Positions 1-64,000 of a DNA stretch of 64,000 nt are shown here, one piece after another (position 1 is the first letter of the stretch; the number at the start of each line of letters is the position of its first letter). This DNA is from Pseudovirgaria hyperparasitica. Taxonomy: Eukaryota. Below the pieces are notes generated by a model. It was given only the letters and a program-made list of their open reading frames with translations, was not told where the DNA came from and ran no database searches. The position numbers and the translations under genes are program-made. The stretch lies in NCBI GenBank assembly GCA_010093815.1, contig ML996566.1. One strand, written 5' to 3'.

Positions 1-22
1 CCCTAACTCGCACGCCCAACAG

Positions 23-327
23 ACTACCGCATCCCCCAAGCCCTCCACCACCTCGGCTGCCTCTCCTACAGCCCCGTCCTCGAATCCCAGATCAAGAACC
101 GTCGGCCCATCCCCGCGGGCCATAGCTGGGAGGTCCAGATCCGCGGCTGTTCGATTTGGTCTGTCGAGTTGATCCGTCGTGAGATTGTGGCCAAGCATCC
201 CGGTGCGAAGGTTAATGCTGTTTTGCTGGACTTTTTCTTGTATGATACTGTTAAGGAGTTGGAGGGGGAGTTGGAGGGGGAGGAAGGGTTGATGCCGCAT
301 CATCGGACGAGGAGTGTTTGGTATTGA
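23..327 (+). CDS. QNG1: Queuosine salvage protein / queuosine 5'-phosphate N-glycosylase (DUF2419), last exon only; gene truncated by window edge
   Basis: Branch point CTAAC and acceptor AG at 21-22, then DYRIPQALHHLGCLSYS...EVQIRGCSIWSVELI...VNAVLLDFFLYD...PHHRTRSVWY*, the characteristic C-terminus of the family. Not in the ORF track. Confidence 0.9.
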
Positions 328-393
328 TACTTGGGGAGGCTTGTGGCTGTGGGATGTGATGGCCGTTAGATGGTGGGTTCAGATTAGATTAGA

Positions 394-1722
394 TTAGGTG
401 GTTATGTCAACGTCCATGTCCAAGTCCATGTCCTCGACACCCTCAGCTTCAGCCTCCTCCTCCTCCTCCTCCTCCTCCAACTGCCTAACCCGCGCCATAA
501 TACCCCTCGACCACACCACGAAATCCTCCTTGCGCGCCTGTGACAAGTAATTCACCCTGCCATTCATCATCGTGCCCAGACCCCCCTGCAACATATCCTC
601 CTCCTCTTCCTCATCCTCATCCTCCTCCCCTTTTCCCCCCACCCCAATCTCAACCCCCTCATCCCCTTCCTCCCCCTCACCACCCCCATCCTCCCCCTTA
701 GGCACATTCCCAAACCACTCCAACCCCAACCACCCCTCCCGCGCCTCACGCACACACGCCTGAACATCATCAGCAATATCCCGCTGCGCTCGCCCCGCAT
801 CCTTGCCCATCGCAGCAAGCACCTTTATCGCACGATCGCGGTACTCGGCAAAGGCGGTTGCGGTCAGTGGCGTAGCTGTCATCTTGACATATGTGAATAG
901 AAACACCGTGATTAAGATCGCGGGGACGTGGGAGGTAGTGGTATCGGTGTTCACTTCTGTGTTTGTGGCAGATGTGGTAGATGGTGCCGTACAACGCACC
1001 CGACTCTGGTTCCTTGTCCGCGTCGGTGTCGGTGCCGTCGACGAGGCAACATCCTTCATCCGCAGCACACTCGCCATACCAGCATAAATATGCGGCGCGG
1101 CACGTGCTTCGCCAAACGTCTTGCAGAGCTGCCGGATCGCGGGCATGATCCACTCCGGCACAAGGGCGTCGTCTACGACATCGACGCGAGCGTGTGCTGC
1201 GGGGGCGCGTTTGGAGGGCGTTACTGTTGGGCTGTGGCGGCGGCGGCGGGTTGGAGTGCGGGATTGTGCTGGGGAGGAGTGGGGTGCGGTAGACGGAGCA
1301 TTGGCGGCGCGAGTACGCGATGGTGTCGTTGCTGATGGTGCGGAGGAACGGGTAGACGACGATGACGACGGAAGTGCAGAGTCGAAAAAAGCGTGGAGCT
1401 TCTTGTACACGCGTGGTGGGACGGGCGGACGGGGCATGATTTGTGGGAGGTTGAGGGGTTGTTTCAATCTTCCAATCCGATTAGCACATCAATGAGGAAC
1501 TAAAATCGAATGTTTCCATCAAAAATCATGATGGAAAACTTACCGTTCGCACGCAATGTGTGCGCAGACATATGTCCTTGCGACTTCTTCGTCCTGCTTG
1601 AGGCTGGCCTTGGCGCGGGATTGGGAGAGCAGAGAGCGGGTGAGGTGGATGAGTTCGGGCGGGAGGTCGCCGTTGAGGGCGGGGAGGAGACCATGGAGGG
1701 TTTGGTCAAAGGTTTTGTCCAT
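394..1722 (-). CDS. ORC6: Origin recognition complex subunit 6 (2 exons: 1722-1544, 1468-394)
   Basis: MDKTFDQTLHGLLP...LPPELIHLTRSLLSQSR...LKQDEEVARTYVCAHIACER spliced (GTAAGT..GCTAAT..AG) to LKQPLNLP..PRPPVPPRVYKKL; C-terminal GLGTMM..VNYLS..F..W motif typical of fungal Orc6. Confidence 0.88.
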
Positions 1723-2321
1723 TGTGGTTCTATGTCTTTGAAGAAGATGGGTTAATGACCTAGATATAGGATTCGATGACAGCCAAGGAAGTGTTTGATA
1801 ATGTCGATCGTCTTGGGTCAGCCTGGGCAAATTCGCTGCGCACACATGTCTAGAACAAAAGCAGCACTCCTTTGGACTTAATGTGAGAAAAGTGCCAGCG
1901 GTTACAGGTACAAATCAAAACAAAGTCCGTAGGTAGATGTTATAGTATCGTAACAACACCTGCGCAGAAGTCAGGTTGTCGTCAAATCAAGTCGCTTTAG
2001 TCCTGGTGCCAAGCTTCTGCTCCTTCAAGAGCACGTCCAAACAAATATCGAGGGCAATATAATGCGACATATTGTCGTAAATGTCTAAACATCACTTTTC
2101 GCATACTAGTGTCTATTACTGGACTGGAATGATTGGAGGAACGTGGTGGTATTGCGTTTAATTCATTGCCCTCATTGGCCAGGGCATAGTTGCTACAGTG
2201 TACATCTAATCGTGAAGATAGCCCACTTGCAAATATCATCTGGAAGCAGCAAACGCCTCCCAACAAGAATGCTTCAAATGTACATTCACCTAATGAAAAC
2301 CTCTTTTTCCCTTTCCCTTCT

Positions 2322-4557
2322 TTACATACTGACTTCGACACGGCCCTCGTTGCCAGGTGCTCCACCTGCGAGGTTGGGGAGAAGGTAGGTGATCTGATTG
2401 ACTCGTTAGTGGTTGAAGGGTGTTGATATATCAAGGCTGTACTCACGTCGTCCCATGGGTGACGGTACAAACCAGTCCGTAGTCTCTTCTGGTCGAGGAA
2501 ATGCGCAATCAAACCGATGCTGCGTCCGAGAACGAACAGACCGTTCAACACACCCATCTTGAGGTAGTCCTCTGCCTCTTCGGGTGTGAAGGCACCACTG
2601 TGGCGGAGCAGGTCCACAAAGCAAACGGCGATACAGCCGTCAACGTTGAGGATCAAATTGTCTTTCTTGGACGTTGTGACAGTCTCTACAGCCAGCGCGT
2701 AGTCGAGGAGTTTGTAGGTGGGGAAGTTGTTCTTCACAAACTCCTTGACTAACTCGACACGCAGATCCGGGTTGTTTCTTGACTTGACTCTGTGTCCAAT
2801 ACCGGGAATGAGCTTGTTCTCCTTCCTCATGGTATCGACGAAGTCGCGCGGGCTCATGCCTTGGTCGTATGCCTTGGTGAACTCCTCTGCGGCGCCATCT
2901 AAAGCACCACCGAATCTTGAGCCAATTGTCAAGAGACCACTGACCAGTGCGCTTATCAGATCCTTGCCAGCTCTGGTGGTGATAATCGTGTTCATAGCAC
3001 CAGACACAGCCGGACCGTGATCGGCAGTCATCATGAGAACCATCTCGAGGAACCTGCTAGCAAAGTCTGGCAGACGGCGACGGAACCACAACAGAGACAT
3101 TACACCACCAATACCGATGTTCTCCTTGAAGACGTCGGAAATTGGCATACCGGCGTAGAGGAGCTCCTGGCCTCTGTCGTCGGAGATGGTGGAGATGAAT
3201 GCAGCTGGCTTACGGATGAGGCCTAGTTCTTGCGCCCACGAGTAGTCAATTGGAATCTTGGGAACGATAGGCTCAGCGGCTGGCTTGATGATGCCCTTCT
3301 TCAGCAGTCCCTGGTAGACTTCAGCGAGCATGGCGGGCATGTCCTCGAAGGTCTCTGGAACAAAGATACCAGCTTCCTTCATAGACTTGTTCTTCATGTT
3401 GGCAGTCTCGAGTTGAGAGTTTGCAAAGGAACCGGCGTGACCGAACTGGACCTCAGTCTTCAGCATACCAGCGACAGTGCCGATTGCCCATGCGACGACT
3501 GGCTTCTTGATTTGGCCGGACTTGACGGCCTCGATCACGCGGTACTCCTCAACACCACCAACTTCACCCAACAACACGAGGATCTTGCAGTTCGGGTCTG
3601 CCTCGTAGCGGAGCAAGTGGTCGATGAAAGTGGTGCCGGGGTATCGGTCTCCTCCGATAGCCACACCCTCATAGACACCATCGGTGGTGTTGGCAATGAT
3701 GTTGTTCAGCTCATTCGACATACCTCCCGACTTGGAGACGTATGCGACAGAGCCCGGGCGGTAGAGCTTAGAAGCAACGATGTTGTCCATCATACCACCC
3801 GTGTTACCAATCTTGTAGGCACCTGGCTTGATACCACCGACGGTGGCAGGACCAATAATGGTGATGCCCTTCTTCTTGGCGACGTGCAGGATCTCACGGG
3901 CACGCTGTAGAACTTGTTAGAAATTGAACATAAGCTGCCGGAGCGTTGATCACTGACCCTCTCTGGTACACCCTCTGCAATAATCGCAATTGACCTGATC
4001 TGAGGGTACTCCATCAGCTCCATGGTCGATTGGTAGACACTGCGGGAGGAGGCAAAGTTGACCACGGTGTCAACCTCGCTGTGCTTCGCGATGGCCTTCT
4101 CTACAGACTGGTAGACTGGTAGAAGAGTCTCGCTGGTTCCCCAGTACCTATTCCATAGAGGTCAGAATTACGTCGAGTATGCCAAGGCTGTTGTTGAGAA
4201 ACGCACATTTTGCTGACGAATTGACCGCCAAAAGTGTAGATGATACCAGCGACAGAGGGAGTCTTGCGCTTGCAGATGAAGTCGAAATCCAACATGCCTT
4301 GCACAGCACGAGGTTGTAGACCGCTGTTGCCCGTGGTTAGCCATGTTCTTCCCCTCGAGCTCTATCGTCTTGTGCGGTATATTAACTTACTAGACGAAGC
4401 ATCGAGTCTTGGAGTGGAAGAGAGTGTGGTCGTTGGGAGGAGTCAGAGATCGGCTAGGAGCTGTGAAGCGGCTGATTCTATCGTTGACAGAGAGGTTGTT
4501 CGACTCTCTGTTGGCCGCGGAGGGCGCACCAGAGGTGCTGTTGACGGCCGTAGGCAT
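2322..4557 (-). CDS. ACL1: ATP-citrate lyase subunit 1 (catalytic His subunit), multi-exon
   Basis: [36 protein letters not shown] (phospho-His), [30 protein letters not shown]; last exon [23 protein letters not shown]. Confidence 0.97.
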
Positions 4558-4808
4558 TGTGAGCTGTGTTTGTGGGCGAATATCAAGGTGCTAGAATTGT
4601 CTGCTGCACAACGGAGTGTTAGCTATCGGAGAGTCTGAATTCTTTATGGACAGTCGAGAAGTTCGTGGGTTCAGTAAAGTGAGGGATTCGTGAGGGTGTG
4701 GAGTGTGAGCAGAGGCCTCTGGAACTTTTTCAGGCCAGGTGGGTGGAGCTCTACCTCATGGCGTAGCTCGACGACAGGGCTGAAAGATTGGAAGCAATTG
4801 AGACGTAC

Positions 4809-5927
4809 CTGTACGCAGTATATGGCGAGTAGCAAGAAAGTTGGGAGGTCGGAGTGAGTAGAGGTCGAACCGGCGTTGAGTAAGAAAAGATGTTTTGGAA
4901 AGATGCTTGTCGGAGAAAAGCAGTGAGCAAGACAGACCCTCCCTCCCGAGATTCGGTGTTGAGCGTTAGAGGCAGATCCCGCGCTTGTGTGTGTTGGGGA
5001 AGACCGAGCTTTGGGCGGTGAGAATTGGTGGGCTGAGATGATGGGGAGCCGGCGCCGTTGGCTGCAGGGCTACTACTAAGTATAGGTACAGACAGCTATA
5101 CAACACTATGCGGCGGTGACCTGGACAATAATTGTTGAAGAGCAGATGCGACAGATGCTGGCAATGGTACAATCGTCTGGAGAGGACCGATTTTGATGCT
5201 GAGATGTCTCGATTGAATGCTGCTATTATTATGATTCACTCCATGCTGCGGATCTGCTCGGGGCTCACGGCACACACGGTGTTTTGTGGGCAGGAGAATA
5301 AATCCATCGATAATGCCCACCACAATACATCATATGGCGCCATGGTCCCCTAGAAGCTGCCCTGGAGGCAGCTGGCAGGGCTGGTATTTAGGCGGTGCTA
5401 GGCGGGTACTAGGCGGGTGTTAGGCTGGAACTGGCTGGAACTGGCTGGTACCGGCTGCTATTACTGGGCAGCACTGGGCGGAGGTCTGCGGGCGGTCCCA
5501 GCAGTTGGTAAGGGAGTGCTAGGGAGTGCTAGGGAGCAAAACCCGCGTACTGCTCACAGAATACCTTATTTTTTCTTTCTCTTTCTCTCCGTTGAGGGGT
5601 GGACCGCCCAATACGCCGCTATGATTGGTCAGACGGTCGCCGAAAGAGTGCTAGTGCCGTGGCCGAGTAGTCTGTACCCCAAAGAAAAAAGTCCCTGGCC
5701 CGGAGAGAAGGTGAGCTCGGACGCCCACCAGTGCCAGAAACTCACTTTTGATGAGCTTCACCTCCGAGACCGCCTTTTCTGCCACTACTCTTCCCTTTCT
5801 GCTCTTCCACGCTGTCGACTCTTGTTTCGTGACCTACTACTACATAGACATCTTGCCCTCAACAACACATCGTCGTCGCCAGTCTCAATCACATATTCTG
5901 GTCAGTCCAAGCTTTGCAATCCACCAG
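4809..5927. promoter_or_regulatory. Bidirectional ACL1/ACL2 promoter region between two 5'-UTR introns, with short GC-rich tandem repeats at about 5370-5540
   Basis: Head-to-head genes. 5'-UTR introns predicted at 4808-~4604 (minus) and 5928-6182 (plus). Repeats TAGGCGG x3, GCTGGAACTG x2 and AGGGAGTGCT x2; CCAAT boxes. Confidence 0.6.
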
Positions 5928-6205
5928 GTAAGCCGTGTGCTTTCATTCCCCGCTCAGCAATCCCCGAAGCCTCAGCGGAGTTTCCAAAGCCGTGCGGAAT
6001 TGTTGGCTGTGCGACCTTTACTCCATTCCCGTAGTTTCTTTGGCCTCTCAGACCGTCTTTCTCTTTCTTGACGGACACTGTCTGTTCCCGCAAGATTTCT
6101 GTAAATTCTGCCACTCGCAGATTTGGCGGCCTCCACACCAGCATATGTCACTTTGAACGAACTTGACACTCACAATCGCTAGATCCCAACGCTCTCATAT
6201 TCAAA

Positions 6206-8130
6206 ATGTCTGCCAAGTCGATCCTCGAGGCTGATGGCAAGGCCATTCTCAACTACCACCTCACCAGAGCTCCCGTCATCAAGCCAACCCCATTGGCCAA
6301 ATCTACAACCCACAACCCGCCAGCAAGACTCGCTTCTCTGCATTTCCCCGAGGATGCAAATGTTATGGATGTTTTGAACCAGGCCGAGGTCACATATCCC
6401 TGGCTGCTAGCAAAGGATGCCAAGTTCGTCGCAAAGCCAGATCAATTGATTAAGCGACGAGGGAAGAGTGGCCTGCTCGCCCTGAACAAGACATGGGCAG
6501 AGGCCAAGGAATGGATTGCGGCGCGAGCTGGCAAGGAGCAGCGTGTCGAGACAGTTGATGGTTATCTGAGGCAGTTCTTGGTCGAGCCATTCGTTCCTCA
6601 CCCTGCCAACACCGAATACTACATCAACATCAACTCCGTGAGAGAGGTGAGTAGACTGCCAATTTCAATATCTCTTTTCTCTGCCTGAAAGAAGGACAAC
6701 GCGAGTGCATGGTTTTGGACATGCAGAAACAGAGCTTAAAAGAGCGTCAAAAAGTATCCGGGTACGTGGACGAGGACGAAGTGCGCCTGTGGGTTTCGTC
6801 ATCAAACGCCGACAGACAAAACGTCGCGCGGGCGAAAGAATGCACTCATCAAAGAGTGACCCACTAGGCAAGACTATCCAATTAAAATAACCACGTGCCT
6901 TGCATCTGATTATTGGCTATCAACATTATCGGCATTTGATTCGGTCATGATATTGCTTCTTGAAGCTCCTGTTGCGGTATTCCGTTGCACATTAGACGCG
7001 CCACCTCAATTGACACCGAACGACTGTCACGTGTGAACTCCGGCTAATTATCTCTCTCCCAGGGCGACTGGATTCTCTTCACCCACGAGGGTGGTGTTGA
7101 CGTTGGTGATGTTGATGCCAAAGCAGAGAAGCTCCTCATCCCGGTCGATCTGTCAGAATATCCTTCAAATGATGAAATTGCGTCGACTCTTTTGAGCAAG
7201 GTTCCCAAGGGTGTACACAATGTCCTCGTCGACTTTATCTCAAGACTATACGCCGTCTACGTTGACTGCCAATTCACGTGAGTACAGTATATTTGTTGCC
7301 GAAGAGGACTATTCCTGACCTATCGTAGCTACCTCGAAATCAACCCTCTCGTTGTTATCCCCAACGCTGATGCCACGTCCGCCGAAGTTCACTTCTTGGA
7401 TCTGGCTGCCAAGATTGACCAAACTGCAGAGTTTGAGTGTGGAAGCAAATGGGCCATCGCCCGCAGCCCTGCCGCTCTTGGTCTGACGAACGTAGCCGCG
7501 AAAGATGGCAAGGTCAACATCGACGCTGGCCCACCGATGGAGTTCCCCGCACCTTTTGGTCGTGAAATGAGCAAAGAGGAGGCCTATATCTCAGAGATGG
7601 ATGCTAAGACTGGTGCCTCACTCAAGCTTACCATCCTCAACTCGCAAGGTCGCGTATGGACTCTTGTCGCTGGTGGTGGCGCTTCCGTCGTGTACGCTGA
7701 TGCGATCGCTTCCGCTGGTTTTGCCAGCGAGCTTGCAAACTACGGCGAATACTCCGGTGCCCCGACGGAGACTCAGACTTACCACTACGCCCGTACCGTG
7801 CTTGATCTAATGCTTCGTGCTCCCATGAAGGAGGAAGGCAAGGTTCTATTCATCGGAGGCGGTATTGCCAACTTCACAAACGTCGCTTCGACTTTCAAGG
7901 GTGTCATTCGCGCTCTGCGCGAAGTCGCCCCCGTCTTAATCGAGCACAACACGTCAATCTGGGTGCGCCGTGCAGGTCCTAACTACCAGGAAGGACTGAA
8001 GAACATTAAGAATGTTGCTCAGGAGCTCAAGCTCAACATGCACGTGTATGGCCCTGAGATGCACGTATCCGGCATCGTTCCTCTCGCACTGCTCGGCAAG
8101 AAGAGCGACGTACAGGAATTCAGCGCTTAA
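6206..8130 (+). CDS. ACL2: ATP-citrate lyase subunit 2 (ATP-grasp/citrate-binding); introns 6647-7062 and ~7278-7328
   Basis: [84 protein letters not shown]. Confidence 0.97.
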
Positions 8131-9600
8131 GTGTAAAATACCATGTCCTCTTTCATGTTCATTACGACGGTGGTGTTATCGAATGGTCTAGCATGACTTG
8201 GGGAAAAGCAAAGGAATATAGACGTTTTGCAATGTGTCGCGTCTAATCCACCCGGCTATGGTTTGTCTTCCTCCTTGCTCTTCTTTTTGAGCAGGCTATT
8301 GCCATATTTTACTGCGCTGTTTGTCATACACACACACGTGCGCGCTATTAGCTGTCAAATAGAACGCTTTGATCTAGCCTATGACATGCCATGATATGAT
8401 ATGACATGATATGATACATTCCGCTTTGTGCTCGTGTGCAGTCGAACAAACGTTGCACCTTGCGTTAGTCCGTATGTCGGCAGGATAAGTACATCGAACT
8501 CGACATTCCGATTCATGCAAGGCGGCGCCGAACGAGCGAAAATGACCAATTAGGTATATGACTGTCACACTTTATTCTCATACAACTTCCACTTGAGTCG
8601 CACTCCTCCCCCCTCTCTCACAGCTCAACACTATTCAACACAATATAATCGAACTTACATGCGCAGTAGCTTCCCCCCTGCCCCTGCACCGGCTAGCTAG
8701 TCTTGGGCGCAAATAACATCAAGATCCTGGGTTGTCTTTGTTCTTTCTTCTTTTGGTCCTTTGTCCTACGTGAACGCGGTGTAGGCGCGAGGGGGGAGAG
8801 AGGGGGCGCTGCTGTGACTCGGGTTACTCGGGTCTCTGAACTCGGTGGGGAGGAGCTGAAGAGGCGGAAGCGGTGGAAGCGGTGGATTGTTATAATAATC
8901 CTGGGTAGTCTGTTAGGTTAGGTAGTCAGAGGGGCGATCTTGGTTCCTGCCTCACTTGGCAGTTGCCATTATAGCGGCAACTTCTGGAGTGACTCAATCC
9001 TCTCTCATACATCAACATTGCATTATGATATAGGTAAGTGTCTAGTCAGTATCCTCTCGGAGTTAAGCTTATGTGGTGATCTTTGCAGACTAGTTGAAGC
9101 AGACGAACATTTTCTGGCTATCGAGGTAGGTCTTTTCGGGAGACATTCACTCAGACAACACGACGCTAACCCAACCCGGCAATCCAAGAACCAACGACTA
9201 CCATTCAGTATACAGGTCAAAACGAAAACATGTTTCTAGCTCGCACAGTTCCCCAAACCGAGCACATTCCAATATGATGATGAACCTCCGACGTCCTCTA
9301 CCATATCTTGTGTCGTCATGCCGTCTCCGTGGCCGCCATGAACGCTAAGCTTAGCCGAGCTTCATGCTGAAGTGGGGAGCTCTACATTGGTTCTGCCGCG
9401 ATTCAGATCCGTTCGCACGATGTTGTAGTGTGAGAGACTACCATAGACCGAGCGGATCCGGAATGTCTGCCTTGGTGATTGTACATGACTACAAGTCATT
9501 GCAATTCGTACTTTGGCTGCTTACTTCAGAGCACTCTTCAAAGTATCCTACCTGATATACATCGGAAAGATCAGAAGCTGTCGTTAGCCTCGTCGGAGTC

Positions 9601-11365
9601 ATGATCCCACATCTCATGGATAATATCATGCTTCCCGTAAGGGATCATGTGCTTATATACTGCCTCGTCTCTCCTATACTGGCCATGGTCGTGTGGTCTG
9701 TGTATCAGACTTTCCTATCTCCCCTTTCGAGTGTGCCAGGCCCTTTCTGGGCGAAGTTCTCGAGGATATGGATTACATACCACGCTTATATTGGGGATAT
9801 GCATCGCGTCATGATGGCCCTCCACAATGAGCATGGCGAATTGGTCAGAGTCGCGCCGAATGAACTGTACGTATTTACCCCTTTCAAATACACTGTACCT
9901 ACTCCGACTGACAGAACTTAGGAGCACATCATCCCTCTCAGCAATCAAAACAATCTATGGTATCTTGCCTCCCTCCCTGCCTTCCCCCAGGTCTCCATAA
10001 CAAAGAAAACCAACTAACACCCCTCAGGTCCGGGCTCTAAATTCCGCAAATCAGACTGGTACTCCGTCTGGCAAGGCCACCGCAAATTCGACCTCTTCGC
10101 CGAACGCTCCGAATCCGTCCACTCTACGCAACGTCGCTTCGTCGCACGCGCCTACGCCATGGAATCCCTCAAAGACTTCGGCCCCTACGTCGACGACGCA
10201 ATCCGTGTCCTTCTCGCCCAACTGACCGCCCTGAACAAGCACCGCAATTCAATCGACCTGGGCCTCTGGATCCAACTCTTCGCCTTCGACATCATTGGCG
10301 AGATCACATTCTCCAAACGCTTCGGCTTCCTGGACGTCGGCGCCGACGATCATGATGGCAGTAGCTTCGCCCAGATCACAGCCGCCATGCGCAGCGCAAG
10401 CTGGATCGGCCAGTACCCGGCCCTGTTCTGGCTGCACGAGTACCTCGTCCAACCCGTGCTAGGCAACAAACTCGCTATCAACATGCGCCACGGCAGCATC
10501 CGCACATTCGCCCAGCGCGAGATCATCGCGCGCGCCGACCGCGGCAGTGATCATGCCGACATGCTAGACAAGCTCAACAAAGTCCACGTCGCGAAACCAA
10601 GACAGTTCAGCAGCGCAGATGTGGCAAGCATGGTAACGAGCAACATCTTCGCGGGCAGCGACACGACGGCGATCAGTGTGCGCAGCATCGTGTTCCATCT
10701 GCTCACGTACCCGGCGTGCAAGGCGCGGCTGATGGCGGAGATCGACGAGCGCAAGGGCGCGGGCGAGCTGAGCGATCCGGTGACGTTTGAGGAGGCAAGC
10801 GGGATGCCGTATTTGCAGGCTGTCATATACGAGGCTCTGCGGCTTCATCCTGCGATTGGGATGAATATGCCGCGGGTCGTTCCGCCTGGGGACGGGTTGA
10901 CGATTGGACAGGTCTGTGTACCGCCTGGAGCGGTTGTTGGGGCGAATGCGTGGGTGACGGGGAGGGATAAGACTGTGTATGGCGAGGATGCAGATGAATT
11001 TCGACCGGAACGATGGATGGGTGAGGATACAGGGGATTTACATCGGTACTTTTTCGCGTTTGGGGGTGGGGCCCGGATGTGTATTGGGCGGAGTGAGTAG
11101 ACTCAGGGGTAGTAGGGGCTTTCTTGGATCGAGCACAGGCTGACATGAGGAGCAGATGTATCGTGGTTGGAGATGTCGAAGCTGATTCCGACGCTGTTTC
11201 AGCACTTTGATATGGAGCTGGTCGAGCCTGATAAGCCGTTGACGGAGGTCTGTTGGTGGGTGGTGCCTCTCTGTAATTGTAGTGGAGTGTGAGCTGACAA
11301 TTAGCTGTAGGTGGATGGTGATGCAATCGGGTCTGCATGTGCGACTACGCCCTAGACACGGTTAG
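9601..11365 (+). CDS. Cytochrome P450 monooxygenase (pisatin-demethylase-like by appearance), 5 exons
   Basis: N-terminal TM plus PGP hinge, VRVAPNEL, I-helix AGSDTT, EALR (ExxR), FRPERW, heme motif FGGGARMCIG; introns at ~9867-9921, 9960-10027, ~11093-11156, ~11256-11310. Confidence 0.93.
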
Positions 11366-11964
11366 TTTCTCAACCCACGGACGGAAGTCTGTGCAGTTGG
11401 CATTGATGAATGTTGTACCGTTATTCGAGCAAGAATCTTTGGTCAGCAGCATATCAGCCTACCGAAGACGACGTCTCACTCACATAACAATCAACCACGC
11501 GCAGTCATCGTTCACAGACAGGTACTGAACAAAATTTAGAACGAAGAGACGGGGTGGAACCTCAATCGCTTCAGGTATGTGTGTTTGTGTGTGTGTGTGT
11601 GTATATTTACTTCCAAAACCGCCCGGTCCAAGGAGACAGACAGTTATCTCCTGCTGCTAAAGGGGGGGGCGGACAGCATATCTGACAGAAGAATTCCGTC
11701 ATTCATTCAACCAAAATCATCTCCCAACATGGCAGGACTGGCGCCGGGAGGGCCTCCACATCCTTCCTCCTCCTCCTCCTCCCAAAGCCAAAAAATCAAT
11801 ATGTAAGTATAGCGAACGATCGCCTACTGAGTAGTAACAACAGCACGCCGCTTTCCACCGCGTGCATACAGTCAAGTCGAGGTAAGTCAATTCAAATGGG
11901 CATGGCATCGTCAAGATCGCAAAAATGTGCGACCCGCTGCGTGTTTCGTAAAAAAAAGTCATGA

Positions 11965-13209
11965 TCATCGGAATTCGATTGCGCCCACGCATCCATGATC
12001 TTCAACATGTTCCAGTTCCAGCTGTTGATACCTGAAGGTCAAGTCAGTCAGCATATGCTGGATGGGCGAAGATACAGGCATGTTTTCTTGAGGGGGCCAC
12101 TTACTTTTCACTCTTTGCGTGAAAGTAGATCCCACTGACCGTCCCGGACACCTGATTGAAGCATATGTAGTAGAAGCCTTCGAAGCTCGCGCCAGATATC
12201 GTTCGGACCCGATGATCCGGCACCAGGAAGTATTCTTTCCACCTCATGAAGATGTTCTCTCGTTGGGCAAAGTTTTTGAAGTTGAAATCCGGTCGTTTCG
12301 CAGCTTTGGCAAGAGGCCTCCAGGCCGGGAATCGGCCCCAATGCTGCATGTCTGTCTTCTCATTGGAGCCCCATTCCGAATGTCGGGTCTGGAAAGTGTG
12401 TTTCGTGCCAATGATTTCGCCTTCGAAGTAGGTTGTCAAGGTAGGATGGTCTTGTGTGAGTCCTATGCTTGTTTAGTTTTCGAATGGTCCATGATGTAAT
12501 ATTATGGAGGGCTCCTACCCTGAATCCGGAGATAACCACACAAAAACGACTCCTCCATATCCACGTGCTTTATCTCGACTTGGACATGGTACGTCTGGCG
12601 ATCGGACTTTTGCGTGCCTTTGAATTTGCTCCCATGGCGGAGGAATGAACAGGTGGAGTTAGGTGCGAACTGCAAAAGTGTACCAATTAGTCAATTTTAT
12701 CACCAAGAAGGGCGTAGCTGGATAGAACGTACTCGATGCTTGGGGAATGGCGAATTGCTGACGGTTGGATATGTCGGCGAATTGGCTTCACCTGATGATG
12801 ACGTGGATACAGGCGAGAGCTGTGCGCGCGTATCACAGTCCGATGAGTCTTCGACCGTGCTCAAGGGACTGGGTGCATCCTTGGTAGAGTCGTCTTGCTG
12901 CTCGGTGTCTGCATGCTTGTTGTGCGCGTGTTCTGCTTCTGTTTCTGTTTCTGCTGTTTCAGTTGTTGTTGCTGGAGACTCTAGTAGTAGAGCATCGTCA
13001 GTATCGGCGGGCGGAGGTGTTGGTTGTTGCAAAGGCGCGGTGCTCGAGGAATCATCATAGTCCTCGACAACGTCCGACTGAAGCGATTCTTCGGTCGATT
13101 GGGGAGTGTAGATGTGGACTTGCTCGGGCGGACATAGCGAGGATTGGCTTGCGCGTTCGGGCGGAGGCGTGAGCAGAGGCGAAATGCTCGGGACACTTGG
13201 TGTTGGCAT
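11965..13209 (-). CDS. GID4: GID complex substrate receptor Gid4/Vid24 (Pro/N-degron recognition), 4 exons
   Basis: FLRHGSKFKGTQKS, LCGYLRI, LTTYFEGEIIG, DMQHWGRF, IFMRWKEYFLVPDHRV..ISGASFEGFYYI, GIYFH; last exon YQQLELEHVEDHGCVGAIEFR*. Confidence 0.93.
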
Positions 13210-14337
13210 CGTGTTGTGAGGTAGTTCGTCCTGTTGTGGGAGACTTTGTTGGGTGGTGGGTGGGGAAACGAAAACTACGACGAGCTGTACATATGGGAAG
13301 AAGGTGTGATAACAGGGGAATTAGACGGGGAAAGAATAGAACAATTACTGTAGTAGGTGAGAACAACACGGGAAGCAACAGAAAAGGTAATTTATACGTG
13401 CGCAAACAGAAGGGCGCGAAGCATGGCTTTTGGTGTGTGGTGTGGGGATTGTGAAAGAGTATGGATAGGTAGAGTAAAGACTGCTGCTGAGACTGAGCGG
13501 GCATGAAGGAAAGATGGCGAGCTAGGTAGGGTTTGCCGTTGCGGGTGGTGGAAGCTGATTGGCCACGGCCCCCCGACTTGTGGGGGAGGAAGGAGAGGAA
13601 GCCCGCTCACCACCAAATGGAATTCGTGGCCAGCGGTTCTGCATACTAATTAGATACATAAGCCCAGCAGCCAGCAACCAGCCAGCCAACAGCGCCCAGG
13701 TTTGCCAGCTCCTCCTGTGGCGATAATGCACGTGTGATTTCTCGATAGAATGGATGCACTCACCGCCCCCGCTCGTGACCTTCGCTTGCATTTCTCGTCA
13801 TGCAAAAGATCTTCTTCATCTTCACCGGATGCCTCTCGCCACTTTTGTGTCAACTGTCCGTCGAATTGCGCATTCATACTCTTCCAAGTTAGTGTAAACA
13901 CATATATCACAGCTTGGGCCTGATATGTCAGGAATGACACCTGTCATGGTCATTTGCATGGACCACTAGGCGATCGAATGACCAGCCAGCCCTACCGGTC
14001 GCATCCCGGCAGATGGACAGCCTTATGGGTATAGGTACGCTTAAAACATTCCGGGTCTGTGTCTATTGTCATTTCAACACTTGAACATCACTGTGACAGC
14101 TATACGATTAGGCGCCACTGGATCCGTCAATTGATTGACCTTGATTCAATATACATACATTTATCCATTGACTGCATAGCTGTGTGGCTTCGGTCCTGGC
14201 ATTTATTCAGCGACTCCAAGTTAGGGTGCTGTTGTCTCATATAGAGAATGGAATAATAAAGTATTTGTTATGGATTGTTTCCTCGTCCTGTAATCATGGG
14301 ACGCTGCTCCTCATATGACGCGTTCCTTCATCGCCCC

Positions 14338-15102
14338 TCAAATTGGTTTAATCTGCTCGACTTAGCACAAAGCGAAAACATGTACGTGCAGGGTCCAGAA
14401 ATACCTTGAAGTGAAGAGATATCAGCGAGAAAACGAGCGCCTTAAGATCTTGTACCAAGTAGTAGAACACTCGTAGGCCTTCAGGATCCTGAGATTCTGT
14501 GACGTCGACTAGGGAGCCAATTTTGGCAGTCTAAAAATAATGAGCGACTTATGATCTGGTTTGACAGCCACAAGGCATTTCATACCTCGAAAGATATGTG
14601 CTCATTACCCATGCGTATTTCGAGCTCCTGGCGACCATCTTTGTTCTTCTGCGGCCATTTGGTGTCATCTTCCCTGAGAGAGAGTTAGCCTCGTGAAAGC
14701 AGCAAGTTCACATGGAACCTACTTCATGATTTCGCTGTCCTTGATAATACGCTTAATTTCAGCAATCATCAGAGAACTGACACACACTTGAGGAAGAATG
14801 TCAGTTCAGTTAATCGGAATCGGGTTTCTGCCATACTTTCTTTGCGGATTAGTGAGTCGTTTCGGTAGTTTGAATTGTTCGCGTATCTGGCGGATGCGCT
14901 TCGGCCATCGCCCAGGGCACGGAAATCGAATTCTGATATTGTCAACGGAAACTCTGATGGGACATGACGAATGTCTGTTACCAAGAAATTCATGACCGAA
15001 TCGGCCTGAATGTCCAGAGCTGTGGGGATTTAGTGTGTAATCACGAGTATGTGCAAATACTGACTAGTATCTGACGTAAAAAGGCTCGCTGGATGCAGCC
15101 AT
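14338..15102 (-). CDS. MAGO: Mago nashi, exon junction complex core protein (7 short coding exons)
   Basis: Manual splicing gives [29 protein letters not shown]...[21 protein letters not shown]...[80 protein letters not shown]; all six introns are GT-AG. Confidence 0.96.
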
Positions 15103-15573
15103 AACTGCAAGCTGAGAGCAAGATCGTCAGGATGAGCTCGAGAGGTATTTATAAATCACACTGCTCCAGAACGTTGTTGGTCTAGACTGTAGAAGTTCGC
15201 AAACATCAACGCGGTCGTGCAGGCCGTTCTGCCAAGGCGGTGAACGCCAAAGGTGTTTAGCGAGACCTTTCTCCTGGGAACACCTGTAATGTTGTTTCAT
15301 GGAGGCGCTGACGACCACTCTTTCATACAAAGGACTTCCTCGATATCCGTAATCATAGAGCCAATCCGCCTCCCTCCGTATTGACTGCCGCATATTCCTC
15401 CTCGCCCGCACGAAATACACCCTGAGCGTTCTCTGCCCCACCAATTGCAACGTTTCCAATTGCGGGCTGAGCTGCACCTCTGACCCAAATACATCCAGTG
15501 CCTCAGAGGGAGGCCGAAGACATACGTACCTGAATGAGTTTGGGCTAGCTGCTTCAGCCTTCCAGTTCGCAAG

Positions 15574-18550
15574 ATGGCGACGTTCCTCGACAATGCATAC
15601 AGCCTGGTCCACCAGGACAATTCGGCAGACCAGCCAACACAACAGGAGTTGAAGACGCAACTAGAAAAAGGCACAGATGAGACGAAGGTAGAAACAATGA
15701 AGCGCATATTGACAGTAATGTTGAATGGCGACCCGATGCCGAACCTATTGATGCATATAATCCGATTCGTCATGCCATCAAAGTCCAAACCTTTGAAGAA
15801 GCTCCTTTACCTATACTACGAGATATGTCCGAAGCATGATAGCAGTGGTAAGCTGAGACAGGAATGGATATTGGTTTGGTAAGTGACCATACCGTGGAGC
15901 GGCTTGCAATAATTGACTGGGATTAGTAACGGCATGCGATTCGATCTACAACATCCCAACGAATATGTTCGAGGAAGCACGCTCCGCTTCGTCACCAAGC
16001 TCAGAGATGCTGAGCTAGTGGAACCTCTCTTACAGCCAGCTCGTCAATGTCTCGAACATAGACACGCTTATGTGCGCAAGAACGCCGTGTACGCCATCGC
16101 TTCCATTTACCAACATCTCGAAGCTCTTATACCGGATGCGCCAGACATTCTGTTCAACTTTCTGGAAGAAGAGAACGATGCCACTTGTAAGAGGAATGCG
16201 TTTGCTGCACTTGTGTCAATCAGTCATGAAAAAGCATTGGAATATCTCAGCGGTGTATTTGACGGTATACCAAACGCAGATGAACTATTGCAATTGGCAG
16301 AACTAGAGTTTATCCGGAAAGATTCCGTCGCAAACCCTCAAAACAAGGCCAGGTACTTGAGACTCATCTTTGACCTTCTGGAGGCCAACACTGCCACTGT
16401 TGTGTACGAAGCGGCGTCTTCTTTGACAGCCTTGACAAATAACCCCGTTGCTGTAAAGGCTGCCGCTGCAAAATTCATCGATCTTGCGATTAAGGAGCCT
16501 GACAACAATGTAAAGTTGATTGTTCTTGAGAAAGTCAATCAGCTCAGGCAGAAGAATGAGGGTATCCTCGACGATTTGACCATGGAAATCCTTCGTGTTC
16601 TTTCAAGTCCTGATCTCGACGTGCGGCGGAAAGCTCTGTCTCTTGCTTTGGACATGGTGTCAAGCAAGAACGTCGAAGAGGTCATTCTGCTCTTGAAAAA
16701 GGAGTTGGCCAAGACCGTAGATGAGCAGTACGAAAAGAGCACTGAGTACCGCACCCTCCTCATTCATTCGATTCACCAGTGCGCAATCAAGTTCTCCGAG
16801 GTTGCTGCAAGTGTCGTCGACTCTCTCATGGACTTTATCGCCGATTTCAACAATGCTTCCGCTGTAGATGTTATCTCATTTGTCAAAGAAGTCGTGGAGC
16901 GATTTCCGAATCTTCGTGGAAATATTGTGGCGCGGTTAGTGTCGACTCTCAACGAGGTCCGAGCTGGCAAAGTCTACCGTGGAGCTCTTTGGATCGTCGG
17001 TGAATATTCCACAGAGGCGACCGACATTAGAGAAGCTTGGAAGTGCATTCGCTCTAGCCTTGGCGAGATTCCTATCCTTGCGTCAGAGCAACGGTTGCTT
17101 GAAGAAGTGCCTGACACCACCGAAAGCGAGCTGAAAGATCAGGTCAATGGCCATGCGAAGGGCTCCGCACCAACTGGATCCCGGAAGGTTCTCGCCGATG
17201 GTACCTATGCCACAGAGAGCGCTTTGACAAGCCAAGCTGCAGTGAAGGCTAAACTTGAAGCTGTTAAAGCTGCCCAGAAGCCTCCTCTTAGACAGCTCAT
17301 TCTGGATGGCGATTATTATCTTGCGACCGTCCTCTCGTCGACGCTAACAAAGCTGGTCATGAGACATGCGGAGATCTCCAAAGACACTGCTCGCACGAAT
17401 GCTCTCAAAGCTGAAGCTATGCTGATACTCATCTCAATAATCCGCGTCGGCCAATCTCAGTTCGTCAAGCAGCCTATCGATGAAGATTCTGTCGATCGTA
17501 TCATGTCTTGTGTTCGTTCGCTAGCAGAATTCAGTCAACGTAAGGAGTTGGAGACGGTCTTCCTGGAGGATACCCGGAAGGCATTTCGTGCTATGGTGCA
17601 GACGGAGGAGAAGAAGCGTGCCGCAAAAGAGGCTGTGGAGAAAGCAAAGAGCGCAGTCCAAGTCGACGACGTTGTCAGTATTAGACAGTTGTCTAAGAAG
17701 AACACCATGGACGGTGGCGATGAGATTGACTTGGATCTTGAGAAAGCTACTGGTGGAGACAGTGCCACGGAAGATCTGACCTCGAAACTGAGCAGGGTAG
17801 TACAGTTGACCGGATTCTCTGACCCCGTCTACGCCGAGGCCTATGTCAAGGTGCACCAGTTTGACATTGTCCTCGATGTATTGCTTGTCAATCAGACCTC
17901 CGAGACTCTCCAGAATCTTTCGGTCGAATTTGCAACTCTCGGCGATCTCAAGGTTGTCGAGAGACCCACGACCCAAAATCTTAGCGCACACGATTTCTTA
18001 AACGTACAAGCTACGATCAAAGTATCTTCCACTGACACCGGTGTCATCTTTGGAAACGTTGTCTATGACGGCGCAAGTTCCACAGAGAGCAATGTTGTCA
18101 TTCTGAACGATGTCCATGTCGATATCATGGACTACATCCAGCCTGCCCAATGCACAGAGACGCAATTCAGGACAATGTGGACCGAATTTGAATGGGAAAA
18201 CAAGGTCAACATCAATTCCAAGGTAAAGACGTTACGTGAATTCCTAAAACAGCTAATGGCGAGCACGAATATGAGCTGCCTCACTCCCGAGGCGTCCATG
18301 AAAGGAGACTGCCAATTTCTAAGTGCAAATCTATATGCTAGGAGCGTCTTCGGTGAGTTATGTTTAGTTTCCTATTGGTCGCATTTCACTAACTGCTACC
18401 GTAGGCGAGGATGCACTGGCGAATTTAAGTATTGAGAAGGAAGGTGATGATGGTCCGATTACTGGCTTCGTACGAATTCGAAGTCGCTCACAAGGCCTGG
18501 CCTTGAGCCTTGGGTCATTGAAGGGGCTGAACAAGGTTGGAACAACATGA
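15574..18550 (+). CDS. SEC26: Coatomer subunit beta (beta-COP), 3 exons
   Basis: [80 protein letters not shown]. Confidence 0.97.
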
Positions 18551-19197
18551 TATGTGAAAATTAATGATCAGAAAGCAAAAATGTCAACGAGCCACCACGT
18601 CAGCTACTCTGATGGACTGCCGCTCGGCTACCTATGGTGTTTATAGAGCGACACGACGGCTTCCGGAGTGCTACATGTTTTTGGTACTGATGGAATCTAT
18701 CCGAGGGACGTGTAGGCCCGCTCCAAGTCTAGAATTCCAAAATGGTCGTCTGGAGTGCAGTAATACCAGCATGATGGGTACAGAATCGACGAATGCTGAA
18801 TAGTTGTGATGTATAGGTGCGACACGTGACCCCGCCGTCAACGCCTTGTAGAAAGCGGCACCGTGTATGAATAAGTATCTCACTACACCGAACTGGAAAC
18901 ATGGCATGCGACTCGGTTGAATGCCTCGGCCAGCCCACTGCAGGGACGTGTACATTATGCTGCATCAAGCATATTAATTATTGGCTTACTTGTTAATGCT
19001 ACCTTGACCTGGGACGCCTGTACGCCACCCGAGATTCCCGTTCCCGTCTCGCTTGCTTCCGATAGAGAGAGGTACGCGCGGTACTTCCAGGTTGTGACTC
19101 TACTCCCCTTCCCTCCTTCCATCTTACATTATGTCTTCACGGTGAACCCTTGGCTCTGCCTTGTGGATATTTCTTTGTATACCTACTACGCGCCGTC

Positions 19198-20810
19198 ATG
19201 TCCGAGATTGCCGAAACATCCAACCCTTTCAACGATTCAGACGGTCTCGCCAATGCGACACTCCCGGTTGGGCGCAATGTCTCGCTGACGCTGGGTACTG
19301 ACGCTCTCGTCGTGCTTGGTAATGACCCACGTAAATGTTCCTTCGAACAAATGCTGAAGTAACTAGATGAAGCATTTGGGGACAAGCAGAGCTGGAATTG
19401 CTTTGGCTTGCTTTCGAGCAGTAAGCTCTCTCACGTCACCCCGCAGGACCTCATCCCAAGCTTATACGTCTTGCAGGAAACAAAACTACCCGTTCTATTC
19501 CATTCTTTAATGTCCTCTGGGCCGAAGCAACCGAATTCGACATCACTATCACTTATGCCCACAACGTGTCGAAGAAGACAGCCCGTCCGAGCAATATACA
19601 CTATCTGATTGAGAAGACCGACCATGCACGAGCGGTAGCCTGGGTTGCGCGTTTACTGGACCGCGCATATGGAGCGGCTCAGAAGCGCAAACGTATAAAG
19701 GTTCTGGTCAATCCTTTCGGCGGCCAGGGCGGCGCTGAGAAATACTATTTACGCGATATCGAGCCGATACTTGCGGCAGCGCGGTGCGAGATCGACGTTG
19801 AGAAGACACAATACGGAGGTCATGCTGTAGATTTGGTCGAGAAGCTGGACATCGATCAATGGGATGTCATCGCATGCTGCTCAGGCGATGGTGTGCCCCA
19901 TGAAGTGTTCAACGGCCTAGCGAAGAAGAAGAACGCTGCTCGTGCCTTACACCAAGTTGCCGTTGTGCAATTCCCATGCGGATCTGGAAACGCAATGAGC
20001 ATCAACTTGAATGGAACAAACTCGCCTAGCCTCGCCGCTATTGCCGTTGTCAAAGGCCTCCGTACCCCCCTCGATCTCATATCCGTCACTCAGGACGACA
20101 AGCGCATTCTCTCCTTTCTCTCTCAATCCGCCGGCATGGTCGCCGAATGTGATCTTGGCACCGAGAACCTTCGTTGGCTTGGTAGTGCGCGTTTCGACGT
20201 TGGTTTTCTCTTGCGTGTTCTTAGTGGCCGAGTCATGTATCCCGCCGACGTTGCAATCGCCCTCGAAGATGACTCGAAAACATCCATTCGGGAGACGTAC
20301 CGTCGCGAACATTCGCGCAGCCCACCCGCCAGTGACTCTCGAATCCCCCCAGCTGTAGACTCATCACTTCCACCGCTGGAGTTTGGAACCGTGAATGACC
20401 CTTTACCATCTGGGTGGGCACTCATACCGTACGACACCCTCAGCACCTTTTACGTGGGCAACATGACGTACATGGCTCCCAATGCGCCCTTCTTCCCAAT
20501 GGCATTGCCAACAGATGGCTGCGCAGACTTTATCACAGTCCCTGGTACTGTACCAAAGCTAGAGTCGTTGAGCATTGGCATTGCGGTGGAGAAGGGGACC
20601 TTCGTGGACAAGGATTACGTGGCATATAAGAAGATTCGTGCATACCGTTTCATTCCACGGAGGATACCTCATCGCAAAGGCGAAAAGGAGAATGGATATA
20701 TAAGTATTGATGGCGAAAGCGTACCATTTCGGCCTTTCCAGGCCGAAGTGCATCCTGGGCTGGGAACTGTTCTCAGCCGGAGCGGGCACATCTACGAAAA
20801 ACAACGGTAA
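19198..20810 (+). CDS. LCB4: Sphingoid long-chain base kinase (DAG-kinase family), 3 exons
   Basis: VLVNPFGGQG, CCSGDGVPHEVFNG, PCGSGNAM, DLGTENLRWLGSARF, ISIDGE. Confidence 0.92.
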
Positions 20811-21840
20811 GGCATGAAGGCAATGCTGTTTGTCCTTTTCCTTTCTTTTCTTTTTCTTTGGATGATCGGAGATGGGGCGAAACGAGAGTAGAGCAGCACT
20901 ACGGCACCTAGTCTCAGCATTTGCAGGCGATTTCTTCCCCTTGTTTATACCCACTTGTACGCTAGCACAGCACCATACATTTTCGAATTTGGCCACATTG
21001 TATTTTTTTTTCTCGTTGTAAGAAGAAATTCTTGTCTGGACGGATCTCGGGCATTGGCGTTTTTTGTTTCGTATAGGATCGTGGTGTGGACTGCATACAT
21101 GTATTTATTCGGGTATGTATCTCGAGAGTAGTGAAGGTATAAAGGTTTACTTGATTGTCAATCACCATTGTCATACTCCTTTCTCTTGCTGTGGTTCTCT
21201 TACGCTTTCGAATTGCATGATGTGTTCTCGTCGCGCACTCGTTCGTCGTCTCTGGGGTGGACGAGGACGCTCTGCTGTATCACGTCGGGTCGTGAGATCG
21301 ATCGCAGTGGTCAGATCGACGTGCTCGTGATCTCAGGTTCTGGCATTGGGTTTTGTCTGTTGGGGGACAGGGAGCGTGTGCTGGGCAGACGAGATTATAG
21401 AGTTGATGGCTTGGCAGAGGAGGAGAAGGGTGGACTGCGATACGGACGTCCAGAGTTCAATTGCATGTCGTGAAATAGGGAGAGGGACAGCGTAGATAGA
21501 ATAAGGAGAATAAACGTGGGTTTGTGGGGGAATAAAGGGTGAAGTAGAGGACCAATATGATTCTTATATCATTGGATTGATAGCATACCGTTGCTGTCGT
21601 GACAAAGCTCTTATGAAGACATATACCGTAGATTACACCCATCGCAAAATGCAGCGCCAGCGTGAGTAAATGTCGTATATCGAAGCCGTAGATCCATATG
21701 ATCCACAGGCTCCCTTCAACATCAATAGATGGTCCCTCCCATTCCTCATACTCCAAGTACGCCATGCTTTCAAAACCCCCATAACGCACCACACAAATCA
21801 ATGCTCCATACCCAGAATACCACAACCCCATATTCCATCA

Positions 21841-22362
21841 TCACACACGGTGTCTCCACCCGGTATTAGCCTGCCTCACATATCCTCTCCTATTCGGCCC
21901 ACCAGCATAATACCGATCAGCATTCTCCCGCAGCGCCTCCCCCTCGCCCATCCACGCCCCCACCGCCGCACTAACATCCTCCACCGTCCCCTCCAGCCCA
22001 CGCGCATACACATACAGCGCCGCAACCGCAATCCCGACATACAGCGCTGCCTTGAACGCGAATCGCACCCAGAACAGCACCGCGCTGACGAGCATCTGGA
22101 GCAGGTAGAAGGAGGCGAAGAGGATGATGACGAGGACGCCGAGGCTGAAGAGGTCGGGGGCGGTGGTCAGGCGGGCGATTAGGGGCAGGGCGAGCGTGCG
22201 GAGGATGTGGAGGGTGTGGAAGATGGGGGTGAGGATGGATGGGTAGGTTGTGAGGAGGAGGGTGAGGTAGGCTGGATTGGTGAGGTTAGCTTTGGGTGGG
22301 AAGGAAGGGGGGAAGGGGGTGGTACTTTTTATGGTGTCTGGGAGGATGTTGAGCATGTCCAT
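21841..22362 (-). CDS. APQ12: Apq12-like nuclear pore assembly membrane protein
   Basis: 173-aa ORF with two TM helices: PDLFSLGVLVIILFASFYLLQMLVSAVLFWVR...YVYARGLEGTVED. Confidence 0.7.
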   Translation of the reverse strand: MDMLNILPDTIKSTTPFPPSFPPKANLTNPAYLTLLLTTYPSILTPIFHTLHILRTLALPLIARLTTAPDLFSLGVLVIILFASFYLLQMLVSAVLFWVRFAFKAALYVGIAVAALYVYARGLEGTVEDVSAAVGAWMGEGEALRENADRYYAGGPNRRGYVRQANTGWRHRV

Positions 22363-23008
22363 TGTTGTGGTTTGTGGTGTGTTGGATAAGAGGAGGTGAG
22401 GTTCTGGAATGGAGACAGAAGTGCGGAGATGCGGGAGTGAGGTGGTGGCGTGGCGTAGAGGTGTGTAGTCGAGATGGAGAGTGGACTGGGTATATGTTTT
22501 GCGATTTGGAGGGCGATAGGACACGTGTACTGTTAGCGAGCGCGCGTCGGTAGGTATGGTCTGTGAAAGCTGGAGATGTTTTCGGTTGAGGTTGTTTGCA
22601 TGACAATGGGTGAAGCTCCACAGCGCACGGTCCAACTGCGGTATTTGCTAGTGAACGCGAGTGACGGGTTGAATGTTCGGCTGTGTAGAGTGAGGGTCGT
22701 GTCTCTTGCCTTTCTGACTACATGCTGAATATTCTGAAGCTAGGCATATTTATAATTGCTATACGCGCTCCTGAGACGTGCTGCATTGTAGTCTTCTTTG
22801 TCTTTACTTTCTGATATCTGTCTGCTTGATTCACTTCCGGACCCGGCGACTTAAGTACTATCTCATTCCGTACTTCTCTTAATGTTCATCTTTCTATTTT
22901 ATTCTGCGTTCTCGTCTTTTCCCTAGTCCCAATGCTTGGTATTATGTCACACCGATCTGCCAACAAAACCCCCCTTTCGACACTCTCACGCCAATAGTCC
23001 CATTGCCA

Positions 23009-23662
23009 TCATCTCCTCTCCATTCCTCCTGGACCCCCGCTCCTCCCTTCAATAGCAGCCTGCTCCGCCCTCGCAATCTCCAAATGCATCATTTCATCGA
23101 TCTTCTGCCTCAAATCGCGGAACCTCGCGTCATACCTCGCACCTCGATCATCATCCGCGTAGTTGTAAAAGGTGTATCCATTCACATCGCCCGGCTTGTA
23201 CGCTTGGCCCTTGGCCAGCAGAATCAGTCTCTCTCTGCTCTGCCCATCCTGACGGATGTCCTGTGCAATGATGGCAGCGTATGACGCGTAGCCTTGAGCA
23301 TGTGTGTGGCAGCAGGTGACGAACTGGATTGTGTTGATGTAGGAGCGAAAGAGCCAGTAGATGTTGTCTAAGAGGTGTTAGAGGAGGTAATTTGAGGGAA
23401 ATTATGGGGGGAAGAGCATACTGATGAACTGATCTAGCTCGCTCGCGTTACTGATGACACCACGGGGGACTTTGGAGCGCAGCATATTCAACGCATCTTC
23501 GGTGCGCGCGCTGATTGTGTCTTCGTGTGGCGGCTCGCGGAAGGAAGCCCGAGACATATCGGACGGTGAGAGCAGTATCGAGCAGTGTTGTTGTTCATCG
23601 TCGAGCTGCGATTGCACTTCTGGGTCGCGATCGGGCTCATGAAAAGGGGTCTGTGGCGACAT
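23009..23662 (-). CDS. Hypothetical protein A (199 aa; exons 23662-23422 and 23367-23009), paralogue of 28179-28791
   Basis: Canonical intron GTATGC..CTAAC..TAG joins two open frames in phase 1 (600 nt total); similarity to protein B. Confidence 0.7.
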
Positions 23663-24762
23663 CTTGTGTCGAAACGGTTTCACCAGATCATATTTAGCGG
23701 CGGTGGAGTACTCCAGTGCAGTTCGTGAAGACCGAAGCAAGGGATGAGGCTGTTGTACACTTCACATGTGTTGAGTGTGAGAGCTGTACAACATACGACC
23801 TCGACCAAGGTGTAAATGTTCCTATCGTTATTTTTCTAGATATCTTCTGCGTAGGAATGATTTTGATCTTGAAAATGGGGTTTCAAACAGCTCATGGGCC
23901 TGAGACAGACGTGATATATTTTTGAAAGTAGCATCATATACAGACTAAACTCCAGGTTATCTTCACCATTACAGCTGAGGTTGCTCTGATCCAACTGAAG
24001 GCTGTCAAGAGTCCCCTCATTGATGATTGCTCTGATCCTCCAATTGAAGGTAGACCTGCTCTTCTGAAAGAAGGCTGATCTGATATCGAAGGAGGCTGAA
24101 AAATGCGCCTTAACTGACTTAGTTAGTGCCCGAACCCGGACTGGGACGCCCGCGCCCGCGCCGGAGGGTTGACAGGTGCAGATAGTGCGCAGCGCCCGGC
24201 GATTCAACGTCGGTGGCTGCCTGCGATCTCACGTTATTCATCCTGCCTCGGTACACAAAGAAGTAATTAAAATAGGATAAGAACCTTGTTTTTGCAGTCC
24301 CGTAGTGCTGATGGTGCGATGAATTTCGCAGAGACATCCACTCTGTCTAGGATGTCCTGGTCTGTATAGATGCGCGGAGACAGCAATTAGCCAGCCTAGC
24401 CCTGTACGGTGACAAGGGTCTGGTTGGCCTCAGGCAGGTCGGGCGTCGGAGTTTTGGTTGGTTGCTGGGGCGGCAGGTCGTCCCAGCGCTTCACCAAACA
24501 ACAAAGACGGCCTATTTCATGGCCACAGCTGCATATCTCTATCGACAGCTCGCCGCTTTGGGCTGGTCGGACCTTTTCTGTTCTCCGAAATAACTCTGCA
24601 TGACCTTCTTCTGCAACTCTCTTTGCCGCCACAATCTCGCACTGAAATAACCAGCACTTCGCAGTATCAGACTGTTGTTTACTTGCTCCCACCTTTCCCC
24701 GCATTGAAGTCTGGTTCTTGCTTCCACCTTTTCACGTTTCTCGATTGCAAGGACGACCAAAG

Positions 24763-27526
24763 ATGATCAGATCTAGGAGCAAAGATGGCTTCAGTGCACA
24801 GCCCGGTCCCGTGTACATGTCCTCCGAGCAAAAGGGTGGGTCAAATCTCTCCATTGATATTGCCTTCTCATTTATCCTTTGCGTCTTCTTCTTCTGTATT
24901 GCATAGTCTGACTGAAACTTTCACCACAGCCAAATACTTGCTCGAGTTGAGAACCAATCGACCTCAAAGACCAACGGGCGCGCGCCCTGCTCCAACATCT
25001 TACTTCTCCACGCGGGATACAACCAACAGAATAATACCAACGGAAGACAGCAGCTCGAGCTCGGTTTCAAGCCCCACGGGATCAGATAGCAGTCCGACTG
25101 AATCCCAAGAACCGTTTCCCAGATCTTCAAGCGCCTTATCAAAACGGATGTCCCGCTCAGAGACTCCAACGTCAGTATCCAGCGATCGTGGGCGGCCAGT
25201 TGCACAACCACTACGTCGTAATGCGTCAGGTGGAACTATGAAAAGTGTAAATTCCATTACTAGCTGTACAGGCACGTACAAAGAGAGCGGAAAGAGGTCG
25301 ATGGAGAAGATGGAGGTAAACACCTTGCGGAAAGCAATGGAAGACTTGGATATGGACGAGGAGCAGAAACTATTCAAAGATGCCCAAGATGAAGCAGCCG
25401 ATCTCGTCTGGCGACATCGGAATCCAAATGCTCCATATCCGAATCCGGATGCGCCATACAAGTACCCAGGGCTGTCAAGAAAAGACCACGGACGAAGCCA
25501 AAGCTTTGGGGGAGCGGAGGGCATGCAACGGACAGGTTCAAAAGCAAAGCACAGATACTCTTACGCTGCTGGTATCAGCGTGCAAGTCAATGCAGATTCA
25601 GTTGCATCACAGAAGATTGATAAAAGCTCGCCTCTTAAGGACGCGCTCAACCAGGAAGGTCAGCTGAATTCGGAGAAAGAAAAGGAGACGCAGGAGGCCA
25701 ATCGAGAGAAGCCGCACGCACGGAATGACTCTGGGCACGACATCATTCAAGACTTCAAAAGCCGGAGGCGAACTAGCGGTAATAAACGGACTCCAAGTGG
25801 TAGCCTGTTCCGTAATCCGGAGGACAAAATATATGAAGAACCTGAAGAGCTCTCATCCCCTAATCGCAAGTCTGAGGAGACTCCAAAGCCAGCACCAATG
25901 CCCCTTCAGGTACGACGGAATCCTTTTGCAAGAGTGAAATTTGCTGTTGACCAGCTTCCACGCTCACACACCGATCCGACCAGCAACGGAAAGCTGGACA
26001 AGTTCGAGATTCACAAGAATCCACCAAGCCAATCGCGAAACGCCGGATACACTTCGAATAATTCCGCTGCAACACCATTAAAACCGAAATCATCGGACAG
26101 TGACGAAGTAAAACTCAAAGACGGTAAAGAAGTCCGTGGTGATGACATTCGAGCGGCGACAAGTCTGAGGTTGAGAGATAGGAGTCCGAGACTTCCCACG
26201 CCAACAGTCGTCAGCGATAGACCGGGTAGGCCGATCGTTAGCTTCAAGGACGACTGGAAGCCCAAAGAGGTTGAGTTGAAGGAAGAGAAGTCCAACGCTT
26301 CTGCGAAAGCCGACACCATTCGATCGTCTACATCGAAGATGTCGGCTTCACCCCTGAAGGCAATATCTGCGCCCGCTGTTCCCACTCTCCATTCAGATAA
26401 CAGCAAACCTGTGAAGTCCAAGGAGCCAGCACTACCCCCAATAAAAACTTTTCCTAAGTACGACCATACAAAGTCACACTCCTCTTCAGTACCCACTATT
26501 GGTGAGATGCCACCGATTCCCGTCATTTGTGCGCCTGACGACATGCCAACTCGAACAATTTCGACGCCAGAAGACAAACTTCCGCCATCTTTAACAATTG
26601 GTATTGACAGCAGTGGTCCATCGCCTGCATCCAGTACAGTCAACTCCGTTCCAACCTTCTCCTTCGATCAATCACCTTCCAAGCCGTCTACGAAAACTAG
26701 TGGTCCAGGATCCGTCAAGTCACCCGTACGGCCACTACCAGTACCATCCCAGGCTACTAAGGCTTCCTCGTGGGGTCCCAATAATACATCGCGCTCACAC
26801 TGGACGCCTACAACAGTGCGAACAGGCGTTCTCTGCAACTCCTGTGCCCTTCCCATCTCCGGTCGTATCGTCTCTGCCGCCGGCCAACGCTTCCACCCCG
26901 AATGCTTCAGCTGTCACCACTGCGCTGAAAAACTTGAGTGCGTGGCATTCTACCCGGAACCCACCGCAGCCCGTGACGAACGTCTCGCACGCATCCACGC
27001 CCGCCAGCAGGGCTACGACACCCCAACCTCCTGGCCAAGCCCATCTCAGGACGGTGACGAGAGCATGCGTTTCTACTGCCACCTTGACTTCCACGAATTC
27101 TTCAGCCCGCGCTGTAAGAGCTGCAAGACTCCTATTGAGGGCGAGGTCGTGGTCGCATGTGGTGCGGAGTGGCATGTCGGTCACTTCTTCTGCGCGCAGT
27201 GTGGCGATCCGTTTGATGCGAGTACGCCATTTGTCGAAAAGGAGGGCTATGCATGGTGTGTCGGATGCCACACGAATCGATATAGTGCGAAGTGTCGGGG
27301 ATGTCGGAAACCGATTACGGAGGTTGTTGTTAAAGCCTTGGGGAGTGAGTGGCATGATACGTGCTTCGTTTGTGTGGTAAGTACAGTCTCATACTTATTA
27401 ACAAGTTATATGCTAATGTCGTGATAGGAATGTAAAGGTCCGTTCGACGATGGCCGGTATTTCCTACGTGGTGAGGAGCAGGACCCAGTTTGTGTGCGCT
27501 GCGAGGAGCGAAGGCTCAAAGCGTAA
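24763..27526 (+). CDS. LIM-domain (paxillin-like) protein with long low-complexity N-terminus, 3 exons
   Basis: Three C-terminal LIM units (CNSC..FHPECFSCHHC..YCHLDF; CKSC..WHVGHFFCAQC; CRGC..WHDTCFVCVEC..CVRC). Exon 1 24763-24835 splices in frame to 24930. Confidence 0.9.
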
Positions 27527-28178
27527 CCGTGTCCCTTGTTAATCTGCTTTATATGGTGCGTGTATTTGACTCTACTATCCGGTCTCTGGATATTTCCTTT
27601 GTGTACATCATTTCTAGGCGCATCACGACTCGGTTGAGTCGACATACGAGAGTGACACGAACAGCGTCAATGATCTTCTTTTGTCTCATTGGGCATTGAG
27701 CTGGCGCTGGTGGTGTTTCTATGTTGTACGTATAGTTGGTCTAGATAATACAGCTTGTGTAACTTATTCAGTGTTTCCTATGACGGCGATCTGCGTGGTT
27801 TTGCTCTGATATAAGTTCTCATGGTGCAAATCAATATATCACTCTGCTGAATGCTTCTTTCGTCTCTGTGTTCTCTGTCTCTTTCGACACTGTTTCTCGT
27901 TCGCTTCGCACATCTGACAACAACACTTACGGGTGTCGTTTTTGGCCCCCTGCGCTAGCCTATGGTATTGATTCGTGAACGGTCCAATACACAATTCACA
28001 ATTGTTCGTTCACGGTGAATTGACTTGCCTCGCTGCTCCGTCCGCCAGGAGCGGGCTCCGCGAGTAGGCCGATAGGGGTTCTTTACGGGTACTTATTTAT
28101 ATACCTAGCTGACCATCGTCAACTATATTCTGTTCTACTACCATCACCAATCAAATATTCGATATCACATCTTTCATC

Positions 28179-28791
28179 ATGAGTTCGGATCTCCGTGCAC
28201 TGCGTGCACATCTGGCAGCTTATCGACATTTCCATGATCCACAAGTCATCAGGAACTTAGCTCGTGAGAGAAATTCTGAGACTCCCATCGAGACTCCAGC
28301 AGAGACCCAATCCGAGACTGCCACTGGCACTGCCACCGAGATTTCAACTGAGACTTCAGCTGATGCCAAAGCAATTCAAGCCTACAAATCCCTCCGCACC
28401 ATCGAAAACTGCTCCAAGATTGTCAACACCCGCATCCCACCCAGAAGCCTCAGCAATCGCGGCCGCGATCAGCTTGCCAGTAAGTCCTTTCCTGGCAGAA
28501 CAACGCAATACCTGAACTGTCTAACCCGACCTAGCCGCGCTGTTCTGCCTCTTCAGAGACGACATCCCGAATATCTACTTCCCGATCGTCTACCAGAAGC
28601 CGGACGATACATGCAAGCTCTCTTACGCGGCGGCAATCGTGGTCGAGGATGATGGCACCAGGCGTGTCCTCCTCCGCGGAGCACCAAGCATCACGCCCCC
28701 TCTAGAAGAAGGTCTTTACGATGACAAGCGCTTTCAGGACCTCCTGATGGAGGCACAACGTAAGACCGCTGTCGTGATCGGTTGGCTTTAG
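28179..28791 (+). CDS. Hypothetical protein B (185 aa; exons 28179-28479 and 28535-28791), paralogue of 23009-23662
   Basis: TATA-like element near 28095; intron GTAAGT..CTAAC..TAG in phase 1; 558 nt open frame after splicing. Confidence 0.72.
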
Positions 28792-30292
28792 TATGGTGTG
28801 CTGAGTGCATGTCGATGATGGTATTATTGGACCTGAGCATGTCGAAACTATACTGACCGACTGAATGTGTTCACTGATCAGCGCTGAACTGGCCGATGCA
28901 ATTGCAACGGATAGACTTCTCTCTATGCCTCTTAGAATCAGCGTTGGGCAATGACTGCACGGACGGAATGGTCCACTTATTACAATCTCAGTTTATACAA
29001 CAAGTCGTGCTATCTCTCCTTGTTCGTATATGTCACTCCAACTATCAAGCCCCCATCAGATTCCCCCAATGTCTCTCCATTCGCTGCCCCTGATAAGCTT
29101 ACGTTTTTGCTCCGAAACTATGCTTGCTATATCACAAGTCTACAGATAATAGACTATTTAGTTCCGTACAGTACAGATGTCGTGGCACTTTATTGCGCGT
29201 TGTTGCCTTGTCGGCTTGGTTCCCTGTTTATGCTACGCTCTGGTTTAGCTCCAGAGCCAGGTAGAAAGTTGTGCATTATTTGTTCTCATACTCAGGGGAC
29301 ATGAAAGAGGATGAAAGCTATGTCGGAGACCGTTGGCCTTGAATCCGGGTTCAAAAGGGGGAGTTACACTCGCAATAAATATGATTGATGGGTAAGGAGA
29401 CTTCGAAGGTTTGTTGAAGATCAAAGGTCAAGTCATTAGTTCTAGGATCCCTGTGATTAGATCAAGAATCCACAGGACCACTCTTGAAAGCAAAACCGTA
29501 TCCGAATGAATCTCTTCCCGAGCGGCCCACAGCATATCTTTCCACACTGTTACATATGAAAACTCACATTTCCAACTCACAGAACGCACTGATCTATCGC
29601 ATCTAAAGAGACCTCATGACGCTCCCTTCCAAGACGACGTTCTATACCGTGGTCAGTGCTTTTCAATTGCGTTCTTCACACATGCCCGAGAGAATGTTGA
29701 CGGTGCGACGCCCGTGCTGTTCAAGAGGTCATTGTTCGGGAGACGAAATACAATTCCTTGGAATTATAAACGTAGCTCAGCGTAGGATGTGTCTGGTTGC
29801 TGTTTGCTAAGGAATTGGAGGTGCAGGCTTGATTACCTTGAGTTGTGATGGTGGGAATAGCATGTTGTTTCCGCTGTATGCTTTATGGGGACACGATAAT
29901 AGCACGGCTACAGCTCTATGCGAGATGTTGGATGAGTAGCTTCTTCACATACTCATAAGAGAACGTAATTACGGCGGTTAGACGTATCTCCTAGTCATTG
30001 TATAGTATCTCGCTGCGCGGGTTTGTGCACCTACCCTGGTTACACCGTCGCAAAGTTTGTATCGAGAAAATCGGCATAACGAGATGATATGAGGGAACCC
30101 ATAGACAATTGAAAAAAAAATGATGACTGATTTCAATGGTACGAAACCCCCTGAGCCCGCGGCCTCGCAACATGGCCGCATGGTAGGCAGCGGTTATAAA
30201 TGCTCAGCCTCGGTGGCAACTCTGCTAGAACTATTTAAACCACAGCCGCCCTCGAAAGTCTCTTTCTTTCCTTCTTTCCTTCTTTCCTCTCA

Positions 30293-30845
30293 AAATCACC
30301 TTCGTTAAAATCATCTTTGTGGAAATCATCTTCGGGCAAATTATCTTTGTATAAATCACCTTCGTGCAAACCATCCTCGAGTAAACTATCTTCGTGCGAA
30401 TCACCTTCGTGTAAATCACCTTCGTGTAAATCACCTTCCTGTAAACCATCTTCGAGTAAACCACCCTCGAGTAAACCATCTTCGTGCAAACCATTCTCGA
30501 TTAAACTATCTTCGTGCAAACCATCCTCGATTAAACTATCTTCGTGCAAACCATCTTCGATTAAACTATCTTCGTGCAAACCATCCTCGATTAAACCATC
30601 TTCGTGTAAACCATCTTCGTGTAAACCATCTTCGTGTAAACCATCTTCGTGTAAACCACCCTCGTGTAAACCACGAGTAAATCATCCTCGATTAAACGAC
30701 CTTCGTGTAAATCACCTTCGAGCAAGCCATCTTCGTGTGAACCTTCTTCGTGCGTACACTATCTTCGAGTAAGCCATCTTCGAATAAACCAGCTTCGAGT
30801 AAATCATCTTCGTGCATACCATCTCCGAGTAAACCATCTTCGAGC
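30293..30845. repeat. 15-bp minisatellite, about 36 units, consensus AAACCATCTTCGTGT / AAACCATCCTCGAGT
   Basis: Directly visible tandem array; one 17-nt and one 11-nt unit break the period. Confidence 0.95.
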
Positions 30846-30882
30846 AACCCTCCCATAGAAACGTGACTTCGTTATACTAGTC

Positions 30883-33120
30883 ATGGAAGAATCTTCATCA
30901 CAACCCTCAAAATCGAGCCAAAAGAGCAATCAGCCTACACAGGGTGTCTTCCCCACGCCAGATAATACTACGTTCCATGCCACGAAGCCTTACAAGGCCC
31001 TTGATCGATCAAGGAAGGAGACTCGACTACTCAGAGTTGATATCCGCAGCAGCGAGTTGACTGAATTAGAGTGCGAGCTGGTACAGAACGTATCGCTCTA
31101 TGACTGGGATGGGAAATACATTGCGCTTTCCTACTCAGCTGGTTCGGCTTCCAATACTTGTGATATTATCGTAGACGACATTAGATTCCAGGCATTTGCC
31201 AACCTTGAACATGCACTGAGGCAAGTTTGCACCTACTGGAAGGCGAGTCAGGATTATGAGGCTACAAAGGGGCTGTTGGTCTGGGCGGATCAAGTTTGCA
31301 TCAATCAGTATGATTATATAGAGAAAGGTCATCAAGTTGGTACGATGACGGACATCTATCACTTGGCCGAACGAGTGGTCATCTGCCTATCGGCCGCCGA
31401 TAGAGATCCATTGTCGGAGGACACAAGATGGCCACGTACTTGGGACGACGAGGAAGCCAAAACGAGCTTTTATGTGGCGAATGAGGGCATTCAATGGATG
31501 ATGAAAGTGGGACTAGATGTTCCTGTGGCACAATATCACGCACAAAGTGGATCACAAGCCCTGACATTGGACCAGCTCAAAGCAAGCATGTTCAGAGACA
31601 TCGACATTGATAACATCCGTAGACTCGATTCTATCCCCAACTTCATGGATCATCAAAGACTATTAGCATACTGGGATGAACATGTGACAAGGACCACTCA
31701 CAATGCACCACCTTTCGGTCTCTGGGATTTGTTGGAGATTTTAAGAAGTTCTTGGTGGAGTAGAGCATGGGTTACGCAGGAGTTTCTCACCGCAAAACGA
31801 GCGGACTTTATTTTCCAGAATCATTCCTTCTCGTGGGAACGTCATCTACATATATTTTGCCCACCGGTCGAGGTATTACGACAGGTTACAGCCTATGATA
31901 GCGAACTCTATCATAAGTACAAGAACTTCGAAGCAACAGGATGCATGGATGACAATCGGGATTTACGTAGCGTGCATCTCACTTGCGTTACGAAATTGCT
32001 ATGGGACCAGAGGAACAAAGCGGATTTGAAGCAATTTTTGGTCCAGTCATGGCGCTGCAAGGCATCTGATCAGCGAGACTTGGTCTATGCTTTTCTTGGG
32101 CTGTCTCGAGATATCACTATTGAGCCGAATTATTCGCCACAGAACAGCCTATCAGCTGTACTTACAACAACAGCAAAAGACATAATCACAGCTGGGAATA
32201 GCTTAGACTTCCTCCATTATGCCCCCCAAACCTCTTGGTTCATCGAATGGCACTTGCCTGGCCCGCATTTACGATTCGATCATTTCGATGGCACATCGAT
32301 TCCAAGGGGTACACGGATACCAAAGTCTACTCCCAACTGTTACGGATGTAATAGATTCATTGATCTCCACTATTACATCTGTGTGACTTGTACGGACTAC
32401 ACCGTATGTAAATGGTGCATGCCTTTAAATGTTTGCTTTAGAGACAAACACCATGAATTCTTATCAAGTGTTGTACCATGGCGTCAGGTTATGAATTTCC
32501 CGATCCCGTCGTGGGCATTCAACTGTACGGAATACCAGCACAGACAATTGAGCTACAGTCGAAAGTTCGAAAGCAAGGAGACCGGTGGGAGTAAAGCAGA
32601 TGCATCTTTCAAGTTTCACCGTCTCAGAGCATATCCTAGCGCGTTTCCAGCCATGGAGGTATTGGGCATGCTAATAGCTCCGCTATTTGACTCTCAATCT
32701 GGGCAGTGGAACCTAAGACTCCGTTTTGATAATAGCCAGTATGAGAAATTCAAGGATATCAACGGGCCATGTTCTCGGGACGGTGAGATGAATCCGTATG
32801 CGGGTAAACGTAAACGACCACGGAGTGATCCACTCTGGTATTGGCCGGCTGAGCTCAAGCCGAACAAATCCACGGCAGACGATCACCTGTTCGAGATTAA
32901 ATCATGCCGCCTGATCGAGAAGAGTGACCAAATGTGGTTGCTTTATGGGTCAGGAGCTCCATTTATTCTGCGGAAGATCGAGGATGTATACCATCTTGTT
33001 GCATCTGTGGAAGTTATACGCGAAAACAAAGACGGCTCGTTCTCTCCACATCCTTCCATCAAGCTGTTGGGGCCGGAGTGGCATGAAAACCCAGTAAGGA
33101 GACGTATTACGTTGATCTAG
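30883..33120 (+). CDS. HET-domain (heterokaryon incompatibility, HET-6-like) protein with inserted ZZ-type zinc finger
   Basis: YIALSYSAG, NLEHALR, WADQVCINQ..EKGHQVGTMTDIY..AERV, WWSRAWVTQE, ASDQRDLVYAFLGL, IPSWA; CYGC..CVTC.DYTVCKWC..HH at 32338-32460. Confidence 0.92.
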   Translation: MEESSSQPSKSSQKSNQPTQGVFPTPDNTTFHATKPYKALDRSRKETRLLRVDIRSSELTELECELVQNVSLYDWDGKYIALSYSAGSASNTCDIIVDDIRFQAFANLEHALRQVCTYWKASQDYEATKGLLVWADQVCINQYDYIEKGHQVGTMTDIYHLAERVVICLSAADRDPLSEDTRWPRTWDDEEAKTSFYVANEGIQWMMKVGLDVPVAQYHAQSGSQALTLDQLKASMFRDIDIDNIRRLDSIPNFMDHQRLLAYWDEHVTRTTHNAPPFGLWDLLEILRSSWWSRAWVTQEFLTAKRADFIFQNHSFSWERHLHIFCPPVEVLRQVTAYDSELYHKYKNFEATGCMDDNRDLRSVHLTCVTKLLWDQRNKADLKQFLVQSWRCKASDQRDLVYAFLGLSRDITIEPNYSPQNSLSAVLTTTAKDIITAGNSLDFLHYAPQTSWFIEWHLPGPHLRFDHFDGTSIPRGTRIPKSTPNCYGCNRFIDLHYYICVTCTDYTVCKWCMPLNVCFRDKHHEFLSSVVPWRQVMNFPIPSWAFNCTEYQHRQLSYSRKFESKETGGSKADASFKFHRLRAYPSAFPAMEVLGMLIAPLFDSQSGQWNLRLRFDNSQYEKFKDINGPCSRDGEMNPYAGKRKRPRSDPLWYWPAELKPNKSTADDHLFEIKSCRLIEKSDQMWLLYGSGAPFILRKIEDVYHLVASVEVIRENKDGSFSPHPSIKLLGPEWHENPVRRRITLI

Positions 33121-33359
33121 CATGAACGATATATAGTAGACTGAGTCGGCTGCAGTTGGATGTAAGAGAATGCGGTATAGATCATTGGAATTCTAATCTT
33201 CCATACTTATAAGGCTATCAAGACGCCATTTCCCCTATCTATGTCTATAAGCTCTAGTTGTTAACGCCATATAAAAAATATCATCAATTACCCCTAACCT
33301 TGGTCTTCTTCAGTCTAGGTCGGCGTACTGCTACGCTCATCGCACACGAAGCTCCGCCG

Positions 33360-35777
33360 TCAGCACGTTCCAGATGCGTTGCTCGAGACCTGTGGATTCA
33401 TGATTGTTGTTCCATCGCTCGTGAGTAGATGATGGCATTTGGTGCGCAAGATCTCGCCATAACTGCCCCAGTACTTATGTGCTCGAACATCGGCCTCATC
33501 CTTTATGACACCGTGACCAAGAGTCACGCACCACATACCTTGGACAAGTGCATTGTGAGCGCTTGGCTCACCGTCCTCCTCCAGTAGAAGGGAGTAGATC
33601 ACGCCCGTATACGCATCAATCTCGCACCCGGAGTCTTCATGTGGAAATATCCACTTGCTCTGGCTTTGCTCGCCAAAGTATGCAATAGGATGCCAAGGAG
33701 TGATAAGTAGGCCAGAATTCCGGTATCTGCGGATCTTTATCTTCTCAACAGGAGTGGGGACAATACCCTTGACCTCACGGAAGCCAGCTTGCGTGCGTAC
33801 GCGGTCACCAACTTCAAGCGAAGAAGTAGGAATGGCGCCTCTTTTCTCGGTCTCGATCGTACATTGCCCAGCCCAGCAAGACCTATCCAGCTGATTCAAC
33901 TCGGACATGAACTTGAGTTTCCCTGGCCCCTTATACCTTCCATAAAACGTATCAAATTCTTGCTTACAGTCCAGGAACAGCGGCGATCTGATTCCATAGC
34001 GTAGGGGGCCTGCATCTTTGAACGTGTTTCGGCGTTGCATGGCGTGTGCGAAGAGCATAGATCGCATAAAGTGCGCGCCCCAGCGTTTGTACTCTAGCTC
34101 TTGTTCGATGCCTCTTTCAGTGGCTACGTTAATGGATGTTTCGATGGCTTCCCAGAGCTGACTTCCGTCTTTGACATCGAGTAAAATGCTTTGATTGTCA
34201 GGATCAGAATGATTGCGAGATTCAATGAGGCGCGCGAGTTGAGCTCGTCTCTTCCGAATATCGACTAGGTGTAACATCTCCTCCTCGACATGCCACGGAC
34301 TCGCACTGGGACGACAAATGTCTTGGATTAGGGCGCACAACCGCCCCCGGTAATCATGGTAGTATTCCTCTGTCTCGGTGGCAGGTTCTAATTTTGAGAG
34401 GTCGTATGTAACGATGAGCTCTTGAGGAGATCCGTTGTGGGATAAACAAGACGTGTAGCGTAACTTGATCTGAATGGAACCTTGAGTAGGACGCTGCGCA
34501 TATCGGAAGATGAAGTCTCGCGATTGTCCATACTGTAGACTCCCGAGGTGTAGGGTCGTACTCGTATTGTAGGAGGCTATCGTATCCTCTCCATTCGTTC
34601 CCAGGAGGTCTGTGGGGCAGCGTAGGACAGCGCAGCCGGGCGGCAGAACCATCGAGAGTTCAGTGTTAGTAGCAAATGATGACATAACGTTAGATACTGC
34701 ACTGCTGAAAACGTTGCAGGCATTATTGAGGTCCGAAATGTAGGCAAAGCTTCCTTTTCCTATGTTTGCAAGGAGATGCAGAAGTCCCGAATCAACGTGC
34801 TGTCCAAATCCGATAGTGTGGAGAGTTGGCGAGAACTTGTTATTCTTGCGACTTTTGCAGAGGATCTCTTTGATCGAGCTCTCTCAAGAACTTGGATTCT
34901 CCTCATTTGCTACGCCGTCTGTCAAGACAAAGATGACCTTCACGGCGTTCCTGTCCATCTCGGGTTCTTCATCGTAGAGACCATAACCAGCTTTAATCCC
35001 ACCAAAAAGGTTTGTGCGTCCGTTGGCCATGATCTTGTCCACTTCCTCCTTGATTGCTTGTTTTTTTTCCCTGGTAGCCCGTACCAAGGACTGTTTTATT
35101 TTAACTTCGGAAGAAAACGTGACGATACCGATTCGATCATTATCTCCGAGCATATCTACGATTGATTTGGCGGCGGTTTTAATGACACGCTTGGGTTTGC
35201 AGGATTGCGGTTTGCCAATTAGTTCGCCGGGTCCTGATCTCCTGTCCAGTTTGTAGGATCTTGTTCCTGCGGGGGAATTCTGTTCCCACTTAGGTATCTT
35301 GGCTGGTAACTGCATGCTCTCGGAACTATCCAATACTAGTACGATATCACATGGTACGTGATTTATGTCGATCTTCGGCTTCTTTGGCGGTAGAACTGAG
35401 ACTAGTATACCATCATGGTGGACAAGGGAGTGTGCTTTGATACGAAGATCCATAGCGCTGGGTTGGATGGTTGCAGCATGATTCTGTTCCACCGACGACA
35501 GAAGTTGAGATGCTTGGATAAGCCGCGATTCTACGTCGATATCTCGTCGAATGACTTCCATGTAGAGCTCGTCATCACCAAGCTCCGTATCAGGGGTAAA
35601 TCGGCCGTTAACAAAGTCATATTCATCATCAGACATCGCATCGGATTCTGGATTATGAATCTTTCGTCGAGAAACTATTTCTTTGTCTTTTCTACGTTGC
35701 TCTTGTGCATACTCGTCCGGTGCTTCATAGGTGTAGTGTGAACGGTAATTCATACCTGCAGGGTTCAGTCGTTCCAT
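33360..35777 (-). pseudogene. vWA + Vwaint + Vint (Hint-domain) gene, one continuous frame interrupted by a single TGA at 34886-34884
   Basis: MIDAS DIVLVLDSSESM..TNL..VLTDG; after the stop, HTIGFG..DSGLL..LA..GKGSFAYI; RWGAHFMRS..AH..Q..NTFKDAG; Hint SCWAG..GDRV..ITPWHPI..CVTLGHG..AH.YWG. Confidence 0.8.
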
Positions 35778-36579
35778 CTGCAGCGTGGTGGTGACTTAAC
35801 ACGTCGGTTTGGAAGCTTGATGCGGGAGGATTTTGCGACTTTGTTTGATGTAGGAAGCGGATGCTGTTGAATCTGAAATGTGTCGTTGGTCAAATGCTCC
35901 CTTATATAGCGACGTCAGAGTGGCAGTGAAATACAATGCTGTTGCCTGTGAGTGCATATTTGCTTCACAATGCTCTCCTGTGGCAATTGGGTGAGATACG
36001 CCTCACTGCGCCAGTATTACACTACAAAGCTTGTTTCAATCTTAGGTCCTGAGTAGTATCTCCGCAACGTGAATGATGTATTTGTGTATCATGAAAGACA
36101 TCGACAGAAAAGAGCCTGAGCAATCTTTGAAACGTGCTCGATGTCGGCTTGTCAAATTTACGTCTCCGTGGTAAATGATAGTCTTGAGCATTCCAGGAAT
36201 ATCCAGTGGCATGTTCGAAGCATTGTTTAGAGACATAGGGATGGGTCTCTAGCCTGCAAGGCACAACTGGGTAGCGGCGAATGAAAGCACACGCCTTCGC
36301 TGCTCACAGGGGGGACGTTTAGACATTTTTCAAGCACTTTCGTTGGTCCAAGCCTTGTTGAACGATCATATTTTTGAATGCGCCATATTACCTGGCAGCC
36401 TTTAGTGGTTGAGGGTGTGTCGTTGATGCCTGCGGTACCTCAAGCGCTCCGCTTAACGCTACCACCAACCACAGCCACAGCACAGCCACAAATCTTTGTT
36501 AGGGACTAATTAGGGTTCACAAGTTCAATTCGTGATATTGTTTTTGCCAACTTGGCAAAAACAAAAACGATACATCAAC

Positions 36580-37548
<969 letters not shown>

Positions 37549-37699
37549 GGCATATTGTACATTGCAGGCTCATTGGGCTCACCCTGTGCAACCATGTACA
37601 GCCAAATATGCCAAGACAAATGCAAAATACGGGTATATGCCAAACGCCGATACTTCTATGACACAAAGCAACCAAGCACAGGTTTCGACCGAGACATGT

Positions 37700-38620
37700 T
37701 CATTCGTCGATTCCAGCCCATTCTTCCTCATCGCTCTCCACTGCCAACTCAGCCCCGGAAGATGATGGCTTCTCCTGACCAGTGCCATTCCAGTCTTGTA
37801 GTCTCTCGTCCTCCAAAGCCTCTTTCACACGTTCACGCACTGGTTTCGTCGGGCTCTTTGTGCCGAGTTCCTTCAGCGGCTCCAGCATTGTATTTAGTGG
37901 CATGTGCCCTTGCCTTTCCTCATCAACCCTGTCCAATTCGTCAATAAATATATCCGCAACGTGTAGTCGTAGTCCATTCGGTATTTTGCTGTCGTAGATA
38001 TTCAACGGCGTTGTTTGGAGGACCTCCGCGTGTGCGGTGATGTCGGAAGTGTTCTTCCAATTGTCATGCGAGAGAAATTTGAAGGAGGTATGGAGGTAGC
38101 GGCGTATGAGGAGTAGGAACTTGTCCATGCTAAGGAGGTGCGGTTTAGCGAAGTCCTATCCTGCAAACCGCTCTGTGGGAACAAGAGAAAGACATACCGT
38201 AACCGATCTATCTCACTCCACTGTGCCGCCATTGTTTTCCAGAATGCACTTAGGAAAGGCAGTACCGTCTCGTGTGGTAGTATGTCAACAAGGCTTGCAA
38301 GATCGTTGGCTAGACGTTGCTGCACCGGTCGCTTATCGCTCATCCACATGCCTTCAATCATCAGCGCCAGGGCAAGTGCGCATCGGAATGGCACACTAAC
38401 AGTAAAAGAGTCCTTTCCAAAGCTTCAAGAGCTCAATATCGTTCAGCCCTTTCCGGGATCCGAGATATACTCTTAGACTCTGTAGTGCCTCATCGCGGGC
38501 ATGTCGGTCTGCAGATAAGAATAATGGTCAGCAAGTGACTCGTGCGAGGTATCATAGAATCGACGAACCGCTCGATGCGAGTTGCTTTACGAATGGACTG
38601 CTTTGCGCTTTTAGATCCAT
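37700..38620 (-). CDS. RRP1: rRNA processing protein Rrp1/Nop52, 4 exons
   Basis: PFVKQLASS, ELLKLWKGLFY, WMSDKRPVQQRLA, QWSEIDRLRMDKFLLLIRRYL, PNGLRLHVADIFIDEL. Confidence 0.93.
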
Positions 38621-38693
38621 ATGTGAAAGTTGTTCTCGAAGTTTTCTGAAAGTGAAGTAGTTTCTGCTCTGTGCAAATACCATAAAAGAAAAA

Positions 38694-38706
38694 CGTTATC
38701 GATAAG
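38694..38706. promoter_or_regulatory. Palindromic TTATCGATAA motif upstream of RRP1
   Basis: CGTTATCGATAAG 74 bp from the RRP1 ATG; the same 12-mer lies upstream of PUF6. Confidence 0.6.
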
Positions 38707-38724
38707 ACAGTGACAGCAGCAAGG

Positions 38725-39257
38725 TTTAGCTAAATACACTATATTGTTATATTTCCTACTAGTAATATAGCTTATACATTATAAATATAATATAGAATAC
38801 TCTAATTAGAATAGAAGACGGGATTTTACTTTTTCTTCTATCCTTATTAGTTAAAAGAATAATTATCTATTTATTCTAGTTATATTTTACTTAGTAAGCT
38901 AGAATACCTCGGACTATCGTCGGGTATTATAGCTAGCGCTAAGTAGATCTATAAGTTCTAAGAGTAGTTCTATAGTTCTTCTCTATCTAAAAAGGTAGTA
39001 AATTTTCTAGGGAAAAGATACTATCTTCATTTAACTTTCTAAGGTTATATAGTAAGTTTTACTTTCTTTCTTTACTATCTTATCTTTCTTTTAGAGTTTA
39101 TTATTAATATTAAAGTCTAGAATAAGAAAAATAACCTTAGAAGCTAGAAAGAAGTATGTTATCTAGTTCTACCTTTACTTATACTAATAATTCCTTATAT
39201 ATATGTTATCTTAGTAAGTAACACTAACTAGAAGGTTTATATAGATGCGTAAGTATA
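38725..39257. repeat. AT-rich island with repeat-induced point mutation (RIP) signature
   Basis: Roughly 25% GC by hand count, versus about 50% in flanks; only about 5 CpA/TpG in 38761-39240 with very abundant TpA; sharp borders. Confidence 0.88.
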
Positions 39258-40898
39258 ATGAGCCTTTACCAACACGGCAATCAAGGTCAGGAACACGCGA
39301 TAGTACGCGAAGCAAACAACCACCGAGAAAATTCCGGATATCAAAGGTAGATCCTATCTAATTGCTACGAATATTGAATCCCTATAGAATACTAACTCTG
39401 CCATCTGCTAGATACATAGTATCGTTTCATACCGGAGTAATCCATTTACTGAGGTAGGCACAACAGTAATGACGTCATTGGTTGGCTCAGAACTCTGATT
39501 TGACCAGGAATCGGAGTATCTGCTTCGGTGGATCACACCGAAGAATGCATGGGCACAAGAACACCCGCCATTATCATGGCATACGCTGGAACAACTGTCG
39601 TCGTGTCTCAGCATATTACAGGACTATCTACAGCGCCAAGTCGACATTCAATCGGCTAGCAGTAGAAAAATCTCGCCTACCGCAGAATTGCATCACAGCG
39701 TCGCGATTTACAATGGAGAGTTTGTAGAAATATCTGAACAGGTACACTGTATATCATCTCAGGTAATTGTCGCCCGCTGTCCTAATGTATTTCGCAAGCT
39801 GATACCAGGCCGAAGTCACCTGATGTGTCCACTTTAGAATTGAGGAATATTCCCCCTCCACAAGAACTCACAATACTCCATCGTCGACAAGCGGAATTGG
39901 CAATCAGGGCAGAGTTTCAACGCCGTCTCAAGCAGATCCGAGGCCCACCAATTACGATCAGTAACACGGTAGATGCGACAACACCGTCCCTAAAGTTTGA
40001 ATTCATAGAAGAATACAAGATTCGGCCCGGTGTCCATCGCGCAGATGAAGCGACTATAACAGGTTGCCAAAGCTGTTCGCCCAAGATGGGTAGAGGTATC
40101 GGGTGCGAATACACTAAGAAGTGTGAATGCCTGGAATACGCCCTCGTCAACGAGAAGAACTTGGACGATAAGCAGCGGGAGTTATATGCAAAGATCCAGG
40201 AAACGCGTGAGGGTAGCACAATGGGCATGCCGAAGAAGTTTCCTTACTATGTTACTGGATCGTACAGGAACGGGTGCCTCGTTAGCTTCTATTTAGACAG
40301 TCGACACCCGATTTATGAATGTAATCAGAACTGTGCCTGCGGCCCGGGTTGCAAAAATCGTAAAGTTCAACATGGTCGCAAGGTGCGCCTAGAGATCTTC
40401 AAGACGGAGACTCGGGGCTGGGGGTTACGGGCTCTAGAAAAGCTGGTTCGCGGTACTTTCATCGATACATACCGTGGAGAGGTCATCACGGATAAAGTAG
40501 CCTCGGCGCGCGAAGCGAAAGGAGACCGATCGAAAGCGAGCTATCTATATGAACTAGACAAGTTCAAAGAAAGCCAAGGCATCCCTCAAGAAGATATATA
40601 TGTTGTAGATGGGCAATTCTTCAGTGGGCCGACCCGTTTCATGAATCACTCTTGCGAGCCGAATTGCAAGCAGTACACGGTCTCTTACAATAAGCATGAT
40701 TATCGCATATACGACATCGCTCTCTTTGCGTATAGAGATATTGAGCCTCTCGAAGAGCTCACATTCGACTACCAAGACAAAGACGAGGAGGAAGAAGAAG
40801 ACGATGAAATGGACATCGAATTCTCACAGGCAGAGTCTGAAGAGAAAGTTCCCTGCAACTGTGGTGCAAAGAAGTGCAGGAAGTGGTTGTGGATCTAA
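39245..40898 (+). CDS. dim-5: Histone H3K9 methyltransferase (DIM-5/Clr4/SUV39 type) with degenerate N-terminal chromodomain; 5' exon structure approximate
   Basis: Pre-SET Cys cluster (GC..C..C..CECL, IYECN..CAC...C.N), SET RGWGLR, YRGEVI, SYLYELD, RFMNHSCEPN, ELTFDY, post-SET CNCG..KCRKWLW. Upstream exons 39245-39346, 39412-39453 and 39508-~39762. Confidence 0.92.
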
Positions 40899-42281
40899 GC
40901 AATATGAGTGACCTACTCTTATCAGCAGGGACTGCGAATGTGTCAATAGGTTCGAGGAAGAACGCTAAGAGGAAGTATGCTCGGAGGAAGAATCCAAGCC
41001 CAGATCTTGGCTTTCAAACGTGGACAAGATATAGCACGATTGGGATCGGTCCGATAACTTCCTGTCATCTCAGGTCAGTCGGCAAAGTGCGTGTCGTCCA
41101 GCATGTTTAGCCTTCTTCGCAAACCCGAATGTTAGCTGACGCCTGATCGTCTTACGGATGCATCCAAACTATGAATCCACGTACCACGTGCACACTGCAT
41201 CTTGATTTGCGCAGCAGTCAGCATGCTTCTGATTCAGGGTGAAGGGGGCTACCGGGAAGCAGTTATAGGTAATCAATATTGCTATAGATTCTATGTTACT
41301 GTGGAACATACCTGCAGTCGTCTTTCAAAGAGCAACGATACAGTCACGGACTTGTAAATACTTCACTCATAGATTATCTATAAATTTATGTGTCGTATAA
41401 GTATCCCCATCATGGCCTACAAGAACCTCGATGAGGATCAGGCAAACAACCTGATGTGATGTCGTATATCGCGAGAGGCCAGGGGAGTAGGGTCCTAGAT
41501 CCCCATGCTCTACCTAAAAAATTATGCTAATAGCTTCGACCGCAATACGTCTGAAGATTGTCGATCTTCTAATACAGCGTTTTTGTGACGAACTATCAAG
41601 AGATACAGGCCAAGAAAATTTCGCATGAGAATGTTATTCGGTCGAAATAGTAACCTCCCTAGGAGGGGCAAAGACATACTCAATTGGAAAAAGCAAATAT
41701 GCACACCTTTATAAGAGACTTGCGATAGTATACATAGGCGCATACTGTTTGAATAGTACAGAATCATAAACCCACAGAAAGGGAAATAAGATTCGAAGAA
41801 GCGATCACAATGCAGCTGCGGAAGAGCTTCATTGCTTGATACTCGCTTTAGTCTCAGAGTATTATCAACCAACACAAAGAAAGTCTTCCAAGACTGTTAC
41901 GTGAATGTGTCTGTTATTGATACCCCATCTTATTTGCCATATGCTCCAAGCCACTTTCAAAATGCGTTCTAAAGCACCGTAACACCAAGACGCCCGGATC
42001 TACCAGGAGTCATGTTGCTGACACCTCCGCGTGTGCTTTCCGTGCCCTGAATTCATATATATGCAGAGTTCCCTCCACTGGTGTAAATGGTGTAGAGTCT
42101 GGACAATGATGCCTGCCTCAGAAGGACAGTTCTATACACCTCGCGATTACAAACAATAACTTATCTACCCATAGTGTTGCACCCGAGAAGCTTGATATAT
42201 GCCCTTCCGTCTATCCAGAGTCCTCAACTCAACATAGGGCCGCCGGATCAAAACAATATCGCTATCTCGGTTGACCTCAAA

Positions 42282-43885
42282 ATGAAAGTCGAAGTCAAGT
42301 CCAGAGACATGAAACCTTAAAATGCGATCAAGGACAAAGAGGGCGTTGACACGCTGAACTTTTCCGGAGCTTGCGGGAAGTCTAGTCCAGCTGAGATCAC
42401 CCTGGTCAGAAAACTGGATCTCTGAATTATGCCTGCCTTCTGCCTTACGTACTGGCTGAGCTTTCTCGTGAGCCCCTGTCCATCACTTTCCAAATTACCG
42501 ACTACTGACTCAAAACCAAGACCACAATGCCATTGATCTCGCAGGGCTCAATACTCTGGGTGAGGACCTGGATCTAGCAGACTCCCGGAAGTTAGGAAAC
42601 TTAGATCATCGAGTGTACGCTGATGCATCAGGACACTGGCTCGTGTGTCTATCCGTTTGATAGCTTATACACTAGGCTAAGTTCCTTCCAATTTATTCTT
42701 TACACGTAAGAAGCCAGGCCATCATATGGCTGGCTGTATAGCACTTGACGCTGTGGTCTCAGAAGTGACTACACTTGCCCAAGACTACGAGTGTCCCCTC
42801 CTATGCGTTTCTCCCTTGGTGTGACTGAAGCACTATATTACCACAGAGCTTTTTGCGTGCTTTCGATATTATATACTTGCAAGGAGATTGCGACCAGAAT
42901 GTTGATCTTATATACCAGCTATACCTATGCAATCGTATTCACGGGCTTGATCGCTGGGGATTTATGAAAGTGTTGAGCAAGTTGCCGTAATAGCTACGAG
43001 GCAAAGGCTTTTCATGTCACATCGTGGTGTAATGTTCGTAATCGCAATGATTCAGCATCTAATCTCCCTGATGACCCACTGATCAATCATTCGCTCACAC
43101 CAGATGAAAAGCTGAGGACAGCTGCAGTAGAAGTTAGGGATCAGATTGTGATTTCAGATGATGGAATCTGAGTAGCAGATCGTTCTGGGATAGATGATGT
43201 ACAGGAGGAGGTTACAGTCATTGTTGTTGTGACGGTAGGGTTAGATTTTAGGCGCTAGACTATCTCAAGACGCTGAGATATACTTCTGACCATGGGTCGT
43301 GTTTGGGACCTCGGATCTGCGAGCTATCAAAGAAAACCTGATGGCGCTGCTAGTGTAAGTCGAATGGATTGGACGTGGGATTCATATTATCTGCAGCACT
43401 ACGCCTGGGTGTCATGCGGCAAGGCTCTTGGTGGGACAATGTCCGAGAAAACGGGGCAGATCAGAACCCTATTTCATGAAGGAAGGTGTGGCAGACCCGC
43501 TGAGTGGTCACAAGGCATGGTTTGAGAGTGTGTGAGCAATTGCCTGGTATGCATTCGGTAAAGTTGAGAAGACTGGGTTTAGGCCAGAGGAGAAATTTTT
43601 GCTTTAAGGAGAAGGAATCTAGGAGCTTAGAAGCTATAGATACTATTACTAACGTAATTAATCTACTGGGCATGTGTATCAGAGTCTTGTCTGCATAATG
43701 CACTGCTTAGAAAGAAGGATGACATTTGCTTACACCGTCAAGAGGTTTGGACACCTGCTCCAGGATACTGAATGCTATGGTTCTTCCGATACTCGACAGC
43801 AAGATACGTGGCAATCTGCGGACTGCAGATCGAAGCAATGTCTAACAAAGAATCACGAACCTCTAACAGCACCATTTGGGGTGTA
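42282..43885 (+). pseudogene. Decayed MFS transporter (allantoate permease/ACS family) pseudogene; 3' end approximate
   Basis: Recognisable fragments LVRKLDL*IMP..YWLSFL|DHNAI..LGEDLDL, CVSI..YTLG*VPSN, RFSLGVTEALYYP, LSILYTCKEIATR, GLIAG, PDDPL..LTPDEK, with multiple stops and frameshifts. Confidence 0.8.
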
Positions 43886-44429
43886 GGAGGACTATGTGAA
43901 AGGTCTCATCATGCGATTGTCCCCAGGGATGTTTCCATTGTTCGATCTTCAGATACTGATAACCAATACATGCATTGACTATTCTGAAGAAATTGCCAAA
44001 CTATATACATAGTGTCATACGCTCATAGGTGAGTATACTTTCGACATTCTGTAGTGATTATACTCACCATCAAACGACACAGTCCCCTTGTGACAATGGA
44101 GATGCTGGCACCACTCCTCTTTAGACTTGGAGAGCCATGAGAGTGGCAGTGTCGTTTGAGATCGCATAGTTGTATGAGACGAAGCGGTGAGTACTGGTTT
44201 GCACTGGCATAGTCATGAATCTGGCTTTGGAAGTGGGCGGATCCAGTTCACAATGAACTTGCTGCATCCTTTGCCTTGGTAGCGCGCCCCTTGTCAGGAG
44301 AGACTGGAGGTTGTCGTATCCCCACCGTTATGTCGAGAAACAGGCTGTAGCGACGGTCATCCTTTGGTTCCAAGTAGGCTGGTCTTCTGACTGCAGTAGA
44401 CGCAAGATATCTGCGCGCATACAACCGCT

Positions 44430-44840
44430 TCAAAATGCCCGTCCAATCTCCGAAGGATGTCCCCCATACCGCGAGTCATCGTGATCCGAAACAGCCTTGA
44501 CCGAAACTATACTTATATCTTTCTCTCCATAGATGCCTAGCGCTTCGTCCCCTATCATGGTCAGATCTCTCGACTCCTTCTTCTGCTTCGACAAGATGAC
44601 GATGAATGCGACAACAATGGCCACGACAGCTACAGCCAGTCCGACTCCGAGTCCGATGTATAGCTCTGTGGAGAAATGTATTCCGCCGGATGGGTCAGCT
44701 GTGACTGGTTGTGGTGGTGCGACTCTTGGAAGATTCTCCACCTGGGCGTTGTTGCGTGCTATTACGGTTGACTTGTAGACAGTGGTCTCGAATAGTCCTC
44801 GCATGTTGTTGTGTGCGAACCACTGTGCGCAGGGAGGCAT
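44430..44840 (-). CDS. Small single-pass membrane protein, unknown function
   Basis: 136-aa ORF with one strong TM (YIGLGVGLAVAVVAIVVAFIVIL) followed by a basic stop-transfer (SKQKK). Confidence 0.55.
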   Translation of the reverse strand: MPPCAQWFAHNNMRGLFETTVYKSTVIARNNAQVENLPRVAPPQPVTADPSGGIHFSTELYIGLGVGLAVAVVAIVVAFIVILSKQKKESRDLTMIGDEALGIYGEKDISIVSVKAVSDHDDSRYGGHPSEIGRAF

Positions 44841-45663
44841 TTTCTTTCAACTGCTCTTCCCTAAACGATTGTGTTATGTTTTTGTTGATGCCTTCTCAGT
44901 TGTTAGCGAGAAGCCAGTACGTCCGTCAATCACAAGAGATGGATCCCTGTGGAGTGAGACATACTGTGAAAAGAGTGACGATACTGAGACCAGCTGTTTT
45001 TCAAAGCCTTGTAACATGAGGGAATAAGAAGCAGACAATCGAAATGCACAAGCGATTCCTATACAATTTGATCTCTACGAAAAGACCCTTACACGTGCCA
45101 TTCGCGCAGCGTTGTGGGGATCCTAGCCCAGCCATCGATAACAGGATCAATTTCCCGAAAAATTGTCGCAGTCATTGGCCCGAATGCTATGATCGACATA
45201 TTAGAAAACAACATAATGGATTAGTATCCATTGATCTAAAGATGCCCCTGCACTAACTGCCGTACCGGCATGTACGACGGTTGCACTAGAGTCTCGGCGC
45301 ACGACATGATCTACGTGGGTCGATTGAAAGGAATAGAGCCGACTCGTAGTGTTGTAACCTGCAATAGCTTCGGATACAAGAGAGATTATTTGAAATGTGA
45401 GGATCAGGTTTAGAATTTACTGAGCTCGCAAGGCTTCCTATATTCCCTGAAAGGGCGAGCGAATGATTTCAATAAGCGCGCATAAGAACGGAGATTATAG
45501 GACAATAGTGTGCATTTCGGACTATTATATGGGAGCTGAGTAACGGTATAGACAGCTATTTGACAGAACAGAATAGTTTGAGCGTACATTGTGTAAGCAT
45601 GCGAAATATCGAAGAATAACATGCAAGTGGAATAGCTCCACGAAGCCCTGAATAATCCAAGTC

Positions 45664-46585
45664 TCATGGAAGCCCTCGTCCAGTGTTGATTGCATCTGCA
45701 AGTTGACTAGTGTTTGGTCTGTTCTCGGCGTATCTTTCATAGCTGTCTAGATATAGATCATCGGTACTGGTCGTTGCTTGAACAGCTTTATGATGCTCGA
45801 TAGCATCAACCCATCTAGCATATCGAGTTCCAGGCTCTGGGTCTGGCCAACCTCGATATGGACTCAGCACTCGCCTCATTCGTATGACCCATGGGGCAAC
45901 CTGTACATCGACAAAAGAGATCTCAGGGCCCAGGAAAAAAGGGCCATGCTGATCAGCGGCGTCGACCAAAGTTATGACTGTTTCTTTGAATTCTTTGGCG
46001 TATTGAATCTGCTTCTCACCATCTTGCTCCTGAAGGTAGCGGTAGAAAGCTGGTATAATCTTACTATGGACGTGTAAAGTCCAAAGTCTCGAATGCGCTT
46101 TCTGCTGGGGTGTGCTCGGAAGAAGAGGCGTCCCTTGGCCTAGGTCCTCGAGATATTCCATAATGATGGCGCTGTCGTTAATCGACCACTCTGGGCCATG
46201 GCGGATAGCTGGTACTAGCCCTTTGGGACTAATATCGAGTAATGATTGTGGCTTCTTATACGGATCAACCTCAATATACTGGTATGGCACACGCTTAATT
46301 TCCAATGCGATCCATGCTCGTTGTACAAAGGGGCTGTCGCATATCAGCAAGTGACACTCGGAGGCTGTGAAATGGATACCGAAGAGGGAGAAACACGCAG
46401 CCCCTTGTAATGATACGTAATAGATGAACAAATCGCGTAAAGAAAAGGGTGAGATACCAAAAGCAAGCGCCATATAGCTTCAGCGCAGTTTCTGAGGAGT
46501 GCGACTGGACCGTACTCAAAGCCTCCCCGGTTGCTTTCTGAGCATATGTCTTCTTCTGCTGCATGCCATGATTAGCGTCAGACAT
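45664..46585 (-). CDS. Glutathione transferase, Cys-containing (omega-like), 265 aa; exons 46585-46458 and 46333-45664
   Basis: LYGACFC-PFVQRAWIALE, PKGLVPAI, DSAIIMEYLED, GPFFLG.EISFVDVQVAPW. Confidence 0.92.
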
Positions 46586-46770
46586 ATTGCGGATCAGTGT
46601 GCGAAGTGTGATTGTAATGTCACAATAGCTTTGGATAGACCTGGCAAGCAAAATAGGAAAACGAACTGAGCCGAGAAGCCGGGCAGCGAAGAACGGGGTG
46701 AGCTATTTCGTAAAGCGTTCACATTGGGTTCGCACAAGTTCCCTTGTCAGAGCTCGGTAAAGGCTCGGAA

Positions 46771-46778
46771 TGACGTCA
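46771..46778. promoter_or_regulatory. Perfect CRE/ATF palindrome TGACGTCA about 190 bp upstream of the GST ATG
   Basis: Sequence match only; flanked by two GCTCGG repeats. Confidence 0.45.
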
Positions 46779-46989
46779 AACCAAGCTCTTGACTACTGAA
46801 CTCTGGAAATGCTATCCCTGATTCCTATCGGCAATAGGAAACTGGTGTTGCACTCTTGGAAAGGGTTTACACTATCTTCAGGAGAAAAAAAATCACTATG
46901 TGACGGCCTCTGGAGAACACAAGACCTGTATTCGATACACGAATACGATAGAGCGCCGTATGGTTCAGGACAATTGCGCAGACACTTAC

Positions 46990-48083
46990 ATGAGTGGATC
47001 TCCTAGACTTTCCATTCTTTGATACGAGTAACCTGAAGACTGAGTTTTTCTTGATTCGATCACTCTCTTCAATCGAATGTTTGTGAGGTCCAGGTACACT
47101 ATCAGTATTCCCATTCTCCTTCTTACCGTTGATTCTTTGTATAGAGAACCATTTTGATACTGAAGTGTCTTGTGGACCATATACGGGCGATGGCGTCATC
47201 CATATGCCGGTGTGAGATTGAACCAAGCCAGGAAATGCACTTGCCATATCACGTGACACTGTTTGGTGCCCCAGACATTTGTGCTGCTGTTCTAGTTCTT
47301 GAGGAATAGTTCCTCGATCATACTCCACGATTTTGATCTTCACGCCACACAAATCTCTTTCTCTGGCTACACGCCTGCGTTTCTTTCTGGCCGGATCCAG
47401 GGATTTGGCCGTACCAGGCGGGCGTCCTTTCAATCGACAATTCCAGTAGTGAGACACAAACGGCTTCAGTTTGTATGTTTGAGTTGAACGGTGAGAATAT
47501 ACATTGTCGACATGAGGGAAATACGTTTGAAACCTGAGAATAGAATGAGCCATCCCAGTCAGTTCCCAGTGGTGTACACATACTCGTCCTCAGTGAGGAA
47601 AATAGGCTCATCAACATTAAACAATCTCTCGCGCCAAGTCTGCAGATCCGGTGGATTTTCAATAAGCTTCATTGGGCTTTCAAATTTGAGTTGATATGTC
47701 TCGATCTCATCTAGCTGAGGAGTCTCAGCCAGAGCTTGCACTTGATGAACATTACTGTTAGATACTGGATGAGAATGGTGGTGCATAGAAGTCTGTATTC
47801 GTGGACTTATAGACGACGGTTGCGGTATATGGCTCGCGACAGATGAGAAGGTAGGTATTTGTTCAGCGGGTTGCAGGTGGTCGGTCTGATAGAAGGTTGG
47901 ACGTGCTGCAAGGCCATGACTTTTAGAAGCACTGGCTGAGTGTTGTGGGAGCTTGAAGGTTTCTGCAAGAATGCATGGATTGTACTGCTGCTGTTGCTGT
48001 GCGGGTTGCTGATGGAGCTGCTGGTACACAGCTGAGTGCAGAGTAATCGAAGAACCAAGAAGATTAGATGTATCCGTATCCAT
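46990..48083 (-). CDS. Q-rich protein with WRKY/GCM1-like Zn-finger (C..C..HxH); probably the 5' exons of a fusion with the GST (exons 48083-47584, 47533-46990)
   Basis: LTEDEFQTYFPHVDNVYSHRST..HYWNCRLKGRPPGT..RKKRRR..RERDLCGVKIKIVEY..WFSIQRING..HKHSIEESD; perfect GTAAGT donor at 46989. Confidence 0.8.
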
Positions 48084-48348
48084 CACTCGCTAATAATGAT
48101 CAAAACAGATGTTGCTGCTTTAACATCCAGGTACCTTGCAGGACGAGGGTCTTACAACTTGCCGATCGGTTTCGATTACCGGGTCAGGCTACGAATTAAT
48201 GCCTTAGGCATACCTAAAAGCCCCTCTCCCAATTTCACAACCACACAAACCATGAACTCTTGGCATTGCGAAATTCGTTCCACTGCTACCAAGCGAACCT
48301 TAACGTCGACCAAAGAATATACCTTCCAATATACAATCATACTGCACT

Positions 48349-49561
48349 ATGGCTGACGCTGTAAAAGAGCCGTCGCTTCGTGCGGTCCAGATCGAAGCCC
48401 TTGTACGTCTAGGAAATATACAGAGTTTATGACAAATGAAGGCCCTCGCTGACACGCTCAAAGGTGGTCATGAAGATCATAAAACACTCCTCCCAATCGT
48501 TCCCGACGACGGCGACAGGATCGCTACTTGGTATGGATGTGAACGGAACTCTGCAAGTGACAAACTGCTTCCCATTTCCTACGATCGATGCCCCTGCGCA
48601 GGATGGTCATCAACAAGATTCCTCTTCGAATGTCGCTGCTGCCGCGCCACGCGCAAAAGCCAATACCGCTTACCAGAACGAGATGATCAAGTATCTCAGG
48701 GAGGTCAATGTAGACGCGCAGAATGTGGGATGGTATACGAGTACCAGCATGGGAAATTTCGTGAACCTGAACACGATCGAGAACCAATATTTCTACCAGA
48801 AGGAAATGAATGAGAGGACTGTAGCATTGGTGCACGATGTCAGTAGGACATCGCAAGGAAGCCTGAGCCTGCGGGCGTATCGCTTGTCGCCAGCATTCAT
48901 GACAGCATACAAGGAGGGCAAGTTCAACACGGAGAGGTATGTTACTATAACTTGGTCTGTCAAATATGCGTTTGCTAATCGATGATCAAGTCTCCAAAAG
49001 AGCGGCCTCCGCTACCAAGACATCCTCGTCGAACTCCCTCTCACAATTCATAACTCCCATCTCTTGACATCACTACTACACCAACTCCCTTCACAGCCAC
49101 CCAAGGAGGAGCTCAAATTCCCACCGAATCTTGCTGCACTCAACCATGACCTCAATACCTCCGAACCTCCTTTGTTTCCGAACTTCGAGTCTCTAGATCT
49201 TTCAATTGATCCATTCCTCGAGAAGACATGCGACTTACTACTGGAAAGCATAGAGAACCACCATACCGAGCTCAACAACCACCAGTACTACCAAAGGTCC
49301 CTTGCCCGTGAGCAAGCCAAGATTACTGCATGGCAACAAAAGCGCAAGGCAGAGAACCTGGCCCGTGCGGCTTCGAAGCAACCACTACTACCGGAGGATG
49401 AGTATCAGAGGCTGTTCAAGTTGCCTACCGAGCCCAGCCGGTTAGAAGTGCTTTTGAATTCGAGGCAGATTGAGCAGTATGCCCGCCAGGTCGATGGCTT
49501 TACCGCGACGGTAGATGCAAAGATGTTCGCAGTGAAAAACAACTTGCACCCTGGAGAATAG
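48349..49561 (+). CDS. EIF3H: Eukaryotic translation initiation factor 3 subunit H, 3 exons
   Basis: [56 protein letters not shown]. Confidence 0.95.
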
Positions 49562-50690
49562 ATGTATCAGGCATGGGACAGATGAGTAATGCTGAGAGAT
49601 TGGCATGGGACATGGCGTTCTGTGTGAGGGTGGGCTTCGTTCGAAGTAACACATCGGGTCTCGGTAGATGCCAGTAATTCAAATTCATGAACAAGCTGCG
49701 TCTCTCGACACAATTTGGCACAGACCTTTGCGCAGATTGACGTGCCAAGTGACATAGCGAGACTGCGAGCGGAGTTGAATGTCATAGTGTTTGTGAGACT
49801 TGGCATCATATTGAGCCAAAGGTTGTGGTATCGGTTGAGGCACGGTCATACAATTCGGCGCTAGTCTTGGATGATATTGAAGGTTATTGAACAATAAACT
49901 CCGAAGGATACGGGGCTATCAAAGATATATCACAAAACATCCTGGCCTTGAACTCTAACCGATGAGCGTAATGGAACCCGCTGAGACCTGCCCTTATACT
50001 CGGGGTTCCACCCTGCGACACTGTTGATATCAACATCGGAGTGATTTTACATGGGCTGTCGACGGTGCACTATTGTTATTAATCAATTACTCATACCAGG
50101 TTAAAGACCGAATGAAATGGCTAAAGTACGCATGAATAGGTAATTATTGGCCGAATGAATAGTATGAAAAGTGGTGGAGGTGGGGTTATCCTTGTACAAA
50201 ACAGCATTCGACGGTTCCTGACCGAAGCGGAAACGGCTTCGATCAAACCTCGCGATTGGTCTCTACCGGGGAAAACAGAGGATGATCGGCTGGCGTTCCT
50301 GCGACCTGACTGGCAGCTGATCACATGCGCTTCAGTCTAGTTTCAGTCTCGAGGCACTCCCATAGACCATACACGGCGGGAGAGAGATCTGTATCAAGAC
50401 CCGCCCGCGTATGACGAAAGAGGCCCTTGCCAACGAGCACTTTCGGGAAAGCGGCCTGATTCGGGCTCGGCCTTGTGGCATCCGGCCGCCGTAGGGTTGG
50501 TTGGTTGGCATGGATGTGAATGGATCGATCCTTCTCTATATACGCATGCCACTGCCGCCATGGTGGCTGCACTGCCTCAAGTCGCTGTCTCTCCTGTGTC
50601 TCACTCTCATTCTTCCCTCTGTTGTTCTTCTGTCCCAAGCAACTGTGCCAACGTCTCGCTTCAGCATCAATTGTGAACCGTATTGCCATC

Positions 50691-51594
50691 ATGCCTATTC
50701 GTAATCCATTCAAGAAGACATTGGGCGAAGTTGAGGTCCGGGACGAGAACCAACCCTTCCAGCGCAGAGGGCCAGACGGTGGTTTTCAGAGCACATATGT
50801 CACTGGCGCAAAGCCAATCGAGATCAAGGAACCGACAGAATACAAGCTTAGTGGTATGCATCGCCATCCAACCCTGATAGCGTTACTGCATAAGCGCATT
50901 TACGTTGCTGCGAATGCTGACCCTTTGCAGAAATCAACGACAGCGGGGTATTCCTACCTGTATGCGCCTTCTGATCTTCTGTCCAGCACCAGATCTACTT
51001 ACACATACATTATAGCCGTCGCCAACAGAGAAGAAGAGTTTCTGGGGTAGCCGATCAAACACCTCGACCACATCGTCATCAAATCATCGAAGCTTGCTGA
51101 ATGAAAATGAGCCGTTCAACATCTCGAGGGAGTCTTTCGATTCGTACAGGCGGTCTTTTGTATGTTGAAATGGCAAGGTACACATAATCATGCTAATTGC
51201 CAAATAGGACATCTCCGCTCGATCTCCGATAAGTGAAGTTGAACCGCGCTTAAGTAGAGAGTATGGTCGCCAAAGTCTTGATGCGCGCCGCGCCATCGCC
51301 CGTCCCTCCCGATCCTCCTTTGATCACCGCATCGACAGACCGGAAGCCATGCCAGAGGAAGGATTTGAAGAGGTCGGGCTGAACGATGAGGTCAAGCCAA
51401 AGAAACGTGGCTTGTTCTCGCGCTTCGGCGATTCGTCCGACTCAAATCATGCTAATCATTCGTCGGACAGCAGACCGTCCTCGAGCCACCATGGATTCCA
51501 CTTGCTCCCGGGAAGAAAGCGAGGCCAAAGCGGACAAGGCTCAGAGCTTCGACCCATGGCGAACAGCACACCGGAGATCAAAGTCGACTCGTAA
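50691..51594 (+). CDS. Fungal-type hypothetical protein, 4 exons
   Basis: MPIRNPFKK..EPTEYKLS|EINDSGVFLP|PSPTEKKSFW..EPFNISRESFDSYRRSF|DISARSPI..EEGFEEVGLND..KKRGLFSRFG; canonical introns keep the frame. Confidence 0.85.
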
Positions 51595-52009
51595 TTTCAG
51601 TCTCGCCATATATATTGATACATAATAATGATAATGGGGTCGGCTTGGACGGTGGTATCTCTCCATGGGGAATTCGGCGTTGAAACATATCTTGATGGTT
51701 GGATACGACTTCATGTCAATACATTACTACGATTGTTAGCGCTGCCTTGTGAGAATGATGCAGCGAAGTATGCCAGAGACGATAGATTCTCATGAACGGC
51801 AGACACGGGCTTCACGGAAGCGCCATACGTAGATAGTCAAGGGTCTCAGAAGATGGCACAATAGCAGATGAAACCAATGAAATGGCTAATCAAATCTTAC
51901 ACCGCCGTGCCTTCAGCTTTTTGTAGTGTTTTTAGTACCCACATGGAAGTTGAGACATATATCTCAAGACGTATATCATGTCGAACGAACCCTGCCCGAA
52001 GACAAGAAC

Positions 52010-52022
52010 CGTTATCGATAAC
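52010..52022. promoter_or_regulatory. Palindromic TTATCGATAA motif upstream of PUF6
   Basis: CGTTATCGATAAC about 125 bp before the ATG; RRPE-like GAAAATTT at ~52103. Confidence 0.6.
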
Positions 52023-52144
52023 AACTATGTGGACCCGAACTAGTCACGTGGTGGAAATCTTGGCTCCATTAATTTTTTGGGTCCATCCGAAGAGACAGTT
52101 GCGAAAATTTAGGTGCACCTTGTTCAGCATAGCACCACTCCATT

Positions 52145-54483
52145 ATGGCAGGAATAAAGCGAAAACAAGTTTCTGACACGCCGACCGTCATTCCGAATGA
52201 GGGCAAAGTAAAGAAGGTCAAGAAATCTACTCCTTCAGTACCTACGGCATCCGGCGTACCTGCCAAGTCCAAGCCGTCCACGGGCAAGAACACGAATTCG
52301 ACGTCGAAGAAGAGGACGGCCGAGACCAAAGCCCCGGCCCCAGCATCTGAGAGCGATTCGGACGTTGATGAGCTCGAGGAGAGCGACACAAGCGAGCAAG
52401 AGAATGGGTTCTACGGCTTCTCCGCCGCAGGGCAGGGTGCCGCAGAGGAAGACTCAAGTGAGGATGACGAGGCAGATGGAGACGGTGATATAGAAATGTC
52501 TGAACCTAAGCCTAAGTCCAAGACTGGAGAGACCTCCGAGAAGGCGCGGGAGAAAAAGAGTGACAATGCTCGTGAGAGAAGCCTTTTAGCATCATAGCCT
52601 CGAAGAAATTGCTAACAAGAGAAAGTGAACCCCACGTCGTCGCGAGAGGCTCATGCGAAACAGAAAGCCGAGAAGAAAGAGCGCAAGGCTGCAAAGCCCA
52701 ATGCCGACAGCATCGCCCGGGCCAAAAAGTTATGGGAACGACTACGTATAAAGTCTGCTGTGGAGCCCGAGGAACGGAAGAAGCTTGTCGAGGAGCTGTT
52801 CGACATTGTATCTGGCCGCGTCAAGGAGTTTGTCTTCAAGCACGACGCTGTGCGACCTGTTCAATGCGCGCTCAAGTATGCGAGCGCAGAACAACGATTG
52901 ATGATTACAAAAGAGTTGAAGGGCGATTTCAGACATTTGGCCGAGAGCAGATATGCCAAATTTTTGATTGCAAAGCTTCTGTCGGATGGGTAAGAGGGTG
53001 TGGTTATATGAGTGTTTAATGTGCTAATATGGATTACAGAGACGACACCATTCGAGACTTGATCATTACAGACTTCTACGGCCATGTCCGTCGACTGATA
53101 AACCACCCCGAGGCTTCTTGGATTCTCGACGATGCGTACCGGGGTGCAGCAACGCGCAAACAGAAGGATGTGCTGTTACGGGAGTGGTACGGACCAGATT
53201 TTGCGCTGTTCAAGTCTGCGAACAAAGACGACCTCACGTCTAATCTTTCTAAGATTCTCGAGAGCGCACCGGAGAAGCGGAAACCTATCATGGACTACCT
53301 GCAGAAACTCATCAATCAGCTCATCCAGAAGAAGCTGGTCGGCTTCACTATGCTGCATGACGCCATGCTGCAGTACCATCTGAATTTGAAGCCGGAGAGT
53401 GAGGAAGCTACGGAGTTCTACGAACTCATCAAGGGCGATGAAGGGGGCGACTTGATCAAGAATCTGTCCTTCACCAAGTCTGGTTCGAGGCTCGTATGCC
53501 ACTTGCTGGCGTACAGCGACGCCAAGGGGCGTCGAAACCTGCTCAAGCTCTTCAAGGATACAGTTGAGGCGCTTGCCTACGACAAGCACGGACATCACGT
53601 TTTGCTCACGGCGTACGAGGTCATCGACGACACAAAGACGCTGTCTAAAGCGATATTTCCAGAGCTCTTCGGGGATGGGACGAACGAAAGTGCACAGCAA
53701 GATAAGATTGTCGCATTGGTCCACGATCTGACTGGGCGCAAGTCTGTCCTGTCGCTTCTGTCCAACCACGCCAAATGGCTATATGTGCAGGATGACAAGG
53801 ACATGCTTGCGGAAGTCCAAGAGATTCGCAGCAAGACATCGAAGAAAGATCCCGAGATCCGCAGGAAAGAGCTTGTTGGTTATCTTTCACCGGCTGTCAT
53901 CAACACACTACAGCATCGCGCCGTTGACCTTTCAGCGACGTCATATGGGTTCCAATTCATTACAGAGGCGTTGATGGCCATCCCAAGCCCCGCAGCTGAA
54001 GCTCTTGCGGGCATAGCCGCATTGGCAGAGGGTGATCCAAAAGCTGAGAATCACATCAGTCAGTCTGCTGCCGGAGGCCGGATGCTCAAGACGCTGGTCG
54101 GCGATGGGCGTTTCAATCCGGAGACGAAGGCTCTCGTTCCGCTCGAAAGTCCCCTAGGTTTCGCAGATCTCCTGTACGCGCGCATCAAGGACCACATCGT
54201 GGACTGGGCCACGGGACCCGGGTCTTGGGTCGTGGTAGCAATGCTAGAGAACGCCAACTTCAGCCACAAGAGTGAGCTTGAAAAGACACTCAGAAAGAAC
54301 AAGAAGCACCTAGACACCGCCGCGTCGTCGGAGACGGCGGAGCAGAAGGCTCGGCGGGAAGAAAAGGAGAAGATTGCGCAGGGCGACAAGGGGGCGGCGA
54401 AAGGGCAGAAGAAGAAGAAGTTGGTGCAGGCGGAAGTCAAGGTTGGGAATGCCGGGTCGAAGGCGTTGTTGGAGAAGATGTAG
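52145..54483 (+). CDS. PUF6: Pumilio-homology nucleolar protein Puf6/PUM3, 3 exons
   Basis: AKKLWERLR, VFKHDAVRPVQCALKY, LAESRYAKFLIAKLL, FYGHVRRLINHPEASWILDDAYR, VIDDTK, TSKKDPEIRRKEL. Confidence 0.94.
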
Positions 54484-55355
54484 GGCATATGTGCATGATG
54501 CATGGTGCATGAATCAGGCGTCCAAAACGGGGCAGGCAGTGGTGGTAGGTAGTCATGAGTATCATATGCTCTTGAGTTTTTCTCTTGATTATCGTCCTGT
54601 TTCCTTTTTTGTTTTGTCATGACGTTATGTGTGACCCGTCCGTTTCTATTGACATTGTTCGACAATTCTCGTTCCCCGTGACCGCAGAATGGGATTCTTC
54701 TTATTCCTTCAAGGCACCCAATACCGAGTATCTCGAGGTCGTCTAGCCGTTTGTCGGGCAACCGAAAGGCATACAGAATCCCGTTCCCCATCAAGACACG
54801 ACACACGTCGCCCCACATTTTCTCTCGCATTCACTTCACCTCGCCTCCCCTGAATCCCGAAGATTCCTTAAACGGGCGGCAAAACACACGCTATTCACCA
54901 ATCTGCTATTGACGATTAACCGATTGACGACGCATTGTGTTACCTATTCCTACTCTATTCAAGCGAGGACCAGGGGGGGTCCACACATTGATTATATTCT
55001 TTCTCAATAGCCCTTTCCCCCGCCTACCTTCGTCTCTGTCAATCGCACACTTTCTGAAGAAGACAGATTTCTCCTCTTTTCGGCACTTTCGATTGTGCTA
55101 TTTACTATAGACGGCTGGCTATTGTGTGATTCTCTGGGCTGGATCTGCTTAAATACCTCGTTGGCAGCGCACATTTCTGGGATTCTCCAGTCTGTCCACC
55201 TACAAGTTTCCGTCTTCCCTCTCGAGCCGCACGCTGATTTCGCCTCCAAGAAACACCATTTTTCCGACGCAGCAAGCCATACAAAACCACCTTTTCCTCC
55301 ACTTCCTATCTCAAAAACGACCTCTTTCTCCCTCATCACCACCGAAACCGCAAAA

Positions 55356-56288
55356 ATGCCACCAAACCAATCCCGCCCATCATCCCACCAAAACACCACA
55401 AGACCTGCTGGCCAGGCACCACCACCACCACCAATCCGCCCATCGGGCATCGAGTCCCCGCCAACCCTCTCCTCCCTCGCCACCGCCATCTCCTCGCTCC
55501 GCCGCGAAAACACGGAGCTGCGCAACAGGGTCGCAGCCCTATACCCCAACACCACGCACGACCTGCGGCACGCCCAGCTCAGCAACGTCGTGGCCGCCGT
55601 CCGAGCCAGCATAACGCAGCAAATCCGCATGCAGGAGGCGGCCATCTCGGCGCGGCAGCGCCGGCAGGAGGAGGCGTTCAACAGGACGATGAAGGACGTG
55701 CAGGCGCACTTCACGCGGCGGGTGGAGGGGAGTGTGCAGATGTTGGAGAGGCGGTTTGCGGAGCGGGTGGGGGACGAGTTGCGGAGTGGGCCGGGGAGAC
55801 TGGCGGTTGATGAGGCGGCCACGAGGGCGGCGGAGAGGGTGTGTAGGGAGTATGGGGAGCGGGCGGAGGAGAGTGCGGGGATGTTGGCGGGGGCGGTGGA
55901 GGATGCTGTGAGCAGGGCGGTGAGGGAGGGGAGGGAGAGTGTGGAGGAGGGGTTGCGGGAGATGAAGAGGGAGGTTGGGGAGCGGATGGCGGCGGTGGAG
56001 GAGGTGCTTGCGCGGGTTGTTGCTGGGGAGGCGAGCGGGGGGGAGGGGAGTGGTGGTGGTGGTGAGGAGGAGGAGGTTGTGGAGAGGGAGGGAGAAGGGG
56101 GTGGTGAGGCGGAGGGGAGCCGGAAGAGGGCTCGTGAGGAGGAGGGAGAGGCGGAGGTGGTGGAGGAGAGGCCGGCGCCGAAAAAGGCGCGGAGGACGGC
56201 AAAGGGGCGTTCGGCGAAGGGGAAGGAGCGTGTGGAGGTGCGGAGGACGGGGCGGAAGAGGGTTGCGAGGACCTTCTATGAGCCGTGA
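55356..56288 (+). CDS. Hypothetical coiled-coil protein with basic C-terminal NLS-like tail
   Basis: AAAATG start context; 310-aa open frame with heptad-like helices and RKRAR / PKKARR motifs. Confidence 0.6.
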   Translation: MPPNQSRPSSHQNTTRPAGQAPPPPPIRPSGIESPPTLSSLATAISSLRRENTELRNRVAALYPNTTHDLRHAQLSNVVAAVRASITQQIRMQEAAISARQRRQEEAFNRTMKDVQAHFTRRVEGSVQMLERRFAERVGDELRSGPGRLAVDEAATRAAERVCREYGERAEESAGMLAGAVEDAVSRAVREGRESVEEGLREMKREVGERMAAVEEVLARVVAGEASGGEGSGGGGEEEEVVEREGEGGGEAEGSRKRAREEEGEAEVVEERPAPKKARRTAKGRSAKGKERVEVRRTGRKRVARTFYEP

Positions 56289-58930
56289 GGGCCGGGGAGA
56301 GGGGAGGTGGAGGGGGGAGATGTCGAGTTGAAGCAGTCGTTTTTCGGATAGCCAGCACGGCGGGACCGTGTTGTCTGGTCTGGCTGGAACGACGAGATGG
56401 CGGCGAGAGTGTATTACTAGATAGGCGTTCAAAAGCGGCTTTTTCTTTTTCCAATATCAAAAAAGCGTTTGATTTCTGACTATCAAGATCAAGGTTGTTA
56501 GTAAGCTTTTCTTAGGTGCATCAGCCTCGTCATCGCCACATGGCTCAGCCACACCTCACGGACTTCCAGACAGGCCTGCCTCGTGTGGTGGAAATCTCGC
56601 CATGTGGGAAAGAAAAAAGCCCAAAAAACGTCTCTCCCCCCCAAAAACAAATCGCTCTCACAGCAACGTGTCGCTGTGGATACAAAAAGTGACAACACCA
56701 CAGCCGCCGAAAAGGCTGGCGCACGAAGGTACCCGAGTACACACACACACACACAGCCCACAACATCCCACCTCCCATCCTTCAGACCCTTACCACCGGG
56801 TACGGTACGTCGACGATGATGTATGTATGTATGTATGTTGATGAGGGCATGTTATTAGCTGGCCGAACCATCTGACATCTGATTGCTGCAAAGCCAGCGG
56901 AAAGATCCATCAGCCCGTCTTAGCCCTCCTCCCATACCCTACCAATTGCACAACGCACGCACGCACGCACATATACACACAAACACGCACGCGGGCGTTT
57001 ACTATTCCCGGCCGTGAAAGGGGGGGGTGGGTTTGGGAGGGACCGCCCGACCGACCAACCGACCGACCGACCGGACCCAACAGACAGGATACACCTATGA
57101 CTGTTTCTGCTTCCCAAGAAAAATTTAAAAATAAAAACGAGGAGGGGGGGAATACGTAGCACGCATGATGAGTTGTCACTTCTTCCTGACCGACTGACTG
57201 TGCGCCTTTTGACTGGGCGTGGATGAGTGTTTATGTGAGGGAGGGAGCGATAGAGTGAGTGAGAGAGGGCGAGGACACCGAGGACTGCGATGGTACTTAC
57301 GTCTCTCGTCTGGAAATTTGAGCAGAGAATGGAAAAACTTGGCTCTTTCGCACGCCTCTCTGTGTGTGCGTGTGTGCGTGCGGCCCCCAGTGCCTGTTAG
57401 CGAGGGCAACTTACCTACCTACCTACCAGCCCCCCCTCCCCTGCCTGGTCCTCTTCCTCCAAGGACGCCACGGACGAAAGTCTGAAGAGCGGACGGATCC
57501 AATGAGGGAGGAAGGTTGAAGGATTACATCGAGCGAGTGAGTGAGTGAGTGGGCAGGAGGACCGCAGGGAGAAGAAGTGAGTCTTCATGCGCGCGGCGCG
57601 CTATCTTGGCAACAGTCCTCTTGCATTCAGTGCTTGCTTGATTGCTTTACAAAAGACTTTTTCACAGGACGACTTTTGTTGTTTCGGTGAAGCGGACGCG
57701 TGCTGATTCGTTGCCGACGCAGCACCGGCGGACCAGACCAGGCTTGCGGCAACAAGGTGTCACCGACTTTCTTTGCTCGTCCCAGCCAAGCGCTCGGAAG
57801 AACGAAAGATCGAAAGAAAGAAAGAAAAAAAAAAAACTTGGAATGATTACTGGGATGAGAGTCTACCGTTTCGGAATCACAGCTGTGCGGTGTGAAGGCG
57901 GTGGACGTGGTGGTGGTGGTGGTGGCCAATGTTATTGCAAGGACCGCACTGTCAGATGGAAGCTGGAACGGACGGAGGAGGGCACTGGGCAGTCTGTACT
58001 CGATAGGCAGCAGCATCAACAACGAAAGGTCAGCGAAATGATGGAATAATTAATATTCGAGCGCGAGTGTGTGCGTGTGTGTGTTGTGGGCGGAGATGAC
58101 GAGCGAGCCGAAATTAAAGATTCGGTATGCTTTGTGGCGGTGATGGGGACGCCGGCCAGTAGGTGGTAGTAGAGCAGTGGGAGGTAGTCAACAAGTCGTA
58201 ATGTTATTATGATTATTCTTAGTGTGAGTGGTGGTGTGTTGCGGCTCGTGTGGTGCAGGCAAACGGTCTGATCTGGGAATACAAGGGGGAGGGGAGGGAG
58301 GGGGGGGGGATCCTGGTGAGTTCGCGGGAGAAGCGTCCGTGCCAGAGAATGCCTCTCTCCCTTTCTTTCCGTGTTTCCCCCCCCAAGTGCCCGTCCAGTG
58401 TTTCGGACGGAGGTTGGACGAGTCACCAGTGGTGTGGATTGGACTGATCTGAGAGAGTGGAGAGTGTCTGGATGCGTGCTGGATGGATGCTGAATGCTGC
58501 TGAAAAGACAGCTCGAATATCAATCGTCAGCCTGTGGCCACTGGTGACATGCTGCCTCTACTGGACCTGAGACCTTGAGACCTGAGACCGACCGGCGCAC
58601 CCTTACCACCTTACGCCTTTGGACGAACACATTCCAATACTAATTAACTAGCTAGCTAGCAAAAGGGCAAATGGACTATATTCCCAGGGCATTGGGCGCG
58701 TGTAGCCACCACGGGCTGGACTCTGCTCAAATGGCAGCAGCACGCACAGAGTACAGTGTAGTCCAAAGGAGAAAAAAAGAGACTCTGTGTATGTGTGTGT
58801 GTGTGTTTGATGCAATGCAGCATCGAGCGGTAGGGTGCGCCACCGTGCCAGTGCCTCGGGAATAACCTAATACACTTGCAATCTGCACGAATGCCCATCT
58901 CATCAAGTGCGTGCAGCGTCGTCGTCACAG

Positions 58931-58931
<1 letters not shown>

Positions 58932-58967
<36 letters not shown>
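58932..58967. repeat. (CA)n microsatellite
   Basis: Direct dinucleotide run of about 18 units. Confidence 0.95.
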
Positions 58968-58969
<2 letters not shown>

Positions 58970-60683
58970 ATCAGCGGGAGCGTCGCCATGTAGATAACTT
59001 TAGATGATGATGGTTGATGATAGCAACGTGCCGGATGATGAGAGAGTGCCAGTCAGTGCTGCTCGGAGAATAACACCAGACATGTTCTATGACTGCGTCT
59101 ATGGCGAAGATGAAGTCCTCCATGTTCCATGTGCAAGAGCAGTAATCGGCGAAATGAAGGGCAAATATCAAAAAGTCAAGTTGGGCATCGAAGCATCCAA
59201 GCATCCCAAGCGCGGACTCATACGTGAATAGAGCAGATTAGCAGGAGGATTACCAATCCCTGGGTAGACGTGAGTCGCCCTCCTCGACACGACTGTGACT
59301 CTCGAGCCTTATATTCTCCTTCGACGAAACGCAGGGAGAGGGCAAAGCTTAAATGTGCATCAATCGTACGTGTGTGTGTGTGTTTGCCTACGAGGTTAAG
59401 CAGCGCGTGCAGCCCTGCGCCGGACGTGTAGAGCTAAACTGTCCGTCCAGTTTCATGAGTTGGTGACTACTACGTACGGCAAGGCTGAAGCACGACGGAC
59501 TGGAGGCTCCATCTGTGTGTGTAGTGTAGTGTTGCTTGCTTGCGTGTGCGTGTTTGCTTTGCCTTCAGAGGAGGCTGGAGGGAGTAGGGAATAATTAATT
59601 AGGGAGTAAAGTAATACCCAGGTCCAGGCTCACTCGGTCGTATTTTATGATTTCATCAGAGACAACAGAGCCCTGTCACTCTCGCATAAGCCGTCCAACG
59701 CTCTGTGTCATCATGGAACATCATCACTGTTGGGGCCTGGAGTGTCGTCGTCGTCGTCGTCGTTGTCGTTGTCGTAGCAGTAGTAGTGGCAGTTCGACTG
59801 CAGACAGCCGCAGTCACGAGTCGTCACTATGTCATTCATTCAGTATCACGAAGACTGGGAAAGAAAGGCAAAAAGAGAGTGTAATTAATCAATGATAATG
59901 TTATAATTATTCTTATTCTTATTCCTATTATTACCATTACTGCGACCGGGACGGGGACGGGTCGACAGGTTCCACCGCCGCCCAGCACTCAACCAACTTT
60001 CTTCCCTTGCCTTGGCTGCCGCGCGAAGTTGTCTAAGCCACAAAACCCACTACGATCCACTTCCCTCTCCCCTAACTCTCCTTCATCATCACACATACCC
60101 CCCCCCCTCCCTCTTCGCCATCTCCCACGGCCGGGCGCTGGCTCTCTCGCAAGTTTATGAGCGACAGGGGTCGTTTAGGAGTCGTCGATTAGTCGATTCC
60201 ACTCGATACCCCCCGACCTGCTGCAACTACTTCTAGGCCTGTCCGCCCATTCTCAGCACGTCTCTGGTGCTTTTCCCCTACCAAGCCTTTTTGCTATTCA
60301 CACACTGTGTGTAAAAACTATTCCAACATTCCACCACTTCTTCTCAATTATCAATCAGGATCTCTCCTCTTCGAGATCCTTTGTTCCAGCATCTTCTAGC
60401 CGGATCCAGCAACACATAGCCAATGTCGAGAGCAGGACTGCCAACCACCTCCCTCCTCTTCTCCACTCGTCCTCCACACAACAACAGGAACAACGACATC
60501 TTCTGCGACACAAGATACATTCAAGATTTTGGCCAGCATTCGCCACGGTGAGGTGACGGGCTTATAACTCGCTCCTCTCACGCCTCCCAAACAAATCCTA
60601 TTCCTCCGACCGACCATACTCTTTCATCTTTTTTCGAGAAAAAAAAGACGCGCGCTCGTTAAAAGCGCACATTGTTTGCATCC

Positions 60684-61913
60684 ATGTATGCGACACCGCA
60701 GTATCCACCGGGCTACACCCACTACGACTACTACCGAACCCCTCCAGTGTCGCCGTCGCCAAACCCTCAATACTACTCCCCGCGATACTCGACCCACAAT
60801 GCCTCCCCGTCCCCGCGAGCCTCTCCCTCCGTAAAGGGCCACAGCCGACGCGCGAGCCACCACGACCCTCCACAATACACGGCCTATGCCTCACCTCGTC
60901 CATCTTACTATGGTCGGTATGCCTCGCCGCAACATCAGGCATACTACGCGTCGCACAATACCACGTCGCGACGCGAATCCGACTATGTAAGTAACGATCA
61001 TTTCTACCGCTCAAAGGCACGGCGCTACACCGGTACGGACGCATATCCAGACCGCGACGCCCGTACTTCACACTACGCCGGCCGGACGTATGTTGTCTTT
61101 GACGACAGCGACGACTATCCGTACGACCACAACAGCCGCACGCCACCTCCTCCCTACGAGGAATATTATCACCATTACCGCTATGCGCAGCCCGCTGATC
61201 ATTCTCATCGCGATCAGGTCCCCGTATACACAGGTACAGATAGTGTGCCCCAGCAGCCCCCGCGTGCTCGACGACACTCCAACAACACCACCACCCGTCC
61301 CACACAACCGCAGCCAAAGTCAAAGCACCCACCCAAGCCCTCGCACCCCGCTGCCACCGAAGAAGACGCCCGCCGCGCACAGATACCTGCTGGCTACAAC
61401 ACCAAGAACTGGGACCCCGCCGAAGAGCCCATCCTCCTTCTCGGCAGTGTCTTTGACGCCAACAGTCTCGGTCGGTGGATTTACGACTGGACTGCCTTTG
61501 TCCACCCGCGCGCCTCCCCCCTTGCCGAGATGGCCGGCGACCTGTGGATCCTCCTCATCAAGCTGGCCGGCAACGTCAAGCGCGCCGAGGAAGTCAGCCC
61601 GCTCGTCCGGTGCAAAGAGTCGCGCGAGATTGTCGAGGACTTTCTCGAGTCCGGCGAGCGGCTGTGGACCCGGTTCGGCAAGCTGCTAAAGGTGTGCGAG
61701 GAGTACATGTGGAAGCCTTCAAAAGACGGCAAGTCAGGGCGGGCGGAGAAGCCGGCCGTCATGGGCCGCGACAGCGGTGTCGAGTTTGTCGACAGCATGT
61801 TTGGCCGTGACCGCGAGCTGGAGCGCACGGAGAAGCTGATGACGGCGATGCGACTGTGGGACATTCGCTTCGAGGCCAACTGCAAGGACATCCTGAAGCA
61901 CCCCGACCTTTGA
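60684..61913 (+). CDS. Conserved fungal protein of unknown function (family often auto-annotated 'vegetative cell wall protein gp1')
   Basis: Y/P/S-rich N-terminus; C-terminal domain ATEEDARRAQIPAGY..KNWDP.EEPILLLGSVFDANSLGRWIYDWT...LLKVCEEYM...FGRDRELERTEKLM. Confidence 0.85.
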   Translation: MYATPQYPPGYTHYDYYRTPPVSPSPNPQYYSPRYSTHNASPSPRASPSVKGHSRRASHHDPPQYTAYASPRPSYYGRYASPQHQAYYASHNTTSRRESDYVSNDHFYRSKARRYTGTDAYPDRDARTSHYAGRTYVVFDDSDDYPYDHNSRTPPPPYEEYYHHYRYAQPADHSHRDQVPVYTGTDSVPQQPPRARRHSNNTTTRPTQPQPKSKHPPKPSHPAATEEDARRAQIPAGYNTKNWDPAEEPILLLGSVFDANSLGRWIYDWTAFVHPRASPLAEMAGDLWILLIKLAGNVKRAEEVSPLVRCKESREIVEDFLESGERLWTRFGKLLKVCEEYMWKPSKDGKSGRAEKPAVMGRDSGVEFVDSMFGRDRELERTEKLMTAMRLWDIRFEANCKDILKHPDL

Positions 61914-62659
61914 AGGATGACTTTGTCCGTCTGTCTTGTGCTCTCTCTCTACGGGATATTAACTGGGTTTTTCCTATATGATTCTGCTGTTTATCTGCTT
62001 TCGCGCACGATATACCCATTTCCTTTTTATCTCCATATATTGTAATATACCAACCAACCATCCATCCAACCCTCCATCTATCCCACTTCTCCTTCCCTCC
62101 TTCCTGTCTCAGTCTCTTGGTTTTTCTTTCCCTTGTCGGACGCGAACAAAAAAGAGTTTCGGGGAGGGGTCTGGGCCTGTACAACTAGAACATGGTGCAT
62201 TTTCCAACGGCGCTGCTTTTACTCAACGCTTGTTTCCTTTTCTTCGTCTTTTTCTTTTTCCGGTCGGTCTTGGCTAGCTTTGTTGGTGTGAGTTCCGCAT
62301 TTACACCCCGGGGGCTGCTTGGGGGGGTTTTTTTTGGGGGGGGGATGGGAGGGGATACCCAAAAGAAAAAAGTTTCATCGATTTATACCATGGATCAGTC
62401 TTTTTTTGGCGGGGGATTTGAGGGGCTTTAACTAGAGGCGGGGAGGAAACAGGAATTGGAATCGTGCGAACGAATGACTTGGATTGACTGAAGCGAGACG
62501 TATGTTTCTTTTTTTTAGTAGTAGTAGATTTTTAGATGTTTAGATTTGTGGTTTGGGAGGGGATGATGGGAAGGGGGAAGGCCGCGCGAGCGGTAGTAGT
62601 TTTAGTTTGAGATATGCTGTTATAGTTTATACCCCTTTTTAATGCTTGTGTTTGGTTTG

Positions 62660-63520
62660 GGATTTTGTTGTTGGTTTTGGGGTTTGTGTTTGTGTGTTTG
62701 TGTATTAGTGTGTGTATCGTCTATCTACATCCATCCAGAGACACCGGACTAGTTGCAGTTGCATGCCCTGAGCGTACACATACATACACATACAGAGACA
62801 GAGACAGATACACATACACATACACCCGTCCGTCCCGTCGCCACCATCATCGCCACCCGTTGTGGCGCTGCACAGACAATATATGCTCGTATGAACATCT
62901 GCGGGATCCATTCCAGACTGTACTGTACTGTACTGTACCGTACCGTACTGCAGGACACGATATACCAGACGCGCCGGACCTCGTACCGTGGCGAATATGT
63001 ATGTATGCATGTCACGTCGCGTTGTGTCGACGGCTTGCGGTGGTATCTTGTGCTGTGTTTGATGTCCGGTGTATGGGTTTGTATGGGTTTGTATGGGTTT
63101 GTATGTATGTATGTGTTTGTATGTATGTATTTGTGCTTTTGCTGCGTGCGTGCGTGCGTGTGTGCGTGCGTGTGTGCGTGCATGCAGTATATATGTGTAG
63201 TATATGTATATGTACATGTACAGTGGTATATACTAGATCCGAAGATTGGACTGGACTGGCCTGGGCTGGACTAATTAGGCTTGTTATGTGTGTATGTATG
63301 TACCGTTGCTAGGATGTGCAAGGATGCACTTGTACTTGGTGTATGGGAGATGGATGTGGGTACTCGGGTGAGTGAGTGACTGACTGACATGTACGGTCTG
63401 CTTTGAGGGCAGTACGTGAAGTTTGCATGTATGTATGTATGTATGTATGTATGTATGTATACATGATACGCGAGTCATGGACGAGTCATGGACGAGTCAT
63501 GTACGAGTCATGGACGCGAG
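62660..63520. repeat. Compound microsatellite field ((TATG)n, (GTAC)-type 5-mers, (CGTG)n, GTATGGGTTT x3, CGAGTCATGGA x4)
   Basis: Directly visible simple repeats. Confidence 0.9.
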
Positions 63521-64000
63521 TATGTAGTGCTCGTCGTGTTTGATGCCTTGGATAGACTGGACTGGATGGGGATAGGAGAGGTCTGGAGGGCGCGATACTG
63601 ATATCGATACTGTGAATATACATATACGTCTATCGAGTCCATTCACTAATTACTCATGATCTTCTGCGATTTCGAGTTGGACTTGACTTCAGAAGCGGGA
63701 GAATGGAGTATGGCTGGCGTATATATCAGTACTGTAGGCACCTAATACGAATACCGTCTACCGGTCGGCAAGTATTAGGTAGGAGGTAATTGATATAAGC
63801 ATAAACACGCCCCCCCTTAGCCTTGGGATGACTCACTTCTCTCACTTCGCTCTCGCCAACCACGCCTCACGTCTGATGCCCGTGGTGGTGGTGGTGGTGG
63901 TGGTGGTCAGCGTCAGACATGGCAACAGCAATCTAAGTCATCTATTAAGAGTCATAAATTAGTGGTTAGTTAGTTAAAGGGGGGGTGGGCTGCCCTCGAA

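Follow-up and report, generated by a model that had tools for sequence, protein, structure and literature searches.

The gene encoding a Clr4/DIM-5/SUV39-type H3K9 methyltransferase in Pseudovirgaria hyperparasitica begins its transcript inside a RIP-type AT island of 533 nt (positions 38725-39257), the only block of such composition in the window, i.e. the whole 64 kb stretch of DNA analysed here. It forms part of the control region of a heterochromatin-pathway gene, as the mRNA begins in it and two UTR exons fall within its limits. An element of this kind was retained at the same gene across lineages, being RIP-like in 16 of the 27 lineages that could be evaluated and AT-rich only in five, against 2 of 15 control stretches. 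We consider a role of the island in heterochromatin feedback plausible, and we tentatively read it as a native single-copy promoter/5′UTR that may act as a cis sensor of heterochromatin activity.

Composition and limits of the island

The island had a GC content of 0.248, a TpA/ApT ratio of 1.70, a (CpA+TpG)/(ApC+GpT) ratio of 0.16 and a composite RIP index of 1.54, vs 0.50, 0.71, 1.20 and -0.49, respectively, for the entire window. RIP-affected DNA is usually recognised by a TpA/ApT ratio above about 0.89, a (CpA+TpG)/(ApC+GpT) ratio below about 1.03 and a positive composite index; the island fell on the RIP side of all these cut-offs, and its GC content dropped relative to the surroundings without preferential loss of CpG. 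Dinucleotide counts (CpA 4, TpG 4, ApC 21, GpT 28, TpA 107, ApT 63 and CpG 6) revealed an equal loss of CpA and TpG and the retention of CpG, with a CG odds ratio of 0.97 across a wider flagged block of 850 nt (38609-39458). The composition of the island is RIP-type and saturating. Avoidance of upstream ATG codons as the source of the bias was ruled out because CpA and TpG were depleted to a like degree.

The window was scanned with 300-nt windows (step of 50), which were flagged when the following thresholds were reached: GC content lower than 0.42, TpA/ApT of at least 1.3 and (CpA+TpG)/(ApC+GpT) of at most 0.7. These thresholds were chosen post hoc, with the data already seen. Ten of the 1,275 windows were flagged, all of them contiguous (starts 38651-39101). 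Among the nine ORF-free stretches of at least 500 nt in the window, that of the island alone was flagged. A block at 5351-5800 also had a high TpA/ApT ratio, but with a GC content of 0.54-0.58 and a substrate index close to 1 it is not RIP-like. The borders of the island were sharp: the second and third introns of the methyltransferase CDS and the introns of the RRP1 gene on the other side (Table 1) had normal CpA/TpG counts. Searches for other features of the region returned one chance-level Rfam match (MIR5512, 21 bits vs a gathering score of 139) and no tRNA gene within 30000-48000; internal repeats were limited to weak short ones and a CTTT run.

The flanking genes and the start of transcription

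The features of the region are collected in Table 1. The spliced translation of RRP1 was open from its ATG through to the stop, and its N-terminus could be aligned with those of relatives. On the other side, the spliced CDS translates identically to the P. hyperparasitica protein P0001, its best homologue, in which Pfam recognised PF05033 (50.8 bits) and PF00856 (80.1 bits). The domain order was an N-terminal chromo-like region, Pre-SET, SET and post-SET. The Pre-SET zinc cluster, the SET domain with NHSC and ELTFDY and the cysteine-rich post-SET of the SUV39/Clr4/DIM-5 proteins were present; NHSCEPNC, ELTFDY and CNCGAKKCRKW were found in the orthologue alignment, with invariant cysteines. An N-terminal chromodomain sets the Clr4/SUV39 type apart from the short DIM-5 type. 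A Chromo domain was not matched in P0001 by Pfam at E<=1, and residues ~28-75 of this protein align to the orthologue N-termini. In eight orthologues, PF00385 (cut-off of 25.1 bits) scored above the cut-off in two (27.6 and 26.3), below it in four (22.2, 21.1, 15.1 and 14.6 bits) and was unlisted in two. Judging from family membership, the product probably has H3K9-specific methyltransferase activity.

Table 1 Features of the RRP1-methyltransferase intergenic region and of the two flanking genes
Feature	Position	Strand	Basis or description
RRP1/Nop52 ribosome-biogenesis gene, 247-aa CDS	37700-38620	-	Pfam PF05997 on two ORF pieces
RRP1 introns	38130-38197, 38351-38399	-	RNA-supported, CT..AC joints in RNA contigs
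RRP1 intron, predicted	38509-38568	-	GT..AG
RRP1-proximal promoter/5′UTR, normal composition	38621-38724	.	GC 0.38, CpA 6 and TpG 8 per 102 nt
T-run motif GTTTTCTGAAA	38641-38651	.	Counterparts in alignment of relatives
Motif TTATCGATAA	38696-38705	.	Counterparts in alignment of relatives
8-nt direct repeat AAGGTTTA bracketing the island, possible target-site duplication (weakly supported)	38721-38728 (left), 39232-39239 (right)	.	
Island part 5′ of the first RNA end, presumed core promoter	38725-38998	+	X4 contig begins at 38999
Palindromic 9-mer CTTAGTAAG, copy 1	38890-38898	.	~100 nt upstream of the 5′-most RNA end
5′UTR exon 1, minimum extent	38999-39051	+	X4 contig; 29-nt side of X3 contig
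5′UTR intron 1, GT..AG, within the island	39052-39120	+	Joint 39051>39121 in X3 and X4
5′UTR exon 2, 33 nt	39121-39153	+	X3 RNA contig
5′UTR intron 2, GT..AG, last base directly before the ATG	39154-39244	+	Joint 39153>39245 in X3 and X4
Palindromic 9-mer CTTAGTAAG, copy 2, in 5′UTR intron 2	39210-39218	.	Motif scan
Clr4/DIM-5/SUV39-type H3K9 methyltransferase CDS, 493 aa	39245-40898	+	Pfam, RNA joints, orthologue alignment
Methyltransferase CDS introns	39345-39409, 39452-39505, 39761-39813	+	RNA joints

The run search gave two DNA-type and two RNA-type runs. Transcript data were taken from runs X3 and X4 (one sample), considered as RNA since their contigs were spliced. The spliced contigs place the start of the methyltransferase mRNA within the island, at or before 38999, and no upstream ATG was found in the spliced 5′UTR of 86 nt. 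Both runs had zero cover across 38510-38998. In the X4 contig, 38999 was preceded by 24 nt matching nothing in the 64 kb stretch, which resemble sequencing adapter. Since transcription of the gene started within the island, the latter cannot have been completely silent in this sample. For comparison, LmDIM5 of the Pleosporales fungus L. maculans has a 5′UTR of 259 bp as determined by RACE (PMC3945186).

The initial annotation of this DNA, made from the letters alone, had described the island as the sole AT-rich, CpA/TpG-depleted block in 64 kb, which the window scan bears out, and the two RIP ratios that it named as a check agree. It had also placed the island between RRP1 and an H3K9 methyltransferase gene, two genes that Pfam and the start codons confirmed, and had it fill nearly the whole gap between their starts. 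This gap, between the RRP1 ATG (38620, minus strand) and the methyltransferase ATG (39245, plus strand), measures 624 nt, and 520 of these belong to the island. Finally, its placement at the promoter/5′ end of the methyltransferase gene is supported by the RNA end at 38999 and by the two 5′UTR exons inside the island.

Recurrence upstream of orthologues

The comparison set comprised 76 metagenome loci, which were grouped into 39 lineage clusters, 27 of them evaluable. A RIP-like AT-rich block lay directly upstream of the orthologue in 16 lineages; five had an AT-rich block without RIP bias and six had neither. The lineages are not independent, as 11 of the 16 positives and the window formed one clade in a quick tree, in which positive lineages were distributed among about 4-6 clades. 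In 12 of the positive lineages, 77 of 328 upstream windows were flagged vs none of the 2,060 windows from the rest of the locus. When ORF-free stretches were considered, 14 of 23 target stretches were flagged, and the remaining ones yielded 2 of 15 in the loci of relatives and 0 of 8 in the window. CpA and TpG were both depleted in the blocks of relatives and CpG was kept, and the k-mers (CTAG up, CCAG/CTGG down) were consistent with CpA>TpA conversion.

The divergent RRP1-methyltransferase pair was widely conserved. In two lineages (L002 and L038), no RRP1 was found within 6 kb upstream, and the block still lay beside the methyltransferase gene. The lowest-GC 300-nt window of the locus fell upstream of the methyltransferase gene in 22 of the 27 lineages, including some without RIP bias. 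The Pleosporales-like blocks were milder than the island of the window (GC content of 0.36-0.42) and may be too weak for heterochromatin nucleation. In some distant lineages, ORF-free upstream RIP tracts reached 4.6 kb (L038), 2.7 kb (L040) and 1.6 kb (L032).

The initial annotation had raised the question of whether AT islands recur upstream of dim-5 orthologues, and had named as the contrary case a strain-specific TE scar absent from relatives. With RIP-like blocks in 16 of 27 lineages, the islands do recur, which speaks against such a scar.

Mutation history and motifs

Substitutions were compared in a close pair of lineages (L004 and L015). RIP-type changes accounted for 10 of 60 substitutions in the island vs 25 of 177 outside the intergenic region; ongoing RIP was not seen in this pair, so nothing points to a mutator at work after the two lineages diverged. 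Polarised counts leaned to decay (TpA>CpA 7 vs 2, and 12 vs 6), but the outgroups had no more than 50-58% identity, which makes these counts unreliable. Between families, island sequences showed 50-58% identity and were nearly unalignable, and the dinucleotide bias persisted, which argues for maintenance over an inherited relic.

The 9-mer CTTA[C/G]TAAG occurred twice in 64 kb, both times within the island; a first-order Markov model of the island, simulated 20,000 times, gave a probability of 0.00125 for at least two copies. The core of CTTAGTAAG is also that of a conserved block, GCTTACTAAGC, of the Pleosporales-like islands. The apparent enrichment of the heptamer TTASTAA was gone once composition was modelled (mean of 1.01 expected vs 2 seen), and the 9-mer palindrome alone stands out. 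On the RRP1 side, the counterparts of the two motifs of Table 1 in the aligned relatives read GTTATCGATAA / GATAGCGATAA and GAAACTTTTCTG; the alignment also showed counterparts of the 5′UTR intron ending close to the ATG. That the island might be a RIPed duplicate of adjoining gene DNA was rejected, as RIP-tolerant Smith-Waterman scores (72 and 61) were lower than the shuffle means (83.7 and 70.0). A duplicated partner that could have triggered classical RIP did not turn up among the contigs of the two DNA runs at a likeness of 80% or more, a cut-off that would miss more diverged partners.

A proposed feedback model and its alternatives

Under the sensor reading, the AT- and TpA-rich DNA of the island would attract H3K9me3, plus 5mC where Dim2 exists, like the RIP relics of Neurospora, in which RIP-type AT-rich DNA nucleates DIM-5-dependent H3K9me3 (PMC11381320). 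A rise in methyltransferase activity would bring more H3K9me3 onto the island and lower transcription, a fall would lead to derepression, and the net outcome would be negative feedback; repression is expected to depend on activity in this way because the transcription start sits inside the island. The RIP-like bias of a single-copy region could then be the mutational footprint of a heterochromatic state. As mutator, one could envisage a CpA>TpA activity coupled to heterochromatin/Dim2, of the kind measured in Zymoseptoria tritici, or else the DIM-2/DIM-5 branch of RIP, and CpA>TpA mutation might in turn renew the AT-rich signal.

This model is based on a RIP-type composition that is unique in 64 kb, on an mRNA start and two spliced introns within the island, and on a block that lies directly upstream of the orthologue in most related lineages, follows the methyltransferase gene even when synteny with RRP1 is lost and is seldom met in other non-coding parts of the loci. 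Because RIP-like blocks recur in relatives, the idea of feedback, which we infer, is strengthened; the 11 of 27 lineages without RIP-like bias count against it, as do expression from within the island, the mildness of the Pleosporales-like blocks and the lack of a RIP-type excess in L004/L015. A broader proposal would be that, in Dothideomycetes and some distant Pezizomycotina, the methyltransferase gene is hard-wired to the enzyme that it encodes, with its start in an island of the type targeted by the enzyme and with a heterochromatin-coupled CpA>TpA mutator regenerating the composition, i.e. a self-renewing rheostat of genome-wide heterochromatin dosage. We hold this extension to be doubtful.

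The alternative that survives best, though we think it rather unlikely, is a conserved AT-rich promoter/5′UTR without feedback. The RIP-like bias would then be a passive footprint with no regulatory consequence: either a low-complexity region is hit now and then by RIP or Dim2-type mutation, or the traces of an old event are slowly decaying. Transcription and correct splicing from inside the island fit such a promoter, as do the absence of a RIP-type excess in L004/L015 and, weakly, the lean of the polarised counts to decay. Moreover, the five lineages with an AT-rich block keep normal dinucleotides, so AT-richness may meet ordinary promoter needs, and the conserved palindromic motif suggests ordinary control by a transcription factor. 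However, a passive footprint does not agree well with a bias that is almost absent from other non-coding stretches (2 of 15 in relatives and 0 of 8 in the window) and that persists despite the low identity between families. Additionally, the literature consulted describes repeats and 5mC/heterochromatic regions, as opposed to open promoters, as the targets of RIP-type mutators (PMC8016269).

It is improbable that the island is a lineage-specific transposon relic, i.e. a MITE of ~500 nt, a solo LTR or a fragment that entered the space between the two genes in the Pseudovirgaria lineage, was RIPed and then co-opted as promoter/5′UTR, the blocks of relatives being independent insertions at a permissive site. 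The sharp edges of the island, the far larger upstream RIP tracts of L038, L040 and L032, and the 8-nt direct repeat that flanks the island are in favour of such an origin; a repeat of 8 nt was reached in 177 of 5,000 shuffles. Against it, methyltransferase residue ~49 lay 997 nt from RRP1 exon 2 in the window vs 1,032-1,234 nt in eight Pleosporales-like lineages (the distance was longer in L023, with 1,425 nt, and L019, with 3,465 nt), and only about 110 nt would remain without the island; this spacing speaks against a net insertion. Terminal inverted repeats were not found at the island edges (13 of 40 positions identical), no other contig from the two DNA runs was at least 80% alike, and the island had no RIP-tolerant similarity to adjoining gene DNA. 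Finally, each of the eight Pleosporales-like lineages had one block of 300-800 nt, whose motifs could be aligned in part, and this fits descent and not repeated insertion.

It is decidedly unlikely that the AT island has some other role in the space shared by the divergent genes, its RIP-like bias being incidental. It might then serve as a replication origin, as a nucleosome-free spacer or as an insulator, the last of which would separate the highly expressed ribosome-biogenesis gene from its neighbour. The position of the lowest-GC window, which holds even in lineages without RIP bias, and the wide conservation of the divergent pairing agree with such a role, but it leaves the symmetrical depletion of CpA and TpG with CpG retained unexplained, L002 and L038 keep the block beside the methyltransferase gene without a neighbouring RRP1, and the island holds the transcription start and UTR exons. 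As for heterochromatin acting as an activator, i.e. a mark on the island that would be needed for methyltransferase expression and would lead to positive feedback or bistability, we regard it as very unlikely, for although Neurospora met-8 offers a precedent (PMC4041435) and expression here comes from within the island, the met-8 region extends over 50 kb beside the promoter, as against a 0.5-kb block holding the start site here, and a silencing enzyme under positive feedback would be unstable.

Comparison with known systems

The RIP relics of Neurospora have the same composition as the island, i.e. AT-rich, TpA-rich and CpA-poor. They are mostly degraded transposons in gene-poor regions, whereas the island is probably single-copy, measures about 0.5 kb, holds an active transcription start and belongs to one particular gene in many lineages. 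In 2009, Lewis and colleagues reportedly showed that such relics nucleate DIM-5-dependent H3K9me3 and DNA methylation in Neurospora crassa. In Arabidopsis, the ROS1 promoter element and the heterochromatic intron of IBM1 are repeat- or TE-like control sequences that are substrates of their own pathway, and gene output tracks the activity of this pathway. Both belong to plant DNA-methylation pathways, and methylation at ROS1 raises expression of the opposing enzyme; they differ from the present case in that there is no RIP and another enzyme class is regulated.

In fission yeast, H3K9me over clr4+ lowers Clr4 mRNA and protein and buffers excess heterochromatin by negative feedback (Wang, Reddy and Jia 2015, PMC4395908). 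As proposed here, the target of the mark is the gene of the H3K9 methyltransferase itself. As described there, the feedback is limited to stress (mst2 epe1 double deletion), is absent in wild type, requires the 3′UTR region and involves no AT-rich or RIP-type element (PMC4395908), whereas the candidate described here is hard-wired promoter/5′UTR DNA, recurrent across lineages and known from sequence and transcripts.

In the Dothideomycete Z. tritici, a functional Dim2 leads to mitotic C>T mutation that is specific to CpA and falls within 5mC regions (Moeller et al. 2021, PMC8016269). The outcome of this 5mC-linked mutator resembles the island, with CA/TG lost, TA gained and CG spared; its targets as described are transposons and sequence repeats, in contrast to the single-copy promoter considered here. 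Regarding met-8 of Neurospora, the MET-8 protein is lower in heterochromatin mutants, and a 50-kb AT-rich region enriched in H3K9me3 adjoins the promoter and regulates the gene positively (PMC4041435). The likeness lies in a promoter that abuts AT-rich, H3K9me3-marked DNA, with expression depending on that chromatin, but the effect is positive, the gene is metabolic, the 50-kb region lies beside the promoter and there is no feedback logic.

Significance

How cells set their total heterochromatin is an open question, and the clr4+ feedback of fission yeast is confined to stressed mutants. In the literature searched (full text, subscription journals lying outside the scope), no AT-rich or RIP-type element was described at a dim-5/KMT1/clr4 promoter. 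Should feedback fail, the recurrent composition of this one promoter would still need explaining. Public H3K9me3 maps exist for some plant-pathogenic Dothideomycetes, among them L. maculans and Z. tritici, which are tractable and in which dosage control would be directly testable; the genetics of DIM5/KMT1 have been published in L. maculans (PMC3945186).

If the sensor reading is true, an evolutionarily retained, DNA-encoded target of H3K9 methylation holding the start of the methyltransferase gene would provide built-in dosage control. RIP-type DNA could then persist as a working promoter, and a RIP-like footprint could mark single-copy regulatory DNA, which would affect RIP-index calls of transposon relics. 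If the rheostat proposal holds as well, the RIP-like footprint on this single-copy promoter would be a fossil record of germ-line heterochromatin at that place.

Data and criteria

Metagenome contigs were searched with a 16-orthologue alignment, yielding 76 loci; grouping these by a 90 % nucleotide identity cut-off gave 39 lineage clusters, of which 12 with less than 600 nt upstream were dropped, leaving 27 evaluable lineages. Lineage phylogeny was assessed on a quick maximum-likelihood tree. Windows of 300 nt were flagged as RIP-like at GC <0.42, TpA/ApT ≥1.3 and a (CpA+TpG)/(ApC+GpT) index ≤0.7. These thresholds were picked after data inspection; in the listed positive loci the substrate index reaches lower minima within the block than beyond it, so the pattern does not depend on the cut-offs. 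Four publicly available sequencing runs from the organism cover the stretch, two of which (X3 and X4, from one sample) gave spliced contigs that were accordingly read as RNA.

Gene context and transcript structure

In Pseudovirgaria hyperparasitica, a Dothideomycete of the order Acrospermales (genome size 35.44 Mbp; PMC12910237), the start site of the H3K9 methyltransferase gene lies in apparently single-copy RIP-type DNA, an arrangement that recurs. Joining the RNA-supported exons gives a translation exactly equal to P0001, a protein that shows the Pre-SET, SET and post-SET hallmarks of SUV39/Clr4/DIM-5 enzymes, so that the initial annotation had placed the ATG correctly at 39245. Between the start codons of RRP1 and of the methyltransferase gene lie 624 nt, 520 of them island.

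According to the RNA contig exons, from one sample, the methyltransferase mRNA starts within the island, at 38999 or further 5'. In X4, the 24 nt ahead of exon 1 match nothing in the stretch; we take them to resemble sequencing adapter, in which case the cDNA fragment ended there. Both 5'UTR introns are island DNA, and the 86-nt spliced leader holds no upstream ATG. The ~270 nt of island 5' of the RNA end are presumed to be the promoter of this gene.

Features of the RRP1-methyltransferase region
Feature	Position	Strand	Evidence or remark
Nop52/RRP1 gene (247 aa)	CDS 37700-38620	minus	Pfam PF05997
T-run motif	38641-38651
(T)TATCGATAA motif	38696-38705
AT-rich island	38725-39257
CTTA[C/G]TAAG, first copy	38890-38898
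5'UTR exon 1	38999-39051	plus	RNA contigs
5'UTR intron 1	39052-39120	plus	RNA contigs
5'UTR exon 2 (33 nt)	39121-39153	plus	RNA contigs
5'UTR intron 2	39154-39244	plus	RNA contigs
CTTA[C/G]TAAG, second copy	39210-39218
Pre-SET+SET gene	start codon 39245	plus	Pfam; closest database protein P0001, 493 aa, P. hyperparasitica
First coding exon	from 39245, opening exactly at the ATG	plus	RNA contigs

Dothideomycete DIM-5 orthologues (P0002-P0014) are ~500 aa long with a probable N-terminal chromodomain; among eight scanned orthologues, Pfam Chromo was above cut-off in two, below it in four and not listed in two. P0001 gave no Chromo hit at E ≤1, and its residues ~28-75 align with the N-termini of the orthologues. 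The P. hyperparasitica protein is devoid of most of the serine-rich linker (KRKSPD...; columns ~100-180 of the orthologue alignment A1) that sits between the chromo-like region and Pre-SET in the orthologues.

Composition and motifs of the island

The RIP indices computed for the island and for the 64-kb window bore out the annotated AT-rich RIP-type block: GC 0.248 vs 0.50, TpA/ApT 1.70 vs 0.71, (CpA+TpG)/(ApC+GpT) 0.16 vs 1.20 and composite RIP index 1.54 vs -0.49. Raw dinucleotide counts in the island were CpA 4, TpG 4, ApC 21, GpT 28, TpA 107 and CpG 6. Since CpA/TpG depletion is equal on both strands and CpG is spared, the pattern is that of RIP; the same symmetry rules out upstream-ATG avoidance as the source of the bias. 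That the block is the only one of its kind in 64 kb also held, as 10 of 1,275 windows pass the flag, all contiguous and over the island, and the island stretch alone is flagged among nine ORF-free stretches of at least 500 nt. Its borders are sharp: introns 100-550 nt off, in both neighbouring genes, have ordinary CpA/TpG counts. With a (CpA+TpG)/(ApC+GpT) index of 0.04-0.17 in its core, vs 0.49-0.68 in Pleosporales-like blocks, the island is far more extreme. Elsewhere, positions 5351-5800 show TpA/ApT of 2.0-2.8 at GC 0.54-0.58; this region was rejected as RIP because it is GC-rich with a normal substrate index, the ratio reflecting a small-count effect.

The ~100 nt from the RRP1 start codon to the island are of normal composition; relatives have counterparts of two motifs found there, TTATCGATAA and a T-run. 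The T-run and (T)TATCGATAA motifs of this short RRP1-side promoter sit immediately left of the island and have equivalents in the corresponding position in relatives; they may serve as ribosome-biogenesis promoter elements and form a natural boundary. Both copies of the palindromic 9-mer CTTA[C/G]TAAG found in 64 kb are in the island (a first-order model of the island gives P(≥2)=0.00125; the motif was picked after inspection of the alignment). No block of the Pleosporales-like islands is better conserved than the core they share with it, GCTTACTAAGC (L004 5455, L006 5452, L051 5497). The 9-mer contains TTASTAA, the Yap/AP-1-type bZIP site. In Pleosporales-like loci, ATGGTCCGTGC..GCTGATAT is a conserved motif of the intron that directly precedes the chromo-like exon (columns ~1650-1690 of the upstream alignment A2; L004 ~5968-5990; window 39452-39505), of which the upstream island has a look-alike, TAGTCTGTGCGC..TTACTAAGC (GGTCCGTGCG in L007 and L013; A2 columns ~960-1000).

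Recurrence among relatives

In most of the 76 loci, RRP1 is the divergently oriented neighbour 5' of the methyltransferase gene. Of the 27 evaluable lineages, 20 retain the pair (window 37700-40898; L004-L073), among them some whose methyltransferase is only 35-38 % identical to that of the window; Trm8 is found beyond RRP1 in the window, L013 and L029.

AT islands recur upstream of dim-5 orthologues, with RIP-like windows directly 5' of the gene in 16 of 27 lineages. Five others have the locus GC minimum there (0.26-0.34) with normal dinucleotides, and six have neither. Twelve positives have no RIP-like window elsewhere in the locus (77/328 inside vs 0/2,060 outside); the other four (L023, L038, L041, L040) do. 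When 22 representative loci were scored by ORF-free stretch, 14/23 target vs 2/15 other stretches were flagged. Odds ratios in flagged blocks were 0.41-0.88 for CpA and TpG, 1.03-1.46 for TpA and 0.90-1.59 for CpG; CTAG, TCTA and GCTA were enriched and CCAG/CTGG and TGGA reduced, as expected from CpA>TpA conversion.

Eleven of the twelve lineages have a single block of 300-1,150 nt (L055 has two), which ends 75-550 nt 5' of the first match in lineages where that match starts at query residue 31-51. In L002 and L038 the block is retained without RRP1 within 6 kb upstream, so it goes with the methyltransferase gene. One Pleosporales-like lineage (L019/L020, 2535-6001) has a 3.5-kb spacer without a RIP-like block. 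Multi-kilobase RIP tracts 5' of the gene in L038 (1534-6132) and L040 (3188-5909), the Glonium-like and one distant lineage, are possibly transposon remains; L032 also has a large tract.

Several lineages are Pleosporales (their proteins match those of Pyrenophora and Alternaria at ~85 % identity) and one is ~93 % identical to Glonium. On the tree, positives comprise 9 of 10 lineages of the Pleosporales-like clade, the Glonium-like lineage, the L027+L032 clade, the L035/L040/L041 clade and L055, and the window is sister to the clade containing the Pleosporales-like and Glonium-like groups (support 91, not starred). The positives on this tree amount to about 4-6 independent clades, not sixteen.

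Possible function and origin of the island

Neurospora RIP relics reportedly serve as nucleation sites for DIM-5-dependent H3K9me3 (Lewis 2009). Such nucleation is also described in PMC11381320. Functional Dim2 of Z. tritici, also a Dothideomycete, leads to mitotic C>T changes in 5mC regions that hit CpA nearly exclusively and spare CpG (PMC8016269). By analogy, the island may attract the H3K9 methylation mark, rising methyltransferase activity would lower transcription from within it, and a mutator coupled to its chromatin state would keep the DNA AT-rich. We hold these three steps jointly as a tentative reading, somewhat short of an even chance.

The main rival, in which the composition is a footprint that leaves regulation of the gene unaffected, appears rather unlikely. 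In its favour, the L004/L015 pair (93 % identical) shows no RIP-type excess (10/60 island substitutions vs 25/177 outside the intergenic region), which speaks against an active mutator; polarised counts lean to decay, unreliably given outgroups only 50-58 % identical. Yet islands of different families, barely alignable at that identity except for short conserved blocks, each keep the RIP-like bias, which points to a composition upheld by mutation or by selection rather than to the fading trace of one old event.

Evidence for a transposon scar is weak, and a species-specific relic is improbable. An 8-nt direct repeat flanks the island, equalled in 177/5,000 shuffles; against a relic, no terminal inverted repeats were found at the island, and no contig besides the locus itself matched at ≥80 % likeness in two DNA runs. 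RIP-tolerant alignment of the island with adjacent gene DNA found no similarity. Measured between RRP1 exon 2 and methyltransferase residue ~49, the spacing is 997 nt in the window vs 1,032-1,234 nt in eight Pleosporales-like lineages, and it is longer in L023 (1,425 nt) and L019 (3,465 nt); the island thus adds no length. Other roles of the AT island are quite improbable, and activation of the gene by proximal heterochromatin, as at met-8, very much so.

Full-text literature searches brought up no account of a dim-5/KMT1/clr4 promoter bearing an AT-rich or RIP-type element; for L. maculans LmDIM5, PMC3945186 gives only a 259-bp 5'UTR and six introns. In fission yeast, H3K9me on clr4+ reduces Clr4, drawn as negative feedback (PMC4395908). 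Read as a feedback element, the island would be a case of epigenetic feedback in which a gene of the pathway has the pathway's own substrate in its regulatory DNA.
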